This document shows positions 1-64,000 of a DNA stretch of 64,000 bases, piece by piece. How positions within the stretch are numbered: position 1 is the stretch's first letter; each line of letters begins with the position of its first letter. Made by a program: the position numbers and the translations under genes. The stretch lies in assembly GCF_000026545.1 (NCBI RefSeq), contig NC_011601.1. The stretch is one strand, 5' to 3'. The notes under the pieces are model-generated. The model was not told where the DNA came from. It did not search any database and was given only the letters and a program-made list of their open reading frames with translations. The DNA is from Escherichia coli O127:H6 str. E2348/69. Its GTDB lineage: Bacteria; Pseudomonadota; Gammaproteobacteria; Enterobacterales; Enterobacteriaceae.

Positions 1-1170
<1,170 letters not shown>

Positions 1171-1190
<20 letters not shown>

Positions 1191-2220
1191 AATCACCTGT
1201 TGTGTTGATAAGTTCCCTGACAACGCTGGTTGCAAAACTTCCCGCCGGAAGCCAGAAACGGATTTCTACGGTGACATCATCCCACCAGTTCCAGCTTAAT
1301 TGTTGCGGATACAGCAGCATCGCTCTGCGCGCGGCTTCAACTTTTTCGCGCACCAGTAAGGTTTGTAATTCAGTTTCTTCGGCGACAGCTGCTTGTTCGA
1401 ATGCCAGCGCTTCACGCTGAGTTCCCCACTCGCCACTGCCCGGCAATGCGGCGGTTATCATCAGCTCTTTATCGTTGACGCGACGCTGTAATTCCGCCAG
1501 TTCTTCGGTGGTTGCGACAAACCAGCTACCACGTCCGGCTAATTGTAGCGCATCGCCGTCAACAACTTGATTAACGTCTGCTTTTTTGAGGCGCTCAGCA
1601 ACAATCTGATTAAAAAACGCACTGCGGGCTGCCGACAACCAAAAACTCCGTTTATTGCGATCGCGCACCGGAGTATTGGTTTGCGCCCAGCGCAGCGCAC
1701 CCTGCAAGTTGCTACCGCCAATCCCAAAACGTTGGGCACCGAAGTAGTTCGGTACACCTTTTACGCAAATATCGATCAGACGTTGTTCAACGTCATCGCG
1801 ATTGCTCACTTCGCGTAGTACCAGGGTAAAGGCGTTACCTTTCAGCGCCCCTAAACGCAGCTTGCGCTTGTGCCGCGCATACTGCAGCACCTGGCAGCCT
1901 TCCAGTTGAAAGGCGCTCAGATCGGGCATCTCTTTGCCCGGCACGCGAGCGCATAACCACTGTTCCGTAACAGCATGTTTATCTTTTTGCCCAGCGAAGC
2001 TGACTTCACGGGTATGAATTTTCAGGAATTTCGCCAGTGCATCCGCCACAAAACGGGTATTGCAGCCGTTTTTGAGGATTCTAACCAGAATATGCTCACC
2101 TTCACCATCAGGCTCAAAGCCCAAATCTTCCACCACCACAAAGTCTTCCGGATTGGCTTTCAGCAGCCCGGTGCCTTGCGGTTTACCGTGGAGGTAAGTG
2201 AGATTATCAAACTCAATCAT
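1171..2220 (-). CDS. truD: tRNA pseudouridine(13) synthase TruD
   Basis: 349-aa ORF, TruD-like sequence; overlaps surE start as in ispDF-truD-surE-pcm operon. Confidence 0.9.
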
Positions 2221-2696
2221 TTTGTTGCCTTAATGAGTAGCGCCACCGCTTCACAGGCAATCCCTTCCCCACGTCCGGTAAATCCCAGTTTTTCCGTAGT
2301 AGTGGCTTTCACGTTAACATCATCCATATGGCAGCCGAGATCTTCGGCAATAAACACGCGCATTTGTGGAATGTGCGGCAACATCTTCGGTGCCTGAGCG
2401 ATGATAGTGACATCGACGTTGCCGAGGGCATAACCTTTCGCCTGAATACGACGCCAGGCTTCGCGCAACAGCTCGCGGCTGTCGGCACCTTTAAATGCCG
2501 GATCGGTATCCGGGAACAGCTTGCCGATATCTCCCTGCGCCGCCGCGCCAAGCAATGCATCGGTCAACGCATGGAGCGCCACGTCGCCATCAGAATGCGC
2601 CAGCAATCCTTTTTCGTAAGGAATGCGTACGCCACCAATGATAATTGGGCCTTCACCGCCAAAGGCGTGTACGTCAAAACCGTGTCCAATTCGCAT
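2217..2696 (-). CDS. ispF: 2-C-methyl-D-erythritol 2,4-cyclodiphosphate synthase
   Basis: 159-aa [16 protein letters not shown]..., IspF family; 4-bp overlap with truD. Confidence 0.92.
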
Positions 2697-3406
2697 TATG
2701 TATTCTCCTGATGGATGGTTCGGGTGAGGTAAAATTCGGCCAGCGCCAAATCCTCCGGGCGCGTTACCTTGATGTTATCCGCGCGGCCTTCAACAAGTTG
2801 CGGATGAAAACCGCAATATTCCAGCGCCGAGGCCTCATCGGTAATGGTAGCGCCTTCATTTAGAGCGCGCGTCAGGCAGTCATGTAACAGCTCACGAGGG
2901 AAAAATTGCGGCGTCAGTGCGTGCCATAAGCCATTGCGATCAACGGTGTGAGCAATGGCATTTTTACCCGTCTCGGCGCGTTTCATCGTATCGCGCACCG
3001 GCGCAGCGAGGATCCCTCCCGTGCGGCTGGTTTCGCTCAACGCCAACAGGCGCGCGAGGTCATCCTGATGCAGACAAGGACGAGCGGCGTCATGCACCAA
3101 TACCCACTGCGCGTCGCCAGCGGCTTTCAGACCTGCCAGCACGGAATCGGCACGCTCTTCACCACCATCAACAACCGTGATTTGTGGATGATTCGCCAGA
3201 GGAAGTTGTGCAAAGCGGCTATCGCCAGGACTTATGGCAATGACGACACGTTTCACCCTGGGATGCGCCAGCAGCGCATGCACCGAGTGTTCAAGAATGG
3301 TTTGATTACCGATTGAGAGATATTGCTTAGGACATTCCGTTTGCATTCGGCGGCCAAATCCGGCCGCCGGAACCACGGCGCAAACATCCAAATGAGTAGT
3401 TGCCAT
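2696..3406 (-). CDS. ispD: 2-C-methyl-D-erythritol 4-phosphate cytidylyltransferase
   Basis: 236-aa ORF with [10 protein letters not shown] nucleotidyltransferase motif; adjacent to ispF. Confidence 0.92.
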
Positions 3407-3424
3407 GTTAATTCCCGGGCTGAT

Positions 3425-3736
3425 TTATCGATTGTTTTGCCCCGCAGACTGTGCGCGCTTTGACGCGTCAGGCACCAGACGATAAAACGTTTCGCCCGGC
3501 CTGGTCATGCTGAGTTCATTACGCGCACGCTCTTCGAGCGCCTCCTGGCCGCCATTGAGATCGTCAATTTCGGCAAAAAGCTGATCGTTTCGCGCTTTAA
3601 GTTTCGCGTTTGTAGCTTGCTGTGCCGCCACATCATTATTGACGCGAGTATAGTCATGTATACCGTTCTTACCGAACCACAGCGAATACTGTAGCCAGAC
3701 CAGAATAGCCAGCAACAGCAGCGTTAGTTTACCCAT
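3425..3736 (-). CDS. ftsB: cell division protein FtsB
   Basis: 103-aa ORF, N-terminal TM helix then coiled coil; position upstream of ispD. Confidence 0.9.
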
Positions 3737-3928
3737 CCTGCCCCCTGAAAAACGGCATCTTCATCCCATGCATCCGAAGACGACTCTACATCCTCTGTTG
3801 GGGATACCGCGACAACGCGGGCAAATGTACCACATTTGTCCATTGTTACGTATACCCAGGGCGTGCAGAACATAATCTCATTATTAGTTACGGATTGAAT
3901 TATGAACAGAATAGAGAGGAAAGAACAA

Positions 3929-4252
3929 TTAACCCAGTAGCCACATAAACAGCGCACCAAACATAATGCCAACCGTCGCCAGAGTGAAAACAATACTGTA
4001 GCGTAGCTTTCCGTCCATCAATGAATGCAGTGCAATCCCCACCACCACTGCGACGGGCATCAGCGCCAGAAAGAAAGGCCAGGTGTAGATAAAAAAGAGC
4101 AGCGTGTTAGAGCCATAAATCAACATCGGAATTGCCAACGCGCACAGCCACGATAAAAAACCAACCACAGCGCCTGGCAGCGACCATGTGGTGTCTTCAA
4201 CCTCAGTAAGGCTGTCGTTATTTGTTAATGTAATGTTGTGGCTGTTACGCAT
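3929..4252 (-). CDS. ygbE: small inner-membrane protein YgbE (DUF3561)
   Basis: 107-aa hydrophobic ORF between ftsB and cysC, as in K-12. Confidence 0.75.
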   Translation of the reverse strand: MRNSHNITLTNNDSLTEVEDTTWSLPGAVVGFLSWLCALAIPMLIYGSNTLLFFIYTWPFFLALMPVAVVVGIALHSLMDGKLRYSIVFTLATVGIMFGALFMWLLG

Positions 4253-4301
4253 ATCTGATCCTGTTACTTTGACGAACCGGGCATGAAAACCCGGTGGTGT
4301 C

Positions 4302-4907
4302 TCAGGATCTGATAATATCGTTCTGTCTCAACAGATCTAATAATTGCTGTACCAAATTTGTTACTAATTGTTCACCATTGAGATGAATTTCTGCCGATTC
4401 AGGCGCTTCGTAAACGGAATCTATTCCCGTAAAGTTGCGCAGTTCACCGGCACGCGCTTTCTTATATAAACCTTTTGGATCGCGGGCTTCGCAAATCGCC
4501 AGCGGCGTATCGACAAACACTTCGATAAAGCGCCCTTCTCCTACGCGTTCGCGAACCATCTGGCGTTCGGCGCGGTGTGGCGAGATAAATGCGGTCAGCA
4601 CCACCAGTCCGGCTTCAACCATCAAATTCGCCACTTCACCGACGCGACGGATATTCTCTTTACGGTCGGCATCGCTAAAACCGAGATCGCTGCATAATCC
4701 GTGGCGAACATTGTCGCCATCCAGCAGATACGTACTGACGCCAAGTTTATGTAACGCCTCCTCCAGCGCCCCCGCGACGGTTGATTTACCGGAACCAGAG
4801 AGGCCGGTAAACCACAGCACAACACCACGATGACCGTGGTGCTGTTCGCGTTGTTGCGGAGTTACTGGGTGGCTATGCCAGACGACGTTTTCGTCATGCA
4901 GCGCCAT
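4302..4907 (-). CDS. cysC: adenylyl-sulfate (APS) kinase
   Basis: 201-aa ORF with P-loop GLSGSGKST; last gene of cysDNC. Confidence 0.93.
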
Positions 4908-6334
4908 TATTTATCTCCTAGCAAATCGCGCGCGCCCCAGTGCGGAAAGTGGCGGCGAACCAGAGCATTCAATTCCAGTTCGAATACACTGAATTGAGAT
5001 GGCGCAGCAGTTGCCTGGCTAACTGGCTCGTGCACCATACCGGCACCTACGGTCACATTGCTCAGGCGATCGATTAAAATCAGCCCACCGGTCACCGGAT
5101 TTTGCTGATAACGATCTAACACCAGTGGCTCGTCAAAAGTGAGATCCACCAGGCCGATGCCGTTCAGCGGCAGGTTTTCAACTTCGCGTTGGGTAAGGTT
5201 ATTGATATCAACCTGATAACGAATGCCATCAACACGAGCACGCGTCTTCTTACCGGCAATTTTGATGTCATAACTCTGGCCCGGGGAAAGCGGCTGTTCC
5301 GCCATCCATACCACATCCACCGACGCGCTCTGCACAGCCGGTAACGTTTCGTCTGCCGCCAGCAGCAGATCGCCACGGCTAATGTCGATCTCATCCGTCA
5401 GCACCAGGGTGATCGCTTCTCCGGCAAAGGCTTCTTCGCGATCGCCATCAAAAGTCACGATCCGCGCGACGTTTGATTCCACACCAGAGGGCAGCACTTT
5501 GACACGTTGCCCGACTTCCACGCGACCGGATGCCAGCGTTCCGGCGTAGCCACGAAAATCGAGATTCGGACGGTTAACGTACTGCACCGGGAAGCGCATT
5601 GGCTGAGCATCCACCACTCGCTGGATCTCCACGGTTTCCAGCACTTCCAGCAGTGTCGGACCGCTGTACCACGGCATACTTTCACTTTGCGAAGCCACGT
5701 TGTCGCCTTCCAGTGCGGAGAGCGGCACAAAGCGGATATCCAGATTACCCGGCAGCAGCCCGGCAAAAGTCAGATAATCTTCACGAATACGGGTGAACGT
5801 CTCTTCACTGTAATCCACCAGATCCATTTTGTTGATCGCCACGACCAGATGTTTGATCCCCAACAGTGTGGAGATAAAACTGTGACGACGGGTTTGATCG
5901 AGCACGCCTTTACGGGCATCGATCAGTAAGATCGCCAGTTCACATGTCGATGCGCCAGTCGCCATATTGCGGGTGTACTGCTCGTGCCCTGGGGTGTCGG
6001 CGATAATAAATTTACGCTTCTCGGTAGAGAAATAGCGGTAGGCCACATCAATAGTGATGCCCTGTTCGCGCTCAGCTTGCAGGCCGTCCACCAGCAGTGC
6101 CAGATCCAGCTTTTCGCCCTGGGTGCCGTGACGCTTACTGTCGTTATGCAGCGATGAGAGCTGATCTTCGTAGATTTGGCGGGTATCGTGCAGCAGGCGA
6201 CCAATCAGGGTACTTTTGCCGTCATCGACGCTACCACAGGTCAGAAAACGCAGCAGGCTTTTATGTTGTTGCGCAATCATCCAGGCTTCGACGCCGCCTT
6301 CATTGGCGATTTGTTGTGCAAGTGCGGTGTTCAT
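4907..6334 (-). CDS. cysN: sulfate adenylyltransferase subunit 1 (GTPase)
   Basis: 475-aa ORF with GTPase motifs ([18 protein letters not shown]). Confidence 0.93.
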
Positions 6335-6335
6335 C

Positions 6336-7244
6336 TTAAAAATACCCCTGACGTTTTTTCAGCTCCATAGACCCCGCCTGGTCGCGGTCAATCACGCGGC
6401 CCTGACGTTCACTGGTGGTGGAAACCAGCATCTCTTCGATGATCTCCGGCAGTGTTTGTGCATTTGACTCCACCGCACCGGTCAGCGGCCAGCAGCCCAG
6501 CGTACGGAAACGCACCATCCGTTTTTTAATCACTTCGCCCGGTTGCAGGTCGATACGGTTGTCATCAATCATCATCAACATACCGTCGCGTTCCAGAACC
6601 GGACGTTCCGCAGCGAGATACAGCGGCACAATGTCGATATTTTCCAGCCAGATGTATTGCCAGATATCCTGCTCGGTCCAGTTAGAGAGCGGGAAGACGC
6701 GGATGCTTTCGCCTTTGTTAATTTGCCCGTTGTAGTTGTGCCACAGCTCCGGGCGCTGATTTTTCGGATCCCAGCGATGGAAGCGGTCACGGAAAGAGTA
6801 GATTCGCTCTTTAGCGCGGGATTTCTCTTCGTCACGGCGCGCGCCACCGAAGGCGGCATCAAAACCGTATTTGTTCAGCGCCTGTTTCAGGCCTTCGGTT
6901 TTCATAATATCGGTATGTTTCGCGCTGCCGTGTACGAATGGATTAATCCCCATCGCCACGCCTTCCGGGTTTTTATGCACCAGCAGCTCGCAGCCGTAGG
7001 CTTTCGCCGTACGATCGCGGAACTCATACATCTCGCGGAATTTCCAGCCGGTATCGACATGCAGCAACGGGAAAGGCAGCGTACCTGGATAAAACGCCTT
7101 GCGCGCCAGATGCAGCATGACGCTGGAATCTTTACCGATAGAGTAGAGCATCACCGGATTTGAGAATTCTGCAGCCACCTCGCGAATAATGTGGATGCTT
7201 TCCGCCTCCAGTTGCCGCAGGTGGGTAAGTCGTTTTTGATCCAT
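6336..7244 (-). CDS. cysD: sulfate adenylyltransferase subunit 2
   Basis: 302-aa ORF, PAPS-reductase-like fold (SIGKDSSV); upstream of cysN. Confidence 0.93.
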
Positions 7245-7495
7245 AACCGTTCCTTTGCAATACCGCTATTTTCTTGCCATCAGATGTTTCGACTATAGGG
7301 AGCGTAAGAGAACGAATGAAATTACCAATTAGAATGAGTAGTTCCTTAACGGAATAACGATTTGGCAAAGCTAATATCAAAAAGTGCTTAAGGCACCGGA
7401 TTTCGGGCGTTTAGGAAGATTTGAAATTGTTTTAGCGCAGCGGCAGTTTCATACTATGGCGGTAAAAAAATTTGCATGGTATTTAAGGACTCACT

Positions 7496-8533
7496 ATGTT
7501 TTCCGCATTGCGCCACCGTACCGCTGCCCTGGCGCTCGGCGTATGCTTTATTCTCCCCGTACACGCCTCGTCACCTAAACCTGGCGATTTTGCTAATACC
7601 CAGGCACGACATATTGCTACTTTCTTTCCGGGACGCATGACCGGAACTCCTGCAGAAATGTTATCTGCCGATTATATTCGCCAACAGTTTCAGCAAATGG
7701 GTTATCGCAGTGATATTCGGACATTTAATAGTCGGTATATTTATACCGCCCGCGATAATCGCAAGAGCTGGCATAACGTGACGGGAAGTACGGTGATTGC
7801 CGCTCATGAAGGCAAAGCGCCGCAGCAGATCATCATTATGGCGCATCTGGATACTTACGCCCCGCTGAGCGATGCTGACGCCGATGCCAATCTCGGCGGG
7901 CTAACGTTACAAGGAATGGATGATAACGCCGCAGGTTTAGGTGTCATGCTGGAACTGGCTGAACGCCTGAAAAATACGCCTACCGAGTATGGTATTCGAT
8001 TTGTGGCGACCAGCGGCGAAGAGGAAGGAAAATTAGGCGCTGAGAATTTACTCAAGCGGATGAGTGACACCGAAAAGAAAAATACGCTGCTGGTGATTAA
8101 TCTCGATAACTTAATTGTTGGCGATAAGCTGTATTTCAACAGTGGCGTAAAAACACCTGAAGCAGTAAGGAAATTAACGCGCGACCGGGCGCTGGCAATT
8201 GCCCGCAGCCATGGAATTGCCGCCACCACAAATCCAGGTTTGAATAAAAACTATCCGAAAGGCACCGGGTGTTGTAATGACGCAGAAATATTCGACAAAG
8301 CCGGTATTGCTGTACTTTCGGTGGAAGCGACTAACTGGAATCTTGGCAATAAGGATGGTTATCAGCAACGCGCAAAAACAGCCGCATTCCCTGCAGGAAA
8401 TAGCTGGCATGACGTAAGACTGGATAATCAACAGCATATTGATAAGGCACTTCCTGGAAGAATAGAACGCCGCTGCCGTGATGTTATGCGGATAATGCTA
8501 CCGCTGGTGAAGGAGCTGGCGAAGGCATCTTAA
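7496..8533 (+). CDS. iap: alkaline phosphatase isozyme conversion aminopeptidase
   Basis: 345-aa ORF with signal peptide and M28 peptidase-like sequence; divergent from cysD as in K-12. Confidence 0.88.
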   Translation: MFSALRHRTAALALGVCFILPVHASSPKPGDFANTQARHIATFFPGRMTGTPAEMLSADYIRQQFQQMGYRSDIRTFNSRYIYTARDNRKSWHNVTGSTVIAAHEGKAPQQIIIMAHLDTYAPLSDADADANLGGLTLQGMDDNAAGLGVMLELAERLKNTPTEYGIRFVATSGEEEGKLGAENLLKRMSDTEKKNTLLVINLDNLIVGDKLYFNSGVKTPEAVRKLTRDRALAIARSHGIAATTNPGLNKNYPKGTGCCNDAEIFDKAGIAVLSVEATNWNLGNKDGYQQRAKTAAFPAGNSWHDVRLDNQQHIDKALPGRIERRCRDVMRIMLPLVKELAKAS

Positions 8534-8871
8534 TGGGTTTGAAATGATTACTCCCTTGCCTGCAGGAAATCAATGCCACCAGAAACAGAGTATAAAAAAG
8601 GGTGCAGGAGACCAAACCATCACAATTCAGTACGCGGGGTTTTACCCCGCGTGGTGGCTACTTCTTCGATTCGTAAGCGAGAACTGCCTTAAACTCCATA
8701 CCACGTTCTCTGATACTCAACTCACACAACGAGTCGCCTACCATCAACGTGAATCCCAGTACTGTACAACACAGTACGATGATTGCCACAAGGGCATATT
8801 TTGTCAGCATGTCTGTGTAAGTTCACAGAGATATTGCAATTGCCTCCGGATAAGTAAGGGGAGATTGCACT

Positions 8872-10146
8872 ATGCAAATGCAGCATCTGATGGTTGGCTA
8901 TCCTAAGTACTACCAAACGGCCGATTATGCGTTGAGGCTTTCAGTGATGGCTGATATAGCAACAATGAGAATGAAGGCTCTGCACTTCTGGGATAAACAC
9001 GGTATTTCTGCAGCTTCTGAAGCCTTTGGCGTGTCCTGCCGCACGCTTTACTGGTGGCGTCAGTTACTGAACAAGGAAGGACCTGAGGGGCTAATCCCGC
9101 ACAGTAAGGCACCTCTGGTGCGACGAAAAAAACACTGGCATCCCGATGTGCTGAAAGAGATTCGACGCCTCAGGACAGAGCTGCCGAACCTCGGTAAAGA
9201 GCAGATTTTTGTTCGCCTGAAGCCCTGGTGCGAACAGCGCTATCTGGCCTGTCCGAGTGTTTCCACCATCGGCAGAATGATCGCTGCCGCACATGATAAA
9301 ATGCGGATGATACCTGTGCGTCTGGGATCGCGGGGGAAGGCACTGCTTGTCAAAAAGCGGTCTGCCAAACCCCGCAGGCCAAAGCACTACCGCCCGGTAA
9401 AGACAGGTGAGCTCATTGGGATGGACGCCATTGAGCTCAGAATGGGCGAACTGCGTCGCTATGTCATCACCATGATCGACGAATGCAGCAATTACGCGCT
9501 GGCGCTGGCTGTGCCGTCACTCAACAGTGATATCGTCAATCACTTCTTCAGCCGCGCAGCCCGGTTGTTCCCGGTCGGTATCAGCCAGATAATCACAGAT
9601 AACGGAAAAGAGTTCCTGGGAAACTTCGACAAAACGCTGCAGGAAGCCGCTATCAAACACCTCTGGACCTATCCCTACACGCCAAAAATGAACGCTATCT
9701 GTGAACGTTTTAACCGGACGTTAAGAGAGCAGTTTATTGAATTTAATGAGATTTTACTCTTTGAAGATCTGGCGCTATTTAACCAGAAGCTGGCGGAATA
9801 TCTGGTGCTGTATAACAGCAAAAGACCCCACAAGGCGCTCGCACTAATGACGCCCGTGGAATATATTTTAAAAGAGAATAAAAATTGCAATATGTGGTGG
9901 ACCCATACAATGTCTTGCCTCCTTGCAAAGAAGAGACTAACATCCGAATTGCTTAGGTTCGAACGTAGGCCTCAGGTTGATAGAAATATCGCCTGGGGCT
10001 TTTGTCCATCTGGAACCTCGCGAATGCTTAACGCCAGACAGCCTCAAGCACCCAACGCCATTCTATACCTGTTAATTTTCCCTGCGATGTTCACCTTTAA
10101 ATGCCGGAATGCTGCTCGCAAAATAAAAACGCCCCATCATTTCTGA
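8872..10146 (+). CDS. IS-like DDE transposase (integrase-core/rve fold, IS481-family-like); C-terminal ~80 codons probably read-through into flanking DNA
   Basis: N-terminal HTH-like segment (GVSCRTLYWWRQ), then integrase catalytic hallmarks (D in MDAIELR, ITDNGKEF, ICERFNRTL). ORF extends into the cysH terminator hairpin at ~10127..10157. Family assignment by motif recognition only. Confidence 0.6.
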   Translation: MQMQHLMVGYPKYYQTADYALRLSVMADIATMRMKALHFWDKHGISAASEAFGVSCRTLYWWRQLLNKEGPEGLIPHSKAPLVRRKKHWHPDVLKEIRRLRTELPNLGKEQIFVRLKPWCEQRYLACPSVSTIGRMIAAAHDKMRMIPVRLGSRGKALLVKKRSAKPRRPKHYRPVKTGELIGMDAIELRMGELRRYVITMIDECSNYALALAVPSLNSDIVNHFFSRAARLFPVGISQIITDNGKEFLGNFDKTLQEAAIKHLWTYPYTPKMNAICERFNRTLREQFIEFNEILLFEDLALFNQKLAEYLVLYNSKRPHKALALMTPVEYILKENKNCNMWWTHTMSCLLAKKRLTSELLRFERRPQVDRNIAWGFCPSGTSRMLNARQPQAPNAILYLLIFPAMFTFKCRNAARKIKTPHHF

Positions 10147-10157
10147 CAGAGGCGTTT
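10127..10157 (-). terminator. putative intrinsic terminator downstream of cysH
   Basis: Inverted repeat AAACGCC / GGCGTTT (17-nt loop) followed on the minus strand by a T-rich run, immediately 3' of cysH stop (10175). Confidence 0.4.
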
Positions 10158-10174
10158 AATTTATCCGGCAATAT

Positions 10175-10909
10175 TTACCCTTCGTGTAATCCACATTCCC
10201 TTTTTAAGCCAAAGAAACGCGTTTCTTCTTCCGCCATGCCGGGTTCCCATTTACGGGTTGTATGGGTATCGCCCACCGATAAATATCCTTCATCCCATAA
10301 TGGGTGATATTTCAGGCCATGTTTTTGCAGGTACTGATAAATAGTTCGGTTATCCCAGTCGATAATCGGCAGCACTTTAAATACGCCACGCTGAATTGCC
10401 AGCACCGGTAAATTGGCGCGACTGCCGGATTGTTCACGGCGCAGGCCAGCAAACCAGGTTTGCGCATTCAGTTCTTTCAGCGCCCGGTTCATCGGTTCGA
10501 CTTTGTTGATGTCATTGTACTTTTCAATGCCTTCAACGCCCTGCTCCCACAGTTTGCCGTAGCGTGCTTCCTGCCAGGCGGCGCTTTCGGTAGCACGATA
10601 CACTTTCAGGTTGAGCTTGAGTTTGTCCGTTAACTCGTCAATAAAGCGGTAGGTTTCCGGGAACAGATAGCCGGTATCGGTGAGGATCACTGGAATATCC
10701 GGGCGAATCTGATTCACCAGATGCAGACTCACCGCCGCCTGAATGCCAAAGCTGGAAGAAAGTACATATTCACCGGGCAGATTATCCAGCGCCCAGGCTA
10801 CGCGGCCTTCAGCGTCCAGTTTTTCCAGTTGGGCGTTAGTTTCCGCCAGCGCCAGAATCCGGTCTACCTTTGGCAGTTCGTTCAGGGCGTTTAGATCGAG
10901 TTTGGACAT
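10175..10909 (-). CDS. cysH: phosphoadenosine phosphosulfate (PAPS) reductase
   Basis: ORF 10175..11062; conserved start [14 protein letters not shown] at internal Met gives 244 aa; C-terminal ECGLH motif. Confidence 0.92.
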
Positions 10910-10919
10910 AAGTTCCTCA

Positions 10920-10962
10920 CTGTTTGCCTTGCCTGATGCAACGCTTACACGTCTTATCAGGC
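10920..10962. repeat. REP (repetitive extragenic palindromic) element
   Basis: GCCTGATGCAACGCTTACACGTCTTATCAGGCCTACAAG in the cysI-cysH intergenic gap; REP consensus-like. Confidence 0.7.
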
Positions 10963-10982
10963 CTACAAGACCAGGCTGATGG

Positions 10983-12695
10983 TTAATCCCACAAATCGCG
11001 CGCCGGATCGAGCACCGGGCGAATGATGCCCGCACGCACCGTAAAGTCGCCGAAGCCTTCACCCACTTCGCGCTCTTTCGCCCAGCGCCCTATCAGTTCA
11101 TCAAGCGACGCCAGGATTTCCGACTCGGTGATGTTTTCTTTATACATCCGTGGGATACGTGTCCCAATGCGGTTGCCGCCAAGATGCAGGTTGTAGCGAC
11201 CCGGCGCTTTCCCCACCAGACCCACTTCCGCCAGCATCGCGCGACCACAACCGTTCGGGCAGCCTGTTACACGCATCACGATATGCTCATCGCTGACACC
11301 ATGTTTCGCCATTAAATTATCGATGTTGTCGATAAAAGACGGCAGGAAACGCTCCGCTTCCGCCATCGCCAGCGGGCAAGTCGGGAATGACACGCAGGCC
11401 ATTGAGTTTTCACGCTGCGGCGTGACGGCATTCATTAACCCGCTCTCTTTGGCGATCTTCTCGATCTTCGCTTTCTCGCTTTCCGGCACGCCGGCGATGA
11501 TCAGATTCTGGTTCGCCGTAATGCGGAAATCACCTTTGTGGATCTTCGCGATCTCCAGCAGGCCAGTTTTCAGCGGGCGCCCCGGATAATCAAGAATTCG
11601 ACCATTTTCGATAAACAGCGTCAGGTGCCAGTTATCATCAATGCCCTTAACCCAGCCAATACGATCGCCGCGTCCGGTAAACTCATACGGGCGAATCGGC
11701 TCGAATTTGATCCCCGCGCGACGCTCAACTTCCGCTTTAAACGTCTCAACCCCCACGCGCTCCAGCGTGTATTTGGTTTTGGCATTTTTACGATCGGTTC
11801 GGTTACCCCAGTCACGCTGAGTCGTCACGACGGCTTCTGCCACCGCCAGCGTATGCTCCAGCGGCAGATAACCAAACTCACTCGCCGTGCGGGCGTAGGT
11901 TTTCTTGTTGCCGTGCTCGATGGAAAGCCCACCGCCCACCAGCAGGTTAAAGCCCACCAGCTTGCCGTTTTCGGCGATCGCCACGAAGTTCATGTCGTTG
12001 GCGTGCAGATCGATATCGTTCTGCGGCGGGATCACTACCGTGGTTTTGAACTTACGCGGCAAATAAGTCTGACCGAGGATCGGTTCTTCATCGGTGGTGG
12101 CGACTTTTTCCTGATCGAGCCAGATCTCCGCATACGCGCGGGTACGCGGCAGCAGATGTTCAGAAATTTTCTTCGCCCATTCATATGCTTCCGCATGCAG
12201 CTGCGACTCGTAAGGGTTCGAGGTGCAGAGTACGTTACGGTTCATGTCGTTGGCGGTCGCCAGCGCATCAAGACCGACCGAGTGCAGCATCTGATGCACC
12301 GGTTTGACGTTCTTTTTCAGAATGCCGTGGAACTGGAATGTCTGGCGGTTGGTCAGGCGAATGCTGCCATAGATGGTGTTTTCACCGGCAAATTTGTCGA
12401 TCGCCTGCCACTGTTTAGTGGTAATCACCCCACCCGGCAGACGACAGCGAAGCAGCATCGCGTGACGTGGTTCCAGCTTCTGTTCAGCACGTTCGGCGCG
12501 GATGTCGCGGTCATCCTGCTGATACATGCCGTGGAAGCGGATCAACAGGAAGTTATCACCCTTAAAGCCGCCGGTCAGACCGTCATTTAAATCTTCCGCA
12601 ATGGTGCCGCGCAGGTAGTTGCTTTCAAGCTTCATGCGCTCGGCGTCTGTCAGTTTTCCTTCGACCACTAAAGGTCCTGGATGTTTTTCGCTCAT
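10983..12695 (-). CDS. cysI: sulfite reductase hemoprotein beta subunit
   Basis: 570-aa ORF, sulfite/nitrite reductase family with siroheme/4Fe-4S Cys motifs. Confidence 0.93.
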
Positions 12696-14494
12696 TAGTA
12701 GACATCTCGCTGATAACGGCGCTCTACGCGCAGCTCACTTAAAAATTCATCCGCCGCTTCGGTGTCCATGCCACCAAATTCGGCAATCACTTCCAGAAGT
12801 GCCTGCTCAACGTCTTTCGCCATGCGATTAGCGTCGCCGCAGACATAAATGTGGGCACCGTCATTGATCCAGCGCCACAGCTCTGCGCCCTGTTCGCGCA
12901 GTTTGTCTTGTACGTAAATTTTTTCTTTTTGATCGCGCGACCAGGCGAGATCGATGCGCGTCAGCACGCCTTCTTTGACGTAACGCTGCCATTCCACCTG
13001 GTAGAGGAAATCTTCCGTAAAGTGTGGGTTGCCAAAGAATAGCCAGTTTTTACCCGGCGCTTCGTCGGCAGCACGCTGCTGCATAAAGGCACGGAACGGC
13101 GCGATGCCGGTGCCAGGGCCAATCATGATCACCGGGGTTTCCGGATTGGTTGGCAGGCGGAAGTTGTCGTTATGTTCGATAAAGACGCGGACTTCACCCT
13201 CTTCTTCCACACGATCCGCGAGGAAGCTGGAGGCACCACCGGCACGGGCGCGGCCTTCCACGTCGCAACGCACCACACCAACGGTAACGTGCACTTCGTT
13301 CTCGACTTCCGCCTGCGAGGAGGCGATGGAATACAGGCGCGGGGTCAGCGGGCGCAGCAGATTAATCAGCGCTTCGGCATCCAGTTGCGCCGGAGAGAAA
13401 CGCACCATGTCGACAATCGGCGTCGTCGCGGCGTAATGCTGTAATTTCGCTTTATCGCCCACCAGCGGCAGCAGCGTTTCGCTGCGGGTAAGCGTGGCAT
13501 AGTTCTCAACAATGTTGGCGGTGTTAACGGTCAGTTCGAAGTGCCACTGTAGCGCTTCGTTCAGAGGCAACGTTTTGCCCTCGACGGTGACAGGTTCATC
13601 GCCTTTCAGCCACAGCAGTTCGACAAGTTCTTTCACCAGTGCCGGATCGTTCTGATACCAGACGCCCAGCGCGTCACCCGGCTGGTAACGCAGGCCAGAG
13701 TCACCTAAGTCAATTTCAATGTGACGAACGTCTTTTTCAGAGTTACGCCCGGTAATTTTCTGGTTAACAGAGAGGCTCGCCACCAGCGGCGCGTCTTTGC
13801 TATACGGGCTGGTGTGGATTTCATTTACCGTGCCAGTAGCGACGGATTGCGAAGGTGCCGCGACAGGCGCACGCGATTTAAGCGCATCAACCACGCGGGC
13901 GCGCCACTCGCTGGCAGCAGCCTGGTATTCAACATCGGCATCGACACGGTCGAGCAGGCGTTCACCGCCCAGTTCCGCCAGCTTACTGTCAAAATCTTTC
14001 CCGGACTGGCAGAAAAATTCATAAGAGCTATCGCCGAGGCTAAACACGGCAAACGCGGTGTTTTCCAGCTTTGACGCTTTTTTGGAGAACAGGAACTTAT
14101 GCAGCGCGACGGCTTCTTCCGGCGGTTCCCCTTCCCCTTGCGTTGACGTCACCACGATAAGCAGTTTTTCGCTGGCGATTTGTTTGAATTTATAGTCACC
14201 CGCGTTCACCAGCTTAACGTTCAGTTTTGCCGCTAATAAATCATCGCGTAATGCTTCAGCAACCCGGCGCGCATTGCCGGTTTGCGAGGCGGAGATAATA
14301 GTTATACCCGGCATTTCTGCGGCGGGCGCTGGCGTCGCTGCAAGCGCAGCAGGCTGCTGGTTGAGCACGCCCCAGAAATAGCCAGAAACCCAGGCAAGCA
14401 GGGTAGGAGTTAAATCGGTCGTGGCCGCCTGAAGGCGTGCCAGTTGCTCCGGGTTCAACGGAAGCAACGCGGAAGGTGGGACCTGTGTCGTCAT
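12695..14494 (-). CDS. cysJ: sulfite reductase flavoprotein alpha subunit
   Basis: 599-aa ORF with flavodoxin-like and FAD/NADPH reductase domains. Confidence 0.93.
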
Positions 14495-14809
14495 GCGTTG
14501 TTATGTTCCAGTAAGCAAAGCTGTTTCTGCGCCCTGTCAGCGCCCATAAAACAGAAGAGAAGGTAAGGTTAACGGGGTGAACGGTGTGGATTAAAGACGG
14601 GATAGCGATAACTAATAACCAAATCGACTAACCTGTTTTAGCAATAGTCTTTAACAACAAAATAGATTAACCAACCCAATGAAAAACAAATGAATATTGC
14701 CCATCAATAAGATAAATCAGCGATTTTGCGCAACAAAGTCGTTTTAGATAATGCGAAAAAACAGCCTTTCCGGTACTCTACGGCGGTTTTATCGTCATGT
14801 AGAGAAATT

Positions 14810-15175
14810 ATGATGTCCACCACGTTATTTAAAGATTTCACCTTCGAAGCCGCTCACCGCTTGCCGCATGTCCCACAAGGGCATAAATGTGGTCGCCTGC
14901 ACGGGCATTCCTTTATGGTGCGACTGGAAATTACCGGGGAAGTCGATCCGCATACGGGCTGGATTATCGATTTCGCTGAACTGAAAGCGGCGTTTAAACC
15001 AACTTATGAGCGCCTCGATCACCATTATCTCAATGATATTCCAGGTCTGGAAAACCCAACCAGCGAAGTTTTAGCAAAATGGATTTGGGATCAGGTTAAA
15101 CCCGTTGTGCCGCTGTTAAGTGCGGTGATGGTAAAAGAAACCTGCACCGCAGGTTGTATCTATCGCGGCGAATGA
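14810..15175 (+). CDS. queD: 6-carboxy-5,6,7,8-tetrahydropterin synthase
   Basis: ORF 14726..15175; conserved start [18 protein letters not shown] gives 121 aa; QueD/PTPS motifs. Confidence 0.88.
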
Positions 15176-15252
15176 TAAGAGTGTGTCGGCGGTCAATTTC
15201 CCTTAAGTAACGCTATGTTAGGGTGTTGTGTTCTGGATATCTGGGGCATGAC

Positions 15253-16524
15253 ATGGAAGACGACTGCGACATTATTATTATCGGTGCCGGAATTGCTGGC
15301 ACCGCTTGCGCGTTACGCTGCGCGCGAGCGGGTTTATCCGTTTTGTTACTGGAACGAGCGGAGATTCCCGGCAGCAAAAATCTTTCCGGCGGGCGGCTAT
15401 ACACTCATGCGCTCGCGGAACTCCTCCCGCAATTTCACCTGACCGCGCCTCTTGAACGACGCATCACTCACGAAAGTCTTTCTCTGTTAACGCAAGATGG
15501 CGCAACGACGTTTTCCAGCTTACAGCCCGGCGGTGAATCCTGGAGTGTATTACGTGCACGATTCGATCCGTGGCTGGTTGCCGAAGCCGAAAAAGAAGGT
15601 GTCGAATGCATCCCCGGTGCGACGGTAGATGCACTGTATGAAGAAAACGGCAGGGTGTGTGGTGTCATTTGTGGTGACGATATTCTTCGCGCCCGTTATG
15701 TGGTGCTGGCAGAAGGTGCCAACAGCGTCCTGGCGGAACGCCACGGGTTAGTGACTCGTCCTGCTGGCGAAGCGATGGCATTGGGGATCAAAGAAGCGCT
15801 GGCGCTGGAACCATCCGCTATTGAAGAACGTTTTCATCTGGAGAATAACGAAGGCGCAGCGTTGCTGTTCAGCGGCGGAATCTGTGATGACTTACCCGGC
15901 GGCGCATTTCTTTATACTAATCAACAAACGCTCTCGTTAGGGATTGTTTGCCCGCTCTCCTCCCTTACGCAAAGTCGTGTTCCGGCAAGCGAGCTGCTGG
16001 CTCGCTTTAAAACGCATCCGGCAGTGCGCCCGCTTATCAAAAACACGGAATCACTGGAGTATGGTGCGCATCTGGTGCCAGAAGGTGGCCTGCGCAGTAT
16101 GCCGGTGCAATACGCCGGTAACGGCTGGCTGCTGGTGGGCGATGCGTTGCGCAGTTGCGTCAATACCGGAATTTCCGTGCGCGGTATGGATATGGCGCTA
16201 ACTGGCGCGCAGGCGGCGGCACAAACGCTGATAAGCGCCTGCCAGCACCGCGAGCCGCAAAATCTGTTTCCGCTTTATCATCACAACGTAGAGCGCAGCC
16301 TGCTGTGGGATGTTCTACAGCGTTATCAGCATGTTCCGGCGCTTTTGCAACGCCCTGGCTGGTATCGGGTGTGGCCTGGGTTAATGCAGGATATTTCCCG
16401 TGATTTATGGGATCAGGGGAATACACCTGTTCCACCGCTGCGCCAGTTGCTCTGGCGTCATTTACGTCGTCACGGCCTGTGGCATCTGACGGGCGATGTT
16501 ATCAGGAGTCTGCGATGTCTGTAG
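15253..16524 (+). CDS. ygcN: FAD-dependent oxidoreductase, FixC/ETF-quinone-oxidoreductase-like
   Basis: ORF 15223..16524; dinucleotide-binding motif DIIIIGAGIAGTACA near N-terminus; start placed at MEDDCD (423 aa). Confidence 0.85.
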   Translation: MEDDCDIIIIGAGIAGTACALRCARAGLSVLLLERAEIPGSKNLSGGRLYTHALAELLPQFHLTAPLERRITHESLSLLTQDGATTFSSLQPGGESWSVLRARFDPWLVAEAEKEGVECIPGATVDALYEENGRVCGVICGDDILRARYVVLAEGANSVLAERHGLVTRPAGEAMALGIKEALALEPSAIEERFHLENNEGAALLFSGGICDDLPGGAFLYTNQQTLSLGIVCPLSSLTQSRVPASELLARFKTHPAVRPLIKNTESLEYGAHLVPEGGLRSMPVQYAGNGWLLVGDALRSCVNTGISVRGMDMALTGAQAAAQTLISACQHREPQNLFPLYHHNVERSLLWDVLQRYQHVPALLQRPGWYRVWPGLMQDISRDLWDQGNTPVPPLRQLLWRHLRRHGLWHLTGDVIRSLRCL

Positions 16525-16775
16525 CCCGTAATCTCTGGCGCGCTGCCGATGCGCCGCACATTGTTCCGGCTGACTCCGTTGAGCGCCAGACGGCACAACG
16601 GTTGATTAACGCCTGTCCAGCAGGTCTTTTTTCGCTCACACCTGAAGGTGGCTTACGTGTTGATTATCACGGCTGCCTGGAGTGTGGCGCCTGCCGTTTG
16701 CTGTGCGACGAATCAACACTACAACAGTGGCGCTATCCGCCTTCCGGATTCGGCATCACCTACCGCTTTGGATAA
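16515..16775 (+). CDS. ygcO: ferredoxin-like protein (FixX-like)
   Basis: 86-aa product from internal Met MSVARN; Cys-rich (CLECGACRLLC); start overlaps ygcN stop. Confidence 0.8.
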   Translation: MSVARNLWRAADAPHIVPADSVERQTAQRLINACPAGLFSLTPEGGLRVDYHGCLECGACRLLCDESTLQQWRYPPSGFGITYRFG

Positions 16776-16791
16776 ATAATAAGGATAATTT

Positions 16792-17367
16792 ATGCCCCTC
16801 TTACACCTGCTCCGCCAGAATCCGGTGATTGCTGCCGTTAAAGATAATGCCAGCCTGCAACTGGCAATCGACTCTGAATGCCAGTTTATTTCCGTGTTGT
16901 ACGGCAATATCTGCACCATTAGTAATATCGTTAAAAAGATTAAGAACGCCGGGAAATATGCTTTTATTCATGTTGATTTGCTGGAAGGCGCGTCAAATAA
17001 AGAAGTGGTGATTCAGTTTTTGAAACTGGTGACCGAGGCGGACGGAATTATCAGTACCAAAGCCTCAATGCTGAAAGCAGCAAGAGCGGAAGGTTTTTTC
17101 TGTATTCATCGACTGTTTATTGTTGATTCGATTTCGTTTCACAACATTGATAAGCAAGTTGCGCAATCGAATCCGGATTGTATTGAGATCCTGCCAGGCT
17201 GCATGCCTAAAGTGCTGGGCTGGGTGACGGACAAAATCCGCCAACCGCTGATTGCTGGCGGGCTGGTGTGCGATGAAGAAGATGCGCGTAATGCGATTAA
17301 CGCGGGTGTTGTGGCGCTTTCCACCACGAATACTGGGGTCTGGACGTTAGCGAAAAAATTGCTTTGA
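16792..17367 (+). CDS. ygcP: GlpP-family glycerol-3-phosphate-responsive antiterminator homolog
   Basis: 191-aa ORF, length and sequence consistent with the GlpP family; last gene of ygcNOP. Confidence 0.75.
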   Translation: MPLLHLLRQNPVIAAVKDNASLQLAIDSECQFISVLYGNICTISNIVKKIKNAGKYAFIHVDLLEGASNKEVVIQFLKLVTEADGIISTKASMLKAARAEGFFCIHRLFIVDSISFHNIDKQVAQSNPDCIEILPGCMPKVLGWVTDKIRQPLIAGGLVCDEEDARNAINAGVVALSTTNTGVWTLAKKLL

Positions 17368-17402
17368 CGGGATAATCGTAACAAGTTGAATTTGGTGTGA
17401 TT

Positions 17403-17473
17403 TGTAGGCTGCACGCCACATCCGACATCCAGCGCCTGATGCGACGCTTGACGCGTCTTATCAGGCCTACAAG
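17403..17473. repeat. REP/BIME element (two palindromic units)
   Basis: TGTAGGCTGCACGCCACATCCGACA ... GCCTGATGCGACGCTTGACGCGTCTTATCAGGCCTACA at the convergent ygcP/ygcQ junction. Confidence 0.7.
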
Positions 17474-17514
17474 TCCCCAGCCCAGAACCATCGGCAGGAT
17501 CATCCGGCAGCACG

Positions 17515-18375
17515 TTATTGGCAATCTGCGTGAATGTTTGTCACCAGTGCCTCCAGCACCACTTTCCAGTCATCAATCACGCCAACATCTGCCTGTGAAA
17601 ATACCGCTGCACTGGCGTCATGATTAATCGCCACCACAAACTTGCTATTGCGTACGCCCGCCATTAACGCTGCTGCGCCGGAAGCGCCAACAACAATACA
17701 CACCTCAGGTGCCAGCAGATGTCCGGAAATACCAATCACTTTTTCGGCATCAACGCCACCGTTCATCACTCGTGCCCGACTGTAGCCCACTTCGGCTCCC
17801 ATCTTTTCTGCCAGCATAGCGATTTCCTGGTTATCTGCCTCTCCGCCCTGCCCCACCACCAGCACCCGTCTGGCCTCAGCTAATGGGTCACGGGTAACAT
17901 TTTTCAGGTTTTCTATGCTGATAAGCCAGTCTGGAAGCGCGCCGGGGACAATGTTCAGTTGCTGCATCCCAGAGGGCAACGTGGCGTTTTTATCTGCTCC
18001 CGCCTGACGTGCCAGCGAAAGGCATAGCGGGCGTTTTTCTGTTTGCAGCGTCGCCGTTAGCGCATTTCCCCAGTGGGATTTGCGCACGCTTACGGTTGGA
18101 ATATCTAACGAAGTCACCTGGCAGATGCTTGCACCATGTAAACGCCAGGCCAGCCGGGTCGACAGTTCATCGCCAAACGTTCCCGGCGGAAAGAGAACAA
18201 CGTCCGCAGGCGTTCGTTGCCACTGTTCCACCAGCACATCCAGCACCTGTTCCGCAACCATCGGCTGTGGTTCTATTTGCCAATGTGCCAGGGTACAACC
18301 GCTGAAATCCTGCGCCGCCAGCCAGCTCGCTATTGCGGCATGTTCCTGATTTATTGTCACAATTGCGATATTCAT
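17515..18375 (-). CDS. ygcQ: electron-transfer flavoprotein alpha-subunit-like protein (FixB-like)
   Basis: ORF 17515..18408; ETF-alpha-like sequence; start placed at MNIAIVTINQ (286 aa). Confidence 0.82.
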   Translation of the reverse strand: MNIAIVTINQEHAAIASWLAAQDFSGCTLAHWQIEPQPMVAEQVLDVLVEQWQRTPADVVLFPPGTFGDELSTRLAWRLHGASICQVTSLDIPTVSVRKSHWGNALTATLQTEKRPLCLSLARQAGADKNATLPSGMQQLNIVPGALPDWLISIENLKNVTRDPLAEARRVLVVGQGGEADNQEIAMLAEKMGAEVGYSRARVMNGGVDAEKVIGISGHLLAPEVCIVVGASGAAALMAGVRNSKFVVAINHDASAAVFSQADVGVIDDWKVVLEALVTNIHADCQ

Positions 18376-19151
18376 GGCTGCATCCTTTGGCGTAAATAGT
18401 CCTGCCATAGCTTTTGCGCTTTTTCTGCTACCGTTTGCCCATCAATCAGCGCCGCTCTGCGTCGTTGCTCTGGCCTTGCCAGTTGCAGGCACTGTATCGC
18501 TGGCGCTTCCGCGGCAACAGTTTCGCGGGTAATCTCCGCTTTCCCCGCCGCCATTCGCTGGCGCATTCCCGGTACTGGCAAGGCCACTTCACCACACTGA
18601 CGCACGGCAATCACCGCAGGCAAGCGAACCCGGCAACAGCGTACCCCATGTTCAGTACGCTGTTCGAGGGTGATAAACGGTGCGTCGAGAGTAAAGCGCT
18701 CCACCTGGGTGAAGCAGGGCCAGACCAGCATTTCCGCCAGCAAAAATGGCGTTTGCCCATTCTGCCCTTCGCTGCTTTGGCAGCCAGTAATTATCAGATC
18801 CAGCGGATTCTGGTACTGCCATTCGGCAATATGGCGAGCGACAAATTCCGGCGCAAAGCACAGATCTGCCGCCGTCTCCAGCAATACAGCGTCCTCAAAC
18901 CCAAGAGCCATGAGATAGCGCAGCCAGTGCAACGCCCGTTCATCCCCCATGCTCAACGCGGTTAAAGACATCGGCGTACCGTTTTTTCTCTGCGCCAACA
19001 GCAGCGCGGCGGCAGCCTGTTCATCGGCACCGAGTAAACTTCGCAGAAGCGAAACATCCGGTCCGATATTACCCTGAGCCGCCGCCTGCCACTCTTTTTC
19101 CGCCAGCATTCCGGCATCCGGTTCGGCTTTAAACGCTAACAGAATGTTCAT
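18372..19151 (-). CDS. ygcR: electron-transfer flavoprotein beta-subunit-like protein (FixA-like)
   Basis: ORF 18372..19157; ETF-beta-like; 4-bp overlap with ygcQ start suggests translational coupling. Confidence 0.82.
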   Translation of the reverse strand: MNILLAFKAEPDAGMLAEKEWQAAAQGNIGPDVSLLRSLLGADEQAAAALLLAQRKNGTPMSLTALSMGDERALHWLRYLMALGFEDAVLLETAADLCFAPEFVARHIAEWQYQNPLDLIITGCQSSEGQNGQTPFLLAEMLVWPCFTQVERFTLDAPFITLEQRTEHGVRCCRVRLPAVIAVRQCGEVALPVPGMRQRMAAGKAEITRETVAAEAPAIQCLQLARPEQRRRAALIDGQTVAEKAQKLWQDYLRQRMQP

Positions 19152-20466
19152 TCGCACCTCCTACATTTCCCGCCGCCACCAGCGGGAGTGCTTTGGTTTC
19201 TGGTGCCCATAGCCAGGTCACAACAAAACCAACCAACAACACTGCCGCCAGGAGCAATAAGGTGACTTGCATTCCCCACTGCGCCAGCACCCACGGCAGC
19301 AGGCCCGTACTTACTGCCGCGCCCAACCGACTCATGGCGGTGGCAAAACCGACGCCCAGCGAGCGAATGTCAGTAGGAAAACTTTCCGCAGGCAAAATGC
19401 CCACCAGATTACTGACTGCCGAAATGGTGGTGCTGAAGAGAACAAAAAGCAGCAGCGTTAATGAACTGCCGGAAGGCAAACAGGCCATCACTACCAGCGT
19501 TGCCGCCAGCAGCAAAAAACTTCCCAGTAAAAATCTGCGATGTGCCAGCAGGTGCGTCAGAACTAATCCCAGCAGCGCGCCCACAATTAACAACGCATTA
19601 AGCATCAGGCTGGCAGTCAGCGCATCTTCCAGACCAATAGTTTGGGCGATGGTCGGCAGCCAGGTATAAATCACAAACCATGGGATTACGAGGCAGACAA
19701 AGAAGACGCTGTTAAACGCCGTGCGCCGCCAGTAGCGCGAAGAGAACAAGGTTTTGATGTGTTTATGGGTCGCCGTTGCCACTTCATCGCCCAGTAAAAC
19801 ATGCGGGCCAAAATAGCGATGAACGATAGCGTGAGCTTCTGCAAAACGCCCCTGGCGCAGTAGCCAGCGTGGCGATTCCGGCGTGCCCCAACGTAGCAGC
19901 GTAATCAGCAAAGCTGGTAACGCCGCTGATGCCAGCAGCCAGCGCCAGGCCTCCGGGCTTTCGGAAATAAAGTGATGTCCGGCAATACTTGCCAGCACAT
20001 AGCCTACGGTCCACACCACACTGAATGCGCCCAGCAAAATACCGCGATGGCGGCGCGGGGAAAATTCAGCCAGCAAGGTGTGACCGACTGAGTAATCGCC
20101 TCCCAGACCAATGCCGATCAAAATGCGCAATCCAATAAGATGCTCTGGCGTGGTGGCAAAAAATTGCAAGAACGAAGCGAGCGTAATCAGCATAAAACTG
20201 AAGGTGAAGATTTTTTGCCGCCCGATATGGTCGGAGATCCACCCCAAAACCAGGCTGCCAAGAAACAAACCAAGTAACGCCGAGCCGCCGATCATTCCCG
20301 CCATAAACGGCGTCAGTTGCATGGCGGGCGTAAGCTGAATAATGGCGTAACCAATGACGCCGAGAACATAACCGTCGGTCAGGTGTGCGCCGAAAGTGAG
20401 CGCAGCAATGCGGCAGTGAAAACGGTTAAGTGGTAAATCATCCATTCGCACCGGTGAAGTGTTCAT
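19129..20466 (-). CDS. ygcS: MFS transporter
   Basis: ORF 19129..20556; multi-TM hydrophobic sequence; start placed at MNTSPV (445 aa). Confidence 0.8.
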   Translation of the reverse strand: MNTSPVRMDDLPLNRFHCRIAALTFGAHLTDGYVLGVIGYAIIQLTPAMQLTPFMAGMIGGSALLGLFLGSLVLGWISDHIGRQKIFTFSFMLITLASFLQFFATTPEHLIGLRILIGIGLGGDYSVGHTLLAEFSPRRHRGILLGAFSVVWTVGYVLASIAGHHFISESPEAWRWLLASAALPALLITLLRWGTPESPRWLLRQGRFAEAHAIVHRYFGPHVLLGDEVATATHKHIKTLFSSRYWRRTAFNSVFFVCLVIPWFVIYTWLPTIAQTIGLEDALTASLMLNALLIVGALLGLVLTHLLAHRRFLLGSFLLLAATLVVMACLPSGSSLTLLLFVLFSTTISAVSNLVGILPAESFPTDIRSLGVGFATAMSRLGAAVSTGLLPWVLAQWGMQVTLLLLAAVLLVGFVVTWLWAPETKALPLVAAGNVGGANEHSVSV

Positions 20467-20559
20467 CTTTACCCCTTCATTGTCCGGTAATAAGAACGGC
20501 TTCTCGCCTGAGAAGCCGAAAAGGCAACGCCCTGTCATCGAGGAACGCTGCCTCACACA

Positions 20560-22014
20560 TTATTTTTCAATCGGATAGATAGTACCCGTATTCATAATGC
20601 CGTTAGGATCGAACTGTTTTTTCAGACCTTCCAGCAACGTCCACGCGCTGCCGTGTTCCAGTTTGCTCCAGTGAACGCGATGTTTACCGATACCGTGGTG
20701 GTGCACCATCGAACCGCCGAGACGAATGGTTTCTTCGCAGATGATTTTGTTGAGCGGATTGTGGTACTTGTCGATTTCCTCTTCCGGCTTACAGTCAACG
20801 ACGTTGTAGTCGTAGACGAAGTACATGTTGGTGCCGTTCTGATAGCTATGAGAGGAGTGACCGCCCAGCATGGTGATGTCGTCGGCGTGCGGGAACTCGG
20901 TACGAATACGGTTAATAACGCTTTCGTAGATTTCGTGAATGCAGCTCCAGCAGCCGGACACTTCAGTGGTAAAGCCCATGTTGCCGGTTTTGAGGATCTG
21001 CACACGTTCGGCAGCCACTTTATCCGGTCCCCAGTTCAGGTTGTTAAACCAGGTTTCGATCAGCTTGCTGTCCACGCGCTGGCACTGCGGGTAGCACGCC
21101 ACGATTTCAGCAATCCCTTCACCCGTCGCCTTCGCAATGCGAGGGTTACCTTCAGCCATAAAGATCAGCACGCATTTGCCGTCGGCAAAATGGGTGAAGT
21201 GTTGGGTGCCATCTTCAGCATCATACAAACGAGCAATCGACGGACGATACCCTTCCACCATGATTTCACGCAGGATGTTGAAGCCGGTTTTCATGTCTTC
21301 CAGCACATAGCCATAGAAGAGATTGTTTTCCGGCGTAAATTTGAAGATTTTCACTGTGACTTCAGTGATATAGCACAGTGCACCTTCGTTGCCGATGATG
21401 ATATGACGAATGTCCGGGCCAGCCGCGCGACGTGGCACGTTTTTAATGCGTGTGACGGTGCCATCTGCCAGCACCGCTTCCAGACCAACGACCATATCCT
21501 CGATTGCGCCGTAGAGTGTGGAAAACTGCCCGATACTGCGGGTCGCCACCAGGCCGCCCATCTGCGCCAGCGGCTTTGACTGCGGAGAATGCCCCGTGGT
21601 GTAACCTTTTTCACGCAGCGCGTTTTCCAGCACCTCCAGCGGAACGCCACATTGCGCCGTGGCCTGCATATTCTCAATATCAATATTAATGATTTGATTC
21701 ATGGCGGAGCCGTCGAGCACCACCGAGTTTTCCACAACGGTTTCCAGCCCACCTTCGGTGGCGGAAGCACCGGTACGTGGCACACCGTTAATTTTGTGCG
21801 CATTCATAAAATTCAGCACACGGGATACTTGTTCTGTGGAACCGAGTTTTACGACCGCTGCCGGAATTGGCAAAGTATAAATGCCATGAATATCCGGAAA
21901 TTTACGAAAACGGTCAATACTGTTCTTCTTTAATACTGTTTCATCGGTAATTACGCGATCTGCACCAACAATTTCCTTTAGCTGGTCGACAATCGCTACG
22001 CGAGATAAAGACAT
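20560..22014 (-). CDS. ygcU: FAD-linked oxidase (alkyl-DHAP-synthase / GlcD-like)
   Basis: 484-aa ORF with FAD-binding PCMH-type features. Confidence 0.82.
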   Translation of the reverse strand: MSLSRVAIVDQLKEIVGADRVITDETVLKKNSIDRFRKFPDIHGIYTLPIPAAVVKLGSTEQVSRVLNFMNAHKINGVPRTGASATEGGLETVVENSVVLDGSAMNQIINIDIENMQATAQCGVPLEVLENALREKGYTTGHSPQSKPLAQMGGLVATRSIGQFSTLYGAIEDMVVGLEAVLADGTVTRIKNVPRRAAGPDIRHIIIGNEGALCYITEVTVKIFKFTPENNLFYGYVLEDMKTGFNILREIMVEGYRPSIARLYDAEDGTQHFTHFADGKCVLIFMAEGNPRIAKATGEGIAEIVACYPQCQRVDSKLIETWFNNLNWGPDKVAAERVQILKTGNMGFTTEVSGCWSCIHEIYESVINRIRTEFPHADDITMLGGHSSHSYQNGTNMYFVYDYNVVDCKPEEEIDKYHNPLNKIICEETIRLGGSMVHHHGIGKHRVHWSKLEHGSAWTLLEGLKKQFDPNGIMNTGTIYPIEK

Positions 22015-22083
22015 AGTAATTCCTTCCTGATAATAAAAATGGAATAGTTATTAATAAGAGAAAACAGAAACCACCGTTATGAA

Positions 22084-22869
22084 TTAGCGCACTAAATAAC
22101 CGCCATCAACCACTAATAAATGTCCGTTGACATAATTCGATGCCGGACTTGCGAGGAATACGGCTGCACCCATTAAATCCTGAGTATCACCCCAACGGTT
22201 TGCCGGAATATGATCAAGAACACGCTGGTTAGTTTCTGGATTACTACGGGTCGCCAGCGTAATATCGGTTGCATAATAACCAGGAGCAATACCATTCACC
22301 TGAATATTATATTGGCCTAATTCATCGCAATAGGCTTTGGTGAATCCGGCAAGAGCATGTTTAGTGGCAGAATAAGCAGGTGACCATTGACCACCTAAGT
22401 AAGAGAACAATGAACAGATATTAATGATTTTACCGCTTTTCTGCGGGATCATAATTTTTGCCGCTTCGTAGCTTAACTCGAATGCGGCGGTCAGGTTCAC
22501 GTCAATCATCGGGTCCCAGTCGGCACGACCAAAGTCCAGCACCTTATTCAGCTTACAAATACCGGCATTGTTAACCAGAATATCTACGGTACCGAAGCGC
22601 TCACAGCAGGCAGCGATAATCTTCTGCGGCGCGCCTTCTGCGGTGATATCCACCTGCATAAAATCAACTTCGACACCCTGTTTTTCAATCATTTCCTTTG
22701 TTTCGCCGTTATCTTTGACGAAACTAGGAATAAAGACATTTGCGCCAGCTTTGGCCAACGCCATGGCAAATGCCTGGCCTAAACCGCTATTCCCGCCAGT
22801 AACAATTGCTGTTTTACCTTTCAGGGAGAAAAAATCCATTGAGAACGCATTGAGAGATTCGATTGACAT
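22084..22869 (-). CDS. ygcW: short-chain dehydrogenase/reductase (KduD / 2-deoxy-D-gluconate 3-dehydrogenase-like)
   Basis: ORF 22084..22944; Rossmann motif TGGNSGLG and catalytic YSATK; start placed at MSIESL (261 aa) because the upstream in-frame extension overlaps a leader hairpin and A/T run. Confidence 0.82.
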   Translation of the reverse strand: MSIESLNAFSMDFFSLKGKTAIVTGGNSGLGQAFAMALAKAGANVFIPSFVKDNGETKEMIEKQGVEVDFMQVDITAEGAPQKIIAACCERFGTVDILVNNAGICKLNKVLDFGRADWDPMIDVNLTAAFELSYEAAKIMIPQKSGKIINICSLFSYLGGQWSPAYSATKHALAGFTKAYCDELGQYNIQVNGIAPGYYATDITLATRSNPETNQRVLDHIPANRWGDTQDLMGAAVFLASPASNYVNGHLLVVDGGYLVR

Positions 22870-22893
22870 AGTTAGCTCCAATTTCCGTAAGGC

Positions 22894-22940
22894 AAAAAAA
22901 AAGAAAGGTAACTTCCCCCGCGAGAGGGAAGTTACCTTTC
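22894..22940 (-). terminator. intrinsic-terminator-like hairpin + U9 tract in the ygcW leader (candidate antitermination target)
   Basis: Perfect 15-bp stem GAAAGGTAACTTCCC (22903..22917) / GGGAAGTTACCTTTC (22926..22940), 8-nt loop; on the minus-strand transcript it is followed by nine U (A-run 22894..22902), ending 24 nt upstream of the ygcW ATG. Confidence 0.6.
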
Positions 22941-22990
22941 TCATTATCTCTGGTAACTGGAGATAATTTTTAGCATAAGGACATAACTGC

Positions 22991-23012
22991 TAATGTGATC
23001 GTAATCACAGTG
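22991..23012. promoter_or_regulatory. CRP binding site (consensus TGTGA-N6-TCACA) in ygcW/yqcE divergent promoter region
   Basis: TGTGATCGTAATCACA at 22994..23009 matches both CRP half-sites perfectly; a further TGTGA half-site follows immediately. Confidence 0.55.
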
Positions 23013-23115
23013 TGATGTTCGTATTGTCAAATAATTTAAAAAAGCAGAAGCGTGATTACTCTCACACAACACCTCTGCTTTCCATGTTATTTCTTATTGC
23101 AATTACTAGAGACCT

Positions 23116-23162
23116 GAGAAAAGTAATCCACCTGAAAGGGCGGCTTACTTTTCTCTTTTTTT
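23116..23162 (+). terminator. hairpin + U7 tract in the yqcE leader (terminator/attenuator-like)
   Basis: Perfect 11-bp stem GAGAAAAGTAA (23116..23126) / TTACTTTTCTC (23145..23155), 18-nt loop, then TTTTTTT (23156..23162), ending 24 nt upstream of the yqcE ATG. Confidence 0.45.
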
Positions 23163-23186
23163 GTCTATTACAAATGGGAATACGAT

Positions 23187-24464
23187 ATGCAACACAACTC
23201 ATATCGCCGTTGGATAACCCTCGCGATAATTAGTTTTAGCGGCGGCGTTAGTTTCGACCTGGCTTATTTACGTTATATTTATCAAATTCCCATGGCAAAA
23301 TTTATGGGATTCAGCAATACCGAGATAGGTTTAATAATGAGTACCTTTGGTATTGCGGCCATTATTTTCTATGCCCCTAGCGGCGTTATTGCCGATAAAT
23401 TTTCACATCGCAAAATGATTACTTCCGCGATGATCATTACCGGATTACTGGGTCTGTTAATGGCAACATATCCACCGCTGTGGGTAATGCTCTGTATTCA
23501 GGTCGCCTTTGCGATAACGACGATTTTAATGCTGTGGTCGGTGTCGATTAAAGCCGCATCGTTGCTGGGCGATCATAGCGAGCAAGGGAAAATTATGGGC
23601 TGGATGGAAGGGCTGCGCGGCGTCGGTGTAATGTCGCTGGCGGTGTTTACCATGTGGGTCTTTTCTCGCTTTGCACCGGATGACAGCGCCAGCCTGAAAA
23701 CGGTCATTATTATCTATAGTGTGGTTTACATTCTGCTGGGCATTTTGTGTTGGTTTTTTGTTAGCGATAACAACAATCTGCGCAGTGCCAATAACGAAGA
23801 AAAACAGTCATTCCAGCTTAGCGACATCCTGGCCGTTTTGCGCATCAGCACCACCTGGTATTGCAGCATGGTGATTTTTGGTGTCTTCACCATCTACGCC
23901 ATTCTGAGTTACTCCACCAACTATCTGACCGAAATGTACGGCATGTCGTTGGTGGCGGCGAGCTACATGGGGATTGTGATCAACAAAATCTTCCGCGCGC
24001 TGTGCGGCCCACTTGGCGGCATTATCACCACCTACAGTAAAGTGAAATCCCCTACCCGCGTGGTCCAAATCCTTTCCATCATCGGTTTGCTGGCGTTGAC
24101 AGCCCTGCTCGTCACGAACTCTAACCCGCAATCGGTCGCGATGGGGATTGGCCTGATTTTATTACTGGGATTCACCTGTTACGCCTCACGCGGGCTGTAC
24201 TGGGCCTGCCCTGGCGAAGCGAGAACACCGTCTTACATTATGGGCACCACGGTAGGTATTTGTTCGGTGATTGGATTTCTGCCGGATGTCTTCGTTTACC
24301 CGATTATCGGCTACTGGCAAGACACCCTGCCCGCTGCAGAAGCCTACCGCAACATGTGGCTAATGGGCATGGCGGCGCTTGGCATGGTGATCATCTTTAC
24401 CTTTTTGCTGTTCCAAAAAATTCGTACTGCTGATAGCGCCCCCGCAATGGCTAGCAGCAAGTAA
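23187..24464 (+). CDS. yqcE: MFS transporter
   Basis: 425-aa ORF, 12-TM-type hydrophobic profile. Confidence 0.82.
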   Translation: MQHNSYRRWITLAIISFSGGVSFDLAYLRYIYQIPMAKFMGFSNTEIGLIMSTFGIAAIIFYAPSGVIADKFSHRKMITSAMIITGLLGLLMATYPPLWVMLCIQVAFAITTILMLWSVSIKAASLLGDHSEQGKIMGWMEGLRGVGVMSLAVFTMWVFSRFAPDDSASLKTVIIIYSVVYILLGILCWFFVSDNNNLRSANNEEKQSFQLSDILAVLRISTTWYCSMVIFGVFTIYAILSYSTNYLTEMYGMSLVAASYMGIVINKIFRALCGPLGGIITTYSKVKSPTRVVQILSIIGLLALTALLVTNSNPQSVAMGIGLILLLGFTCYASRGLYWACPGEARTPSYIMGTTVGICSVIGFLPDVFVYPIIGYWQDTLPAAEAYRNMWLMGMAALGMVIIFTFLLFQKIRTADSAPAMASSK

Positions 24465-24490
24465 GCCAGGAAAATTACAGGAGAAAAATC

Positions 24491-25969
24491 ATGTCGAAAA
24501 AATACATCATAGGGATTGATGGCGGAAGTCAGAGCACAAAAGTGGTGATGTACGATCTGGAAGGTAATGTGGTTTGCGAAGGCAAAGGCTTATTGCAGCC
24601 GATGCACACGCCAGATGCCGATACCGCAGAACATCCTGACGACGATTTATGGGCATCACTATGTTTTGCCAGTCACGATTTGATGAGCCAGTTTGCCGGA
24701 AATAAAGAAGATATTGTCGGCATTGGCCTGGGCTCAATCCGTTGCTGCCGTGCGTTATTGAAAGCCGATGGTACGCCAGCCGCGCCGTTGATTAGCTGGC
24801 AGGATGCACGCGTTACACGCCCTTACGAACACACTAATCCTGACGTGGCCTATGTCACCTCTTTTTCGGGTTATCTGACACATCGCTTAACCGGCGAGTT
24901 TAAAGACAATATCGCCAACTATTTTGGTCAGTGGCCGGTGGATTATAAGAGCTGGGCATGGAGCGAAAATGCCGCGGTAATGGAAAAGTTTAATATCCCC
25001 CGCCAGATGCTTTTTGACGTGCAAATGCCAGGCACTGTTCTTGGGCATATCACACCACAAGCTGCGCTGGCGACACATTTCCCGGCTGGGCTGCCGGTTG
25101 TTTGTACCACCAGTGATAAACCGGTAGAAGCTCTGGGAGCCGGGTTACTGGATGATGAAACGGCGGTAATTTCTCTTGGCACCTACATCGCGTTGATGAT
25201 GAACGGCAAAGCACTGCCGAAAGATCCGGTCGCGTACTGGCCGATTATGTCTTCTATTCCGCAAACATTGCTGTATGAAGGTTACGGTATTCGCAAAGGC
25301 ATGTGGACGGTGAGCTGGCTGCGCGACATGTTAGGCGAGTCGTTAATTCAGGATGCCAAAGCACAGGATCTTTCACCGGAAGATTTGCTCAACAAAAAAG
25401 CGTCTTGCGTGCCACCTGGTTGTAATGGGCTGATGACGGTGCTGGACTGGCTGACCAATCCGTGGGAACCGTACAAACGCGGAATTATGATCGGCTTTGA
25501 TTCCAGCATGGATTACGCATGGATATATCGTTCGATACTGGAAAGCGTGGCGCTGACGCTGAAGAACAATTACGACAATATGTGTAATGAAATGAATCAC
25601 TTTGCAAAGCATGTGATCATTACTGGCGGCGGTTCGAACAGCGATCTGTTTATGCAGATTTTTGCCGACGTGTTCAACCTTCCGGCACGCCGTAACGCCA
25701 TTAATGGTTGTGCAAGTCTGGGGGCAGCGATCAATACGGCGGTAGGTCTGGGGCTATACCCGGATTACGCAACGGCTGTCGACAAAATGGTTCGCGTGAA
25801 AGATATCTTTATGCCTGTTGAGAGCAACGCCAAACGCTACGACGCGATGAATAAAGGCATTTTCAAAGACCTAACCAAACACACTGATGTGATCCTGAAA
25901 AAATCGTATGAAGTGATGCATGGGGAATTGGGGAATGCGGATTCGATCCAGAGCTGGTCGAATGCGTAA
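24491..25969 (+). CDS. ygcE: FGGY-family carbohydrate kinase
   Basis: 492-aa ORF with N-terminal IGIDGGSQSTK motif typical of FGGY sugar kinases. Confidence 0.85.
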   Translation: MSKKYIIGIDGGSQSTKVVMYDLEGNVVCEGKGLLQPMHTPDADTAEHPDDDLWASLCFASHDLMSQFAGNKEDIVGIGLGSIRCCRALLKADGTPAAPLISWQDARVTRPYEHTNPDVAYVTSFSGYLTHRLTGEFKDNIANYFGQWPVDYKSWAWSENAAVMEKFNIPRQMLFDVQMPGTVLGHITPQAALATHFPAGLPVVCTTSDKPVEALGAGLLDDETAVISLGTYIALMMNGKALPKDPVAYWPIMSSIPQTLLYEGYGIRKGMWTVSWLRDMLGESLIQDAKAQDLSPEDLLNKKASCVPPGCNGLMTVLDWLTNPWEPYKRGIMIGFDSSMDYAWIYRSILESVALTLKNNYDNMCNEMNHFAKHVIITGGGSNSDLFMQIFADVFNLPARRNAINGCASLGAAINTAVGLGLYPDYATAVDKMVRVKDIFMPVESNAKRYDAMNKGIFKDLTKHTDVILKKSYEVMHGELGNADSIQSWSNA

Positions 25970-26086
25970 GTGAGATAAACAGTGCCGGGTAGATGATTAA
26001 TCCCGGCATATTCACGTTTCCACCACAAAATACCGGGTAACCACTGCTGAATATTGTTCTCTCCTGAGTAGCGTTTATGCTTTAAT

Positions 26087-26113
26087 TGCTAAACCGATTT
26101 AATTAGTTTAGCA
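26087..26113. promoter_or_regulatory. putative ScrR operator upstream of scrK
   Basis: GCTAAACCGATTTAATTAGTTTAGC: inverted half-sites GCTAAAC / GTTTAGC ~25 bp upstream of the scrK start; shares the CTAAACC half-site with the palindromes upstream of scrY. Confidence 0.45.
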
Positions 26114-26133
26114 ATTAGTATATTGGAGCCTTT

Positions 26134-27054
26134 ATGAGCGCAAGAGTATGGGTACTCGGTGATGCGGTTGTTGATTTATTACCCGAAAGCCAGGGGAGAC
26201 TACTACAGTGTCCTGGCGGGGCGCCTGCTAATGTTGCAGTCGGTATCGCAAGGCTGGGGGGGAAAAGTGCCTTTATTGGCAAAGTTGGCGATGATCCTTT
26301 CGGTCGCTTTATGTATCAGACACTGAGTACAGAAAATGTTGATACACGTTATATGTCTCTTGATCCTCAACAACGCACCTCAATTGTGGCTGTAGGACTT
26401 GATGAGCAAGGAGAAAGAAACTTTACCTTTATGGTACGCCCAAGTGCCGATCTTTTTTTACAACCTGATGACCTTCCTACATTTGGGCCGGGTGAATGGC
26501 TCCATCTTTGTTCCATTGCGCTCAGTGCAGAACCTTCCCGAAGTACCGCATTTCTGGCTATGGAGAAAATACGTCAGGCTGGCGGAAACATCAGTTTTGA
26601 TCCCAATATCCGCAGCGATCTCTGGCAGAGTGAAGCGCTATTAAGAAAATACCTTGATCGCGCGCTTTCGCTGGCGAATATCGCTAAATTGTCCGAAGAA
26701 GAGTTGCTATTCATCAGTGGCGAAAGCCAGGTTCAGCAAGGCGCATATTCATTAGTACAACGTTATTCGTTGACTTTATTGCTTATCACACAAGGAAAAA
26801 ATGGCGTACTTGTGTATTTTCAGGGGCAGTTTATCCACTATCCCGCCAAACCTGTTTCTGTCGTCGATACGACCGGGGCAGGAGATGCTTTTGTCGCTGG
26901 ATTACTTGCAGGTCTGGCTGATTCTGGAATACCAACAAATACCAGACAGCTTGAACGAATCATTGCACAAGCTCAGATTTGTGGTGCTCTGGCGACCACG
27001 GCTAAAGGCGCGATGACCGCCTTACCCCGACAACACGATCTCCCTTCACAATAG
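26134..27054 (+). CDS. scrK: fructokinase (ROK/PfkB ribokinase-family)
   Basis: 306-aa ORF with GGAPANVA and C-terminal DTTGAGDAF motifs; first gene of a scr-type cluster. Confidence 0.85.
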   Translation: MSARVWVLGDAVVDLLPESQGRLLQCPGGAPANVAVGIARLGGKSAFIGKVGDDPFGRFMYQTLSTENVDTRYMSLDPQQRTSIVAVGLDEQGERNFTFMVRPSADLFLQPDDLPTFGPGEWLHLCSIALSAEPSRSTAFLAMEKIRQAGGNISFDPNIRSDLWQSEALLRKYLDRALSLANIAKLSEEELLFISGESQVQQGAYSLVQRYSLTLLLITQGKNGVLVYFQGQFIHYPAKPVSVVDTTGAGDAFVAGLLAGLADSGIPTNTRQLERIIAQAQICGALATTAKGAMTALPRQHDLPSQ

Positions 27055-27105
27055 TGATCCTGCTGTTGTATCTGTAACCCGATTTGTCGTGCCTGTCACA
27101 TTTAC

Positions 27106-27177
27106 TAAATCGGTTTAGCGAAAATAATTGCTCTGGCTAAAAAGTCAGCTTTATTATCAACACCTAAACCGGTTTAG
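27106..27177. promoter_or_regulatory. two putative ScrR operators in scrY promoter region
   Basis: CTAAATCGGTTTAG (27106..27119, near-palindrome) and CTAAACCGGTTTAG (27164..27177, perfect 14-bp palindrome), 45-115 bp upstream of scrY. Confidence 0.55.
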
Positions 27178-27197
27178 CATTTTAGCAATTTTTATAA

Positions 27198-28739
<1,542 letters not shown>

Positions 28740-28747
28740 TACCAGAC

Positions 28748-28770
28748 AGCCTCACGGATGTGAGGCTTTT
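28748..28770 (+). terminator. weak hairpin/partial terminator between scrY and scrA
   Basis: AGCCTCAC-GGAT-GTGAGGCT followed by only TTT; may attenuate rather than terminate. Confidence 0.3.
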
Positions 28771-28799
28771 ACTGAAATAACAATGAATTAGAGGGTTAT

Positions 28800-30170
28800 A
28801 TGGATTTCGATAAAATCGCCCAATCGTTGCTTCCTTTATTAGGTGGTAAGGAGAACATCGCCAGTGCAGCACATTGCGCCACTCGCCTACGGCTGGTACT
28901 GGTTGACGACACACTTGCCGATCAACATGCCATTGGCCAGATTGATGGAGTGAAAGGTTGTTTTCGTAATTCAGGGCAAATGCAAATCATCTTTGGCACC
29001 GGCGTGGTTAATAAAGTCTATGCTGCCTTTATTCAGGTTGCAGGTATTAGCGAATCCAGTAAAGCAGATACCGCTCGACTCGCCGCTCAAAAACTCAATC
29101 CTTTTCAGCGAATAGCACGGCTACTTTCTAATATTTTTGTCCCCATCATTCCAGCCATTGTTGCTTCTGGTTTATTAATGGGGCTCCTGGGAATGGTGAA
29201 AACATATGGCTGGGTGAATGCCGATAATGCGATTTATATCCTGCTGGATATGTGCAGTTCAGCCGCATTTATTATTCTCCCCATCCTTATTGGCTTTACT
29301 GCTGCTCGTGAATTTGGTGGAAATCCTTATCTTGGCGCGACATTAGGAGGGATTCTGACTCACCCGGCACTCACAAATGCCTGGGGCGTTGCTGCGGGAT
29401 TTCAGACAATGAACTTCTTCGGTTTTGAAATCGCCATGATTGGCTATCAGGGAACGGTTTTCCCCGTGCTTCTGGCAGTATGGTTTATGAGCATAGTGGA
29501 AAAACAGTTACGCAGGTTTATCCCTGATGCTCTGGATCTCATTCTGACGCCATTTCTGACTGTCGTCATTTCTGGCTTTATCGCTCTTTTGATTATTGGT
29601 CCGGCAGGACGAGCGTTAGGTGACGGTATCTCTTTCGTTCTCAGCACGCTGATTGCACACGCAGGCTGGTTAGCAGGGTTGTTATTCGGCGGGCTATATT
29701 CAGCGATTGTTATTACGGGTATTCATCATAGCTTCCACGCAATTGAAGCAGGACTTTTAGGTAACCCTGCAATCGGTGTTAATTTCCTGCTGCCTATTTG
29801 GGCAATGGCAAACGTTGCGCAAGGAGGTGCATGTCTGGCGGTATGGTTTAAAACCAAAGATACAAAAATTAAAGCAATCACCCTACCCTCGGCCTTTTCC
29901 GCAATGTTAGGGATTACTGAAGCCGCTATTTTTGGTATCAACCTTCGTTTTGTTAAACCTTTTATTGCGGCCTTAATTGGTGGCGCTGCCGGCGGTGCCT
30001 GGGTTGTCTCTGTTCACGTTTATATGACTGCCGTTGGTCTGACCGCAATACCCGGCATGGCAATCGTTCAGCCAACATCGTTGGTTAATTATATTATTGG
30101 AATGGTGATTGCTTTCGCTGTCGCTTTTAGCCTCTCTTTATTACTCAAATACAAAACGGACGAGGAGTAA
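28800..30170 (+). CDS. scrA: PTS sucrose-specific EIIBC component
   Basis: 456-aa ORF; N-terminal EIIB Cys motif (ASAAHCATRLR) followed by multi-TM EIIC domain. Confidence 0.88.
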   Translation: MDFDKIAQSLLPLLGGKENIASAAHCATRLRLVLVDDTLADQHAIGQIDGVKGCFRNSGQMQIIFGTGVVNKVYAAFIQVAGISESSKADTARLAAQKLNPFQRIARLLSNIFVPIIPAIVASGLLMGLLGMVKTYGWVNADNAIYILLDMCSSAAFIILPILIGFTAAREFGGNPYLGATLGGILTHPALTNAWGVAAGFQTMNFFGFEIAMIGYQGTVFPVLLAVWFMSIVEKQLRRFIPDALDLILTPFLTVVISGFIALLIIGPAGRALGDGISFVLSTLIAHAGWLAGLLFGGLYSAIVITGIHHSFHAIEAGLLGNPAIGVNFLLPIWAMANVAQGGACLAVWFKTKDTKIKAITLPSAFSAMLGITEAAIFGINLRFVKPFIAALIGGAAGGAWVVSVHVYMTAVGLTAIPGMAIVQPTSLVNYIIGMVIAFAVAFSLSLLLKYKTDEE

Positions 30171-31579
30171 TGTCGATGCCTTCACAAATGCCCGCGATTT
30201 TACAGGCAGTGATGAAAGGTCAGTCCAAAGCACTGGCAGATGCCCACTATCCTTGTTGGCATCTCGCTCCAGTCACCGGACTAATGAACGATCCAAATGG
30301 CTTTTGTTGGTCTGGAGGCCGCTATCATCTGTTTTATCAATGGAATCCACTGGCTTGTGATCATAAGTACAAATGTTGGGGGCACTGGAGTTCGACGGAT
30401 TTATTGCACTGGCAGCATGAACCATTAGCGCTAATGCCCGATAAAGAGTACGACCGTAATGGTTGTTACTCAGGAAGCGCGGTTAATAATCAGGGCGTTC
30501 TCACACTTTGCTATACCGGTAATGTTAAGTTTGATGATGGCAGCAGAACGGCATGGCAATGCCTGGCCACCGAAAATAACCAGGGCGGGTTTGATAAACT
30601 AGGCCCTGTCATACCGTTACCTGATGGTTACACCGGACATGTTCGTGATCCAAAAGTCTGGAAGCACAACAGCCAATGGTACATGGTGCTTGGCGCGCAA
30701 GATAAAGAGAAACGGGGGAAAGTGCTGCTGTATTCCTCTGTCGATCTCTATACCTGGTCTTTTCATGGAGAAATTGCTGGTAACGGTCTGAATGAAATAG
30801 ATAACGCAGGATACATGTGGGAATGTCCTGATCTTTTCGCCCTTGATGGTGAATACATTCTCCTCTGTTGCCCCCAGGGAATGGTGCGCGAACATGAGCG
30901 CTATCTGAATACTTATCCCTGCGCCTGGCTACATGGACAGTTTGATTACGAGACAGGCAAATTTACGCATGGCGCTTTCTCAGAGCTGGATGCGGGATTT
31001 GAATTCTATGCACCACAGACGATGGAAGCCCCGGACGGGCGACGATTGCTGGTCGGCTGGATGGGGGTTCCTGATGGCGAAGAGATGTTGCAGCCAACCA
31101 GAAAGCATCATTGGCAGCATCAAATGACCTGTTTTCGCGAACTCTCATTCCAGAAGGGAAAATTGTTTCAGATGCCAATCAGGGAACTCGCGCAACTGCG
31201 TGAAGCTGAACACTTCTGGCAAGGAAAAGCGGATCATGCGCCGCATGTCGAAATTGAACGCCTGGAAATGGACATCATTCCGTCGGGTGAGCTGTATCTG
31301 AATTTTGGCAATGCGCTGGCACTGCATCTTAATGACGATGGTATTCAACTACAGAGGAGAAGCCTTGCAGGGCAAGAGAAACTAACTCGTTACTGGCGAG
31401 GAAGCGTAACGTCACTGAAGATTCTCTGTGACAGTTCCAGCGTAGAGATATTCATCAATAATGGTGAAGGTGTAATGAGTAATCGTTATTTTCCCCATCA
31501 TCCAGCTTCGCTGATATTACAGGGTGAGTCTGACGTCACGTTACGCTACTGGTCGCTACGCGCCTGCATGGTAGAATGA
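30170..31579 (+). CDS. scrB: sucrose-6-phosphate hydrolase (GH32 invertase)
   Basis: 469-aa ORF with GH32 signature MNDPNG and downstream W(M)ECPD; start codon choice near 30170 uncertain. Confidence 0.88.
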
Positions 31580-31604
31580 GGGTTTTGAATTACGGATCCT
31601 CGTC

Positions 31605-32612
31605 GTGAGAAAAACCAAACGCGTTACTATTAAAGACATTGCTGAACTGGCGGGAGTGTCGAAAGCAACCGCCAGTCTGGTTCTCAATGGTCGTGGCAAA
31701 GAGTTACGTGTTGCGCAGGAAACGCGTGAGCGTGTGCTGAGTATTGCCCAACAGCAGCATTATCAGCCCAGCATTCATGCCCGCTCATTACGGGACAACC
31801 GCAGTCATACCATTGGTCTCGTCGTTCCTGAAATCACTAACTACGGATTTGCAGTATTTTCCCATGAACTGGAAACATTGTGTCGGGAAGCGGGCGTCCA
31901 GCTCCTCATATCCTGTACTGATGAAAATCCTTCACAGGAAACAATGGTGGTGAACAATATGATTGCCCGCCAGGTTGATGGGTTAATCGTCGCATCCAGT
32001 ATGCTGCATGATAATGACTATCAAAAACTTAGCGAGCAATTACCTGTTGTGTTGTTCGATCGCCACATGAACGGCAGTACATTGCCATTGGTCATTACTG
32101 ACTCTGTTTCTCCCACCGCCGCTCTGGTGGCAGATATTGCACGGAGTCACCCGGATGAATTCTATTTTCTGGGCGGACAACCCCGTTTGTCACCGACTCG
32201 CGATCGACTGGAAGGATTTACACAAGGCTTGCAGCAAGCCGGAGTAACGCTACAACCTGAATGGATTATTCACGGTAATTATCATCCGAGCTCAGGCTAT
32301 GAAATGTTTGCCGCGCTATGCGCTCGTTTAGGACGTCCCCCTAAAGCCTTATTCACTGCCGCTTGTGGATTACTGGAAGGCGTTCTGCGCTATATGAGCC
32401 AATATAATTTACTCGACAGTAAAATACACCTGGCGAGTTTTGATGATCATTACTTGTATGATTCACTTTCGGTAAGAATCGACACAATACAACAGGATAA
32501 TCGCCAACTTGCTTTTCACTGCTTTGAACTTATTTCGCAACTGATTGAAGGTGAAACGCCATCCCCATTACAGCGTTATCTTCCTGCCAGTCTACAAAAA
32601 CGCTACCGATAA
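31605..32612 (+). CDS. scrR: LacI-family transcriptional repressor of the sucrose regulon
   Basis: 335-aa ORF (GTG start) with N-terminal [26 protein letters not shown] and periplasmic-binding-protein-like effector domain. Confidence 0.85.
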
Positions 32613-32628
32613 TCCCGTCACTATCTTG

Positions 32629-32660
32629 CATCGCCCCTGTAAAACGGGGCGATTATTTTC
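32629..32660 (+). terminator. intrinsic terminator after scrR
   Basis: ATCGCCCC-TGTAAAAC-GGGGCGAT hairpin followed by TATTTTC. Confidence 0.6.
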
Positions 32661-32696
32661 ATCCTGAACGTTAAATATTAATGATGAATAATCAAA

Positions 32697-33368
32697 TCAG
32701 GCAATATTCAAATATTTATGTGTCTGCATCGACAAACGCCAGTTGCGCGCAATGCAGGTATCGATACATAAACGCGTAGCATCTTCCTTCTGGCTAATTG
32801 GCTGAAGTGCAATGACTCGCGGTTTATCATCGGTCAGCGTCGCAAGCAATTCATCCAGTGCTTCGATATCACGTACGCGTCCAACTGGGTGTTTGATTTC
32901 GTTAGCTCGCTCCAGGGCTTGCGACAATACTTCATAGCCGCCGCGCATGTTCAGCTTTGGCGATACGGTAACCCAGGTATTCGGTGTGCAGCGTACCTCA
33001 TGAGTACCACTGGTTTCGATCTGGCAGCTAAAACCGTTCTTTTCGAGCAGGTCAGTCAGTGGCAGCAAATCATGAATGCAAGGCTCACCACCCGTAATCA
33101 CCACGTGACGCGCGGTGTATCCCTGACGGCCAATGACAGCCAGCAAATCTTCACTGCTCGCCGCCCCCCACTTATCACTCTCTTTGGTCTTCGCCAGAAT
33201 GCTGAAAAGGGAGACTTCCCGATCCTCAAGCTTTTCCCAGGTGTGTTTGGTGTCGCACCAGGCACAGCCAACCGGACATCCCTGTAAACGAATAAAAATG
33301 GCGGGGACGCCGGTAAAGTAACCCTCACCTTGCAGGGTCTGGAACATCTCGTTAATCGGGTACTGCAT
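32697..33368 (-). CDS. queE: 7-carboxy-7-deazaguanine synthase (radical SAM)
   Basis: 223-aa ORF with radical-SAM Cys cluster (CPVGCAWCDTKH). Confidence 0.9.
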   Translation of the reverse strand: MQYPINEMFQTLQGEGYFTGVPAIFIRLQGCPVGCAWCDTKHTWEKLEDREVSLFSILAKTKESDKWGAASSEDLLAVIGRQGYTARHVVITGGEPCIHDLLPLTDLLEKNGFSCQIETSGTHEVRCTPNTWVTVSPKLNMRGGYEVLSQALERANEIKHPVGRVRDIEALDELLATLTDDKPRVIALQPISQKEDATRLCIDTCIARNWRLSMQTHKYLNIA

Positions 33369-33661
33369 AGCATTCTCTGTGAAGTGGATAATTGTTAATT
33401 ATTGCAGATCTCGCCGCAATATTCATGCTTTATTAACATTCTGTTACAGGCAGGTTTAAAGAAAAAAGCGAAACATATCGTTAATAATAAAAGGGAGTGA
33501 CATATTATGTCAGAAAGAAATAAAGTAAAGGGATTTTATCATGTCAAAAACATTCACCATAATTATATTTATCTTTTCTGTATTCATTTTTAATTATAAC
33601 GAATCTCAAATTACCGATACCGCCGTCAATTTATTTATCCAGCTTTAATAGGACATTTATA

Positions 33662-34534
33662 ATGCGCTATTTCATACTAATATTCACACTCGTGTGTTCC
33701 TTTGTTGCAGCCCAACCAACTATTGTCCCACAATTACAGCAACAAGTTACGGATCTTACGAGTAGCTTAAACTCACAAGAAAAGAAAGAACTGACGCACA
33801 AGTTAGAATCTATTTTCAATAATACCCAAGTACAAATTGCTGTATTAATTATTCCCACAACCAAAGACGAGACAATTGAACAATATGCTGCAAGGGTTTT
33901 TGACAATTGGCGTTTAGGAGATGCCAAACGCAATGATGGGATACTGATCATTGTTGCCTGGTCGGATCGCACTGTCCGCATCCAGGTAGGTTATGGGCTG
34001 GAAGAAAAGGTAACCGATGCTCTGGCTGGCAATATCATCCGTAGCATCATGATACCCGCATTTAAACAACAAAAATTAGCTAAGGGATTAGAGTTAGCTA
34101 TAATCGCTTTGAATAACCAACTCACTTCACAACACCAATATTCGTCTAATCCTTCAGAAAGTGAATCAGCGTCTTCCAGTGATCATTACTACTTTGCTAT
34201 TTTTTGGGTATTTGCAGTGATGTTCTTCCCTTTCTGGTTTTTTCATCAAGGCAATAATTTTTGTCGGGCATTTAAAAGCAGTGTTTGTATTTCAACAGTC
34301 TATCTTATAGATTTATTCCTGTTCTCCGATCAAACTTTTTCCATTGCTGTATTTTCCTTCTTTTTTGCTTTCACCACCATTATGGTCTTTACCTGTTTAT
34401 GTGTACTTCAGAAAAAAGCATCTGGTAGAAGTTATCATTCAGACAACAGCGGTTCCGGTGGTGGCTCAAGTGGCGGCGGATTTAGCGGCGGGGGCGGTTC
34501 TTCTGGCGGTGGCGGCGCGTCCGGTCGCTGGTAA
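33662..34534 (+). CDS. ygcG: TPM-domain membrane protein with Gly/Ser-rich C-terminal tail
   Basis: 290-aa ORF: signal peptide, TPM-like region, hydrophobic segments, tail [27 protein letters not shown]. Confidence 0.8.
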
Positions 34535-34542
34535 CTCAACCA

Positions 34543-34576
34543 TAAAAAATGCCAGCCCGAAGGCTGGCATTTTTAA
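34543..34576. terminator. bidirectional intrinsic terminator between ygcG and eno
   Basis: GCCAGCC-CGAA-GGCTGGC hairpin flanked by AAAAAAT upstream and ATTTTTAAA downstream; sits between convergent stops (34534 and 34594). Confidence 0.7.
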
Positions 34577-34593
34577 ATCAGATAAAGTCAGAC

Positions 34594-35907
<1,314 letters not shown>

Positions 35908-35979
35908 TCACTAGTTAAACTGAAACTCCAGACAAACAACGCGTACCCAGGGTACGCGTTGCCGTTCTAACTTTTTTAC

Positions 35980-37632
<1,653 letters not shown>

Positions 37633-37844
37633 TTAGGTTGAAAAGACGATGGAATAACCAGGACGGGAAAGCAGTATACCCGAACATGACCTGTGCCACA
37701 AACTTTCATTATCCCTCCTCTTCGCCAGCGCACTATTGAAATCAGGAGTGAGAAAATAGCCCCTTTGGGGTAAATGTTTTTGACGCAAATCAAGCGCTTG
37801 TCATTTAAAAAATGACACAAATCGCGCTTGACCGCGTAATTCCC

Positions 37845-38636
37845 TTAGAGATCAATTTCCTGCCGTTTTACCTGTTGCCAGACTTCTTCCATTGTTTCGA
37901 GGTCAACACCTGTCATTTCCAGTCCACGCGCGGCAACAATACGCTCCACTTCGCGAAAACGACGCTCGAATTTTTCGTTCGCTTTTTGCAATGCGATTTC
38001 CGCTTTTGTCCCTAAATGACGAGCCAGATTGACCGTGGCAAACAGCAGGTCACCCATTTCCTCCTCCAGTTTAGCCTGGTCGACAACAGCCTGCCGCGCC
38101 TCGTACATCACCTCGTCGATCTCTTCGTAGACTTTATCGACTACCGGACCAAGCGTCGTCCAGTCGAAACCAACGTTGGCGCAACGTTTCTGGATTTTTT
38201 GCGCACGCATTAAAGCCGGTAAACTACGAGGAATATCGTCCAGCGCCGAATGCTGCGCTTTCTGCGCGCGCTCTTCGGTTTTGATTTGCTCCCAACGGGC
38301 AAGCACTTCACTACTATTTTCGGCAGAACTGTCAGCAAAAACATGCGGATGGCGACGCTCTAATTTATCGCTAATAGCAGCGCAAATATCATTAAAGTCA
38401 AAGCGCCCTTCTTCCTGAGCCATTTGTGCGTAAAACACCACCTGGAACAGCAGATCGCCCAGTTCACCGCGCAGATCGTCAAAATCTTCACGGGCGATGG
38501 CGTCCAGCACCTCGTAGGTTTCTTCAAGGGTGTAAGGCGCAATGGTGGCAAATGTCTGCTCTTTATCCCACGGGCAGCCGTTTTCCGGGTCGCGCAGGCG
38601 CTGCATGATGGTGAGCAAACGGTCGATTTGATTCAT
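37845..38636 (-). CDS. mazG: nucleoside triphosphate pyrophosphohydrolase MazG
   Basis: 263-aa ORF with tandem MazG domains; downstream of mazEF. Confidence 0.9.
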   Translation of the reverse strand: MNQIDRLLTIMQRLRDPENGCPWDKEQTFATIAPYTLEETYEVLDAIAREDFDDLRGELGDLLFQVVFYAQMAQEEGRFDFNDICAAISDKLERRHPHVFADSSAENSSEVLARWEQIKTEERAQKAQHSALDDIPRSLPALMRAQKIQKRCANVGFDWTTLGPVVDKVYEEIDEVMYEARQAVVDQAKLEEEMGDLLFATVNLARHLGTKAEIALQKANEKFERRFREVERIVAARGLEMTGVDLETMEEVWQQVKRQEIDL

Positions 38637-38707
38637 TGAATTATCCTGAAAATTGCGGGTCCGTCAGGTGGAAACCTGTGACCAGAATAGAAGTGAGTTA
38701 GTAACAC

Positions 38708-39043
38708 CTACCCAATCAGCACGTTAATTTTGGCTTTAATGAGTTGTAATTCCTCTGGAGCAACTGTTCCTTTCTTCGTTGCTCCTCTTGCCCGCCAGGC
38801 GATACTTTTTACCTGATCAGCTAACGCTACGCCATCACGTTCCTGACCGGATAGAACAACTTCGAACGGATATCCTTTTGATTGCGTTGTACAAGGAACA
38901 CACAGACACATACCTGTTTTGTTGTTGTACATGAACGGACTCAGGACAACAGCCGGACGATGTCCGGCTTGCTCGCTACCTTTTGTCGGGTCAAAATCAA
39001 CCCAAATCAGATCGCCCGTATCGGGTACGTATCGGCTTACCAT
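38708..39043 (-). CDS. mazF: endoribonuclease toxin MazF
   Basis: 111-aa [22 protein letters not shown]..., PemK/MazF fold. Confidence 0.93.
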   Translation of the reverse strand: MVSRYVPDTGDLIWVDFDPTKGSEQAGHRPAVVLSPFMYNNKTGMCLCVPCTTQSKGYPFEVVLSGQERDGVALADQVKSIAWRARGATKKGTVAPEELQLIKAKINVLIG

Positions 39044-39291
39044 TACCAGACTTCCTTATCTTTCGGCTCCCCCCAGTCGATATTCTCGTGGAGGTTTTCC
39101 GGCGTGATGTCGTTGACCAGTTCAGCAAGCGTAAATACGGGCTCTTTACGCACTGGCTCAATAATTAATTTGCCATCCACCAGGTCAATCTTCACTTCAT
39201 CATCAATATTCAGATTGAGCGCCTGCATTAACGTAGCCGGGATCCGCACCGCCGGTGAATTTCCCCAACGCTTTACGCTACTGTGGATCAT
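39043..39291 (-). CDS. mazE: antitoxin MazE
   Basis: 82-aa [21 protein letters not shown]... (AbrB/SpoVT-type); overlaps mazF start. Confidence 0.93.
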
Positions 39292-39316
39292 AACCCTTTC
39301 CTCAAACCGCTATCAT

Positions 39317-39345
39317 ATGTAGATACAGTATATATCAATCTACAT
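39317..39345. promoter_or_regulatory. mazEF promoter operator (alternating palindrome)
   Basis: ATGTAGATACAGTATATATCAATCTACAT, dyad ATGTAGAT/ATCTACAT, 26-54 bp upstream of mazE start. Confidence 0.6.
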
Positions 39346-39368
39346 TGTAGATACGAACAAGTTTCGGC

Positions 39369-41603
39369 CTAACTCCCGTGCAACCGACGCGCGTCGATAA
39401 CATCCGGCACCTGGTTGAGTTTACCCAGCACGCGACCCAGCACTTGCAGGTTGTAAATCTCAATGGTCATGTCGATGGTCGCCAGTTGCTGTTTGGTGTC
39501 GCTACGGCTGGCAACGCCAAGTACGTTCACCTTCTCGTTGGCGAGAATGGTCGTGATATCACGTAACAACCCACTACGATCATTAGCCACCACGCGGACC
39601 ACCAGCGAATATCCGGCGGAGTAGCTCTCACCCCATACCGCGTCAACAATGCGTTCTGGCGCATGGGAGCGCAGTTCCGCCAATTGTTCGCAATCGGCGC
39701 GGTGTACTGAAATACCGCGCCCCTGGGTAATGAAGCCGACAATCTCATCTCCAGGAATCGGCTGGCAGCAGCGCGCGATGTGGTGCATCAGGTTACCAAC
39801 ACCTTCTACCACCACACGACCGTTATCTTTACTGCGGTTTTGCGGCGTATAGCTTTTTTGCTGAAGTTGCTTCAGCGCGGCGGCATCCTGCTCTTCGGCA
39901 CTCGGCTTATTAAATTGCGATTGCAGGAAGTTCACCATCTGATTGAGACGGATATCCCCGCCACCAATTGCCGCCAGCAACTCGTCGACATCATTGAAGT
40001 TGTAACGCGGCAGCAGATGTTTTTCTGCTTCTTTCAGGCTGATCCCCAGATGTTCCAGCTCGTCGTCAAGGATTTGCCGCCCAGCCAGAATGTTTTTGTC
40101 ACGGTCCTGTTTACGGAACCAGGCGTGAATTTTCGAACGCCCACGGCTGGTTGTGACGTAACCGAGGTTTGGGTTTAACCAGTCACGGCTGGGGTTCGGC
40201 TGTTTCTGGGTGATAATTTCAATCTGGTCGCCCATCTGCAGCTGGTAGGTGAACGGCACAATGCGCCCGCCAATTTTTGCCCCGATGCAGCGGTGTCCGA
40301 CATCACTGTGGATGTGGTAAGCGAAGTCCAGCGGTGTTGATCCCGCAGGCAAATCAACGACATCACCTTTCGGCGTAAAGACGTACACCCGGTCGTCAAA
40401 GACCTGGCTACGTACTTCGTCGAGCATTTCGCCGGAATCAGCCATCTCTTCCTGCCACGCAATCAGTTTACGCAGCCAGGCAATCCGGTCTTCATGTCCC
40501 GAACGTGCGCCGCCAGCTGCCGCGCCCTCTTTATATTTCCAGTGTGCAGCAACACCCAACTCTGCATCTTCATGCATCTGTTTGGTGCGGATTTGGATCT
40601 CAACGGTTTTGCCACCCGGCCCCAGAACCACGGTATGAATAGACTGATAACCGTTTGGTTTCGGGTTAGCGACGTAATCGTCAAACTCATCCGGCAGGTG
40701 GCGATAGTGAGTGTGCACTATCCCCAGTGCGGCATAACAATCCTGTAAACGCTCGGCGACAATACGTACCGCACGCACATCAAACAGCTCATCGAAGGCG
40801 AGGTTCTTTTTCTGCATTTTGCGCCAGATGCTGTAGATGTGTTTCGGACGACCATACACTTCAGCTTTAACGCCTTCAGCTTTCATCTCAGCGCGCAGAT
40901 GGCCGACAAACTCTTCGATATAGTGTTCGCGGTCAAGACGGCGTTCATGCAGCAGTTTTGCGATGCGTTTGTATTCGGTCGGGTGCAGATAACGGAAGCA
41001 GTAATCTTCCAGCTCCCATTTCAGTTGCCCAATCCCAAGACGGTTCGCCAACGGCGCGTAGATATTGGTGCACTCTTTTGCCGCCAGTACGCGTTCATCT
41101 TCCGGCGCATCTTTTACTTCGCGCAGGTGAGCAATACGCTCCGCCAGTTTGATGACCACGCAGCGAAAATCATCGACCATCGCCAATAACATCCGGCGAA
41201 CGTTATCGACCTGTTCGGAGGAAACAGAATCGGTATGCGTCGCTTTCAGCTGGCGGATCGCCGCCATATCACGCACGCCGTGAATAAGGTTAACGACCGA
41301 CTTACCGACGCTCTCACGCAGCACATCTTCGCTGACTACGTTGGCATCGGCCAGAGGGAACAGCAGCGCCGCCCGCAGCGTGTCAATGTCCATACTTAAT
41401 GTCGAGAGGATCTCCACCATCTCAACACCACGCCACAATAACAGACTGGCATCCGGATGCCCCTGCGTCTGTTGCAGACAATACGCCCAGGTTTCGGCTA
41501 AGCACTCACACGACTTCTGGCTGGTAATACCCAGACTTGCGATCCATTTTTCCGGATCAAATTCACCAGCCTTATTGATATGTGCACTTCTTACCGCAAC
41601 CAT
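39369..41603 (-). CDS. relA: GTP pyrophosphokinase ((p)ppGpp synthetase I)
   Basis: 744-aa ORF, RelA/SpoT family (HD-like, synthetase, TGS, ACT regions). Confidence 0.96.
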   Translation of the reverse strand: MVAVRSAHINKAGEFDPEKWIASLGITSQKSCECLAETWAYCLQQTQGHPDASLLLWRGVEMVEILSTLSMDIDTLRAALLFPLADANVVSEDVLRESVGKSVVNLIHGVRDMAAIRQLKATHTDSVSSEQVDNVRRMLLAMVDDFRCVVIKLAERIAHLREVKDAPEDERVLAAKECTNIYAPLANRLGIGQLKWELEDYCFRYLHPTEYKRIAKLLHERRLDREHYIEEFVGHLRAEMKAEGVKAEVYGRPKHIYSIWRKMQKKNLAFDELFDVRAVRIVAERLQDCYAALGIVHTHYRHLPDEFDDYVANPKPNGYQSIHTVVLGPGGKTVEIQIRTKQMHEDAELGVAAHWKYKEGAAAGGARSGHEDRIAWLRKLIAWQEEMADSGEMLDEVRSQVFDDRVYVFTPKGDVVDLPAGSTPLDFAYHIHSDVGHRCIGAKIGGRIVPFTYQLQMGDQIEIITQKQPNPSRDWLNPNLGYVTTSRGRSKIHAWFRKQDRDKNILAGRQILDDELEHLGISLKEAEKHLLPRYNFNDVDELLAAIGGGDIRLNQMVNFLQSQFNKPSAEEQDAAALKQLQQKSYTPQNRSKDNGRVVVEGVGNLMHHIARCCQPIPGDEIVGFITQGRGISVHRADCEQLAELRSHAPERIVDAVWGESYSAGYSLVVRVVANDRSGLLRDITTILANEKVNVLGVASRSDTKQQLATIDMTIEIYNLQVLGRVLGKLNQVPDVIDARRLHGS

Positions 41604-41650
41604 CGTCCTCTCCTTTAGGGACCAGACCTGCCGAAATCGGCAAATCGTAA

Positions 41651-42952
41651 CTATTTAACGCGCGAGAAAAGTACCATCGATTCCAGATGTCCCGTGTGTG
41701 GGAACATATCCAGCATCGCCAGTCGCGCAATGGTATATCCTGCTTTTAATAACGCTTCGCTATCCCGAGCCAGCGTTGCAGGGTTACAGGATACATAAAC
41801 TATACGAATAGGTTCCAGTTTTATAATTTGCTGCATAACACCTGCGGCACCTGCTCGCGCCGGGTCCAGCAACACTTTATCGAAGCCGTTTTTCGCCCAC
41901 GGCTGCTTTGTGACATCTTCTTCAAGATTTTCGTGATAAAACGTCACATTCTGTAAGCCATTAAGACGCGCATTCTGCTGGCCTTTTTCCACCAGCGCCG
42001 GAACACCTTCTACACCGACCACACTGGCAGCTTGTGTCGCCAATGGCAGTGTAAAGTTGCCCATACCGCAGAACAGATCCAGTACGCGATCTTCAGGTTG
42101 TACATCCAGCCATTCCAACGCACGCGCTACCATTTTTTGGTTCACACCCGCATTGACCTGAATAAAATCGCGCGGGCTAAAAGTTAAGCGCAACCCGTTT
42201 GAGTCATACCAGGGCATCTCACCAGAGACGGTTTCGAGTATCTCACTATCGGGGGCGAGATACAGATCCAGGCCTTCAGAATGCGAAAAGCGTTCCAGTT
42301 TTTCGCGATCAGCCGAACTTAGCGGTGCGGTATGGCGCAAAATCATCAGCGTGCCGCTGGTTGCCTGTACCAGTTCAACATGACCAAGATGGCGCATAGC
42401 TTGTAAGCTGCCCAGGCATGCCCTGACTTTGGGCAGCAATGCTTCAAGTTGGGGCACTAAAATGGGACATTGTTTAACGTCGACAATGTCACTGGAGCCC
42501 GCTTTGCGAAACCCCATCTGAAGTTGCTGTGTTTTCGGTAAGTAGTTCAGACTTAAACGCGCGCGACGGCGATAGCCCCAGGGAACATCGGCGATCACTT
42601 CAGAGACTTCGTGTTTCATTAATCGGGCGAGTGCCGCACTTTTGCTTCGCTGCTGTAAATCCACGCTGGCGTGTTGTTGCTGACAGCCGCCGCATACGCC
42701 AAAATGAGGACAGCGTGGCGTTTCGCGTTCCGGGCTATCGCTTAACCGGCGCACGACTTTAGCGCGGGCGTATTGTTTTTTATCTTCAGTAACAGTAACT
42801 TCCGCGTTTTCCTGTGGCAATAATCCAGGAATAAATAACGCTTTGCCGTTATGTCGTGCCACGCCCTGACCAAAAGAGTCGAGGTCGTTGACTGAAACAG
42901 TTATGATCTGACGCGTCGTCGTGCGTCGTTTTGCAGAGTAGAATTGCGCCAT
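41651..42952 (-). CDS. rlmD: 23S rRNA (uracil1939-C5)-methyltransferase
   Basis: 433-aa ORF with TRAM domain and 4-Cys cluster ([11 protein letters not shown]), SAM-MTase C-domain. Confidence 0.92.
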
Positions 42953-43008
42953 TGGCGAGACTTTCTCAATTTAACAGTGTGACCTTAATTGTCCCATAAC
43001 GGAACTCC

Positions 43009-45765
43009 ATGACCAACTACAGCCTGCGCGCACGCATGATGATTCTGATCCTGGCACCGACCGTCCTTATTGGTTTATTGCTGAGTATCTTTTTCGTTGT
43101 GCATCGCTATAACGACTTGCAGCGTCAACTGGAAGATGCCGGAGCCAGCATTATTGAGCCGCTTGCAGTTTCTACTGAATATGGCATGAGCCTGCAAAAC
43201 CGCGAATCTATCGGTCAGTTAATAAGCGTACTGCATCGTCGCCATTCCGATATTGTTCGCGCGATTTCGGTTTATGATGAAAATAACCGACTCTTTGTCA
43301 CCTCCAATTTTCATCTTGATCCCTCATCAATGCAGCTCGGCAGCAACGTGCCGTTTCCTCGCCAGCTCACTGTCACCCGTGACGGCGATATTATGATCCT
43401 CCGCACGCCGATTATTTCTGAGAGTTACTCCCCCGACGAATCGCCCAGTAGCGATGCCAAAAATAGTCAAAATATGCTGGGATATATTGCGCTGGAGCTG
43501 GATCTTAAATCGGTTCGCTTGCAGCAATATAAAGAGATCTTTATTTCCAGCGTGATGATGCTGTTTTGTATCGGTATTGCGCTTATTTTTGGCTGGCGCT
43601 TAATGCGCGATGTAACCGGTCCGATTCGCAATATGGTGAATACCGTCGACCGCATCCGTCGCGGGCAACTCGACAGCCGTGTGGAAGGATTTATGCTCGG
43701 CGAGCTGGATATGCTGAAAAACGGTATCAACTCGATGGCAATGTCGCTGGCTGCTTATCACGAAGAGATGCAGCACAATATCGACCAGGCGACGTCCGAT
43801 CTGCGTGAAACGCTGGAGCAGATGGAAATTCAGAACGTTGAGTTGGATCTGGCGAAAAAGCGCGCCCAGGAAGCGGCGCGTATTAAATCCGAGTTTCTTG
43901 CAAATATGTCACACGAGCTGCGTACACCACTGAATGGTGTTATTGGCTTTACCCGCCTGACGCTGAAAACAGAATTAACACCAACGCAGCGCGATCACCT
44001 GAATACGATTGAACGTTCGGCAAATAATTTGCTGGCAATTATTAATGATGTTCTCGACTTCTCGAAACTGGAAGCCGGTAAGCTGATTCTGGAAAGTATT
44101 CCATTCCCACTACGCAGCACGCTGGATGAAGTCGTTACCCTGCTGGCACATTCTTCTCACGATAAAGGGCTGGAACTGACGCTCAATATTAAAAGCGACG
44201 TGCCTGATAACGTTATCGGCGACCCACTACGATTACAGCAAATCATCACTAACCTGGTGGGGAATGCAATTAAATTCACCGAGAATGGCAACATTGATAT
44301 TCTGGTAGAAAAACGTGCGCTGAGTAATACCAAAGTGCAGATTGAAGTGCAGATTCGGGATACCGGCATTGGTATTCCTGAACGCGATCAATCGCGCTTA
44401 TTCCAGGCCTTCCGACAGGCTGATGCCAGTATTTCCCGCCGTCATGGTGGCACCGGGCTGGGGCTGGTGATTACACAAAAACTGGTTAATGAAATGGGCG
44501 GCGATATTTCGTTTCATAGCCAGCCGAATCGCGGTTCAACTTTCTGGTTCCACATTAATCTCGATCTGAATCCGAACATTATTATTGAAGGGCCATCCAC
44601 CCAGTGCCTCGCCGGTAAACGCCTGGCCTATGTCGAACCAAACTCCGCAGCAGCGCAATGCACGCTGGATATTTTAAGTGAAACGCCGCTGGAGGTGGTT
44701 TATAGCCCAACGTTCTCCGCGCTGCCTCCCGCGCATTACGACATGATGTTGTTAGGCATCGCGGTGACCTTCCGCGAGCCGCTAACAATGCAACATGAGC
44801 GATTAGCGAAAGCGGTATCGATGACCGATTTCCTGATGCTGGCACTTCCTTGCCATGCACAAGTCAATGCTGAAAAACTCAAGCAAGATGGTATCGGCGC
44901 GTGTCTGCTGAAACCATTAACACCTACGCGCCTGTTGCCTGCCCTGACGGAATTTTGTCATCACAAACAAAACACGCTTTTGCCTGTAACCGATGAAAGT
45001 AAGCTGGCAATGACAGTCATGGCGGTTGATGACAACCCCGCTAACCTGAAACTTATCGGCGCATTGCTGGAAGATATGGTGCAACATGTGGAACTTTGCG
45101 ATAGCGGGCATCAGGCGGTTGAACGGGCGAAACAGATGCCGTTCGATTTGATCTTAATGGATATTCAAATGCCGGACATGGACGGCATTCGGGCCTGCGA
45201 ACTCATCCACCAGCTCCCCCATCAGCAACAAACGCCGGTTATCGCGGTAACGGCGCATGCAATGGCCGGGCAAAAAGAGAAGCTGCTTGGCGCAGGGATG
45301 AGCGATTATCTGGCGAAACCGATTGAAGAAGAGCGATTGCATAATTTGTTGTTGCGCTACAAGCCTGGCAGCGGTATTTCCTCTCGCGTCGTGACGCCCG
45401 AAGTCAACGAAATTGTGGTGAACCCGAATGCGACCCTCGACTGGCAACTGGCACTACGCCAGGCAGCAGGAAAAACCGATTTAGCGCGCGATATGCTGCA
45501 AATGTTACTCGATTTCCTGCCTGAAGTTCGCAACAAAGTTGAGGAACAGCTGGTTGGAGAAAACCCGGAAGGCCTGGTTGATTTGATTCATAAACTGCAT
45601 GGCAGTTGCGGCTATAGCGGTGTGCCGCGTATGAAGAATATCTGCCAACTGATCGAACAACAGCTACGTAGCGGTACTAAAGAAGAAGATTTAGAGCCGG
45701 AGCTGCTGGAACTGTTGGACGAGATGGATAATGTAGCGCGCGAAGCCAGCAAAATTCTCGGGTAA
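43009..45765 (+). CDS. barA: hybrid sensor histidine kinase BarA
   Basis: 918-aa ORF: TM sensor, HAMP, HisKA (SHELRTPLN), HATPase, receiver (DIQMPDMDG), Hpt. Confidence 0.95.
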
Positions 45766-45837
45766 TGGACGTCTTGTCGAGTAGCAACCGGATTTTTATG
45801 ACGCTGGTTTCAGATTGGTGAAAAGTGCCTGTGTTTA

Positions 45838-45872
45838 TGCCGGATGCGGCGTTAACGCCTTATCCGGCCTGC
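45838..45872. repeat. REP element
   Basis: TGCCGGATGCGGCGTTAACGCCTTATCCGGCCTGC in the barA-gudD intergenic region. Confidence 0.7.
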
Positions 45873-45995
45873 AAAACCAATTAAGTTCAATGAATTAAAA
45901 AATGATGTAACCCTGATACGTAGCGCAACAGGCAATTTTGCGTTTGGCATCAGTCTCAAACCGGCTCCAGATAGAGCCGGTTTTGGTTTTCTGTC

Positions 45996-47336
45996 TTAAC
46001 GCACCATGCACGGACGCTTGTTATCGAACGTCCAGCCGGGGATCAGGTACTGCATTCCCATCGCATCGTCACGCGCGCCAAGCCCGTGTTTCTGATACAG
46101 CTCGTGCGCTTTCATCACTTGATCCATATCGATTTCTACACCCAGCCCCGGTTTTTCTGGCACCTGAACCAGACCGCCTTTGATCTCTAACGGTTCTTTG
46201 GTCAGACGCTGATTGCCTTCCTGCCAGATCCAGTGCGTATCAATAGCAGTAATTTTACCCGGTGCAGCAGCGGCTACATGGGTAAACATCGCCAGGGAAA
46301 TATCGAAGTGGTTGTTAGAGTGTGAACCCCAGGTCAGGCCAAATTCATGGCACATTTGCGCCACACGTACCGAACCTTGCATCGTCCAGAAATGCGGATC
46401 CGCCAGCGGGATATCAACGGATTGTAACGAGAGCGTATGGCCCATCTGCCGCCAGTCGGTGGCGATCATATTGGTTGCGGTCGGCAGGCCAGTCGCGCGA
46501 CGGAACTCTGCCATCACTTCACGCCCGGAGAAACCTTGCTCCGCACCACACGGATCTTCTGCATAAGCCAGCGAACCTTTCAGGTATTTACCAATTTTAA
46601 TCGCTTCGTTCAGCGACCAGGCACCGTTAGGATCGAGGGTAATACGCGCCTGTGGGAAGCGTTGCGCCAGTGCCACAATAGATTCTGCTTCTTCTTCCCC
46701 GGCCAGTACACCACCCTTCAGTTTGAAATCGTTGAAGCCATATTTTTCATATGCCGCTTCCGCCAGGCGCACCACCGCATCCGGCGTCATCGCTTCTTCG
46801 TGACGCAGGCGATACCAGTCACATTTATCATCCGGCTGGCTTTGATACGGCAGCGGTGTGGCTTTGCGATTACCGACGAAGAACAGATAACCGAGCATTT
46901 CGACTTCGCTACGCTGTTGACCATCGCCCAGCAGCGATGCCACGTTAACCCCCAGATGCTGCCCCAGCAGATCCAGCATTGCCGCTTCTATCCCGGTAAC
47001 TACATGAATAGTGGTCCGCAAATCAAATGTCTGCAAACCGCGCCCGCCGGCATCACGATCGGCAAATGTATTACGCACCAGCGTCAGAACGTTTTTGTAT
47101 TCACCCAGCGTTTTACCCACCACCAGCGGAATCGCATCTTCCAGCGTTTTACGGATTTTCTCGCCGCCGGGAATTTCCCCTACCCCAGTGTGACCAGAAT
47201 TATCTTTGATAATCACAATATTACGCGTGAAGAACGGTGCGTGTGCACCACTCAGATTCATCAGCATACTGTCATGGCCCGCCACCGGGATGACCTGCAT
47301 TTCAGTAACAACAGGCGTCGTAAATTGAGAACTCAT
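45996..47336 (-). CDS. gudD: glucarate dehydratase
   Basis: ORF 45996..47360; enolase-superfamily; start placed at [10 protein letters not shown] (446 aa); last gene of gudPXD. Confidence 0.88.
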
Positions 47337-47356
47337 ATTTATGTCCTTTTTCAAAA

Positions 47357-48697
47357 TCAATGACGGCCGAAAACGGGACGTTTACGGTCAAAGGTCCAGC
47401 CGGGGATCAGGTACTGCATCGGGCCCGCGTCGTTACGCGCACCGCCAGGCAGACGTTTATAGGCCTCATGCGCCTTTTGTACCTGCTCCCAGTCCAGTTC
47501 CACGCCCAGACCGGGCGCATCAGGAACGGCAATTTTTCCGTTTTTAATCTCCAGCGGATTTTGGGTCAGGCGACAATCGCCCTCCTGCCAAATCCAGTGG
47601 GTATCGATAGCGGTAGGATTACCCGGTGCCGCCGCACCCACATGGGTAAACATCGCCAGAGAGATATCAAAGTGGTTATTGGAATGGCAGCCCCAGGTCA
47701 GCCCCCAGTCGTCGCAAAGCTGCGCTACGCGGACTGCACCGGAAAGCGTCCAGAAGTGCGGATCGGCAAGTGGAATATCTACCGCATTGAGCATCACCGC
47801 ATGACCCATTTCGCGCCAGTTGGTGGCGATCATGTTGGTCGCGACGGGCAAGCCGGTCGCCCGTCGAAACTCCGCCATCACTTCACGACCGGAGAAACCC
47901 TGCTCAGCGCCGCACGGGTCTTCCGCATAGGTAAGAACATCATTCAGCCCTTTGCACAGAGAAATGGCTTCATCAAGCAGCCAGGCACCATTGGGATCAA
48001 CGGTAATCCGCGCATCAGGGAAGCGTTTCTTCAATGCACGAACAGTGTCGATTTCTTGCTCGCCAGGTAACACGCCACCCTTAAGTTTGAAATCTTTAAA
48101 GCCATAGCGATCCTGTGAGGCTTCCGCCAGACGCACAACGGCTTCGCTGTTCATCGCTTTCTGATGCCGCAACTGATACCACTCATGGTTGCCCGGCGTA
48201 TTTTCCAGATAAGGAAGATCGGTTTTGGTCCGATCACCGATATAAAACAGATAACCGAGAACGGTAATAGCATCACGTTGCTTGCCTGGCCCTAACAGTT
48301 CGCAGACCGGAACATTCAGCGCCTGACCTAACAGGTCAAGCAAGGCGGCTTCCAGCGCCGCCACGGCATTAACGCGCAATTCAAAAGTCCAGGCACCTTT
48401 GCCGAAGGCATCAAAATCGGCTGCCTGATTACCTTTATGCACCTGCTGAACCACTTTATTCAGGCGCGCAACTTCCTGGCCCAGCACCATCGGAATAGCC
48501 TCGACCAGTGTTTGATAAATCACCTCTCCGCCCGGCGCTTCACCAATGCCGGTATGCCCGGCATTATCGGTGAGTACCACAATATTGCGGGTGAAATATG
48601 CGTTATGTGCACCACCAATATTAAGCAACATGCTGTCATGTCCGGCGACCGGAATGACTTTCATATCAGTAATAACAGGACTGGATTGTGTCGTCAT
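47357..48697 (-). CDS. gudX: glucarate dehydratase-related protein (enolase superfamily paralog)
   Basis: 446-aa ORF, paralogous to gudD (long identical runs such as [24 protein letters not shown]). Confidence 0.88.
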
Positions 48698-48698
48698 C

Positions 48699-50051
48699 TT
48701 ATTGCCCCGCGACAGGTTTCAGCTCAATACGCTTGATATCGCCCACCAGCACCAGGTAGCTGAGTACCGCGATTAAGGCATGAACACCAACATAAATCAG
48801 CGCCCCATTAAAGGAGCCAGTCGTGCCAACGATATAACCAATTGCGATTGGCGTGACGATGCCAGAAATGTTACCAAACATGTTAAACAGGCCACCGGAA
48901 AGACCGCTGATCTCTTTTGGCGCAGTATCAGCCATTACAGCCCAACCCAGCGCACCGATCCCCTTACCGAAGAAGGCCAGCGCCATAAAGCCGATGATCA
49001 TCCACTCAACGTTGACGTAGTTGCAGAACACCATCACCATCGACAACAACATGCCCATCACGATCGGTGTTTTACGCGCAATGTTCAGTGAACCCGTGCG
49101 ACGCATCAGCCAGTCGGAAATAATCCCACCCAGCACACCGCCGATAAAACCGCAAACCGCCGGAACGGAAGCCACAAAGCCCGCTTTCAGAATCGACATC
49201 CCGCGCGCCTGCACCAGATAAACCGGGAACCAGGTAATGAAAAAGTAAGTCAGGGCGTTGATACAGTACTGACCGATATAAACGCCGATCATCATCCGTG
49301 ACCCGAGCAGCTGTTTGATCTGCCCCCACTTCACGCTAAACGGCACTTTAACTTTGGTGTTTTGCTGATCCATATTGATCAGCGCGCCACCCGCGGCGAT
49401 GTACTCCAGCTCTTTCTGATTTACGACCGGATGTTGATTTGGCTCGTGGATGACTTTCAACCAGATAAAGCTGATGACAATGCCCAGACCGCCCATAAAG
49501 AAAAAGACGTGTGACCAGCCCACTTCATGCGTCAGCCAGCCCATAATCGGCGCGAAGATAACCGTTGCGAAGTATTGAGCGGAGTTAAAAATCGACACCG
49601 CCGTTCCCCTTTCCTGCGCCGGAAACCAGGCCGCAACAATGCGACTGTTGCCGGGGAAAGAGGGCGCTTCAGCAAGCCCGACCAGGAAGCGCAGCGTAAA
49701 CAGGGCAACGATAATGCCGAATCCACTAAAGATATCGACGAAGCCTTGCAGCAAGGTAAACATCGACCAGATAAAGATCGACCAGAAGTAGACGCGTTTT
49801 GAACCAAAACGATCCAGCAACCAGCCACCAGGGATCTGCCCGATAACATACGCCCATGAGAAGGCAGAGAACACATAGCCCATTCCCACGGGATCAAGGC
49901 CGATATCTTTGGCCATTTCCGAACCGGCAATAGAAAGCGTAGCGCGGTCGCCGTAGTTGAAGGATGTGACGATAAACAACATCACCACTATCCAGTAACG
50001 AGCATTCGTGCGTTTTTCCACACTGCTCGCAGCCTGACTTAAAGAACTCAT
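48699..50051 (-). CDS. gudP: MFS glucarate/galactarate transporter
   Basis: 450-aa multi-TM ORF, anion:cation symporter-like; first gene of gud operon. Confidence 0.88.
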
Positions 50052-50484
50052 TGTTGCACTCCTGAAAATTCGCGTTAGCCACGCTCACTCTGGACTGCGA
50101 CATCGCCAGGAAATCAGAGGTGACGTAGGGTGTTTTTGCCGTTTTTATAGGTCGTTCGCCGAATACGGCGCGTGTTTATATCTGGCAATAGCAGTATAAA
50201 AAGCGCGCCATAGCGGCTCACCGTGCAACAACACAACATTAATGCGTTCAATGAGGCCCGATTTTGGCATTAGCCCTGGACGGTGGAATCCACTTCACGG
50301 AAATGAAAACAAGAACAAGAAAGGAAGGATTAAAACGAAGAAATAAAGAAGAGTATGAAATGGATCGCTTGACTCCAGGCAAACGCCAGTAAAAATCCGC
50401 GCTATGAAGCAGTTTTTACTGGCATTTGCCTGAAAAGATTCGATTCAGCACCGCTAAAACGGCATTTACCGCTCGCTGAACATA

Positions 50485-50934
50485 TCAGGACAACATCGTG
50501 CCCCAATGTTCAACCCACGGATTTGATTCCGTTTCCGGTTCCGGGTTCTCACTGGCGTCAATCAACAGCATTTCTCCCACCCGCTGAGCGCTCTGTTCCT
50601 GCAACAAGGCATCGAACTGTTTGCCGCCATTGCAGAAATTCACATAACTACTGTCGCCGAGCGCAATCACGCCATAACGCAGATTCGGCTGGAAGCCCAG
50701 ACTATCTTTGATTCCCTGAAAGAGTGGCACAATGCTATCAGGAAGGTCGCCCTGCCCGGTCGTGGACGTAACCACCAGAACATACTTATCCTGATAGGGC
50801 AGCCAGTCGCTTAATTCAGGCTCTTCAAATACCGTTGCTTTGTGGCCCTGCGCGGTCAGAATCGCTTCCGCTTCTTCGGCCACTAACAGTGAATTCCCGT
50901 ACATGGTGCCGACAAAAATACCAATTTCCGCCAT
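50485..50934 (-). CDS. yqcA: flavodoxin-like protein
   Basis: 149-aa [18 protein letters not shown]..., flavodoxin fold. Confidence 0.85.
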
Positions 50935-50951
50935 ACCGTTTTCTCCCTGGA

Positions 50952-51734
50952 TTAGGAACTTATCTCTCCATCCTGACCCGATGGCGCACTGAACTCAACC
51001 CTTTCATTTTCAGGAAGCAGACCGCGCCAGCCAAATTGTGATAACGCCTGCATCCAGGTGTCGTCCAGGCCCGCGTGAATAGTCAGCGGCTCGCCAGTAA
51101 AAGGATGCGTCAATGACAACTGACTGGCATGCAGCATTAACCGCTGAAGGCCAAAATGCTCAGCACCGCTGCGATTCTGGCGTAAATCACCATGTTTGCT
51201 GTCGCCAATAATCGGGTGCCGCAAATGGGCAAGATGGCGACGAAGCTGGTGCTTGCGTCCAGTTTTCGGCTCCAGTTCCACCAGGCCGTAGCGCGTGGTC
51301 GGGTAACGTCCGGTCGCTACCGGCATTTCTACGGTCGCCAGACCGCGATAATGCGTCACTGCTGGCTGCGGGCCTTTATCTTCGCGGGCAAATTTATCAG
51401 CGATTTTGTCCAGTTCTTCCACCAGTGGATAATCCAGCACCGCTTCTTCCATCAACCAGCCACGCACAATCGCATGGTAACGTTTCTGGATTTGGTGCTG
51501 TTCAAACTGTTGTGCCAGCAGCCGTCCGGCTTCGCTGGATAATCCCATCAACAACACACCAGAAGTTGGTCGGTCCAGACGATGAGCAGTAAAAACATGC
51601 TGGCCTATCTGGTCACGCACGGTTTGCATGACCACTACTTTCTCGTCGCGATCCAGCCAGCTGCGGTGAACCAACCAGCCGGAGGGTTTATTTACCGCAA
51701 CCAGCCATTCATCCTGATAGAGTATTTCCAGCAT
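50952..51734 (-). CDS. truC: tRNA pseudouridine(65) synthase TruC
   Basis: 260-aa ORF, RluA-family pseudouridine synthase ([12 protein letters not shown]). Confidence 0.88.
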
Positions 51735-52063
51735 TAGCTCGCATCATCCGCAAAAAGAGCATCCAGTTTTTCCAGCTCTGCCAGAATAAGCGCGCGTTGC
51801 GGGTGGTCCGTCGCCAGCGCCATTTCATAATAAGGCGCAACAGCAAAAGCGCCCGGTAACGGCTGGTTGTTATCTAACAAATCGTGCATTCGCGGGATCA
51901 GCACCCACTGCAACCACTCCAGTGGTTCCATGGTGTCCATAAAGAACGGTTGAGTACTGTTAAATTGATGCGGCAGGGGTTCATCGTTTCGCCAGTGCTG
52001 ATGTTCACGCAGTAACGCTTCAAGCGCCTGCAACTGGAGACGAACGCGGTCATGAGTGGTCAT
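51734..52063 (-). CDS. yqcC: DUF446 protein YqcC
   Basis: 109-aa ORF overlapping truC start; conserved position. Confidence 0.78.
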   Translation of the reverse strand: MTTHDRVRLQLQALEALLREHQHWRNDEPLPHQFNSTQPFFMDTMEPLEWLQWVLIPRMHDLLDNNQPLPGAFAVAPYYEMALATDHPQRALILAELEKLDALFADDAS

Positions 52064-52105
52064 AAAGCAACCTCAATAAGAAAAACTGCCGCGAAGAATA
52101 GCAGG

Positions 52106-52474
52106 AATAAAAAAAGGGAGCACTGTATTCACAGTGCTCCCGGTTCGTTTCGCAGCATTCCGGCTACTTTTATTGCTCCCTGCTCATCCTTGACAACTTT
52201 TCCTCTGGCCTTACGGCCAATCGTTCATCCTGAACTATTGCTTCCTGCTCACACCACCCCGATGTGATACTTCATCCTGAAGTGTTCCTGGCCTTCCTGA
52301 CCCACCGAATCATCCTGACCGGTTCTCATTCTCCATCCTGGAGGTGTCCTTTAACGCGTCCTGCGTCATCCTCTTCGCTTCATCCAGAAGCCTTTCCCTG
52401 AAACACCATCCTGGTGTGTCCTTCAGAAGTGTCATCATCCTGATGTTCACTTCGTTGTCTGACTCCCTGTCGAC
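52106..52474 (-). ncRNA. csrB: CsrB small regulatory RNA (CsrA-sequestering)
   Basis: ~369 nt; transcript begins GUCGACAGGGAG...; about 18 GGA-containing repeats (seen as CATCCTG/TCCTG on the given strand); ends in hairpin GGGAGCACUGUGAAUACAGUGCUCCC + U7 (A-run 52108..52114). Confidence 0.9.
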
Positions 52475-52647
52475 GAAGATAGAATCGTCTTTTTCTCGAA
52501 GTCTTACAAGGCGCTTACAGACAATGCCTTAAGGAAAATTTCATATGAAAGTTAAGAATTAACAAGCAACATGTTGTTTTTAAATGAGAATAACGATTCT
52601 TATCTTTTTAAGTATTCGCTTATTTCCTGGCGATCTCCTACAGAGTC

Positions 52648-52665
52648 TGTAAGAGATCTCTCACA
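52648..52665. promoter_or_regulatory. UvrY/SirA-type 18-bp palindrome upstream of csrB
   Basis: TGTAAGAGATCTCTCACA, near-perfect inverted repeat ~175 bp upstream of the csrB 5' end. Confidence 0.7.
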
Positions 52666-52684
52666 ACCAGATGGGGTATTTGGA

Positions 52685-53230
52685 TTACAGAAGAGGCTTA
52701 AGTTGATTAAGGAATTCCGCAAGATTTGAGGCTAAATGCGTCCGTTTACGTGTTCCCAGCGTCTCTTTGCACACTTCACCGGAGAGATTACACACCGAGA
52801 TGACCTCTAACTCTTCTTCCAGCGTCGCGATAAATAGCGTGGGCGGCAGTTTTAGCCTTTTCTGAGTCACCAGATGACCAATCAGATTTTCCTGCACCCG
52901 ACGGAAGTCGTCTTCACTCCAGGTTTGCAGCAATGTCAGTTTGATATCGCCAAACTGCGCGTGCATATCCCCGGCAAACTGAGTCGTATAAAAGGTATGA
53001 ATCGTGGGTTGTATCACAATATCAAAAGCGCGTTCAACCGCGTTTACATTTTGTTCCCCGGTAAACGGCTGGGGTTGCCAGTATACGGCATCTTCGGTAG
53101 TTGAAATAATGCACGGTGAAGGAACGCCGTACAGTTCCTCACTTAACGGCCAGCTTTTATGCTCTTCATGCCACGCATCGCAGTAGCGTGCAGTAAAATC
53201 TTTCAGGGCTTGTGCGGTCAAATCGTCCAC
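52685..53230 (-). CDS. syd: SecY-interacting protein Syd
   Basis: 181-aa [25 protein letters not shown]... Confidence 0.85.
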
Positions 53231-53297
53231 TAATTTCTCTCTTCACTTAAACCAGATACACTTGTCGTTTAGTTTATCTGGTTTATGACGGTGAAAC

Positions 53298-54146
53298 ATG
53301 TCTTCTTATGCAAACCATCAGGCACTTGCGGGCCTGACACTTGGAAAATCAACCGATTATCGGGATACCTATGACGCCAGCCTACTGCAAGGCGTACCAC
53401 GCAGCCTGAATCGCGACCCGCTGGGTCTGAAAGCGGATAACCTGCCTTTTCACGGTACGGATATCTGGACGCTGTATGAACTTTCCTGGCTGAATGCGAA
53501 AGGTTTGCCGCAGGTCGCTGTCGGTCATGTTGAACTTGATTACACCAGCGTAAATCTGATTGAGTCGAAGAGTTTTAAGCTCTATCTCAACAGTTTTAAC
53601 CAGACGCGTTTTAATAACTGGGATGAGGTGCGCCAGACGCTGGAGCGCGACTTAAGCACTTGCGCCCAGGGTAAGGTTAGCGTGGCGTTATATCGTCTTG
53701 ATGAACTGGAAGGCCAGCCGATAGGTCATTTCAATGGCACCTGCATTGATGACCAGGATATCACTATCGATAACGATGAATTCACTACTGACTATCTGGA
53801 GAATGCCACCAGTGGTGAAAAAGTAGTGGAAGAGACGCTTGTCAGCCACCTGCTGAAATCAAACTGCCTGATCACCCATCAACCAGATTGGGGTTCGATC
53901 CAAATTCAGTATCGTGGACGCCAAATTGACAGAGAAAAACTGCTGCGTTACCTGGTCTCTTTCCGTCATCACAACGAGTTCCACGAACAGTGCGTGGAAC
54001 GCATCTTTAATGACCTGTTACGCTTCTGCCAGCCAGAAAAATTGAGCGTTTACGCACGTTATACCCGTCGTGGCGGTCTGGACATTAACCCGTGGCGCAG
54101 TAATAACGATTTTGTCCCATCGACCACAAGACTGGTTCGGCAATAA
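53298..54146 (+). CDS. queF: NADPH-dependent 7-cyano-7-deazaguanine reductase
   Basis: 282-aa two-domain QueF-type ORF. Confidence 0.9.
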
Positions 54147-54257
54147 ATTTTTTCTCAATTTTGCGTGCTGGATTCACGCAGAAGGTTGTGAAAGGTCAGC
54201 AGGCAGGGCTATTGTAATCAAAGGGAATGACGATATTCGTCCCATAAGGAGTTTTTC

Positions 54258-55622
54258 TTGATTACACATATTAGCCCGCTTGGCTCCATGGATATGTTGT
54301 CGCAGCTGGAAGTGGATATGCTTAAACGCACCGCCAGCAGCGACCTCTATCAACTGTTTCGCAACTGTTCACTTGCCGTACTGAACTCCGGTAGTTTGAC
54401 CGATAACAGCAAAGAATTGCTGTCTCGTTTTGAAAATTTCGATATTAACGTCCTGCGCCGTGAACGCGGCGTAAAGCTGGAACTGATAAATCCCCCGGAA
54501 GAGGCTTTTGTCGATGGGCGAATTATTCGCGCTTTGCAGGCCAACTTGTTCGCGGTTCTGCGTGACATTCTCTTCGTTTATGGGCAAATTCATAACACCG
54601 TTCGTTTTCCCAACCTGAATCTCGACAACTCCGTCCACATCACTAACCTGGTCTTTTCCATCTTGCGTAACGCTCGCGCGCTGCATGTCGGTGAAGCGCC
54701 AAATATGGTGGTCTGCTGGGGCGGTCACTCAATTAACGAAAACGAGTATTTGTATGCCCGTCGCGTCGGGAACCAGCTGGGCCTGCGTGAGCTGAATATC
54801 TGCACCGGCTGTGGTCCGGGAGCGATGGAAGCGCCGATGAAAGGTGCTGCGGTCGGACACGCGCAGCAGCGTTACAAAGACAGTCGCTTTATTGGTATGA
54901 CAGAGCCGTCGATTATCGCCGCTGAACCGCCTAACCCGCTGGTCAACGAATTGATCATCATGCCAGATATCGAAAAACGTCTGGAAGCGTTTGTCCGTAT
55001 CGCTCACGGTATCATTATCTTCCCTGGCGGTGTGGGTACAGCAGAAGAGTTGCTGTATTTGCTGGGAATTTTAATGAACCCGGCCAACAAAGATCAGGTT
55101 TTACCATTGATCCTCACCGGCCCGAAAGAGAGCGCCGACTACTTCCGCGTACTGGACGAGTTTGTCGTGCATACGCTGGGTGAAAACGCGCGCCGCCATT
55201 ACCGCATCATCATTGATGACGCCGCTGAAGTCGCTCGTCAGATGAAAAAATCGATGCCGCTGGTGAAAGAAAATCGCCGCGACACTGGTGACGCTTACAG
55301 CTTTAACTGGTCAATGCGCATTGCGCCAGATTTGCAAATGCCGTTTGAGCCGTCTCACGAGAATATGGCTAATCTGAAGCTTTACCCGGATCAACCCGTT
55401 GAAGTGCTGGCTGCCGACCTGCGCCGTGCGTTCTCCGGTATTGTGGCGGGTAATGTAAAAGAAGTCGGTATTCGCGCCATTGAAGAGTTTGGTCCTTACA
55501 AAATCAACGGCGATAAAGAAATTATGCGTCGTATGGACGACCTGCTACAGGGTTTTGTTGCCCAGCATCGTATGAAGTTGCCAGGCTCAGCCTACATCCC
55601 TTGCTACGAAATCTGCACGTAA
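54258..55622 (+). CDS. ppnN: nucleotide 5'-monophosphate nucleosidase (LOG-family)
   Basis: 454-aa ORF with LOG/Rossmann-like core. Confidence 0.85.
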
Positions 55623-55630
55623 GCTCCCCT

Positions 55631-55667
55631 CCCCCGGTGACGTTTGTTGCCGGGTTTTCTCGTTTTT
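55631..55667 (+). terminator. putative intrinsic terminator after ppnN
   Basis: CCCGG...CCGGG hairpin followed by TTTTCTCGTTTTT. Confidence 0.4.
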
Positions 55668-56178
55668 GGTCACTTACTCATCAACTCATTTCATTTGTTA
55701 TATGAATGTTTCTTACCATCCTCACGCGATAAATATCACCACAGTTAATATGTCATACAATTTATGTTGAAACGCAAACGTTTCCCTATTTTCATAAACC
55801 ACATTTTATCGCCATAAAAAAGAAATTATCGCCATGATTAACTAAAAGTATTGATTTTTTCAGTTCAACCTACATATATTGCGCGCCCCGGAAGAAGTCA
55901 GATGTCGTTTAATGGGCAAATATTGCCCTTAAATTCTCTTTTACTTTTGATTTACAGAGTAAAGCGTTGGGATTATCTATCTTCCAAGTAGATTATTGTA
56001 TTTGGGATCAAGATCACTGATAGATACATAACTTGTGTGTATCTTTCCGCCCTCAAATTATTACGGTGGAAAATGATTAAGCCATCGCCGATAGACAGAT
56101 TTCATTTTTACGGTCAGGCACCTTCCCGGGCTGAACTGGCTAAAAGCTGAATTATTTGCATTCCTCCAGGAGAAATAG

Positions 56179-57468
56179 ATGGAAACGACTCAAACCAGCA
56201 CGATTGCGTCGAAAGACTCTCGTAGTGCCTGGCGCAAGACAGACACCATGTGGATGCTGGGCCTTTACGGCACGGCAATCGGCGCGGGCGTGCTGTTCCT
56301 GCCAATCAACGCTGGTGTTGGCGGTATGATCCCGCTGATCATCATGGCTATCCTTGCGTTCCCGATGACGTTTTTTGCTCACCGCGGCCTGACTCGCTTC
56401 GTACTGTCTGGTAAAAACCCGGGCGAAGACATCACCGAGGTTGTAGAAGAACACTTTGGTATTGGCGCAGGTAAACTGATTACCCTGCTCTACTTCTTCG
56501 CTATCTACCCGATCCTGCTGGTTTATAGCGTGGCAATCACCAATACAGTTGAAAGCTTCATGTCTCACCAGCTGGGTATGACGCCACCGCCGCGTGCGAT
56601 TCTGTCGCTGATCCTGATCGTGGGTATGATGACCATCGTTCGCTTCGGTGAGCAAATGATCGTTAAGGCGATGAGTATTCTGGTATTCCCGTTTGTTGGC
56701 GTACTGATGCTGCTGGCTCTGTACTTGATCCCGCAGTGGAACGGCGCAGCACTGGAAACGCTGTCTCTGGACACTGCATCTGCAACCGGAAACGGTCTGT
56801 GGATGACCCTGTGGCTGGCAATTCCGGTAATGGTGTTCTCGTTCAACCACTCTCCGATCATCTCTTCTTTCGCCGTTGCGAAGCGTGAAGAGTACGGCGA
56901 TATGGCAGAACAGAAATGCTCTAAGATCCTGGCATTCGCACACATCATGATGGTGCTGACCGTAATGTTCTTCGTCTTCAGCTGCGTACTGAGCCTGACT
57001 CCGGCAGACCTGGCTGCGGCTAAAGAGCAGAACATCTCGATTCTGTCTTACCTGGCTAACCACTTTAACGCGCCGATTATCGCGTGGATGGCTCCGATTA
57101 TCGCGATTATCGCTATCACCAAATCCTTCCTCGGCCACTACCTGGGCGCACGTGAAGGCTTCAACGGTATGGTGATTAAATCTCTGCGTGGTAAAGGTAA
57201 GTCTATCGAAATCAACAAGCTGAACCGTATCACTGCGCTGTTCATGCTGGTAACGACTTGGATTGTTGCCACCCTGAACCCGAGCATCCTGGGTATGATT
57301 GAAACCCTGGGCGGCCCAATCATCGCGATGATCCTGTTCCTGATGCCGATGTACGCAATTCAGAAAGTACCGGCAATGCGTAAGTACAGCGGTCACATCA
57401 GCAACGTATTCGTTGTCGTGATGGGTCTGATTGCAATCTCCGCAATCTTCTACTCTCTGTTCAGCTAA
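56179..57468 (+). CDS. sdaC: serine:H+ symporter
   Basis: 429-aa multi-[25 protein letters not shown]..., HAAAP family. Confidence 0.95.
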
Positions 57469-57525
57469 GTCCTTTCGCGCCGCTTTCGGGCGGCGCTTCC
57501 TCCGTTTTAACGCGATGTATTTCCT

Positions 57526-59759
<2,234 letters not shown>

Positions 59760-59765
59760 CGGCGT

Positions 59766-59795
59766 GCCGGATACGGCGCAAACGTCGCATCCGGC
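59766..59795. repeat. REP element
   Basis: GCCGGATACGGCGCAAACGTCGCATCCGGC between convergent xni and fucO ends. Confidence 0.65.
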
Positions 59796-59813
59796 ATTAT
59801 CACATCAGCGCAT

Positions 59814-60962
59814 TTACCAGGCGGTATGGTAAAGCTCTACAATATCCTCAAGCGTTGCTTCACGCGGGTTGCCACCGGTACAAACATCATCCAGTGCCGC
59901 CTGCGCCAGTGTCGGAATATCTTCCTTACGTACACCAACATCACGTAAATGTGGCGGAATACCGACATCACGGTTGAGAGCAAACACCGCTTCAACAGCG
60001 GCATTACGCGCCTCTTCCAGGCTCATACCTTCCACTTTCACGCCCATAACGCGTGCGATATCGCGGTACTTCTCACCGGTAAAGTCAGCGTTATAACGCA
60101 TAACATGCGGTAACAGGATGGCGTTCGCAACACCGTGTGGCGTGTTGTAAAACGCGCCCAGTGGATGCGCCATACCATGCACCAACCCTAACCCAACATT
60201 CGAGAATCCCATACCCGCAACATACTGCCCGAGCGCCATTTCTTCTCCGGCATCCTTATCACCAGCAACCGATCCTCGCAGCGCCCCAGCAATGATTTCA
60301 ATCGCTTTAATGTGCAGCGCATCGGTTAGCGCCCACGCGCCACGGGTAATATACCCCTCAATAGCATGAGTGAGCGCATCGACACCCGTCGCGGCTTTCA
60401 GCGCTGGAGGCATACCATCCATCATGTCAGCGTCAATAAACGCCACCTGCGGGATATCATGCGGATCAACGCAAACAAACTTGCGCCGTTTTTCTTCGTC
60501 AGTGATCACGTAGTTAATGGTCACTTCTGCCGCAGTACCTGCTGTGGTGGGGATTGCCAGAATCGGTACACTGGGTTTATTGGTCGGGGAAAGCCCTTCC
60601 AGGCTACGCACATCGGCAAACTCCGGGTTGTTGCTGATAATGCCAATCGCTTTACAAGTATCCTGTGGAGAACCGCCACCAATAGCGATCAGGTAATCCG
60701 CGCCGCTATTCTGGAATACACCGAGCCCTTCTTTGACGACAGTAATTGTTGGGTTCGGCACTACGCCGTCGTAAATCGCCCATGCCAGCCCTGCAGCATC
60801 CATCTTATCGGTCACTTTTGCCACCACGCCGCATTGCACCAGCGTTTTATCGGTGACGATCAGCGCCTTCTGATAACCACGGCGTTTCACCTCATCGGTT
60901 AAAGCTCCAACAGCCCCCCGACCAAACCATGCCGTTTCGTTCAGAATCATTCTGTTAGCCAT
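59814..60962 (-). CDS. fucO: L-1,2-propanediol oxidoreductase (lactaldehyde reductase)
   Basis: Iron-type alcohol dehydrogenase; ORF track gives MMANRMI (to 60965), start placed at second Met. Confidence 0.95.
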   Translation of the reverse strand: MANRMILNETAWFGRGAVGALTDEVKRRGYQKALIVTDKTLVQCGVVAKVTDKMDAAGLAWAIYDGVVPNPTITVVKEGLGVFQNSGADYLIAIGGGSPQDTCKAIGIISNNPEFADVRSLEGLSPTNKPSVPILAIPTTAGTAAEVTINYVITDEEKRRKFVCVDPHDIPQVAFIDADMMDGMPPALKAATGVDALTHAIEGYITRGAWALTDALHIKAIEIIAGALRGSVAGDKDAGEEMALGQYVAGMGFSNVGLGLVHGMAHPLGAFYNTPHGVANAILLPHVMRYNADFTGEKYRDIARVMGVKVEGMSLEEARNAAVEAVFALNRDVGIPPHLRDVGVRKEDIPTLAQAALDDVCTGGNPREATLEDIVELYHTAW

Positions 60963-60989
60963 CATCCTTCTCCTTGTTGCTTTACGAAA

Positions 60990-61637
60990 TTACTCTTCAA
61001 TCCGTAACCCGTAGGTTTTGAATTTCTCCAGCACTACGGCAATCTCTTCATCGCTCAGCACTGGCACCGGGTCCGTAATCGCCAGGGTCGTCAGGTAAAG
61101 TTGCGCCAGCACTTCAACTTCATGCGCCAGCCATAACGCTTTCTCCAGATTCACCTCACAAGCGATAAGCCCATGATGTTGTAACAAAGTTGCCTTACGA
61201 TTTTTGAGAGCCAGCGCAACATGTTCAGAAAGTTCGCGTGTTCCAAAGGTCGCATAAGGCGCGCAAGGAATAGAATTACCGCCAGCCGCCGCAATCATGT
61301 AGTGAATCGCGGGGATCGGTCGGTTAAGAATGGAAACTGCCGTACAATGAACGGCATGATTGTGAACAACCGCGTTGGCATCCGGTCTGCTTTGATAGGC
61401 CGCCATATGGAAACGCCACTCGCTTGAGGGGAGCTTTCCTTCCTCATGTTTGCCGTTGCCATCAATAAAGACAATATGCGACTCCGTCAGTTTTTCATAT
61501 GGAATGCCTGTAGGCGTAATCAGCATCCCATCCTGATAACGTACACTGACGTTACCCGCTGTCCCCTGGTTCAGTCCCAGGCGGGTCATTTCCAGGCAAG
61601 TGTCAATAATCTGACGAGCAAGTTTATTTCGTTCCAT
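60990..61637 (-). CDS. fucA: L-fuculose-phosphate aldolase
   Basis: 215-aa class II aldolase ORF MERNKLARQIIDTC... Confidence 0.95.
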   Translation of the reverse strand: MERNKLARQIIDTCLEMTRLGLNQGTAGNVSVRYQDGMLITPTGIPYEKLTESHIVFIDGNGKHEEGKLPSSEWRFHMAAYQSRPDANAVVHNHAVHCTAVSILNRPIPAIHYMIAAAGGNSIPCAPYATFGTRELSEHVALALKNRKATLLQHHGLIACEVNLEKALWLAHEVEVLAQLYLTTLAITDPVPVLSDEEIAVVLEKFKTYGLRIEE

Positions 61638-62183
61638 TAGCTACCTCTCTCTGATTCAAAACAGGGCAATAATGTTGTTCCTTTCACACTATTGAATTAG
61701 CCGTTTAATTACCCACCATCTTCTTCCTGATTAACCAGAAAGAAATTCACAAGCTTATATTTTGTGACCTGGTTCAACTAATCACAGTAAATAACTGCAA
61801 GTTCTCTTTTTATAACCCTATTAAAAATGACCGCTCTTAAAAATATTTATCAAAACGGTCATTTTTCCATTCCCCCTCGCCAGAAATGCCCGTTTTCGGC
61901 ACAAACAATTAATACGGTCATCGGGTTTGTGTTTTTTATGATTTATTTTCTGAAACGGGCATGAAATTTCGATTATTAAAGTGATGGTAGTCACATAAAG
62001 TCACCTCCCAACTAATAAGTGTGACCGCCGTCATATTACAGAGCGTTTTTTATTTGAAAATGAATCCATGAGTTCATTTCTGACAGGCAAATATTCACTG
62101 ATATGAAGCCCGAACTCGCTGGTTTTGCACTTTTGAAAACATAACCGATTACGTGCTTAAGCTTCTGAACCTAAGAGGATGCT

Positions 62184-63500
62184 ATGGGAAACACATCAAT
62201 ACAAACGCAGAGTTACCGTGCGGTAGATAAAGATGCAGGGCAAAGCAGAAGTTACATTATTCCATTCGCGCTGCTGTGCTCACTGTTTTTTCTTTGGGCG
62301 GTAGCCAATAACCTTAACGACATTTTATTACCTCAATTCCAGCAGGCTTTTACGCTGACAAATTTCCAGGCTGGCCTGATCCAATCGGCCTTTTACTTTG
62401 GTTATTTCATTATCCCAATCCCTGCTGGGATATTGATGAAAAAACTCAGTTATAAAGCAGGGATTATTACCGGATTATTTTTATATGCCTTGGGCGCTGC
62501 ATTATTCTGGCCCGCTGCAGAAATAATGAACTACACCTTATTTTTAGTTGGCCTATTTATTATTGCAGCTGGATTAGGTTGTCTGGAAACTGCCGCAAAC
62601 CCTTTTGTTACGGTATTAGGGCCGGAAAGCAGTGGTCACTTCCGCTTAAATCTTGCGCAAACATTTAACTCGTTTGGCGCAATTATCGCGGTTGTCTTTG
62701 GACAAAGTCTTATTTTGTCTAACGTGCCACATCAATCGCAAGACGTTCTCGATAAAATGTCTCCAGAGCAATTGAGTGCGTATAAACACAGCCTGGTATT
62801 ATCGGTACAGACACCTTATATGATCATCGTGGCTATCGTGTTACTGGTCGCCCTGCTGATCATGCTGACGAAATTCCCGGCATTGCAGAGTGATAATCAC
62901 AGTGACGCCAAACAAGGATCGTTCTCCGCATCGCTTTCTCGTCTGGCGCGTATTCGTCACTGGCGCTGGGCGGTATTAGCGCAATTCTGCTATGTCGGCG
63001 CGCAAACGGCCTGCTGGAGCTATTTGATTCGCTACGCTGTGGAAGAAATTCCAGGTATGACCGCAGGCTTTGCCGCTAACTATTTAACCGGAACCATGGT
63101 GTGCTTCTTTATTGGTCGTTTCACCGGTACCTGGCTCATCAGTCGCTTCGCACCACACAAAGTCCTGGCAGCCTACGCATTAATCGCTATGGCACTGTGC
63201 CTGATCTCAGCCTTCGCTGGCGGTCATGTGGGCTTAATAGCCCTGACATTATGCAGTGCCTTTATGTCGATTCAGTACCCAACAATCTTCTCGCTGGGCA
63301 TTAAGAATCTCGGCCAGGACACCAAATACGGTTCGTCCTTCATCGTTATGACCATTATTGGCGGCGGTATTGTCACTCCGGTCATGGGTTTTGTCAGTGA
63401 CGCGGCGGGCAACATCCCCACTGCTGAACTGATCCCCGCACTCTGCTTCGCGGTCATCTTTATCTTTGCCCGTTTCCGTTCTCAAACGGCAACTAACTGA
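62184..63500 (+). CDS. fucP: L-fucose:H+ symporter
   Basis: 438-aa MFS ORF; divergent from fucAO. Confidence 0.95.
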   Translation: MGNTSIQTQSYRAVDKDAGQSRSYIIPFALLCSLFFLWAVANNLNDILLPQFQQAFTLTNFQAGLIQSAFYFGYFIIPIPAGILMKKLSYKAGIITGLFLYALGAALFWPAAEIMNYTLFLVGLFIIAAGLGCLETAANPFVTVLGPESSGHFRLNLAQTFNSFGAIIAVVFGQSLILSNVPHQSQDVLDKMSPEQLSAYKHSLVLSVQTPYMIIVAIVLLVALLIMLTKFPALQSDNHSDAKQGSFSASLSRLARIRHWRWAVLAQFCYVGAQTACWSYLIRYAVEEIPGMTAGFAANYLTGTMVCFFIGRFTGTWLISRFAPHKVLAAYALIAMALCLISAFAGGHVGLIALTLCSAFMSIQYPTIFSLGIKNLGQDTKYGSSFIVMTIIGGGIVTPVMGFVSDAAGNIPTAELIPALCFAVIFIFARFRSQTATN

Positions 63501-63532
63501 ACATATTTTCCGAATAAAGTGAGGAATCTGTA

Positions 63533-64000
63533 ATGAAAAAAATCAGCTTACCGAAAATTGGTATCCGCCCGGTTATTGACGGTCGTCGCATGGGTGTTCG
63601 TGAGTCGCTTGAAGAACAAACAATGAATATGGCGAAAGCCACGGCTGCACTGCTGACCGAGAAACTGCGCCATGCCTGTGGAGCTGCCGTCGAGTGTGTC
63701 ATTTCCGATACCTGTATCGCGGGTATGGCTGAAGCCGCTGCTTGCGAAGAAAAATTCAGCAGTCAGAATGTAGGCCTCACCATTACGGTAACGCCTTGCT
63801 GGTGCTATGGCAGTGAAACCATCGACATGGATCCAACCCGCCCGAAAGCCATTTGGGGCTTTAACGGCACTGAACGTCCCGGCGCTGTTTACCTGGCTGC
63901 GGCTTTGGCAGCTCACAGCCAGAAAGGCATCCCGGCATTCTCCATTTACGGTCATGACGTTCAGGATGCCGATGACACATCGATTCCTGCTGATGTTGAA
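63533..64000 (+). CDS. fucI: L-fucose isomerase, N-terminal part (continues beyond window end)
   Basis: ATG at 63533 encodes [19 protein letters not shown]...; open to window end. Confidence 0.9.

Follow-up and report, generated by a model that had tools for sequence, protein, structure and literature searches.

This study identified three short palindromes around the fructokinase gene scrK of Escherichia coli O127:H6 str. E2348/69, and we consider it very probable that ScrR, the repressor whose gene closes the locus, binds them as its operators. They were analysed in the window, the whole stretch of 64,000 nucleotides to which all coordinates below refer, and all three lie in the two short intergenic regions flanking scrK. 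It had been claimed in a first-pass annotation of the window that palindromes with a common half-site flank scrK, and the claim is borne out by three matches with at most two mismatches against 0.17 expected; its further suggestion that ScrR acts at two promoters, those of scrK and scrY, is supported by the gene content, the conserved three-site layout and published work. The arrangement is correct but already described, and the result is almost certainly a rediscovery of the textbook reading of the regulon; the way in which operators and promoters are arranged in the scr regulon was established in the early 1990s, and a 2024 paper illustrated it for the same type of E. coli locus. The value of the present analysis lies in annotation, as none of the three operator sites is marked in the RefSeq annotation of the locus.

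The genes of the locus were recognized as follows:

26134-27054, plus strand: scrK, fructokinase (NCBIfam NF006957, 511 bits against a cutoff of 450)
27222-28739, plus strand: scrY, sucrose porin related to LamB (RefSeq annotation)
28800-30170, plus strand: scrA, sucrose PTS IIBC (NCBIfam match and RefSeq annotation)
30170-31579, plus strand: scrB, sucrose-6-phosphate hydrolase (NCBIfam match and RefSeq annotation)
31605-32612, plus strand: scrR, LacI-family repressor of the D-fructose-responsive subfamily (TIGR02417, 462.8 bits against a cutoff of 389.55)

The profile scores of scrA and scrB were 650 bits (TIGR01996) and 548 bits (TIGR01322), respectively, and the curated NCBIfam cutoffs were exceeded by scrK, scrA, scrB and scrR, the porin gene scrY being the exception. 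RefSeq names scrK 'aminoimidazole riboside kinase'. The gene scrR, which begins 25 bp downstream of scrB, provides a cognate LacI-family repressor of the fructose/sucrose subfamily within the locus itself. It was also observed that the scrK-scrYAB-scrR locus is inserted in the chromosome between ygcE and queE, that it is carried by 987 of the 5426 complete E. coli genomes (approximately 18%), and that a copy with 97.8% identity is found on IncF plasmids. The 1.4 kb from 25900 to 27300 match the E2348/69 chromosome with 100% identity.

The three sites are 14-bp inverted repeats with a central CG, the operator type of the LacI family:

26089-26102, unstranded: scrK operator, CTAAACCGATTTAA, with 2 mismatches to the perfect palindrome
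27105-27118, unstranded: scrY upstream operator O2, CTAAATCGGTTTAG, at about -59 to -46 of the predicted scrY promoter
27164-27177, unstranded: scrY downstream operator O1, the perfect 14-bp palindrome CTAAACCGGTTTAG

The three sites differ from the perfect palindrome by 0, 1 and 2 mismatches, and all of them keep the central CG; over 14 nt, scrY O2 and the scrK operator are exact reverse complements of each other. A G precedes the scrK operator and completes its half-site (GCTAAAC..). No other position in the 64-kb window matches the palindrome with two or fewer mismatches, and none of 100 shuffles gave three such matches. A weight matrix built solely from the orthologous sites of other species scored the three sites at 25.5-27.5 bits, the runner-up position in the window reaching 10.5. 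With regard to coordinates, the perfect palindrome lies exactly where the first-pass annotation had placed it. The near-palindrome reported at 27106-27119 does exist, one base to the left, since those positions read TAAATCGGTTTAGC; likewise, the upstream site reported at 26087-26113 was drawn one base too wide at each end and consists of GCTAAACCGATTTAA at 26088-26102 followed by GTTTAGC at 26106-26112. A repeat finder also picked out GTAACCCGATTTGT at 27074-27087, located 31 bp ahead of O2. As a fourth site this candidate was rejected, as it has five mismatches, scored less than 8 bits in the matrix scan and is unconserved in other species.

The distribution of the sites was investigated by a scan for relatives of ScrK with one genome per species, from which 80 loci were obtained. 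Of these, 37 have scrY after scrK, a number that includes E. coli itself and a close metagenome-assembled genome (MAG); they are drawn from Klebsiella, Raoultella, Enterobacter, Citrobacter, Kosakonia, Cedecea and Lelliottia. Together with three plasmid loci they make up a set of 40, of which 39 lie beyond the window and represent about 35 other species and the three plasmids. Each of the 37 genome loci harbors exactly three sites (three or fewer mismatches) at equivalent positions, with a few scattered three-mismatch matches elsewhere in these loci. The scrK-side site stands 32-51 bp before the scrK ATG in the 37 genome and the three plasmid loci alike, and the scrY-side pair, spaced by 58-60 bp, precedes the scrY start by about 116 and 57 bp. 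The O1 palindrome is perfect in 35 of the 37 genome loci and carries one mismatch in the remaining two. The orthologous sites were also present in a species whose ScrR has been studied, as K. pneumoniae ATCC 13883 displays CTAAACCGGTTTAA at -42 relative to scrK; relative to scrY, TTAAACCGGTTTAG is at -116 and CTAAACCGGTTTAG at -58. The Pantoea, Providencia and E. coli IncF plasmid loci exhibit the same three-site layout as the genomes. The Aeromonas and Pasteurella loci share the motif: a single site precedes scrK, and a pair spaced by 31-32 bp precedes the transporter gene. A Rahnella plasmid locus, with a divergent scrK/scrYA arrangement and degenerate sites only, was excluded from the counts. 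In the alignments, the conserved islands are the operators, the -10-like block preceding the scrK operator, and the TG...TCACA, TTG and TAnnAT elements of scrY, and the rest drifts.

The repressor itself is consistent with these sites. ScrR shares 85% identity with P0032, a Klebsiella protein cluster that represents K. variicola/pneumoniae and not the exact strain studied, and its relatives are named 'sucrose operon repressor' in their sources. Within the first 80 residues, positions 3-46 and 53-80 are identical to P0032, the helix-turn-helix and the hinge included, and the differences are confined to the extreme N-terminus and three positions between 47 and 52. As the DNA-reading head matches that of Klebsiella, the same DNA specificity is to be expected.

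Our data is consistent with previous findings on the scr regulon of pUR400 (Salmonella) and Klebsiella pneumoniae, which has the same gene order of scrK, scrY, scrA, scrB and scrR. According to PMC11251922, two 14-bp inverted repeats flanking the scrY -35 and -10 are given as ScrR operators with mutational support (citing Cowan 1991 and Jahreis & Lengeler 1993), one immediately upstream of the -35 and the other downstream of the -10. The same paper states that D-fructose or fructose-1-phosphate releases ScrR from its operator in pUR400 and Klebsiella (citing Jahreis & Lengeler 1993), and that a CRP site lies further upstream and the scrY promoter of pUR400 is catabolite-repressed. According to PMC4521459 (citing Jahreis & Lengeler 1993), ScrR represses two promoters that work independently of each other, one preceding scrK and one preceding scrAB (scrY(AB)). 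ScrR binding at the scrY operators, the inducers, CRP dependence and the two ScrR-controlled promoters are thus taken from the literature. The E. coli locus resembles the pUR400 and Klebsiella systems in the two 14-bp repeats around the scrY -35 and -10, the downstream one over the start, in the upstream CRP site, and in the second ScrR-controlled promoter at scrK. It differs from that regulon in that the copy is chromosomal, between the two genes named above. The proteins have also diverged, identity to Klebsiella being about 69% for ScrK and about 85% for ScrR, the scrK operator carries G9A (CTAAACCGATTTAA), O1 and O2 are 59 bp apart against 58 bp in Klebsiella, and a GC-rich hairpin after scrK that is found in other species is missing.

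Primers given in PMC11251922 match the window exactly at 26001, 27016 and 32627-32647, and its functional results therefore apply to this locus type; Stephens et al. (2024) report in that paper that their clone of the '6.6 kb scr locus' conferred fast sucrose use and that removal of scrR led to faster growth. Its Fig. 5 aligns the scrY promoters of eight species, with two conserved ScrR operators and a CRP site marked. The passages of that paper on operators, ScrR and CRP deal with the scrY promoter and mention no scrK operator, and the parts of the LacI-family regulon paper supplements that we used give ScrR groups with the site sequences absent. PMC11251922 also describes the E. coli csc locus, with CscR operators at cscA/cscK, which is similar in having a LacI-family sucrose repressor, two inverted repeats flanking the -35 and -10, and a CRP site. 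Unlike the scr locus, csc has its own repressor, 12-bp repeat, genes (the non-PTS cscB, cscK and cscA) and chromosomal site.

For the scrY promoter, the following elements were listed:

27128-27157, plus strand: predicted scrY core promoter, with the -35 TTGCTC at 27128-27133, an 18-nt spacer and the -10 TATTAT at 27152-27157
27085-27100, unstranded: CRP-like site, TGTCG-TGCCTG-TCACA, core TGTCGTGCCTGTCACA, with 2 mismatches
27180-27187, plus strand: tandem 8-bp copy of the right half of O1, TTTTAGCA, directly after GTTTAGCA at 27172-27179

A simple promoter scan called neither this promoter nor the one proposed below for scrK, and reported another pair at 27101-27128 overlapping O2; cross-species conservation was therefore used as the basis of both predictions. 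In the comparison of the 37 loci, the TTG of the -35 and the TAnnAT of the -10 are conserved at matching columns. There are 9 nt between the end of O2 and the predicted -35, and 6 nt between the predicted -10 and the start of O1, such that the two operators flank the predicted hexamers in the published layout and the expected start of transcription falls within O1. Across the loci, the position of O1 varies by 1-2 bp with respect to the other scrY promoter elements.

The first-pass annotation had also noticed a weak CRP-like half-site just upstream of the scrY operators. The element CCTGTCACA is present at 27092-27100, not as a lone half-site but as part of a core with two half-sites, whose right half with its flank, TCACATTT, equals the consensus. 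Matches to TGTGA-N6-TCACA with two mismatches are no better than chance in the window, at 28 observed against 26.7 expected, and the support for the site comes from its position being fixed across species, not from the sequence alone. In each of the 40 loci, 4 nt separate the TG...TCACA motif from O2 and 59.5 bp separate its centre from the downstream -10 hexamer, and its 6-nt spacer varies freely among them. With the -10 placed at -12 to -7, the centre of the site (27092.5) would fall at about -71.5 of the predicted scrY promoter, a conserved and helically phased position of the CRP series (-61.5, -71.5 etc.) when counted from the putative start. The position -71.5 is a standard one for class I activation by CRP. 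The invariant TG...TCACA and its spacing to the -10 in the 40 loci stand against the description of the CRP site as 'not well conserved' over eight species in PMC11251922.

On these grounds, we propose that O1 over the start point and O2 just upstream of the -35 would bracket the core promoter, such that bound ScrR would keep scrYAB(R) off, and that CRP at 27085-27100, near -71.5, may provide cAMP-dependent activation of scrY. As O2 lies exactly between the CRP-like site and the -35, bound ScrR probably also stops CRP from helping the polymerase. Once sucrose has been taken up and split, fructose or fructose-1-phosphate would bind ScrR, which would leave the DNA and allow both promoters to fire.

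The tandem 8-bp copy after O1 was disclosed in 20 of the 40 loci, in the E. coli/Enterobacter/Citrobacter group, and one E. coli strain harbors a third copy of the unit. We regard it as doubtful that the extra half-sites, namely this tandem unit and a GTTTAGC found 3-5 nt past the scrK operator in 35 of the 40 loci, are functional parts of the operators, and, as a separate idea, equally doubtful that O2 mainly cuts the contact between CRP and the polymerase rather than blocking the polymerase. If the half-sites do function, they might offer a second, shifted docking of ScrR or an additional contact by which the roadblock would reach into the region transcribed first. The portions of the literature used here make no mention of either idea. 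The fixed geometry of CRP site, O2 and promoter, together with the extra half-sites, might guide the engineering of sucrose-inducible expression or faster sucrose use in E. coli.

The constant pairing of O1 and O2 may also be read as a sign that a ScrR tetramer joins them in a DNA loop, in the manner of lac or gal, instead of two independent roadblocks, and the fact that both sites always co-occur at a nearly fixed 58-60 bp and bracket the promoter speaks for it. However, this distance amounts to about 5.5-5.7 helical turns and is non-integral, the Aeromonas/Pasteurella pair is spaced by 31-32 bp, and the movement of O1 relative to the other promoter elements noted above is likewise contrary to a loop. 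The repressor points in the same direction. In LacI, the C-terminal stretch is the tetramerisation segment. Against the LacI model of 358 positions, ScrR (335 aa) aligned from position 2 to position 328, where it ends; a C-terminal tetramerisation segment, sought in this alignment, was absent, and as ScrR stops at the end of the LacI core, it displays no sign of a LacI-style tetramerising tail. Looping is therefore considered unlikely, and independent blocking by ScrR at each operator is preferred.

Another candidate for these sites is Cra (FruR), which might bind them instead of or besides ScrR and so tie the sucrose genes to the global fructose-phosphate signal. Cra is a paralogous repressor with a fructose-phosphate response and a related palindrome; ScrR belongs to the same NCBIfam subfamily and also matches the Cra model (237 bits), and by our own count the ScrR palindrome and the Cra box agree at 10 of 14 positions. 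According to PMC4521459, transcripts of scrA and scrB fell by 25-32% when cra was deleted in Enterobacter aerogenes, whose scrAB promoter was noted to contain a Cra-box-like TAAAACGTTTTA. Nevertheless, the half-site is TGAAAC in Cra and TAAACC here, and the Cra consensus CTGAAACGTTTCAG (CTGAAAC|GTTTCAG) is not within three mismatches of any of the three sites. Moreover, the sites accompany scrR on plasmids and across many hosts, removal of scrR alone alters the sucrose phenotype of this locus type (PMC11251922), and the loss of cra in E. aerogenes lowered expression (PMC4521459), contrary to what the loss of a repressor at these sites would give. Binding of Cra here is thus highly improbable as the explanation, though some cross-talk between ScrR and Cra is possible, given the shared subfamily and the effect of cra on the E. 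aerogenes scrAB genes. ScrR is retained as the probable regulator of all three sites.

At scrK, the candidate promoter and the sequence next to the operator are as follows:

26078-26086, plus strand: predicted scrK promoter of the extended -10 type, TG (26078-26079), c, TTTAAT (26081-26086)
26106-26112, plus strand: additional right half-site GTTTAGC, separated from the scrK operator by 3 nt

A good -35 was looked for in this promoter and not found, and the simple promoter scan left it uncalled because the scan requires a -35. The TGnTTaAAT block directly upstream of the operator is conserved in most of the 37 loci. The operator, which abuts this conserved extended -10, starting three bases on from the predicted -10, and lies 45 bp from the ATG, would cover about -4 to +10 of the predicted promoter; a ScrR dimer on 26089-26102 would accordingly sit over the start point, directly after the extended -10, and block RNA polymerase. 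An equivalent operator at a separate scrK promoter was found in all 40 loci. The E. coli scrK operator is more degenerate than any other site in the set: its position 9 is A, whereas 34 of the 35 other species have G there, so its affinity may be lower. It is unchanged, with A9, in the E. coli-type copies compared, namely two chromosomes and the IncF plasmid copy, and the close MAG, a fourth E. coli-type copy, displays CTAAATCGATTTAA, differing at position 6 instead.

The half-site after the scrK operator gives rise to one further reading. Together with 26084-26094 it forms an 11-bp inverted repeat, and the repeat AATTGCTAAAC...GTTTAGCAATT might act at the RNA level, mainly at scrK, by folding into a 5'-UTR hairpin with an effect on the stability or translation of the mRNA. 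If transcribed, 26084-26116 would fold into an 11-bp stem (-11.3 kcal/mol, z = -2.6), and the right arm, (G/A/T)TTTAGC at 17-19 nt from the operator start, occurs in 35 of the 40 loci with a distance between arms that varies by 1-2 nt, which a loop would tolerate. However, the conserved -10-like element ends at 26086 and places the predicted start inside the left arm, such that the 11-bp stem could not form. The bases outside GC...GC are non-complementary in Klebsiella or Raoultella (A/A or T/T), which argues that the half-site itself is conserved and not a longer helix; O2, upstream of its promoter, is left unexplained as well, and an Rfam search of 25900-27400 gave no match. The hairpin was consequently rejected as the main reading of the scrK repeat, with the start inside the left arm and flanking pairs that do not co-vary, and we give it very little chance; the scrK repeat is best understood as an operator of ScrR.

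Lastly, though the sites are short, the intergenic DNA is AT-rich, and the additional three-mismatch matches at 14628 and 45471 of the window are at chance level, a chance origin of the palindromes is refuted by the match statistics reported above and by conserved positions in the 39 other loci, and its probability is negligible.

Between E2348/69 and most other strains, the T at 26069 is the only difference in the scrK operator region, and it lies outside the operator. The conserved GTTTAGC after the scrK operator and the tandem 8-bp unit after O1 are loose ends that leave the verdict on the three operators unaffected.

With reference to the sequences beside the ScrR operators, it was observed that the scrK operator (26089-26102) is followed, 3 nt on its 3' side, by an additional ScrR-like right half-site, GTTTAGC, at 26106-26112. 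This downstream half-site is kept in 35 of the 40 scrK-scrY loci compared, with a spacer that differs by 1-2 nt, and in E. coli it forms an 11-bp inverted repeat together with 26084-26094. An 8-bp unit made of the right half of scrY O1 occurs twice in succession, GTTTAGCA TTTTAGCA (27172-27187), and this tandem arrangement is confined to the E. coli/Enterobacter/Citrobacter group. Since the locus of E. coli PM06121 (L088) carries three copies of the unit, its copy number at scrY O1 varies, and slippage is probably the source of this variation.

Outside the Enterobacterales, the paired operators were found to lie 31-32 bp apart (three helical turns), compared with 58-60 bp:

Aeromonas locus (L044), operator pair at 1308 and 1339
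Pasteurella canis locus (L045), operator pair at 6579 and 6611

This spacing therefore indicates a different promoter architecture in Aeromonas and Pasteurella, with the motif unchanged. On the Rahnella aquatilis plasmid (L083), scrK and scrYA are divergent and have a 250-bp intergenic region in common (2684-2933), which harbors only degenerate copies of the operator motif, plus a GTTTAGCTAAA element. The regulatory layout of the Rahnella locus is thus rearranged.

A GC-rich hairpin, such as GGCCGCC..GGCGGCC, stands directly 3' of the scrK stop codon in most other species, whereas the E. coli-type locus lacks it, as observed when window 27055-27084 was set against loci L003-L046. For this reason, transcripts of scrK may read through into scrYAB more easily in the E. 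coli-type locus; read-through of this kind was speculated, for a deletion construct, by Stephens et al. (PMC11251922). Within the scrY promoter spacer, CTGGCTAAAAAGTCAG followed by CTTTATTAT makes up a small terminator-like hairpin (27133-27148), for which AGCCAG in the IncF plasmid copy provides a perfect stem.

Position 26069, outside the scrK operator and 5' of the predicted scrK -10, is T in E2348/69 and C in nearly all other E. coli copies, and only 3 of 987 records display at least 99% identity to the window over 26040-26133. In RefSeq, none of the scr regulatory sites is annotated, and scrK (26134-27054) is named 'aminoimidazole riboside kinase' despite its match to a curated fructokinase model (511 bits, passing the cutoff of 450).

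Elsewhere in the window, the divergent ygcW / yqcE-ygcE intergenic region harbors a perfect CRP palindrome, TGTGATCGTAATCACA (22994-23009), and, 57 bp beyond it, a second CRP-like site with one mismatch (23051-23066); an MFS transporter gene lies directly downstream of both, at 23187.

Follow-up and report, generated by a model that had tools for sequence, protein, structure and literature searches.

The segment 33507-33648 of Escherichia coli E2348/69 (EPEC O127:H6) is the yqcG locus in a form with a run of five A residues (A5), and the two overlapping short ORFs coded there are halves of one known gene. According to alignments with complete lemA genes, the same segment is what is left of the 5' end of a decayed lemA lipoprotein gene. 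The A5 yqcG is most probably a relic of lemA, perhaps still translated, that acts at most in cis. A sequence-only reading of the window (the whole stretch of 64,000 nt analysed, from contig NC_011601.1) had proposed candidate small-protein ORFs at this place. It is indeed small-protein coding territory, that of yqcG, but not the site of two independent unannotated genes, and genome annotation should give the span the name of the yqcG locus instead of listing two new small-protein candidates.

Genomic Position and Identity

The window is 100% identical to three independent E2348/69 assemblies. The divergent left neighbour of the locus is a 223-aa ORF on the minus strand (32697..33368), annotated as queE in E2348/69, and on the right the TPM-domain gene ygcG (Pfam PF04536, 2.3e-35) is coded on the plus strand at 33662-34534. 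The gap between queE and ygcG (33369-33661) is 293 bp long with G+C content of 29%, compared with 50.5% for the whole window, which agrees with the AT-rich gap of about 290 bp described upstream of ygcG. PGAP annotation of E2348/69 calls no feature within it. A LacI-family regulator and a sucrose-6-phosphate hydrolase of a csc/scr-type sucrose cluster adjoin queE (window 31605-32612 and leftward) in E2348/69, FHI_NMBU_03, and ST131, and K-12-like strains carry ygcE and a CRISPR array where E2348/69 has this cluster. The convergent gap between ygcG and eno (34538-34636) matched two Rfam families of Salmonella sRNAs, STnc370 and STnc430, below threshold (24-29 bits, with gathering thresholds of 47-54) and also holds hairpins resembling a bidirectional terminator.

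At the equivalent position of E. coli K-12 MG1655 lies yqcG (b4682), coding for a 46-aa protein, MSEENKENGFNHVKTFTKIIFIFSVLVFNDNEYKITDAAVNLFIQI, with the product name 'cell envelope stress response protein YqcG'. EcoCyc and RefSeq both use the name cell envelope stress response protein. In K-12, the protein has reportedly been seen by epitope tagging, with induction under envelope stress (Hemm et al., 2008 and 2010). This detection and the RefSeq product name together indicate that the locus is expressed in at least one allele class, and they count against the relic reading. Identification of yqcG was dated to 2008 (PMC5821084).

The alignment to K-12 contains one length difference only. The window reads TCAAAAAC where K-12 reads TCAAAAC, which means an A5 run at 33546-33550 on the plus strand instead of the K-12 A4, and the yqcG span is 142 nt long in the window and 141 nt in K-12. 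Because this one extra A splits the K-12 frame, the gene is present as two halves of 28 and 35 codons. An uninterrupted 46-codon ORF from ATG 33507 is absent in E2348/69, as the frame ends after 28 codons. Sequencing error behind the extra A is excluded by the three identical E2348/69 assemblies and by at least 1163 genomes with A5. In strain FHI_NMBU_03 (99.3% identical), a PGAP pseudogene entry 'hypothetical protein, frameshifted' maps exactly onto 33507-33648, and a frameshifted entry at the equivalent span is present also in an ST131 strain and in strain H8 (RefSeq examples of such entries are BXO92_RS04040 and M5T49_RS05545). Thus, the yqcG gene and the flagging of its A5 allele as a pseudogene in many RefSeq genomes are already known.

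Short ORFs and Their Ribosome-Binding Sites

Both ORFs of the sequence-only reading, ATG 33507 with 28 aa and ATG 33541 with 35 aa, are present and overlap as described. The 28-codon ORF is at 33507..33593 on the plus strand; its codons 1-14 (MSERNKVKGFYHVK) correspond to YqcG residues 1-14, and codons 15-28, past the extra A, are out of the YqcG frame. The 35-codon ORF is at 33541..33648 on the same strand. The last 32 of its codons match YqcG residues 15-46, and the ORF has the start codon and frame of the ancestral lemA. The AAGGGAG motif expected about 9 nt before ATG 33507 was found at 33491-33497 (plus strand, 9 nt before the ATG), with a predicted anti-SD duplex of -7.9 kcal/mol, and energies of -7.0 kcal/mol or lower occur at merely 2.6% of all plus-strand ATGs in the window. 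AAGGGAG is present in both yqcG allele classes, while lemA-type loci read AATGAAG at this position. A second site, AAGGGA at 33528-33533 on the plus strand, lies 7 nt before ATG 33541 and is the ancestral lemA Shine-Dalgarno sequence. Its energy of -5.1 kcal/mol equals that of the Nissle lemA start; the K-12 allele is without this site, reads AAAATGGA there, and has -3.1 kcal/mol.

The length of the ORFs by itself is not beyond chance. When the gap was shuffled with dinucleotides preserved, a plus-strand ATG ORF of at least 35 codons appeared in 18% of shuffles, and one that also had an SD of -5 kcal/mol or lower in only 1.5%. The 28-aa product is non-hydrophobic. In the 35-aa peptide, for which a single hydrophobic helix had been suggested, the hydrophobic stretch is real but short: the core has 11 uninterrupted residues, and the Kyte-Doolittle 19-residue maximum of 1.63 is borderline for a membrane span, which takes about 18-20 residues. 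The stretch has no more than 11-14 residues and is broken by Lys in most alleles, K-12 included.

Relationship to lemA Genes

In E. coli Nissle 1917, ECO2947, O55:H7, and SCPM-O-B-8794, queE has a divergent lemA as its neighbour, and two or three TPM-domain genes lie between lemA and eno. The same arrangement of queE, divergent lemA, TPM gene(s), and eno, with full-length lemA adjoining queE, is found in E. albertii, E. marmotae, and Klebsiella quasipneumoniae, and the yqcG-type locus was seen in E. coli only. As all outgroups have the lemA arrangement, lemA is the ancestral and the yqcG-type locus the derived state. The queE-eno region is a variable lemA-TPM cassette (window 33662-34534; L016 3587-6873; L019 6001-9602). 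Between queE and eno, Klebsiella has a single TPM gene, E. albertii and some E. coli have as many as three, and K-12 and E2348/69 have ygcG alone.

ATG 33541 and the start codon of Nissle lemA are in exact register in the alignment, and AAAGGGA precedes both. The queE-proximal DNA of the gap (33369..33506) is common to yqcG-type and lemA-type loci and corresponds to the 5' UTR and promoter region of the ancestral lemA. If the first 35 nt of lemA are added to it, its identity is 79-83% with E. coli lemA-type loci and 79-81% with E. albertii and E. marmotae. The 35-codon ORF was then compared without gaps, in genomic register, with six lemA genes. Over nt 1-35, identical positions numbered 22-27 out of 35 (63-77%), or 25-27 out of 35 (71-77%) if Klebsiella is left out. 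Over nt 36-90, they numbered 26-28 out of 55 (47-51%), with about 15 expected and with none of 5000 shuffles reaching this value, and the pattern YN[DE].Q..D..VN is kept. Over nt 91-105, just 1-3 out of 15 positions were identical, and homology is gone. The homology to lemA is therefore significant up to codon 30 and ends at 33630. Codons 1-30 (33541..33630, plus strand) are homologous to lemA codons 1-30 and code for the lipoprotein signal peptide, in which SVFIF stands in place of the LSGC lipobox, and the Pfam LemA domain of Nissle LemA covers residues 32-193, so the survivor is the signal peptide only. The remaining part up to ygcG (33631..33661, plus strand) consists of the five terminal codons LFIQL, which have no lemA counterpart, the TAA stop, and a 13-nt spacer.

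At the protein level, the 35-aa, 28-aa, and 46-aa peptides gave no match in Pfam and NCBIfam, LemA domain included, and the 35-aa peptide alone was not significantly similar to Nissle LemA in BLASTP (E = 4.1, 10 of 22 residues identical); the homology was for this reason established on DNA in genomic register. Peptide relatives in a database of 5.8 billion proteins were all from E. coli and not longer than 60 aa, and the protein search of this database revealed no full-length LemA with a YqcG-like N-terminus. In the literature searched, no link between yqcG and LemA was found, and no paper contained both words. The relic origin of yqcG, together with the reversed polarity of its 'frameshift', may be a small new point.

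Two features of lemA-type strains concern the start region. In O55:H7 DEC5B (L015 3655-4275), the canonical lemA ATG is ACG, and PGAP places the start 18 nt upstream, which gives a 206-aa product. Upstream mini-ORFs (MF* and MFSRIK*) precede lemA at the position of the yqcG ATG in lemA-type strains.

The rest of lemA may have been removed by a clean internal in-frame deletion, but a search for the deletion junction did not reveal it. In five cassettes, neither the lemA 3' end nor the lemA-TPM spacer resembles the last 37 nt of the relic (GTCAAT...TATA) significantly (p = 0.26-0.43), and about 260 nt of the window (33576-33836) have no nucleotide match to any cassette examined. On the ygcG side, the first 175 nt of the gene are likewise without a nucleotide match to any cassette. 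From 33837 onward (about residue 59), ygcG is 90-93% identical in nt sequence to the third TPM gene of SCPM-O-B-8794, and blastn gave 89.6% for 33837-34000 against this gene (L016). Judging from this pattern, ygcG may be a recombinant or chimeric survivor. A contig scan with YgcG gave one Escherichia locus and two irrelevant fragments, and the outgroup loci were located by way of LemA homologues. A fragment 88% identical to E. coli YgcG was found also on the Corallococcus aberystwythensis contig NZ_RAWK01000597.1 (L017, a low-coverage contig of 413 bp in a myxobacterial assembly); this contig is almost certainly E. coli contamination.

Distribution in E. coli

The allele classes were counted with a 38-nt probe across the A run, using megablast with a 28-nt exact word, by which neither form cross-matches to the other. 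The A5 form, with the GGG form of the SD, is present in at least 1163 out of 5426 complete E. coli genomes, ST131 included; this number is a lower bound, since the own sub-variant of E2348/69, which differs at two probe positions, is left out of it. The A4 form of K-12 is present in 2731 of the same 5426 genomes. The remaining genomes matching the gap, about 1350-1500, carry a full-length gene for a 200-aa 'LemA family protein' instead, and such loci make up 15 out of 60 evenly spaced rows of the ranking. The 35-aa ORF is thus missing altogether from about one quarter of E. coli. Each of A5 and A4 is on its own haplotype with linked substitutions, the SD base among them, by which phase variation on the A run is excluded.

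These counts bear on a TraDIS study, which suggested yqcG as 'potentially essential' (PMC5821084). That suggestion is contradicted by the natural absence or disruption of the gene in thousands of strains, as about one quarter of strains have no yqcG and in about one fifth it is split. Furthermore, a yqcG deletion strain exists (PMC4974570).

Sequence Divergence and Selection

Over the 32 codons shared by E2348/69 and K-12, there are eight nonsynonymous and one synonymous substitutions (pN 0.105, pS 0.051). No purifying selection on the peptide is evident, and the values are compatible with neutrality, although nine substitutions cannot exclude a weak constraint. The yqcG span, with 89.4% nt identity between the two strains, is the most diverged piece of the neighbourhood, followed by the queE-proximal gap (92%), queE (94.3%; 32697-33368 in E2348/69 and L003 1248-1919 in K-12), ygcG (95%), and eno, 1.2 kb from queE (99.2%). 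The stretch queE-yqcG-ygcG forms a local island of high divergence between these strains. The 35-aa forms have many amino-acid variants. Independent disruptions recur as well: IS600 truncates the yqcG locus in L013, and an IS1-associated deletion affects it in L014. In a T6 run inside the ORF (about 1390-1400 of the strain loci), an extra T is present in three unrelated strains, one of A5 type (L008) and two of K-12 type (L011 and L012), and represents either recurrent slippage or homopolymer errors of long-read assemblies. In strain O103:H2, ygcG has an internal stop. The sequence-only reading had regarded a frame not conserved in related strains as evidence against its candidates, and this is what was found in part: the frame differs between the allele classes, the ORF is absent from about one quarter of strains, and the changes are mostly nonsynonymous.

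A functional role of the 35-aa product has to be weighed against these data. As a natural short isoform of YqcG, it could be translated from the retained ribosome-binding site of lemA and sit in the inner membrane as a small membrane protein, held there by its hydrophobic N-terminal segment. The ORF is open in five out of six A5 loci examined, and an intact ORF with a usable SD is also the expected look of a functional short isoform, which counts against the relic reading. Moreover, the SD energy of -5.1 kcal/mol is that of a working lemA start in Nissle, the hydrophobic core is present, the 35-aa form is called by gene callers in many assemblies (one source names it an envelope-stress small protein), and the K-12 homologue is a recognised protein. 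On the other hand, the allele classes differ by eight nonsynonymous changes against one synonymous, the 35-aa forms have many variants, the Lys-interrupted hydrophobic stretch of 11-14 residues is short, the ORF is wholly missing from about one quarter of E. coli, and ribosomes from the stronger upstream site read through ATG 33541. A functional short isoform is for these reasons considered unlikely.

A broader version joins both allele classes. YqcG would be built from the wreck of lemA, that is, from the signal peptide, five novel codons and, in K-12 only, 13 residues gained from the former lemA 5' UTR via a 1-nt deletion. The 'frameshifted' alleles, which make up about one fifth of E. coli and include ST131 and E2348/69, would be older, and the original ribosome-binding site of lemA would in them still serve to produce a hydrophobic peptide of 35 aa, so that two natural isoforms of a young small protein coexist in the species. 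Taken as a whole, this proposal is doubtful. The reading of A5 yqcG as a lemA relic is preferred, in which the peptides are probably not under selection and a protein-level function is unlikely. As a relic without detectable constraint can be expressed, expression and stress induction alone are no proof of function.

Expression and Relation to ygcG and queE

The stop of the 35-codon ORF is 13 nt before the ygcG ATG, and in the full cassette the first TPM gene follows lemA at just this distance of 13 nt. When the plus strand was searched for terminator-like sites in 33250-34580, none was found between the ORF and ygcG, and the queE-ygcG gap gave no Rfam match at permissive thresholds. The relic is therefore probably co-transcribed with ygcG. 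Ribosomes would load at 33507 owing to the strong SD and make the 28-aa product with its stop at 33593, and would load also at 33541, at the native lemA ribosome-binding site, making the 35-aa hydrophobic peptide that ends 13 nt before ygcG. The remaining role of the relic, if any, would more likely be in cis, either as translated leader of the ygcG mRNA, with a modest translational coupling, or as DNA of the divergent queE regulatory region.

A leader peptide had been put forward as one possible meaning of the ORFs. This proposal is without structural support, as neither a terminator-like element before ygcG nor an Rfam match was found; a simple translational coupling is possible across the 13-nt gap. 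In such a coupling, the ORF upstream would control ygcG by feeding ribosomes to its weak initiation site, whose SD reaches -3.9 kcal/mol in E2348/69 and -2.7 in K-12. The short distance, conserved between lemA and the first TPM gene, and the uninterrupted path to ygcG are consistent with it. However, the gap has no attenuator-like structure, and A5 and A4 alleles use different start codons for the frame that runs up to the ygcG junction; control of ygcG by coupling is considered distinctly unlikely.

Towards queE, a promoter-like site is predicted by consensus match on the minus strand at 33484..33513 (-35 CTGACA, 18-nt spacer, -10 TATTAT; 10 out of 12 matches), and it overlaps ATG 33507. In K-12 delta-mgrB, queE is expressed much more strongly once yqcG is deleted, and both of the 300-bp segments upstream of queE are bound by PhoP-P (PMC4974570). 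The sequence CTGTTACAGGCAGGTTTA at 33441-33458 contains a GGTTTA half-site and an imperfect upstream repeat and resembles a PhoP box when judged by eye, which fits the reported binding of PhoP-P upstream of queE (PMC4974570). It belongs to a part of the gap with little variation between the aligned Escherichia loci, of yqcG or lemA type. A cis effect on shared regulatory DNA is the easier explanation for the response of queE to the yqcG deletion (PMC4974570).

Polarity of the A5/A4 Difference

The polarity was inferred from an alignment of 11 sequences. A5 alleles align to every lemA (E. coli, E. albertii, E. marmotae, and Klebsiella) without gaps through the lemA 5' region, while K-12-type alleles need a 1-nt gap. 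The arrangement AAAGGGA-N7-ATG is common to A5 alleles and to the lemA loci of Nissle, O55:H7, E. albertii, and E. marmotae; the SCPM and Klebsiella lemA loci read AAAAAGGA at the SD position. The most parsimonious reading of this alignment is that the A5 form is older and the 46-aa K-12 form derived. The K-12 YqcG would have arisen when one A and the internal SD were lost, by which the upstream start, with its SD AAGGGAG, became fused onto the relic. If A5 is ancestral, the PGAP label 'frameshifted' is given relative to a derived reference, and the tag probably reverses the direction of evolution.

The opposite polarity is implied by PGAP: a functional 46-codon yqcG would have been inactivated recently by insertion of one A, in agreement with the span of 142 nt against 141 nt in K-12 and with the label itself. 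Such a recent frameshift pseudogene is very improbable, as all six lemA genes, from three outgroup species among others, are gapless to A5 and need a 1-nt gap to the K-12 form, the ancestral SD is kept in the A5 form and lost in K-12, and A5, which is fixed together with linked substitutions in at least 1163 genomes, is no recent lesion. Restoration of a 46-aa YqcG-like protein in A5 strains, by a +1 ribosomal slip or by transcriptional slippage on A5, is hardly credible: a +1 slip of tRNA-Lys on GUC-AAA-AAC would give ...HVK-TFT..., the exact K-12 junction, but programmed +1 frameshifting takes a slow A-site codon (stop or rare) and a closely spaced stimulatory element, as in prfB, and here the A-site codon AAC is a common sense Asn codon and the SD-like AAGGGA is 12 nt upstream, a run of five A is too short for transcriptional slippage to be efficient, and the allele classes are stable and not switching. 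The preferred reading remains that of an older A5 form representing a lemA relic. On this reading, the K-12 YqcG is an instance of a validated small protein that has the signal-peptide stub of a decayed gene as its ancestor and is evolving without detectable constraint.

Comparison with Known Systems

Compared with the LemA gene (PF04011) of Nissle 1917, O55:H7, E. albertii, E. marmotae, and Klebsiella, the relic has the same locus, the same SD and start position, the same frame for 30 codons, and the same hydrophobic core IFIF. Like lemA, it is the first gene after queE and is followed by TPM-domain gene(s) and eno. It differs in the loss of codons 31 to about 200, which means the entire LemA domain, and in the lack of the LSGC lipobox and of any Cys.

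The K-12 yqcG is similarly placed between queE and ygcG on the ygcG strand and has the same upstream SD and start codon. Over the span, the two are 89.4% identical in nt sequence, and 24 out of 32 residues (75%) are identical in the shared C-terminal part. Unlike K-12, E2348/69 has the extra A, which gives 28 and 35 codons, and keeps the internal lemA-type SD that is gone in K-12. The PGAP frameshifted entries have coordinates equivalent to 33507-33648 and describe the same allele, but their label takes as reference the K-12 form, which is the derived one according to the outgroups.

Follow-up and report, generated by a model that had tools for sequence, protein, structure and literature searches.

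YgcG of Escherichia coli ends in a glycine- and serine-rich tail that is made up of two parts, a spacer of variable length and a block of 17 residues that terminates the protein. Comparison of homologues indicates that the block is conserved at the level of the protein, and that it is nearly exclusive to TPM-domain proteins whose genes adjoin lemA. The original prediction had treated the whole tail as simple sequence, a description that fails for its last 17 residues, which are conserved position by position across phyla and are under purifying selection acting on the protein. Its interpretation holds in part for the spacer, but is mistaken about the terminal block. In E. coli E2348/69 itself we are looking at an ordinary, annotated gene with a feature that is typical of its family.

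The ygcG gene and the architecture of its product

The window is the whole stretch of E2348/69 DNA that was analyzed, of 64,000 nucleotides. Within it ygcG lies between queE and eno, and encodes an inner-membrane protein with a TPM domain, to which RefSeq gives the product name 'TPM domain-containing protein' or 'YgcG family protein'. The features discussed below are the following, with amino acids numbered as in YgcG.

33541-33648, + strand: 35-codon relic of the 5′ end of lemA (the yqcG locus), separated by 13 nt from the start of ygcG
33662-34534, + strand: ygcG coding sequence, 290 amino acids plus stop (open reading frame list, RefSeq annotation, Pfam)
33662-33712, + strand: predicted Sec signal peptide, amino acids 1-17 (N-terminal hydrophobic peak 2.15)
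33746-34114, + strand: TPM domain, amino acids 29-151 (Pfam PF04536 match), predicted to be periplasmic
34178-34240, + strand: membrane helix 1, amino acids 173-193 (AlphaFold2 helix, hydropathy peak 1.83)
34256-34321, + strand: membrane helix 2, amino acids 199-220 (AlphaFold2 helix, weakly hydrophobic, R201 and K204 at its predicted cytoplasmic start)
34337-34417, + strand: membrane helix 3, amino acids 226-252 (AlphaFold2 helix, hydropathy peak 2.29, ending ...VLQKKA)
34418-34480, + strand: variable spacer, amino acids 253-273, predicted to be cytoplasmic (pLDDT below 50 at 253-272; length varies)
34481-34531, + strand: conserved C-terminal motif, amino acids 274-290 (C-terminus-anchored profile of 136 homologues)
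34532-34534, + strand: ygcG stop codon
34544-34574, no strand assigned: probable bidirectional intrinsic terminator (A-run, TGCCAGCC-CGAA-GGCTGGCA hairpin, T-run; read by eye)

The protein has the organization of the LemA-associated membrane TPM type, with an N-terminal signal or anchor, a TPM domain and then one to three helices, as judged by hydropathy and AlphaFold2. Cleavage of the signal peptide is predicted after VAA, and since this is a typical signal peptide the TPM domain should be exported. The Pfam TPM_phosphatase model matches YgcG with E = 2.3e-35 (121.7 bits against a gathering cut-off of 22.1) over positions 1-123 of its 125, and AlphaFold2 models the domain with a pLDDT of 95-98. 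The model has the alpha/beta fold of TPM domains, and superposes on BA41 (5ANP), Rhom172_1776 (7TBR) and PG_0361 (2KW7) with TMt, the TM-score normalised to the target, of 0.78-0.90. When AtTLP18.3 (3PTJ) is included the Foldseek range becomes 0.73-0.90 at sequence identities of 17-38%, highest for BA41 (E = 4.9e-12, TMt 0.90) and lowest for AtTLP18.3. BA41, from Bizionia argentinensis, is the best sequence match of YgcG in the PDB (E = 1.3e-24). In all of these solved structures the TPM domain alone is resolved, and none of them has the tail motif. A phosphatase or nucleotidase activity has been claimed for some members of the TPM family, and is disputed (PMC12419801; PMC11237479).

The C-terminal side of the protein is where our analysis departs from the original prediction, in which a phenylalanine-rich putative membrane segment was placed next to the tail. 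That segment exists (amino acids 178-194, 34193-34243), but it corresponds to the first of three helices and lies ~70 residues upstream of the tail, and so is not adjacent to it. Immediately before the tail comes the third helix, at amino acids 226-252.

A conserved block at the C-terminus

The tail is plainly of low complexity, as had been recognized: amino acids 264-290 (34451-34531) include 16 glycine and 7 serine residues among 27, and the corresponding DNA is 70% G+C compared with 38% in the remaining gene, far from a chance composition. The interval originally assigned, 34420-34534, does cover amino acids 254-290 together with the stop codon, but it starts out of frame.

How well is this ending conserved? 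A search with HMMER of 1.84 billion cluster representatives returned 21,083 matches at E <= 0.001. Nearly all of the best 150 of these 21,083 align through the final residue, of query and match alike, and the same ending is found in 139 of the 150; the 11 that end otherwise are mostly truncated or short sequences. The consensus of the block is F-S-G-G-G-G-x-[F/S]-G-G-G-G-[A/S]-S-G-x-W-COOH. We constructed a profile from 136 C-terminus-anchored representatives that were pairwise no more than 50% identical. In this set F (61%) and S (64%) are preferred at positions -17 and -16, and are followed by glycine at 89-99% from -15 to -12. S or G is found at -11 and F or S at -10, preceding a second run of glycine at 92-100% from -9 to -6. 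Five of these glycines, at -13, -12, -8, -7 and -6, are present in 98-100% of the sequences. At -5 the residue is A in 79% and S in 21%; S at -4 (99%) and G at -3 (91%) come next, and after a variable residue at -2 the protein ends with W at -1 (99%). Upstream of -17 composition alone is kept, being G and S with some F, R, W or Y. The YgcG ending fits the family profile at every conserved position. Thus the tail divides into a variable glycine- and serine-rich spacer and the 17-residue terminal block.

The ranking of the 150 homologues is biased, as the tail itself adds to the score, and for this reason a reverse scan was made in which the TPM domain was not used. One genome per species, for ~100,000 species, was searched for DNA encoding GGGG-[A/S]-x-G-x-W followed by a stop codon. 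Among the matches listed there were 121 open reading frames in 120 stretches; 8 of the frames ran off the available sequence, leaving 113 that could be assessed. A TPM domain is present in 110 of these 113 (again among the matches listed). The other three comprise the latter half of a TPM gene disrupted by a frameshift, a protein of membrane segments plus tail that has no TPM domain and is encoded beside a TPM gene, and a scrap of 41 codons. The second of these comes from a metagenome-assembled genome of the Kiritimatiellales (L009:647-1096, - strand); it is a protein of 149 amino acids with hydrophobic segments and the ending ...GGGGSSGGW, and lies directly upstream of the TPM gene. It suggests that membrane segments and tail can form a polypeptide of their own.

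The matches of the reverse scan come from at least 12 phyla, with names as in the sequence records. They include Bacteroidota, alpha-, beta- and gamma-Proteobacteria, 'Deltaproteobacteria', Verrucomicrobia, Lentisphaerae and Kiritimatiellales, together with Planctomycetes, Firmicutes, Ignavibacteriae, Nitrospirae, Elusimicrobia and Omnitrophota. Two other searches gave less. A profile of 40 tail residues run against 5.8 billion proteins found short fragments and small open reading frames alone, so that the architectures were not informative, and a protein search with the TPM domain only yielded 60 mostly partial sequences from E. coli and Shigella. Neither Pfam nor NCBIfam has a model that covers the tail.

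No chain in the PDB carries the tail motif, and the sole match to the profile there is the engineered linker of an scFv (E = 0.59). Indeed, the only non-TPM sequences in the PDB that match the tail are single-chain constructs with linkers of the (GGGGS)n type. Such engineered linkers resemble the tail in composition and presumed flexibility. However, they connect one domain to another and lack a fixed register, whereas the tail of YgcG has F, A, S and W at fixed positions and ends the protein. A flexible linker, as once proposed for this region, is therefore not an apt description, since the tail joins nothing.

Genomic association with lemA

Among the matches listed, 60 loci have at least 1.5 kb of flanking sequence on both sides of the tail-bearing gene, and in 53 of these 60 lemA adjoins it on the same strand. 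The YgcG family is one of very widespread bacterial inner-membrane proteins that are mostly encoded beside lemA. In many of the loci, chiefly proteobacterial, LemA has a lipoprotein signal (L-S/T/A-G-C-G), and in many others it has a basic N-terminus plus one helix. As LemA is either a lipoprotein or anchored by its N-terminus, the LemA domain is expected to be extracytoplasmic.

A second TPM protein, which is tail-less, is encoded near the tail-bearing gene in 30 of the 60 well-flanked loci among the matches listed. It is ~141-175 amino acids in length and has no hydrophobic N-terminus. It can be recognized by an N-terminal ...TSGEIRVHIE... and an acidic C-terminal ...HFP...D.NELPDEI.., with the protein ending ...NELPDEI.. 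(for example in loci L006, L010, L024, L030, L042 and L048). Having no signal peptide, this protein is predicted to be cytoplasmic, and it is probably of the type represented by BA42, a 'stand-alone TPM domain'. Beyond lemA and the TPM genes, no gene for a dedicated sorting or processing enzyme is conserved in the operon.

Selection and length variation

The original prediction held that the tail would be prone to variation in length by slippage during replication. We have compared the terminal block at the level of codons. Between ygcG and its K-12 counterpart the last 17 codons differ by three synonymous and no non-synonymous changes, and the comparison with two paralogues of other E. coli strains, TPM1 and TPM2, gives nine synonymous and one or two non-synonymous differences. 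With synonymous changes many and non-synonymous ones few, it is the protein, not the DNA, that is conserved within the block. Amino acid substitutions between YgcG and the K-12 protein are located in the spacer.

Among evenly sampled E. coli genomes there are 48 full-length matches to 34380-34600, each of exactly 221 nt, and nine partial matches to the sister allele in the same sample have no indel either. Tandem Repeats Finder reported nothing in 34300-34620, and perfect tandem tracts within the tail reach 12 nt at most. The length of the spacer does vary by lineage. In the TPM3-type sister allele there is a 12-nt indel (encoding SGGG) in the spacer, by which the third gene of the O157 type is longer than that of JSWP006 (L005:4149-5063 compared with L003:3189-4082). 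The corresponding spans of 196 and 184 nt are both common, at ~6:4 among the sampled genomes. Over the whole family, between 20 and 91 residues (median 44) separate the C-terminus from the last hydrophobic window. A slippage-like indel is thus found in the spacer of the sister allele, but in the present allele none of the 48 sampled genomes has a net indel. Across the family the spacer differs widely in length while the terminal block is fixed.

Could the tail then be a neutral, disordered extension whose length drifts by replication slippage? The spacer has properties that would be expected on this basis. It is modelled as disordered, its length varies by lineage, and the SGGG indel is polymorphic; moreover, 13 tail residues are absent from a metagenomic K-12-like fragment (P0009), and the glycine codons show no avoidance of identical neighbours of the kind that selection against slippage would leave (0.406 observed compared with 0.377 when shuffled, a slight excess). 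It does not account for a block that is conserved residue by residue across phyla under purifying selection, nor for the constancy of the allele in 48 of 48 sampled genomes with no tandem repeat. As an explanation of the tail we regard neutral drift as very improbable, and for the last 17 residues it is largely refuted.

Membrane topology

On which side of the membrane does the tail lie? We estimated the topology of 216 tail-bearing proteins from the length of hydrophobic spans and from charge, which is a crude procedure. Of the 216, 194 begin with a hydrophobic segment. The hydrophobic span that follows the TPM domain is 56-95 residues in 136 proteins, as expected for three helices, and no more than 30 in 48, as expected for one. 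In a further 20 it is 31-55 residues, compatible with two helices, and it exceeds 95 in the remaining 12. The mean net charge in these proteins is -0.30 in the 15 residues before the hydrophobic region and +1.33 after it, and 157 of the 216 have a tail with a net positive charge. The charges of YgcG itself follow the same pattern, with R201 and K204 after helix 1, D217 and D222 flanking the loop between helices 2 and 3, and K249, K250 and R254 after helix 3; the sister allele has nine lysine or arginine residues after the last helix.

From the helix counts and the positive-inside rule we infer that the extension is cytoplasmic, and so separated by the membrane from both LemA and the TPM domain. 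The TPM relatives of plants and cyanobacteria are lumenal, in agreement with an exported TPM domain, and for the homologue CrTLP26 three C-terminal helices have been predicted using DeepTMHMM (bioRxiv 10.1101/2024.10.28.620569).

A predicted beta strand in the terminal block

The full-length AlphaFold2 model, made with 117 aligned sequences, treats the two parts of the tail in very different ways. The pLDDT is below 50 at residues 253-272, and the spacer is probably disordered, as had been suggested for the tail as a whole. By contrast the pLDDT is ~91 at residues 281-290 (34502-34531), within which residues 281-289 form a beta strand. Thus the original suggestion of a disordered region carries over to the spacer but not to the terminal block as modelled in the full-length protein. 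The prediction would have been undermined by a tail that is invariant in length and also structured; the terminal block is invariant in length and is structured in the full-length model only, and the spacer is neither.

When residues 160-290 are modelled alone the pLDDT falls to 49-54 and no strand is formed, so the confident conformation depends on the presence of the TPM domain. All the other strands in the full-length model are in the TPM domain, and they are the only possible partners. Yet the TPM domain is predicted to be on the opposite side of the membrane, and the strand should not be taken at face value. The predicted strand conflicts with the predicted topology, and there are three possible readings of it. 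It may be an artefact of a method that is blind to the membrane, the tail may be periplasmic, or the model may report an interface with a homologous cytoplasmic TPM domain, that of the soluble paralogue.

If the tail were periplasmic it could act as a latch, folding onto its own TPM domain as an additional strand that caps or regulates it. In favour of such a latch, the strand at 281-289 is confident only with the TPM domain present, and the model has no strands other than those of the TPM domain with which it could pair. The architectures with one and three helices dominate the family, however (184 of 216), and a cluster of lysine and arginine residues follows the last helix, such as NKKLRAKYKKLSKERASRK in the sister allele or RRRQRHRH in a member with one helix. 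Both favour a cytoplasmic tail, and AlphaFold2 is unaware of the membrane. We consider a periplasmic latch to be improbable.

Relationship to known C-terminal extensions

[quoted passage not shown] This is the same feature as the tail of YgcG, but it is mentioned there only, and the preprint describes no positional motif, terminal tryptophan, topology, link to lemA or function. Psb32 proper differs in having one C-terminal helix and no such tail. YgcG is not Psb32: the NCBIfam model for Psb32 (NF047379) scores 35.6 bits against an equivalog cut-off of 160, a weak match in the TPM domain only. In the open-access literature we found no description of the positional motif with its terminal tryptophan, of its near-exclusive link to lemA-adjacent TPM proteins or of its predicted compartment. 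Open-access papers on YgcG, on LemA together with TPM, on COG1512 and on UPF0603 did not include a study of what the tail does.

Many C-terminal signals are short and anchored at the end of the protein. The GlyGly-CTERM, PEP-CTERM and LPXTG signatures of envelope proteins are short, conserved and end-anchored as the YgcG ending is, and the tail could by analogy be a signal for processing, sorting or degradation, the site of a protease or a modifying enzyme. The strictly C-terminal and invariant ending with its terminal aromatic residue would suit such a role. In signals of the sortase type the motif precedes a membrane helix and a basic tail. Here the order is reversed, with helix, basic residues and then motif, and the motif is predicted to be cytoplasmic; furthermore, none of the curated NCBIfam models for CTERM sorting signals matches YgcG at E <= 1, and the operon offers no conserved dedicated enzyme gene other than lemA and the TPM genes. 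A signal of this kind seems to us quite improbable.

Possible function of the tail

LemA and the TPM-domain proteins rank with the most widespread proteins of the bacterial envelope for which there is no agreed function. The 17-residue signature provides an experimental handle on them, as well as a simple marker for annotation of the subfamily, and it carries a warning that the glycine-rich tails of such proteins should not be masked as noise. The question worth following is what the invariant ...GGGGASGxW end binds.

We give a roughly even chance to the tail being a tethered cytoplasmic leash that carries a docking motif for a putative partner. The spacer would be the flexible leash, and the terminal block, with the free carboxylate of its tryptophan, would form a short docking motif that binds either a cytoplasmic partner or a neighbouring subunit. 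Binding would probably occur by addition of a beta strand, and docking would in this way connect the cytoplasmic face of the membrane with the LemA/TPM module in the periplasm. The proposal draws on the end-anchored register, the AlphaFold2 strand and a precedent from Bacillus subtilis. YdjH is, like YgcG, a TPM membrane protein. Two cytoplasmic proteins, PspA and YdjI, need it for their recruitment to the membrane, and each interacts with it in two-hybrid analysis (PMC8581546), offering a precedent by analogy for a cytoplasmic part that may serve as a docking site. There are also differences. The operon, pspA-ydjGHI, contains pspA and a gene for an SPFH-domain protein but not lemA, the C-terminus of YdjH is apparently ...GAGAVF and not ...ASGxW (as read from a cloning primer in PMC8581546), and the part of YdjH that binds PspA and YdjI was not mapped in that study.

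What might the partner be? The most obvious candidate is the soluble TPM paralogue. In a specific form of the docking proposal the terminal block would be a cytoplasmic docking peptide for the TPM fold, adding a beta strand to the soluble BA42-like paralogue of ~145 amino acids. Given a single chain, AlphaFold2 would then shift the interface with the paralogue onto the protein's own homologous TPM domain. If true, this would explain a strand that is confident and yet topologically impossible, and the LemA-TPM operons would encode an unrecognized trans-membrane module in which a conserved C-terminal peptide links TPM domains on either side of the inner membrane. That the paralogue is nearby in just 30 of the 60 loci (among the matches listed) counts against docking, as does the absence of LemA and of a second TPM protein from the 64-kb window. 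We judge this specific form to be unlikely.

The tails might instead associate with each other. Low-complexity segments of eukaryotic proteins that are rich in glycine and aromatic residues make reversible kinked beta contacts, and tails that stick together in this manner could cluster TPM proteins in patches of membrane with no separate partner. The composition of the YgcG tail is similar to that of such segments, with F, W and Y interspersed in the spacers. The tail is kept where neither LemA nor a soluble TPM protein is encoded nearby, three paralogues at a single E. coli locus have the same tail, and YdjH interacts with itself in the two-hybrid system (PMC8581546). The exact C-terminal register and the invariant A-S-G-x-W suggest on the other hand that a specific end is recognized, and not a composition. 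That the membrane-plus-tail fragment is unstructured in AlphaFold2 also speaks against self-association, although contacts between molecules cannot be seen in a run on a monomer. Self-association is rather unlikely in our view, and docking of the terminal block is the reading that we carry into the discussion of the E. coli locus.

Two forms of the locus in E. coli

The interval between queE and eno is dimorphic in E. coli, and contains either yqcG and ygcG or lemA with three TPM genes. The form with yqcG and ygcG, like that of K-12 and E2348/69, is found in at least 3,920 complete genomes, and a last gene of the TPM3 type in at least 783 (at >= 80% coverage). All three of the long loci that were examined, those of JSWP006, LF82 and O157, have lemA plus three TPM genes, and all three TPM paralogues of the long locus share the tail ending [A/S]SGRW. 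Parts of the long locus are themselves eroded or rearranged. TPM1 is truncated at 224 amino acids in O157 and is a pseudogene in LF82, and the third gene of LF82 is a recombinant in which the first ~68 amino acids are TPM3-like and the remainder is YgcG-like.

The 64-kb window contains no intact LemA and no TPM protein other than YgcG. Thus ygcG has no adjacent lemA on its strand; a 35-codon relic remains in its place. The sequence at 33369-33572 has 79% DNA identity to the queE-lemA region of JSWP006, with two ATG codons aligned, and megablast matches to the region are annotated as LemA. The start of the relic is the ATG homologous to that of lemA, and the N-terminal residues are still recognizable, while the lipobox cysteine has gone. 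In K-12 yqcG starts from 33508 onward in the numbering of the window; in E2348/69 the frame from this upstream ATG is interrupted and there is no RefSeq gene. These comparisons identify yqcG as a relic of the 5′ end of lemA. Since a lemA relic is present here, and other strains have an intact lemA with three TPM genes, the short E. coli locus reads as a decayed version of the long one. With the operon of E2348/69 and K-12 reduced to a lemA relic and ygcG, the tail in these strains, with the docking motif that we propose, may be what survives of a system that has been taken apart in part.

What is known of regulation fits a role in envelope stress. Sigma-S RNA polymerase binds in the intergenic region between queE and ygcG (PMC4447067), a sppA mutant of Flavobacterium shows induction of lemA and of a TPM gene (PMC13236525), and in K-12 yqcG is annotated as 'cell envelope stress response protein'.

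On the downstream side ygcG and eno are convergent. The hairpin at 34544-34574 is probably a bidirectional terminator common to both genes; it was not reported by a consensus terminator scan.

The body of ygcG (33662-34450) is 38% G+C, and the average for E. coli is ~51%. Over the 1.2-kb region compared the gene is 93.8% identical to that of K-12, unusually divergent beside the near-identical eno and queE. Low G+C content and divergence together suggest old allelic lineages or a horizontal origin. The other side of queE also differs between the two strains. In E2348/69 the region upstream of queE contains the csc genes for a LacI-family regulator and sucrose-6-phosphate hydrolase (31605-32612 and upstream), and in K-12 the same position is occupied by ygcE and a CRISPR array.

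Follow-up and report, generated by a model that had tools for sequence, protein, structure and literature searches.

A canonical, genetically intact relA-mazE-mazF-mazG locus and an IS-split hok/sokX locus in Escherichia coli O127:H6 strain E2348/69

The window analyzed here, a stretch of 64,000 nucleotides from Escherichia coli O127:H6 strain E2348/69 (contig NC_011601.1), contains the genes relA, mazE, mazF and mazG, in that order and all on the minus strand. Gene calls were taken from an ORF list and from the RefSeq annotation of the identical record NZ_LT827011.1. Positions 37845 to 41603 extend exactly from the mazG stop codon to the relA start codon, and coordinates and annotation agree with the first-pass annotation that mazG follows, and relA precedes, the mazEF pair. 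The stop codon of mazE and the start codon of mazF share 1 nt (TAATG; GGTAATGG). Features of the locus and its surroundings, together with a second toxin-antitoxin (TA) locus elsewhere in the window, are as follows.

39369-41603, minus strand: relA, GTP diphosphokinase / (p)ppGpp synthetase I, 744 aa (ORF; WP_000226815.1)
39292-39368, minus strand: relA-mazE intergenic region, 77 nt, with the mazEF promoter and operator (K-12 comparison)
39317-39352, no strand assigned: alternating palindrome / MazE operator core (inverted-repeat search; same as K-12)
39043-39291, minus strand: mazE, antitoxin, 82 aa (ORF; WP_000581937.1)
38708-39043, minus strand: mazF, endoribonuclease toxin, 111 aa (ORF; WP_000254750.1)
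39017-39019, minus strand: mazF codon 9, with ACG (Thr) in place of the ATG (Met) of K-12 (K-12 comparison)
39003-39402, plus strand: region homologous to the antisense RNA aMEF, K-12 b4844 (K-12 annotation, coordinates transferred by alignment)
38637-38707, minus strand: mazF-mazG spacer, 71 nt (70 nt in K-12)
37845-38636, minus strand: mazG, nucleoside triphosphate pyrophosphohydrolase, 263 aa (ORF; WP_001071648.1)
37783-37837, minus strand: stable hairpin just 3' of the mazG stop codon (RNA fold)
8658-10053: type I hok/sokX locus, split by an IS (Pfam, Rfam and sokX match)

All four proteins of the relA-mazEFG locus exceed the curated Pfam cut-offs by a wide margin. RelA has the full architecture of a long RSH protein, with HD_4, RelA_SpoT, TGS, RelA_AH_RIS and ACT_4 domains in that order, and MazG carries two MazG domains (PF03819) in tandem (E=1.6e-39). 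MazE matches the MazE_antitoxin family (AbrB/SpoVT-type, PF04014; E=3.5e-14); it combines an N-terminal MazE/AbrB DNA-binding domain with a C-terminal toxin-binding tail, and its gene lies directly upstream of mazF and overlaps it. Residues 9-109 of MazF match PemK_toxin (PF02452) with E=5e-24 and 85 bits (cut-off, 23.1). Over residues 1-111 MazF is identical at 110 of 111 positions to the E. coli MazF chains of the solved structures 3nfc, 5ck9 and 1ub4, the single mismatch being at position 9. From this 99% identity to a characterized protein we infer that MazF is probably an ACA-specific endoribonuclease whose activity is neutralized by MazE. The pair had been described as a complete type II TA system with overlapping genes, and the 1-nt overlap and the Pfam support for both proteins bear this out.

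The first-pass annotation had also called the locus intact and had proposed an alignment to K-12 as the check, in which frameshift or nonsense mutations would speak against the claim. In a base-by-base comparison of the four genes with those of K-12 MG1655, 75 nucleotide differences were found among 3612 coding bases, and 74 of these are synonymous. The differences comprise 50 in relA, 17 in mazG and one in mazE, all synonymous, and seven in mazF, six of them synonymous; the remaining difference replaces methionine 9 of MazF with threonine (M9T) and is thus the sole amino acid change across RelA, MazE, MazF and MazG. The four genes are full length, equal in length to those of K-12, and show no internal stop codon, frameshift or change of start or stop codon relative to K-12, so that inactivating mutations in relA, mazE, mazF or mazG are ruled out by this gene-by-gene comparison. 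The ratio of 74 synonymous differences to 1 non-synonymous difference argues that the four genes are under purifying selection. Because the locus is a 97-98% identical, syntenic ortholog of a characterized one, chance resemblance is not a concern. Nor is the locus unusual within the species: the 5.5-kb relA-mazEFG region was found in 5425 of 5426 complete E. coli genomes, and in 5421 of them at least 80% of it lies in one place.

Upstream of mazE, an inverted-repeat search recovered the alternating palindrome noted previously, with the same sequence as in K-12. On the coding strand its arms are ATCTACA (39352-39346), TGTAGAT (39344-39338) and ATCTACAT (39324-39317). The middle arm (39338-39345) can pair both with 39346-39352, 1 nt apart, and with 39317-39324, 13 nt apart, and the palindrome ATATAT of site "a" lies between the operator arms at 39329-39335. 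The relA-mazE intergenic region differs from that of K-12 at two positions (39357 and 39361), both upstream of the palindrome, and is otherwise identical. In K-12 the mazEF operator "cab" spans 47 bp and contains three MazE-dimer sites (PMC4333400). The K-12-identical "cab" operator upstream of mazE, with its ATATAT site, is therefore a predicted binding site for MazE in E2348/69.

The region homologous to aMEF lies antisense to the 5' end of mazF, the whole of mazE, the intergenic region and the 3' end of relA. It shows 4 differences from K-12 in 400 nt (99% identity), and the 75-bp aMEF promoter (38928-39002) shows 3, all of them synonymous SNPs in mazF. In K-12, aMEF, which has a non-canonical promoter, tunes the expression of mazEF (PMC8749433). 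This non-coding RNA is the sole documented plus-strand product over mazEF and relA; plus-strand ORFs there, such as one of 146 aa at 38882-39322, were treated as artefactual frames that arise antisense to strongly conserved genes. The mazF-mazG spacer differs from that of K-12 by a 1-nt indel immediately after the mazF stop codon, where E2348/69 has the extra base, and by 2 substitutions. It includes a promoter-like match (38667-38640); matches of this kind are no more numerous in the region than in shuffled sequence. The hairpin downstream of mazG has a folding energy of -24.2 kcal/mol (z=-3.36; none of 200 shuffles was as stable) and differs from K-12 at one position. A consensus scan for intrinsic terminators called none on the minus strand after mazG, and its overall counts did not exceed those for shuffled sequence. 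As the hairpin lacks a U-tract, it is listed only as a possible element, which may mark the end of the operon or contribute to RNA stability.

The earlier statement that mazEF is the only TA or defense-like module in the window does not hold, as a type I hok/sokX locus is also present. The Hok coding sequence matches Pfam HOK_GEF (E=5.7e-10), the hok leader matches Rfam RF01794 over the whole model (104.6 bits), and a sokX homolog matches at 55 of 59 positions. A hok/sok locus is one unit of about 0.5 kb comprising the coding sequence, the folded mRNA leader and the antisense Sok RNA; here that contiguity is lost. An IS of 1095 bp, accompanied by a 6-bp target duplication, is inserted in the hok start codon and separates the leader and SD from the hok ATG, which makes this a disrupted hok/sok locus. 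It occupies the site at which K-12 carries CRISPR-Cas I-E. E2348/69 has no CRISPR-Cas I-E there, and a search of the window with up to 3 mismatches allowed found no remnants of CRISPR I-E repeats. K-12 has lost the hok coding sequence, and the junction there coincides to the nucleotide with the IS insertion in E2348/69. Local blastn gave no significant similarity that would identify the K-12 junction as a remnant of this IS, and we treat the shared breakpoint as coincidental or unexplained. The TA and defense inventory of the window thus needs to be corrected by adding the IS-split hok/sokX locus and by noting that CRISPR-Cas I-E is missing at the K-12 site.

By analogy with the K-12 ortholog, the module would be expected to work as follows. 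MazF would act as an ACA-specific endoribonuclease kept inactive in the MazE-MazF complex. Because MazE would be labile, being degraded by ClpAP/Lon, a block in mazEF expression would free MazF, leading to mRNA cleavage and an arrest of translation. MazE, with help from MazF, would repress its own promoter through the three-site "cab" operator formed by the alternating palindrome, and aMEF would fine-tune the expression of mazEF. MazG, encoded downstream, would hydrolyze NTPs and (p)ppGpp and would thereby limit the signal made by RelA, which is encoded upstream.

The one amino acid difference from K-12 raises the question of whether a structurally intact locus might nevertheless encode a MazF that is hypomorphic, inactive or altered in its binding of MazE, so that the TA pair has decayed or been retuned. 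That M9T is the lone non-synonymous change of 75, and that residue 9 has the nearly invariant D8 and G10 as its neighbors where the PemK domain begins, could be read in this way. However, when complete E. coli genomes were typed by megablast with the exact 57-mer around mazF codon 9, at least 490 carried the T9 allele and 3833 the K-12 allele, and 1008 of the 5426 genomes gave no type; T9 is therefore a common natural allele, and the view that it is private or damaging is rejected. Position 9 is also variable, with A in 50, S in 25, M in 19, E in 8, T in 5, V in 2 and Q and C in one each of 111 MazF orthologs, so that most orthologs have a small or polar residue there. Residues P7, G10, E24, R29 and T52 are nearly invariant in the same set and all are present here. 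E24, R29 and T52 (conserved in 110, 108 and 110 orthologs, respectively) have been implicated in the catalysis or RNA binding of E. coli MazF. Moreover, a dead toxin should relax selection on mazE, yet the MazE protein is identical across phylogroups (WP_000581937.1 is also found in strain NC101 and in O157:H7). We therefore regard a defective or altered T9 toxin as very improbable, and M9T is most likely functionally neutral, as judged from these alignments. The same SNP (39018) also falls at position +16 of aMEF, as numbered on the K-12 transcript, and one could imagine that this B2-lineage change, acting through MazF residue 9 and the antisense RNA together with the three SNPs in the aMEF promoter, is adaptive and has retuned either the activity of MazF or the expression of mazEF in EPEC/ExPEC lineages relative to K-12; we give this idea very little credence.

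A different issue is whether "stress module" is the right name for the locus. This label is a functional reading, namely programmed death triggered by relA and ppGpp, and it is openly debated (PMC3924284), with reversible stasis and persistence as the other roles proposed for mazEF. The alternative is that mazEF is mainly selfish and addiction-like, or serves in abortive infection against phages, and that history and co-transcription, not a dedicated ppGpp-triggered death circuit, account for its place between relA and mazG. Deleting multiple TA systems from a strain produces little stress phenotype, and there is a report that phage P1 is limited by mazEF; both observations count in favor of this alternative. 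So does the published dispute over whether MazEF brings about programmed death or reversible growth inhibition (PMC3924284). Against it, the near-universal retention of the relA-mazEFG arrangement, in the 5421 genomes noted above, and strong purifying selection are unlike what is seen for a mobile selfish element, and MazE and MazF lie outside the PADLOC defense catalogue. On balance we consider the alternative rather unlikely, with a good deal more weight than either proposal concerning residue 9. It concerns physiology and is compatible with the conclusion drawn from the sequence. When MazE, MazF, MazG and Hok were compared with PADLOC-DB v2, no matches were found at E<=0.01, so that the term "defense-like" rests on the literature. 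For RelA the one match was to the candidate model PDC-S33 and involved the synthetase domain; this was set aside as evidence of a defense function, being homology at the level of the domain only.

Taken together, these results indicate, with a probability that we put at about 95%, that the locus is the canonical chromosomal relA-mazE-mazF-mazG (chpA) locus, genetically intact and carrying an allele typical of some B2-phylogroup strains. E2348/69 thus resembles some 99.9% of complete E. coli genomes in possessing a textbook relA-mazEFG locus, which is ordinary for the species and whose biology is already known; the significance of its presence here is very small. Results on the regulation of MazEF in K-12 (operator, aMEF and MazG) should be reasonably transferable to E2348/69, with the T9 allele of MazF as a caveat.

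The closest characterized counterpart is the chpA locus of K-12 MG1655 (b2784-b2781, with aMEF as b4844), which has the same gene order and annotation; the first-pass annotation had described the arrangement as a known one. The two loci share strand, gene lengths, the 1-nt mazE/mazF overlap, the 77-nt promoter region and the operator palindrome; RelA, MazE and MazG are identical, and both loci are flanked by rlmD and pyrG. K-12 differs in having M9 where E2348/69 has T9, at 74 synonymous sites, at 2 positions upstream of the operator, and by 2 substitutions plus 1 base in the mazF-mazG spacer. The B2 strain NC101 is closer still: its RelA, MazE, MazF (T9, RefSeq protein WP_000254750.1) and MazG have the same accessions as those of E2348/69, and over the 5.5-kb region the two strains share 99.4% DNA identity, with only scattered differences (0.6%), whereas its RlmD and PyrG proteins have different accessions.

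More distant relatives are Kid/Kis (parD of plasmid R1), PemK/PemI and ChpBK/ChpBI, whose toxins share the PemK/MazF fold with the MazF described here; the Kid structure (1m1f) was matched by MazF with E=7.8e-9. Like mazEF, these systems are antitoxin-first operons autoregulated by the antitoxin-toxin complex. They differ from it in that their sequences are distant, they are found on plasmids or at other chromosomal sites unlinked to relA or mazG, and their cleavage specificities are unlike that of MazF.

The relA-mazE-mazF-mazG locus of E2348/69 is a core-genome locus in a common B2 allele, and nothing in it is new. Its four genes are placed alike by the ORF list and by the RefSeq annotation, for which the identical record NZ_LT827011.1 was used (position 3063214 of that record, plus strand, is window position 1):

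37845-38636, minus strand, mazG
38708-39043, minus strand, mazF
39043-39291, minus strand, mazE
39369-41603, minus strand, relA

The locus is flanked by rlmD upstream and pyrG downstream. The span noted in the first-pass annotation, 37845-41603, ends exactly at the mazG stop codon and the relA start codon, and the antitoxin and toxin genes do overlap as described there, mazE and mazF sharing one base in TAATG. A 5.5-kb query around the locus is 100% identical to three E2348/69 assemblies. Of the 5426 complete E. coli genomes it matches 5425, with at least 80% of the query covered in one place in 5421.

The genes were compared one by one with the K-12 segment MG1655 2906000-2918000. Nucleotide differences number 50 in relA, 1 in mazE and 17 in mazG, none of which changes an amino acid, and 7 in mazF, with a single amino-acid change, M9T (ATG to ACG, window 39018). 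In total 75 of 3612 coding bases differ and 74 of the 75 differences are synonymous, a pattern that, judged from the sequences, marks each of the four genes as being under purifying selection. In this alignment, which the first-pass annotation had proposed as a check, lengths and start and stop codons are equal and internal stops are absent in all four genes. All four proteins score far above the curated Pfam cut-offs: MazE matches MazE_antitoxin, MazF matches PemK_toxin, MazG has two MazG domains, and RelA contains HD_4, RelA_SpoT, TGS, AH_RIS and ACT. K-12 alignment, Pfam and annotation confirm the observation and support the earlier reading of an intact module in a known arrangement.

The one replacement might be thought to inactivate the toxin. 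Over its full length MazF aligns with the E. coli MazF chains of known structure, position 9 being the sole difference. Typing with an exact 57-mer centred on SNP 39018 was possible in 4418 complete genomes; the exact sequence is present with the Thr allele (T9) in 490 and with the K-12 Met allele (M9) in 3833. The T9 protein, WP_000254750.1, is also found in B2 strain NC101, whose RelA, MazE and MazG accessions are the same as those of E2348/69; the M9 protein, WP_000254738.1, is found in one O157:H7 strain. A database search supplied 111 MazF orthologues, each 100-120 aa long, for an alignment in which position 9 is Ala in 50, Ser in 25, Met in 19, Glu in 8, Thr in 5, Val in 2, and Gln and Cys in 1 each. 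The invariant or nearly invariant residues P7, G10, E24, R29 and T52 are all kept in E2348/69. Because of this allele frequency, lineage and orthologue variation, M9T appears to be natural variation at a tolerant site, and is probably not inactivating.

The alternating palindrome reported upstream of mazE is real, its arms being found as inverted repeats:

39338-39345, middle arm, complementary to both 39346-39352 and 39317-39324
39329-39335, ATATAT palindrome, between arms 39338-39345 and 39317-39324

The published MazE operator "cab" of K-12 is 47 bp long with ATATAT within site "a", and the E2348/69 palindrome and ATATAT agree with that description (PMC4333400). The relA-mazE spacer differs from K-12 at two bases (39357 and 39361), both upstream of the operator.

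K-12 is also annotated with aMEF (b4844), a 400-nt antisense RNA covering the 5' end of mazF, mazE and the 3' end of relA on the other strand, which has been reported to stimulate mazEF expression and to have a non-canonical promoter inside mazF (PMC8749433). Its counterpart here is:

39003-39402, plus strand, aMEF-homologous stretch, 4 of 400 bases differing from K-12

The M9T SNP is one of these four, at +16, and 3 bases differ in the 75-bp promoter region, each a synonymous mazF SNP. Long plus-strand ORFs over the locus were rejected as genes, being antisense-frame artefacts. An Rfam search of the locus matched no family, and consensus scans, in which promoter-like and terminator-like sites did not outnumber those of shuffled sequence, called no minus-strand terminator after mazG. 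A stable hairpin lies just 3' of the mazG stop codon (37783-37837; -24.2 kcal/mol, z = -3.4); because it has no U-tract, its role can only be inferred. Compared with K-12, the mazF-mazG spacer (38637-38707) has two substitutions and is 71 instead of 70 nt long, the extra base sitting directly after the mazF stop codon. Also in this spacer are a small inverted repeat (CAGGT ttcc ACCTG) and, at 38667-38640, a weak promoter-like match, neither of evident functional significance.

By analogy with the K-12 orthologues, MazF would be an ACA-specific endoribonuclease that MazE, a labile antitoxin, neutralises, and the MazE-MazF complex would act through the three-site operator to repress the mazEF promoter, with antisense tuning added by aMEF. 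MazG would hydrolyse NTPs and (p)ppGpp and thereby counteract what the upstream relA produces. Whether mazEF serves programmed death or reversible stasis or persistence is explicitly debated (PMC3924284), so "stress module" is a label and not a demonstrated function. The PADLOC defence models gave no match for MazE or MazF. RelA residues 209-345, in the synthetase domain, match the PADLOC candidate model PDC-S33 (E = 2.5e-18); this most likely reflects the shared RelA/SpoT-like nucleotidyltransferase domain and is no evidence for a defence role of RelA.

The first-pass annotation also stated that the window contains no other toxin-antitoxin or defense-like module. That claim fails, as a type I hok/sokX locus is present at 8658-10053:

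8658-8810, minus strand, intact annotated CDS of a 50-aa Hok/Gef protein (Pfam HOK_GEF, E = 5.7e-10)
8815-9909, insertion sequence of 1095 bp between hok leader and CDS
9904-10053, minus strand, hok mRNA leader, full-length match to Rfam "sok" model RF01794 (104.6 bits)
9951-10009, plus strand, sokX homologue, 55/59 identities to K-12 SokX RNA

The insertion sequence has a single ORF with HTH and rve domains (Pfam) and is bordered by a 6-bp direct repeat, ATGTCT (8809-8814 and 9910-9915). Relative to an uninterrupted reference, the 541-bp iap-cysH spacer of CP115386.1, it entered inside the hok start codon; target duplication regenerated the ATG, but 1.1 kb now separates it from the Shine-Dalgarno sequence, the leader and sokX. 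The interrupted form occurs in only 35 of the 5426 genomes; the uninterrupted 541-bp version is present in many others. This is a second toxin-antitoxin locus in the window, of type I and probably silenced.

The transposase ORF (8872-10146, plus strand) has 346 codons inside the element, without a stop codon there, and runs 78 codons further through the hok leader/sokX region; in RefSeq it is a pseudogene that lacks the C-terminus. Further copies of the element, at about 93% identity, occur on E. coli chromosomes and plasmids. When window 9904-9915 is compared with NC_000913.3 near 2887300, the K-12 hok leader ends right after AGACATG, at the same nucleotide position as the insertion, and continues with TGTAT, also found at the end of the element. 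Since local blastn detected no remnant of the element in K-12, this shared breakpoint may be coincidental.

Elsewhere in the window, CsrB sRNA is encoded between yqcC and syd (52106-52465, minus strand; full-length Rfam match, 382 bits) and is ordinary. BarA, which controls csrB through UvrY, is encoded at 43009-45765. The queE-ygcG spacer (33369-33661) contains yqcG (b4682, 46 aa) in the K-12 annotation and no feature in the E2348/69 RefSeq record.

Between iap and the sokX/cysH side, K-12 carries cas3-casABCDE-cas1-cas2 and a CRISPR array, whereas the E2348/69 iap-cysH spacer (8534-10174) holds only hok/sokX and the insertion sequence. Cas genes are absent from the whole window, and no type I-E CRISPR repeat was found anywhere in it with up to 3 mismatches allowed. 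Between ygcE and queE (26134-32612) lies a five-gene sucrose utilisation island encoding a kinase, a ScrY-like porin, PTS IIBC, sucrose-6-phosphate hydrolase and a LacI-type regulator; K-12 has just 1.37 kb without annotated genes at this site. CRISPR-less iap-cysH configurations, and the presence of the sucrose genes at the second CRISPR site, have already been described for uropathogenic strains; from strain to strain, that site has a CRISPR array or else the carbohydrate genes (PMC12736100).

Follow-up and report, generated by a model that had tools for sequence, protein, structure and literature searches.

Dar and Sorek (2018) described Rho-dependent transcripts that end just past stable stem-loops without U-rich tails. 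In this class the stem-loops guard the RNA against PNPase and RNase II, and a stretch with more C than G, or rut site, is found directly downstream. The gap between yqcA and gudP in Escherichia coli is like this class in that a stable stem-loop without a U-rich tail stands downstream of a gene, that a C-over-G tract (a candidate rut site, 50370-50293) follows right after the stem, and that a region of bicyclomycin-sensitive termination lies in the gap. It is unlike the class in that curated Term-seq lists from three conditions contain no 3' end at the stem base, that the stem of about 24 bp is much longer than the terminator-like stems of the class, and that an A-tract upstream of the stem, typically missing there, is kept. 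A protective 3' stem-loop on a Rho-terminated transcript is a known and ordinary arrangement and, by this analogy, whether the repeat is one more member of the class is an evenly poised judgement.

Other described systems share single properties with the locus. It is like a canonical intrinsic terminator in having a stable G+C-rich stem-loop whose homologues in Citrobacter, Salmonella and Superficieibacter are terminators of this kind, and unlike one in that the U-tract is either base-paired in the stem or replaced by GCCUG in E. coli, and in that read-through is sensitive to Rho (downstream to upstream reads go from 23/114 to 90/112 with bicyclomycin, a coarse comparison made with 800-nt windows). 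It differs from a bidirectional terminator in that there is no convergent gene, because both neighbours are co-directional. Like REP and BIME elements, it is an intergenic palindrome downstream of a gene, and its RNA can form a fold that stops exonucleases, but it occupies one locus per genome and has no REP consensus; in some Citrobacter genomes a REP-like GCCGGGTCAGGCG...CCCGGC stands in place of the hairpin module. With the hairpin substrates of RNase III, which are long duplexes in 5' and 3' UTRs, it has in common a near-perfect duplex of at least 20 bp, while nothing apart from this length points to it as a substrate. Finally, the GGC-N4-GCC arms resemble a gudP-proximal block and half of a 14-mer found at cdaR and in the garP-garD gap, as in the dyad operators of the CdaR regulon, but the similarity extends to a half-box only and is not significant in a three-way test; the spacer between the arms, which stand 43 bp from each other, is variable, and compensatory change has occurred in the stem.

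The window, i.e., the whole stretch of 64 kb of DNA that was analysed, has 433 bp between gudP and yqcA, the latter being the final gene of the co-directional run yqcC-truC-yqcA (Table 1). Within this gap, the left arm CAGGCAAACGCCAGTAAAAA (50376-50395) and the right arm TTTTTACTGGCATTTGCCTG (50413-50432) of an inverted repeat are complementary at 19 of 20 bases and separated by a spacer of 17 nt. A weaker complementarity of 77% reaches arms of 35 nt (50361-50395 and 50413-50447). The original prediction had placed an inverted repeat in this gap just downstream of the yqcA stop, and both arm sequences that it quoted are indeed found there, the yqcA-proximal end of the repeat lying 52 nt past the stop codon. 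Its right arm was correctly positioned, while its left arm, given as 50377-50396, is one base off, so that the spacer is 17 nt long rather than the 16 nt that had been counted. The absence of a clean U-tract, from which the repeat had been described as not a typical intrinsic terminator, is confirmed by the tails GAGUCAAG on the minus strand and AAAAGAUU on the plus strand; the comparative data reveal a modified terminator, which the sequence alone could not make visible. Of the three options that had been suggested, those of an RNA element (processing or stability) have become the better supported, by compensatory changes, by descent from a terminator and by the anatomy of a protective stem-loop. 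A protein-binding dyad is favoured by a conserved GGC-N4-GCC in the left arm, and disfavoured by tests for a motif shared with other CdaR targets, which do not rise above chance.

Table 1. Positions of the repeat, its neighbours and flanking features in the window
Feature	Position	Strand	Remark
gudP, downstream gene	48699..50051	-	separated by the element from yqcA transcription
Position matching published Rho termination region K-12 2922118	50060..50080 (~50069)	-	coordinate mapping
Putative gudP -10 hexamer TATACT	50198-50193	-	predicted promoter, not mapped
Candidate Rho utilisation (rut) tract, pyrimidine-rich, G-poor	50293..50370	-	C/G ratio
Conserved block TCAAGCGATCCATTTCATACTC directly 3' of hairpin	50351..50372	-	
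3' arm of RNA hairpin (left DNA arm)	50376..50395	-	UUUUUACUGGCGUUUGCCUG
Hairpin apex	50396..50412	-	inner helix, loop and bulge; from folds
5' arm of RNA hairpin (right DNA arm)	50413..50432	-	CAGGCAAAUGCCAGUAAAAA
yqcA 3' UTR, 52 nt, stop codon to hairpin	50433..50484	-	
Cra/FruR-like box GCTGAATCGAATCT	50436-50449		within yqcA 3' UTR
yqcA (flavodoxin) CDS	50485..50934	-	ORF and RefSeq annotation

No other inverted repeat in the 64-kb window has at least 19 of 20 complementary bases and a spacer of at most 40, and none of this quality appears in 20 simulated windows; chance comes nowhere near to explaining the repeat. It carries no existing annotation. When the interval 49500-53500 is searched with the covariance models of Rfam 15 at E <= 1, CsrB is the only match and the repeat remains unmatched, and the equivalent gap in five other genera gives no Rfam match. 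Conservation across related genomes, on which the original prediction was to be judged, is found at two levels: the repeat is present in 5425 of 5426 complete E. coli genomes, and its stem is compensatorily kept in sister genera. In the E. coli genomes it is single-copy, with one locus per genome, which rules out a repeated or mobile element. A query of 87 nt does find a second "place", read here as a self-match of the palindrome to the other strand, as a query of 461 nt has a median of one place. The hairpin is also kept in all five Escherichia species-level genomes in which gudP lies beside yqcA (L002-L006), although in lineage L002 two mismatches and three wobbles weaken the fold to -24 kcal/mol. 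Conservation within the species is uninformative, since the entire 433-bp gap, and not the hairpin alone, is near-identical (98.7-100% among sampled E. coli), and a diversity too low for measuring selection counts against the reading preferred below.

The most likely product of the repeat is a long RNA hairpin near the 3' end of the yqcA transcript. The arms fall short of full complementarity at one position, C.A in plus-strand terms but U.G on the minus strand, which is the sense strand of yqcA and gudP, and as the latter is a G-U pair in RNA, a helix of about 24 bp follows. In the predicted fold, this minus-strand helix consists of 20 bp, a bulge and 4 bp, with 2-3 further terminal U-A or U.G pairs, and has a folding energy of -37 to -46 kcal/mol. 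A 101-nt minus-strand RNA folds with -45.6 kcal/mol, the hairpin dominating both the MFE and the centroid structure, and the 57-nt core with the full stem folds with -36.8 kcal/mol. The corresponding z-scores are -6.95 for the minus and -5.59 for the plus strand, and none of 200 shuffles folds equally well. Two elements of the 5' arm are conserved from genus to genus, namely GGCAAATGCC and the A-tract GTAAAAA. At the apex, the bases CUGC (50412-50409) pair with GCGG (50400-50397) around a loop of 8 nt (UUCAUAGC, 50408-50401), and the A at 50396 is bulged. The upper third of the stem is built from A-U pairs alone, and in length the helix far exceeds that of an ordinary intrinsic terminator. Contained in it is a sub-hairpin ending ...ACUGGC, which folds with -20.7 kcal/mol and is followed by the tail GUUUGCCUG.

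Assignment of the hairpin to one strand through G-U asymmetry was tried and given up, as the asymmetry is clear in Escherichia, absent elsewhere and statistically not significant. All 6 Escherichia species-level sequences, and every sampled E. coli variant with an extractable hairpin, have a sense RNA that is 1.4-12 kcal/mol more stable than the antisense one. Where the stem is polymorphic among the sampled E. coli (O157:H7 L085 and L089), the change is C>U and produces a G.U pair in the sense RNA. When all stem transitions in Escherichia are counted, 5 of 7 have the wobble bias (binomial p ~0.23). Outside Escherichia, the sense strand is stabler in just 8 of 20 sequences, without systematic preference, which speaks against the preferred reading.

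Blocks on both sides of the hairpin allow the element to be aligned across 26 genomes. On the sense strand, the homologues in six relatives consist of a hairpin followed by UUUUCA or UUUCAU, and their folding energies in kcal/mol are -24.2 in Citrobacter sp. MGH106, -21.1 in C. koseri, -20.4 in C. amalonaticus, -14.2 in S. arizonae, -16.4 in Superficieibacter electus and -14.4 in Enterobacter sp. 10-1. The apex in Citrobacter is a G+C-rich hairpin of 6-7 bp, e.g., CCUUUC/GAAAGG; the inner hairpin of Escherichia, at only -2.8 kcal/mol by itself, is decayed. The last eight bases of the Escherichia 3' arm, UUUGCCUG, stand where the ancestral U-tract UUUUCAUA was. When the sequences are compared, four clustered substitutions have turned the U-tract UUUUCAUAGGG into the extra stem UUUGCCUGGAG, and this is why no free U tail is left in Escherichia. 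The hairpin most likely descends, as judged from the alignment, from the canonical stem-plus-U-tract terminator that in many Enterobacteriaceae lies immediately before the gudP control region. Other genera have, in addition, a terminator (T1) of the form CCCTCC...GGAGGG directly after the yqcA stop, where Escherichia is without a separate terminator.

The pairing itself can be followed in a set of 14 sequences from Escherichia, Citrobacter, Salmonella and Superficieibacter. Here, 84.7% of the cells are paired, compared with 34-52% when the partners are slid, and seven pairs are altered on both sides, exemplified by A-U, U-A and C-G at CCnGU/ACnGG. Not one of 500 shuffles reaches the observed paired fraction, the number of double changes or the covariation score. 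These compensatory changes indicate that pairing was selected in the sister genera. Other observations go against the preferred reading: RNAalifold gives no consensus structure for all 26 genomes, the outer six pairs of the stem are restricted to Escherichia, and three genera (Kosakonia, Phytobacter and Silvania) have kept the flanking blocks but have no hairpin. From the last of these follows that some of the arm sequence is conserved for a reason other than pairing.

Directly 3' of the hairpin stands the block listed in Table 1, which has the CRP-like form aGcGA-N6-TCAyA. All 26 of the 26 aligned genomes have it with little or no variation, it persists where the hairpin is absent, and its distance to the next conserved block upstream of gudP is fixed at 62-66 nt; the control region upstream of gudP probably starts here. 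Nearer to gudP, other genera have kept the blocks TATACT and TTGCAC. An anti-Shine-Dalgarno role for the CACUCC in the downstream block was dropped, because the conserved bases are TTTCACA and not CUCC.

How transcription ends between yqcA and gudP can be judged from the sequence and from published measurements on K-12. A terminator scan of both strands does not call the repeat, and on the minus strand it finds no other terminator in the gap. In a 78-nt window that begins at the stem base, the C/G ratio climbs to its peak of 2.25, about the 99th percentile of windows across the 64 kb, and this tract holds 16 YC dinucleotides. For K-12, supplementary file 2 of Adams et al. (2021) includes a minus-strand region of Rho termination at 2922118. 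It belongs to their category "orphan" and has a Rho score of 3.98 (p = 9e-8), with upstream/downstream reads of 114/23 in untreated cells and 112/90 with bicyclomycin. By these reads, inhibition of Rho takes read-through into gudP from about 20% to about 80%, while the position is coarse, as the call was made with 800-nt windows. We infer that the terminated RNA originates from yqcA; a gudP leader transcript could also supply the gudP reads induced by bicyclomycin. The curated Term-seq tables of Adams et al., covering three growth conditions, contain no 3' end in K-12 29221xx-29225xx, for which low expression of yqcA is a possible reason. The TERMITe tables have no entries for yqcA or gudP, and literature searches on yqcA with terminator or gudP, and on gudT with sRNA, found nothing.

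The reading that we prefer, and in which we place about half of our belief, is that the terminator-descended hairpin protects the 3' end of yqcC-truC-yqcA, while Rho does most of the terminating and shields gudP from read-through. When the hairpin lacks a free U tail, intrinsic termination would be inefficient and RNA polymerase would mostly pass. Rho would then load on the C-rich, G-poor tract adjoining the stem and stop transcription before or within the start of gudP, whereafter 3'-to-5' exonucleases would trim the transcript to the base of the hairpin, so that the mature 3' end is both defined and protected. The outcome would be a stable yqcA message and a glucarate-inducible gudPXD operon that is insulated from upstream read-through. 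That Rho acts on read-through from yqcA, that a 3' end forms at the foot of the stem and that the mRNA gains stability from the hairpin are steps that we infer only.

It is unlikely, but deserves some weight, that the element is still an active Rho-independent terminator and that Rho clears only the remainder. The terminating unit would be either the sub-hairpin GCCAGUAAAAA...UUUUUACUGGC (-20.7 kcal/mol) followed by GUUUGCC or the inner hairpin between A5 and U5. Its homology to the canonical terminators of sister genera, the strong stem followed by three U residues, and the A5 and U5 tracts beside the apical loop, which are arranged as in bidirectional terminators, are all consistent with such activity, and so is the fact that in untreated cells merely ~20% of the signal reaches gudP. 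When Rho is inhibited by bicyclomycin, however, the ratio of downstream to upstream reads is ~0.8, which leaves little room for Rho-independent termination. The run of U after the sub-stem, furthermore, is 3 nt long and gives way to GCC, the inner hairpin has the low stability already noted, the consensus scan calls neither strand, and curated Term-seq lists no 3' end here.

Somewhat more doubtful is that the repeat acts as DNA, in which case its arms would be inverted GGC-N4-GCC(A)..AAA boxes that bind a regulator of gudPXD, CdaR or another. Placed 43 bp apart, centre to centre, they would be distal operators alongside a similar gudP-proximal box. The motif GGCWWWYGCC occurs 19 times in the window, where 3.85 are expected, and three of these sites fall within the 433-bp gap. 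With at most one mismatch, the 9-mer GCAAATGCC occurs four times in the gap, compared with ~0.2 expected from its rate in the whole window, but the motif was derived from the arm itself, and two of its four matches are the arms. The left-arm block is conserved (as GGGCAAATGCC, GGGCGTTTGCC and TGGCAATTGCC) even in genera without the hairpin, and it is similar to the block CTGGGCTTTTGCCACAAAC, which is conserved close to gudP, as well as to the opening 9 nt of GGCATTTGCACAATGCC, located upstream of cdaR. There, the 9-mer GCAAATGCC is found exactly, and GGCATTTGCACAATGCC has a 14-mer in common with the garP-garD gap. Two of the four Escherichia substitutions yield a second perfect GGC-N4-GCC, and the repeat has the Cra-like and the CRP-like box on either side. 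The compensatory series CCaGU/ACuGG, CCuGU/ACaGG and CCCG/CGGG, on the other hand, lies outside the box and indicates pairing, and the spacer differs in length and sequence among homologues. When 12-mers are compared among the control regions of gudP, gar and cdaR, the agreement does not exceed that of shuffles, and the full GCATT-N5-AATGC box is absent from the gap. A box GCATTTGCACAATG is carried both upstream of cdaR and in garP-garD, but its best match in the gudP gap has 7 mismatches in 17 positions; a CdaR box shared by all three was rejected, the similarity in the gudP gap being that of a half-box and no better than in shuffles. The arms lie ~190-240 bp upstream of the putative gudP -10 hexamer, genera without the whole module retain gudP and its proximal control blocks, and the literature searched gives no published CdaR site at gudP.

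The boxes that flank the repeat also enter an alternative to which we assign a low probability, namely that the hairpin is the centre of a composite control node. The converted barrier of Escherichia would in this case be conditional, because it depends on Rho, and carbon status or Rho activity would set the read-through from yqcC-truC-yqcA into gudPXD, with the Cra-like box, which is conserved, and the CRP-like box on the flanks.

We regard it as similarly improbable that the stem is a relic without present function, a decaying terminator that was extended by one templated (quasi-palindrome, template-switch) mutation in the ancestor of Escherichia and that owes its persistence solely to the young age and uniformity of intergenic regions in E. 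coli. The four substitutions fall within 8 nt and each raises the complementarity to the opposite arm, and clustered substitutions that raise complementarity are the signature of quasi-palindrome correction. The uninformative conservation within the species, the degraded stem of L002 and the repeated loss of the module in other genera are also as expected for a relic. Retention of the hairpin in L002-L006 and in nearly every E. coli genome argues otherwise, as do the compensatory changes of the sister genera, which point to selected pairing, and the fact that the hairpin is the only structured element from yqcA to the gudP control region in Escherichia.

Very unlikely is that the duplex of ~24-27 bp is a site for RNase III, cleavage of which, by taking off the 3' hairpin or cutting read-through transcripts, would set the decay of yqcA mRNA or uncouple gudP, for although the helix stands out among bacterial 3' hairpins by its length and near-perfect pairing, was lengthened by the Escherichia-specific substitutions well past what exonuclease protection needs, and reaches the generally accepted substrate minimum of about two helical turns, length by itself does not predict cleavage, and yqcA is unmentioned in the text of the papers that map RNase III cleavage in E. 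coli.

Two candidates on the plus strand were rejected. A small protein would be encoded by the ORF 50264-50392, which ends with a TAA stop in the left arm, but only 18 codons of its frame remain in Escherichia L004 and only 3 in Citrobacter and Salmonella, and the ORF is unannotated in K-12 and has no match in the O157 small-gene supplements. A sigma-70 promoter TTGACT-16-AAAAAT (50369-50396) would have no plausible product; the number of such promoters is that expected from shuffles, and the -10 element is not conserved in other genera. In sister genera, there is a slight possibility that a small RNA not yet described, ending at the hairpin, is encoded in the 100 nt that separate the two terminators; inspection by eye gave no convincing conserved promoter for it, and Rfam gives no match.

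If the preferred reading of a protective hairpin followed by Rho termination is true, the locus adds a further case in which a U-less protective hairpin and a rut site end a Rho-terminated operon. Its practical value would be limited to annotation of the 3' end of yqcC-truC-yqcA and to an explanation of how gudPXD is shielded. The canonical terminator of Citrobacter and Salmonella and the long, U-less hairpin of Escherichia form a clean natural pair in which to study how losing a U-tract moves a site from intrinsic to Rho-dependent termination, and the same pair could show whether quasi-palindrome correction can drive such a terminator switch.

The inverted repeat occupies part of the 433 bp that separate the yqcA stop from the gudP start, 3' of yqcA and 5' of gudP on the minus strand, which carries all the neighbouring genes and is taken as the sense strand. 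The right arm stands where the original prediction placed it, while the left arm is present but begins one base to the left, and the spacer is 17 nt rather than a 16-nt loop. The proposed imperfect stem of about 20 bp agrees with complementarity at 19/20 positions, and the tail after the stem, GAGUCAAG, has no clean U-tract, as had been seen. No other inverted repeat of this quality with a spacer of at most 40 nt exists in the 64-kb window, and 20 simulated windows contained none. Minus-strand RNA folds with -45.6 kcal/mol over 101 nt (z = -6.95) and plus-strand RNA with -38.3 kcal/mol (z = -5.59); the former is stronger because the single mismatched position becomes U.G in minus-strand RNA and C.A in plus-strand RNA. 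In the former, the helix has 20 bp, a bulged A and 4 bp (CUGC/GCGG) closing an 8-nt loop, and its base is lengthened by 2-3 U-A or U.G pairs. The hairpin is not called by a consensus terminator scan of both strands, matches no Rfam family and has no annotation in RefSeq K-12, where an identical copy lies at 2922427-2922482; it is single-copy in E. coli. The repeat is real, non-random and conserved.

Features of the yqcA-gudP region (window coordinates)
Feature	Position	Strand	Sequence
gudP	48699-50051	minus	
Terminator-like site	50157-50170	plus	CGCCGAATACGGCG then CGTGTTTATA
GGY-WWWY-GCC block	50266-50275		GGCTAATGCC
Conserved gudP-upstream block	50292-50309		TTTTCATTTCCGTGAAGT
Hexamer of this strain	50329-50334	minus	TTTAAT
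CRP-like block	50351-50372	minus	TCAAGCGAyCyrTTTCAyAC
Hairpin	50376-50432	minus	
Left arm	50376-50395		CAGGCAAACGCCAGTAAAAA
GGY-WWWY-GCC block	50378-50387		GGCAAACGCC
Right arm	50413-50432		TTTTTACTGGCATTTGCCTG
GGY-WWWY-GCC block	50421-50430		GGCAAATGCC
Cra/FruR-like box	50436-50449	minus	GCTGAATCGAATCT
GGY-WWWY-GCC block	50461-50470		GGTAAATGCC
yqcA	50485-50934	minus	
truC	50952-51734	minus	
yqcC	51734-52063	minus	
csrB	52106-52465	minus	

A full-length CsrB sRNA (Rfam RF00018, 382 bits) sits immediately upstream of yqcC, the same place as in K-12. The plus-strand site opposite gudP, in the inferred gudP leader, is the sole terminator-like match in 49900-50700, a number equal to the chance expectation.

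Within the species, a 461-bp stretch around the hairpin is 100% identical to strain E2348/69 and is retained at at least 95% identity in 5425/5426 complete genomes. Sampled variants are few: one in the loop and two C>U changes in the stem, of which one is in the inner stem (O157:H7) and one in the left arm. Either stem change produces G.U in sense RNA; the whole gap is about as invariant, so that conservation within E. coli is uninformative on the hairpin specifically. Three loci deviate (2014C-4135, L090; SCU-105, L086; EC6563, H15): one has an IS66-family element directly after TCAAGC, beside the hairpin, another a tandem duplication of 20 bp, GTAAATGCCGTTTTAGCGGT, in the stretch from the yqcA stop to the hairpin, and in the third only 37% of the 461-bp query is matched.

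Conservation in related genomes, which the original prediction had proposed as a check, extends to several genera of Enterobacteriaceae. When the DNA 3' of the yqcA stop is compared among 80 yqcA loci, one genome per species, a homologous module appears in five Escherichia lineages, several Citrobacter (koseri, amalonaticus, sedlakii and others), Salmonella arizonae and diarizonae, Superficieibacter, Silvania, Kosakonia, Phytobacter and some further Enterobacteriaceae; the C. freundii complex, Enterobacter, Lelliottia, Trabulsiella and Buttiauxella lack it. Such a distribution points to an old element with repeated losses. In yqcA sense, the module reads ACTGAATCG(A/T)GTTAGC, GGGCAAATGCC-n-GTAAAA, a variable apical hairpin, TTTTTAC-n-GGC(A/G)TTTTCA and TCAAGCGACCTGTTTCACACTC. 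The yqcA-gudP adjacency is broken in E. albertii (L015) and some Citrobacter spp. (L012-L014, L016, L019), where the fetched locus either lacks gudP or has it about 2 kb off with inserted ORFs, and the module is absent.

In Citrobacter, Salmonella, Superficieibacter and Enterobacter sp. 10-1, the sense-strand stem has -14 to -24 kcal/mol and is followed by UUUUCA or UUUCAU, by which the homologue is, in sequence, a textbook intrinsic terminator. The same four genera have a second terminator, CCCTCC...GGAGGG, directly 3' of the yqcA stop, which Escherichia lacks. It lies in the first ~100 nt after the stop (L007, L008, L020, L022-L024, L046-L051, L055, L058, L064), and is followed by a small hairpin with TGCCAGTAAGCA and a conserved AAAATAACGAC, all upstream of the hairpin homologue; this conserved 100-nt interval of the non-Escherichia genera contains no convincing promoter and no Rfam match.

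Under the E. coli 20-bp stem, 69% of cells are paired in the full set of 26 sequences, compared with 32-47% after the partners are slid; the six outermost pairs are restricted to Escherichia, and RNAalifold finds no consensus structure for this set. For the 14 sequences from Escherichia, Citrobacter, Salmonella and Superficieibacter, the paired fraction is 84.7% versus 34-52%, with two-sided changes at seven pairs (clearest CCaGU/ACuGG, CCuGU/ACaGG and CCCG/CGGG), and 0/500 shuffles equal the real set in paired fraction, double-change count or covariation score. This favours selection on pairing, in a supportive rather than conclusive manner, as the structure is drawn from these same, related sequences.

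Alignment of the 3' side, ...ACTGGCGTTTTCATAGGGTCAAGCGA in Citrobacter versus ...ACTGGCGTTTGCCTGGAGTCAAGCGA in E. coli, reveals four substitutions within 8 nt, each raising complementarity to the conserved 5' flank UUUUCAGGCAAA. Together they add about 8 pairs to the stem and abolish the free U-tract. In Escherichia the apical G+C hairpin has also decayed (-2.8 kcal/mol alone), and the stability of the hairpin is highest there, -24 to -37 kcal/mol versus -7 to -27 elsewhere.

On the sense strand, the 78 nt from the stem base on are pyrimidine-rich and G-poor, with 16 YC dinucleotides and a C/G of 2.25, near the 99th percentile for the window. A Rho utilisation site would be expected to have such a composition, which makes the tract a candidate rut. 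Adams et al. 2021 (PMC7815308) report a Rho termination region of class 'orphan' at K-12 2922118, minus strand (Rho score 3.98, p = 9e-8); the site lies 18 nt before the gudP ATG and some 310 nt beyond the hairpin. In 800-nt windows, the reads upstream and downstream of it were 114/23 untreated and 112/90 after bicyclomycin (PMC7815308). From this follows that most of the drop in RNA from yqcA to gudP is Rho-dependent, which argues against the hairpin as an efficient intrinsic terminator. Residual intrinsic termination is unlikely. The bicyclomycin effect could alternatively come from a gudP leader transcript and not from yqcA read-through.

Dar and Sorek 2018 (PMC6061677) found that E. coli transcripts terminated by Rho have precise ends immediately past stable stem-loops without U-rich tails, which guard against PNPase and RNase II and have C-over-G enrichment or rut sites directly downstream. 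The anatomy here, a stable stem without U-tract and a C-rich, G-poor tract after it, fits this class. A stable 3' end is thus predicted at the stem base; the curated Term-seq 3' ends given by Adams et al. (PMC7815308) for three growth conditions include the nearby csrB end (2924161/2) and none in K-12 29221xx-29225xx. The best reading, to which we give about an even chance, is that an ancestral intrinsic terminator lost its U-tract in Escherichia, and that the hairpin would now guard the 3' end of the yqcC-truC-yqcA transcript and act together with a downstream Rho-dependent terminator as an insulator.

Conserved blocks flank the repeat without belonging to it. The CRP-like block downstream of the hairpin (aGcGA-N6-TCACA in form) is nearly invariant in about 35 genomes of about 15 genera (L002-L081), and lies a fixed 62-66 nt from the conserved gudP-upstream block, with variable sequence between. 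It is present even without the hairpin, and wherever it exists a terminator lies just upstream, either the hairpin or, in seven genomes (L037, L041, L052, L069, L073, L077, L081), the yqcA terminator itself. This supports the hairpin as a putative boundary mark that sets the gudP control region apart from the yqcA transcript. The TTTAAT hexamer, TTTAAC in K-12 and most E. coli, lies ~30 nt downstream of the CRP-like box centre and resembles class II CRP promoter geometry in this strain only, with no conservation in other genera. The Cra/FruR-like box, immediately 5' of the hairpin, matches the consensus RSTGAAWCSNTHHW at 13/14 positions; other genera have ACTGAATCGAGTTAGC in its place, which agrees with gcTGAAtCGaTTCAgc at 13/16 and is conserved as the first module part. 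Because the degenerate consensus is frequent in the window (25 matches versus 14 expected), the box is notable solely for its conservation across genera.

That the arms instead form a protein-binding dyad at the DNA level, as the original prediction allowed, is rather improbable. Each arm is partly conserved as sequence, beyond its pairing role, and GGC-N4-GCC is kept in Kosakonia, Phytobacter and Silvania, where neither hairpin nor sense-strand terminator exists; this motif was, however, picked from the arm itself. Two of the four GGY-WWWY-GCC blocks in the gap are the hairpin arms, and similar blocks lie right after the yqcA stop (GGTAAATGTC in K-12) and near the gudP promoter, where other genera have CTGGGCTTTTGCCACAAAC, similar to the left arm. 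Upstream of cdaR lies GGCATTTGCACAATGCC, plausibly a candidate CdaR box, of which the first nine bases equal the arm and 14 nt recur in the garP-garD gap. In K-12 the two sites (L083 6400-6416 and, as ATCATTGTGCAAATGCT, L082 7031-7047) have in common the exact 14-mer GCATTTGCACAATG, a GCATT-N5-AATGC palindrome; no published CdaR site for comparison was found in the literature searched. Yet the arms hold just half of the candidate box, shuffles do as well in a three-way 12-mer test, and the stem covariation falls outside the box.

The longer Escherichia stem could have been selected for or could stem from a single templated quasi-palindrome correction, with no preference between them. We consider a neutral relic very unlikely. 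An RNase III site is the least credible explanation of the long helix. If the hairpin is a terminator-derived insulator, one attractive feature is that the sister genera would offer a natural pair of terminators, intrinsic in one and Rho-dependent in the other.

Follow-up and report, generated by a model that had tools for sequence, protein, structure and literature searches.

The interval examined within the yqcC-syd gap of Escherichia coli O127:H6 strain E2348/69 (EPEC; positions 52106..52665 of the 64,000-nucleotide stretch of DNA that we analyzed, hereafter the window) is almost certainly the csrB gene of this strain together with its native control region. When the whole window was scanned with Rfam 15 at the gathering threshold, two matches were returned, one of which was CsrB (RF00018) at 52106..52465 on the minus strand, with a score of 382 bits and an E value of 4e-111. 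The match covers model positions 1-356 of 356 and is not truncated, its score compares with a curated gathering score of 71 bits, and it is the single match to the CsrB clan in the window. The original prediction had read a csrB RNA of about 369 nt into the yqcC-syd gap and had named a covariance-model search as the way to check it; that search succeeded decisively, and the position and length agree with an alignment to E. coli K-12 MG1655, in which csrB (b4408) is an annotated and characterized 369-nt ncRNA between yqcC and syd. The two gaps are collinear over 621 alignment columns with zero indels, and transferring the b4408 ends to E2348/69 places the 5’ end of the gene at GTCGACAGGGAGUC..., so that the RNA begins GUCGACAGGGAGUC. 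Over its full length the RNA is identical to MG1655 csrB at 363 of 369 positions (98%), the six substitutions (K-12 to E2348/69) being C52A, G189A, C262U, C303U, U313C and G340A.

The predicted structure of the RNA is also that expected of the family. Its minimum free energy of -117.7 kcal/mol (z = -4.4) was better than that of all 100 dinucleotide shuffles, and an alignment of this sequence with eleven other Enterobacterales orthologs (12 genera in all) yielded a consensus made up of short hairpins in which 24 of the 59 consensus pairs are maintained through two-sided changes. The gene is core to the species, as an 801-nt query around csrB matched 5425 of 5426 complete E. coli genomes. The RefSeq features were transferred to the window by way of NZ_CP059840.2 (in reverse complement; zero mismatches over window positions 1..61800), and the E2348/69 RefSeq (PGAP) record carries no feature in the yqcC-syd gap, the interval where MG1655 annotates csrB. 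We also considered, and rejected, a plasmid-borne csrB: the ‘plasmid’ match and the four PLSDB matches (NZ_CP134663.1, NZ_CP141089.1, NZ_OL790696.1 and NZ_LN868944.1) are records of 0.7-4.9 Mb, that is, chromosomes or chromosome-sized pieces that were misfiled, and the ‘plasmid’ records matching csrB provide no evidence of a mobile copy.

CsrB acts as a decoy through its GGA motifs, and a literal count gives 22 of them in the E2348/69 RNA (15 as AGGA and 9 as CAGGA[U/C/A]G), so the figure of about 18 proposed originally was too low. Counted identically, K-12 csrB also has 22, which is the published number (PMC5027483), and the positions of the motifs match between the two strains with the exception of site 14, which is shifted by 1 nt and lies nearer to CAGGA than its K-12 counterpart. 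In the minimum free energy fold most motifs occupy the loops of short hairpins or single-stranded linkers: 19 of the 22 are fully unpaired, 13 of those in hairpin loops, and one GGA falls in the terminator stem. For 19 motifs the unpaired probability averages 0.73 or more, versus 0.44 across the whole RNA. The enrichment was judged by local density, the only meaningful test here: the minus strand of the window has a mean of 5.0 GGA per 369 nt (sd 2.4), and the largest count elsewhere in the window is 13. When the RNA itself is shuffled by dinucleotides, its 64% purine content already gives 15 GGA on average, while the 15 AGGA compare with 5.0 +/- 2.0 (maximum 11) in 1000 such shuffles. The total for the whole window (1615 found, 1694 expected) is uninformative.

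The 3’ end of the gene carries the strong terminator that had been anticipated. Its stem-loop, GGGAGCACUGU-GAAU-ACAGUGCUCCC, comprises 11 pairs (7 of them GC) closed by a 4-nt loop; the stem is followed by TTTTTTTATT, and the tail reads UUUUUUUAUU, with a U7 run. The stem is conserved in other genera with compensatory changes, and a G.U pair of the K-12 stem is an A-U pair in E2348/69. In K-12, the ‘necessary cleavage site’ for RNase E lies near the terminator of CsrB and is protected by CsrA bound at GGA 20 and 21 (PMC5027483). The stretch that runs in E2348/69 from site 21 (52159..52161) to the terminator shows no difference from K-12, the nearest one being U313C at 52162, the base immediately 5’ of that GGA, and it probably corresponds in function to the K-12 cleavage region, a role that we take from the same study.

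Table 1 Features of the csrB locus of E2348/69 and its neighbors (positions in the window; GGA sites numbered from the 5’ end of the RNA).
Feature	Position	Strand	Details
barA, sensor kinase, intact	43009..45765	+	RefSeq annotation of identical sequence
yqcC (DUF446), downstream neighbor	51734..52063	-	PF04287, E 5.6e-34; RefSeq
csrB small RNA	52106..52474	-	369 nt; ends transferred from MG1655 b4408
Intrinsic terminator	52106..52141	-	Stem-loop 52116..52141; tail 52106..52115
Span of the 22 GGA motifs, candidate CsrA-binding sites	52140..52466	-	Literal count
GGA sites 1-11	52466, 52440, 52421, 52411, 52397, 52385, 52371, 52361, 52349, 52338, 52334	-	First base of each motif
GGA sites 12-22	52315, 52297, 52288, 52277, 52245, 52230, 52203, 52189, 52179, 52161, 52140	-	First base of each motif
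GGA site 21 and unstructured CGAAACGAACC up to the terminator	52142..52161	-	Putative counterpart of the K-12 RNase E region
Spurious 46-aa ORF	52310..52450	-	Sense strand, wholly inside csrB
Spurious 62-aa ORF, GTG start	52344..52532	+	Antisense to csrB
Predicted -10 hexamer GATTCT (-12..-7)	52481..52486	-	Weak match to TATAAT
Predicted -35 hexamer TTGTAA (-35..-30)	52504..52509	-	17-bp spacer to -10
Putative IHF site region (-105..-90)	52564..52579	.	Overlapping IHF-like cores
Accessory half-site TGTAGGAGA	52634..52642	-	5 bp downstream of the inverted repeat; as in K-12
18-nt UvrY-P inverted repeat, putative; TGTGAGAGATCTCTTACA on the csrB strand	52648..52665	-	K-12 footprint match
syd (SecY-interacting protein), upstream neighbor	52685..53230	-	PF07348, E 3.4e-73; RefSeq

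Upstream of the gene lies an 18-bp palindrome, TGTAAGAGATCTCTCACA, imperfect in that it is self-complementary at 16 of its 18 positions, and unique in the window, where 0.02 matches would be expected at up to 3 mismatches. With the csrB start taken from the MG1655 annotation for promoter numbering, the center of this inverted repeat is at -183/-182 (alignment columns 28/29, the csrB start being column 211). Zere et al. 2015 mapped UvrY-P in K-12 by DNase I footprinting and ChIP-exo to a site whose sequence and position (-183/-182) they reported (PMC4682653), and the E2348/69 repeat is that site letter for letter at the same distance, in agreement with the earlier assignment of a UvrY-type palindrome. 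By homology, then, it is expected to be the element that UvrY-P binds in E2348/69. The accessory half-site described at csrB in the same study (PMC4682653) is likewise present, and its TGTRRGA.AT pattern is conserved across genera.

A simple consensus scan of 51900..52900 returned no sigma-70 promoter, the -35 and -10 matches being too weak for it, as would be expected of a promoter that depends on an activator; we placed the promoter instead by homology and cross-genus conservation, which point to the hexamers listed in Table 1. Among 15 enterobacterial upstream regions, the GATTCTAT block of the -10 region is invariant as ATTCTAT and TTGTAAGAC of the -35 region is conserved across genera, the other conserved blocks being the inverted repeat, the half-site and the GTCGACAGG start. 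The putative -35 overlaps a half-site-like TGTAAG (a further TGTAAG is found at 52514..52519) and falls inside the promoter-proximal region, -56..+25, in which UvrY crosslinking has been reported (PMC4682653). E2348/69 and K-12 do not differ in the inverted repeat, the half-site, the -35, the -10 or the start.

The segment that separates the half-site from the promoter is 73-83% AT, and IHF is required for optimal UvrY binding at csrB according to Zere et al. (PMC4682653). In K-12 two perfect WATCAANNNNTTR cores, one on each strand, overlap at -105..-90, and in E2348/69 each of them has one mismatch (AAACAACATGTTG and AAGCAACATGTTG): five positions differ from K-12 upstream of the gene, and at three of these the T of ATCAA is removed in the two overlapping IHF-like cores. 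This is a common lineage allele, since the E2348/69 version of the 81-nt upstream stretch was found at 99% identity or more in 913 of 5272 complete E. coli genomes. Loss of the core T might conceivably weaken the IHF-assisted looping of UvrY-P and give these strains a different CsrB set-point or IHF dependence, and hence a different CsrA activity, a proposal that we consider unlikely. The lineage-specific change in the IHF-like cores is the only loose end at this locus.

The immediate neighbors of csrB are those of the K-12 gene, and 19 nt separate the stop codon of syd from the inverted repeat. The original prediction had also drawn attention to barA, the gene for the sensor kinase that acts upstream of UvrY, some 7 kb away in the same window; it is indeed there and intact, and the distance was fairly judged, with 6.3 kb between the barA stop codon and the 3’ end of csrB, occupied by gudDXP, yqcA, truC and yqcC. 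No uvrY gene is among the annotated genes of the window (RefSeq annotation of E2348/69). The order syd-csrB-yqcC-truC is conserved in more than 60 loci, and syd, yqcC, truC and queF flank the 18-mer in 57-68 loci. Few 18-mer loci have barA inside the flanks that were fetched, E. albertii being among them; in this species (locus L045, 2516..7354) 573 bp separate the end of barA from truC and neither gudPXD nor yqcA intervenes, so that barA lies ~1.7 kb from csrB, versus 6.3 kb in the E2348/69 window.

The two open reading frames of the gap (Table 1) are by-products of the biased composition of csrB and not genes. The 62-aa ORF overlaps csrB from +1 to +131 and then continues for 58 nt into the promoter (-1..-58), through the -10 and the -35. 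It had been dismissed beforehand as a false protein call inside the RNA; false it is, with no Pfam match and with stops in relatives, whereas ‘inside’ does not hold for a frame that is antisense and reaches 58 nt into the promoter. It is annotated in neither E2348/69 nor MG1655, and its exact product, in the E2348/69 as well as in the K-12 version, is absent from a collection of 15 billion proteins, so that, as a rule, it is not called as a gene. The frame is interrupted in E. albertii (at residue 51), at several positions in Citrobacter, Klebsiella, Kluyvera and Pluralibacter, and in others, and the DNA is conserved nonetheless. That it is open in E. coli is explained by the pyrimidine-rich antisense strand of csrB, which has few stop codons (one frame contains 2 in 369 nt, versus 5.8 expected). 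The 46-aa ORF, also without a Pfam match, is entered in NCBI and UniRef as a ‘hypothetical protein’ (for example ECP_2774 of E. coli 536, and in Shigella boydii) and occurs in 62 contigs.

These database entries, together with the fact that both frames are open in K-12 and E2348/69 alike, are what would be expected if one of the ORFs encoded a real small protein and the RNA were in part an mRNA. Yet neither belongs to a Pfam family or is annotated in the curated MG1655 record or in the PGAP record of E2348/69; the 62-aa frame does not survive in E. albertii and other genera despite nucleotide conservation, and it straddles the csrB transcription start and promoter; and long ORFs antisense to csrB arise from composition alone, the sense strand being 64% purine. 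A coding function is therefore extremely improbable. The palindrome deserves the same scrutiny, because it follows directly on syd, on the same strand and so close to its stop codon, and because as RNA it could form a hairpin of ~7 bp (judged by reading the sequence), as a hairpin at the end of the syd transcript would; it might equally be the site of some other factor. Against both possibilities, there is no U-tract after it and the terminator scan did not report it, it coincides exactly with the DNase I footprint of UvrY-P (PMC4682653), and the same 18-mer adjoins GGA-dense RNAs in Vibrio, Photobacterium and Shewanella loci in which no syd was found. We give these alternatives almost no weight and retain the assignment of the palindrome as a UvrY-P site.

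It could also be argued that the E2348/69 copy, with six differences from K-12 in the RNA and five in the promoter region, is decaying or functionally altered. Three of the five upstream differences do lie inside the IHF-like cores, and U313C is placed just 5’ of GGA 21, a site needed in K-12 for the protection from RNase E by CsrA (PMC5027483). All 22 GGA motifs are nevertheless kept, with site 14 if anything closer to the CAGGA form; the terminator stem has gained a Watson-Crick pair relative to K-12; the nucleotide that precedes GGA 21 differs freely from genus to genus; the promoter elements and the inverted repeat with its half-site are unchanged; and an upstream allele that 913 complete genomes carry at 99% identity or more is a common variant of a lineage. 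Decay or altered function is thus very unlikely, and a conventional csrB gene remains the reading that accounts for the region.

csrB, the GGA decoy mechanism and the UvrY inverted repeat are already known and have been characterized in E. coli for years, and the mechanism that we envisage for E2348/69 is drawn from the literature on K-12 and Salmonella (PMC4682653, PMC5027483, PMC7652899), from which expression, the 5’ end, UvrY binding and CsrA binding in this strain are extrapolated by homology. According to this published work, BarA would sense short-chain carboxylates and phosphorylate UvrY, and UvrY-P would bind the inverted repeat upstream of csrB. Bending of the intervening DNA by IHF would then bring UvrY-P to the weak promoter and activate csrB transcription. 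The GGA sites of the resulting CsrB would bind many CsrA dimers and titrate CsrA away from its mRNA targets. Decay of the RNA would begin with an RNase E cut just upstream of the terminator, a cut that CsrA at GGA sites 20 and 21 is expected to block and that CsrD would permit by releasing the block.

For annotation, the locus illustrates how a track built on ORFs alone misses a core global regulator, as does the PGAP record of E2348/69, which lacks csrB. Running a covariance-model pass before ORF calling in such gaps prevents both the missed csrB and the spurious ‘hypothetical protein’.

Several other features of the window were noted along the way. A chromosomal hok/sok locus at 8658..10053 is split by an IS remnant: an Rfam ‘sok’ match (hok leader region) is located at 9904..10053 on the minus strand, an intact 50-aa Hok CDS (PF01848) at 8658..8810 on the same strand, and a truncated transposase with rve/HTH domains, which PGAP calls a pseudogene lacking its C-terminus, at 8872..9906 on the plus strand. 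With ~1.09 kb between the leader and the coding sequence, the toxin gene has probably lost its connection to its native promoter and to regulation by the antisense RNA. The iap-cysH interval that holds this locus (7496..10909) has nothing but the hok/IS remnant and carries no annotated cas gene, and the type I-E CRISPR repeat of K-12 is matched nowhere in the whole window when up to 3 mismatches are allowed (0 matches). Between queE and ygcE (~26134..32612) there is a sucrose-utilization gene cluster encoding a LacI-family regulator, a sucrose-6-phosphate hydrolase, a sucrose PTS IIBC component, a carbohydrate porin and a kinase, which is presumably absent at this position in K-12. Directly downstream of relA, at ~39000..39600, the E2348/69 annotation has the type II toxin-antitoxin system mazEF, an ordinary and known arrangement.

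To place the E2348/69 gene among its relatives, we followed the 18-mer into other genomes. It occurs exactly in at least 120 stretches from the genomes of other species, which belong to Enterobacterales, Vibrionaceae, Shewanella and a few other gammaproteobacteria. Among the 121 copies listed, 113 are flanked on one side by DNA with 15 or more GGA per 500 nt, the other side having a median of ~5; of the remaining copies listed, three are cut by contig ends and five have no GGA-dense side. When 15 loci were scanned, 13 showed a CsrB Rfam match beside the 18-mer, and in all 11 enterobacterial loci this match starts 164-185 bp from it (180-185 bp in eight). The five copies that lack a GGA-dense region within 600 nt on both sides (L030, L031, L074, L076 and L085) come from Shewanella atlantica, in which it is a second copy, from Hahellaceae and Kangiellaceae MAGs, from a Pseudomonadales MAG and from a Vibrio sp.; they could be further targets of the UvrY/GacA-type regulator or chance occurrences.

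The closest known system is csrB of K-12 MG1655, which shares with that of E2348/69 the syd-csrB-yqcC locus, the length of 369 nt, the 22 GGA and an inverted repeat at -183/-182, and from which it is set apart by 6 point differences in the RNA and 5 upstream, and by being annotated, unlike the RefSeq copy of E2348/69. CsrB/RsmB of Citrobacter, Klebsiella, Enterobacter, Serratia, Pantoea, Erwinia, Dickeya and Edwardsiella match RF00018 with 164-380 bits. These Enterobacterales orthologs have the same 18-mer, the syd/yqcC synteny where flanks were recovered, and hairpins kept by compensation; their sequences diverge between the conserved blocks, and several internal hairpins are deleted from the csrB of Erwinia and Pantoea (309 nt). 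At a greater distance, Vibrionaceae and Shewanella resemble E2348/69 in having the exact 18-mer beside GGA-dense regions, with as many as three such loci in a genome, and two of the three loci of Vibrio breoganii reach the RF00018 gathering score. They differ in their weak Rfam scores (77-87 bits) or in giving no match (L007 and L029), and in their spacing. The RNA is found on the opposite side of the near-symmetrical box in 29 of the 113 loci listed, including all three of Vibrio breoganii. Finally, CsrC of E. coli is, like CsrB, a UvrY-activated decoy that offers multiple GGA motifs to CsrA (PMC4682653, PMC7652899), but it is encoded at another locus, outside the window, and has a weaker inverted repeat and no requirement for IHF (PMC4682653).
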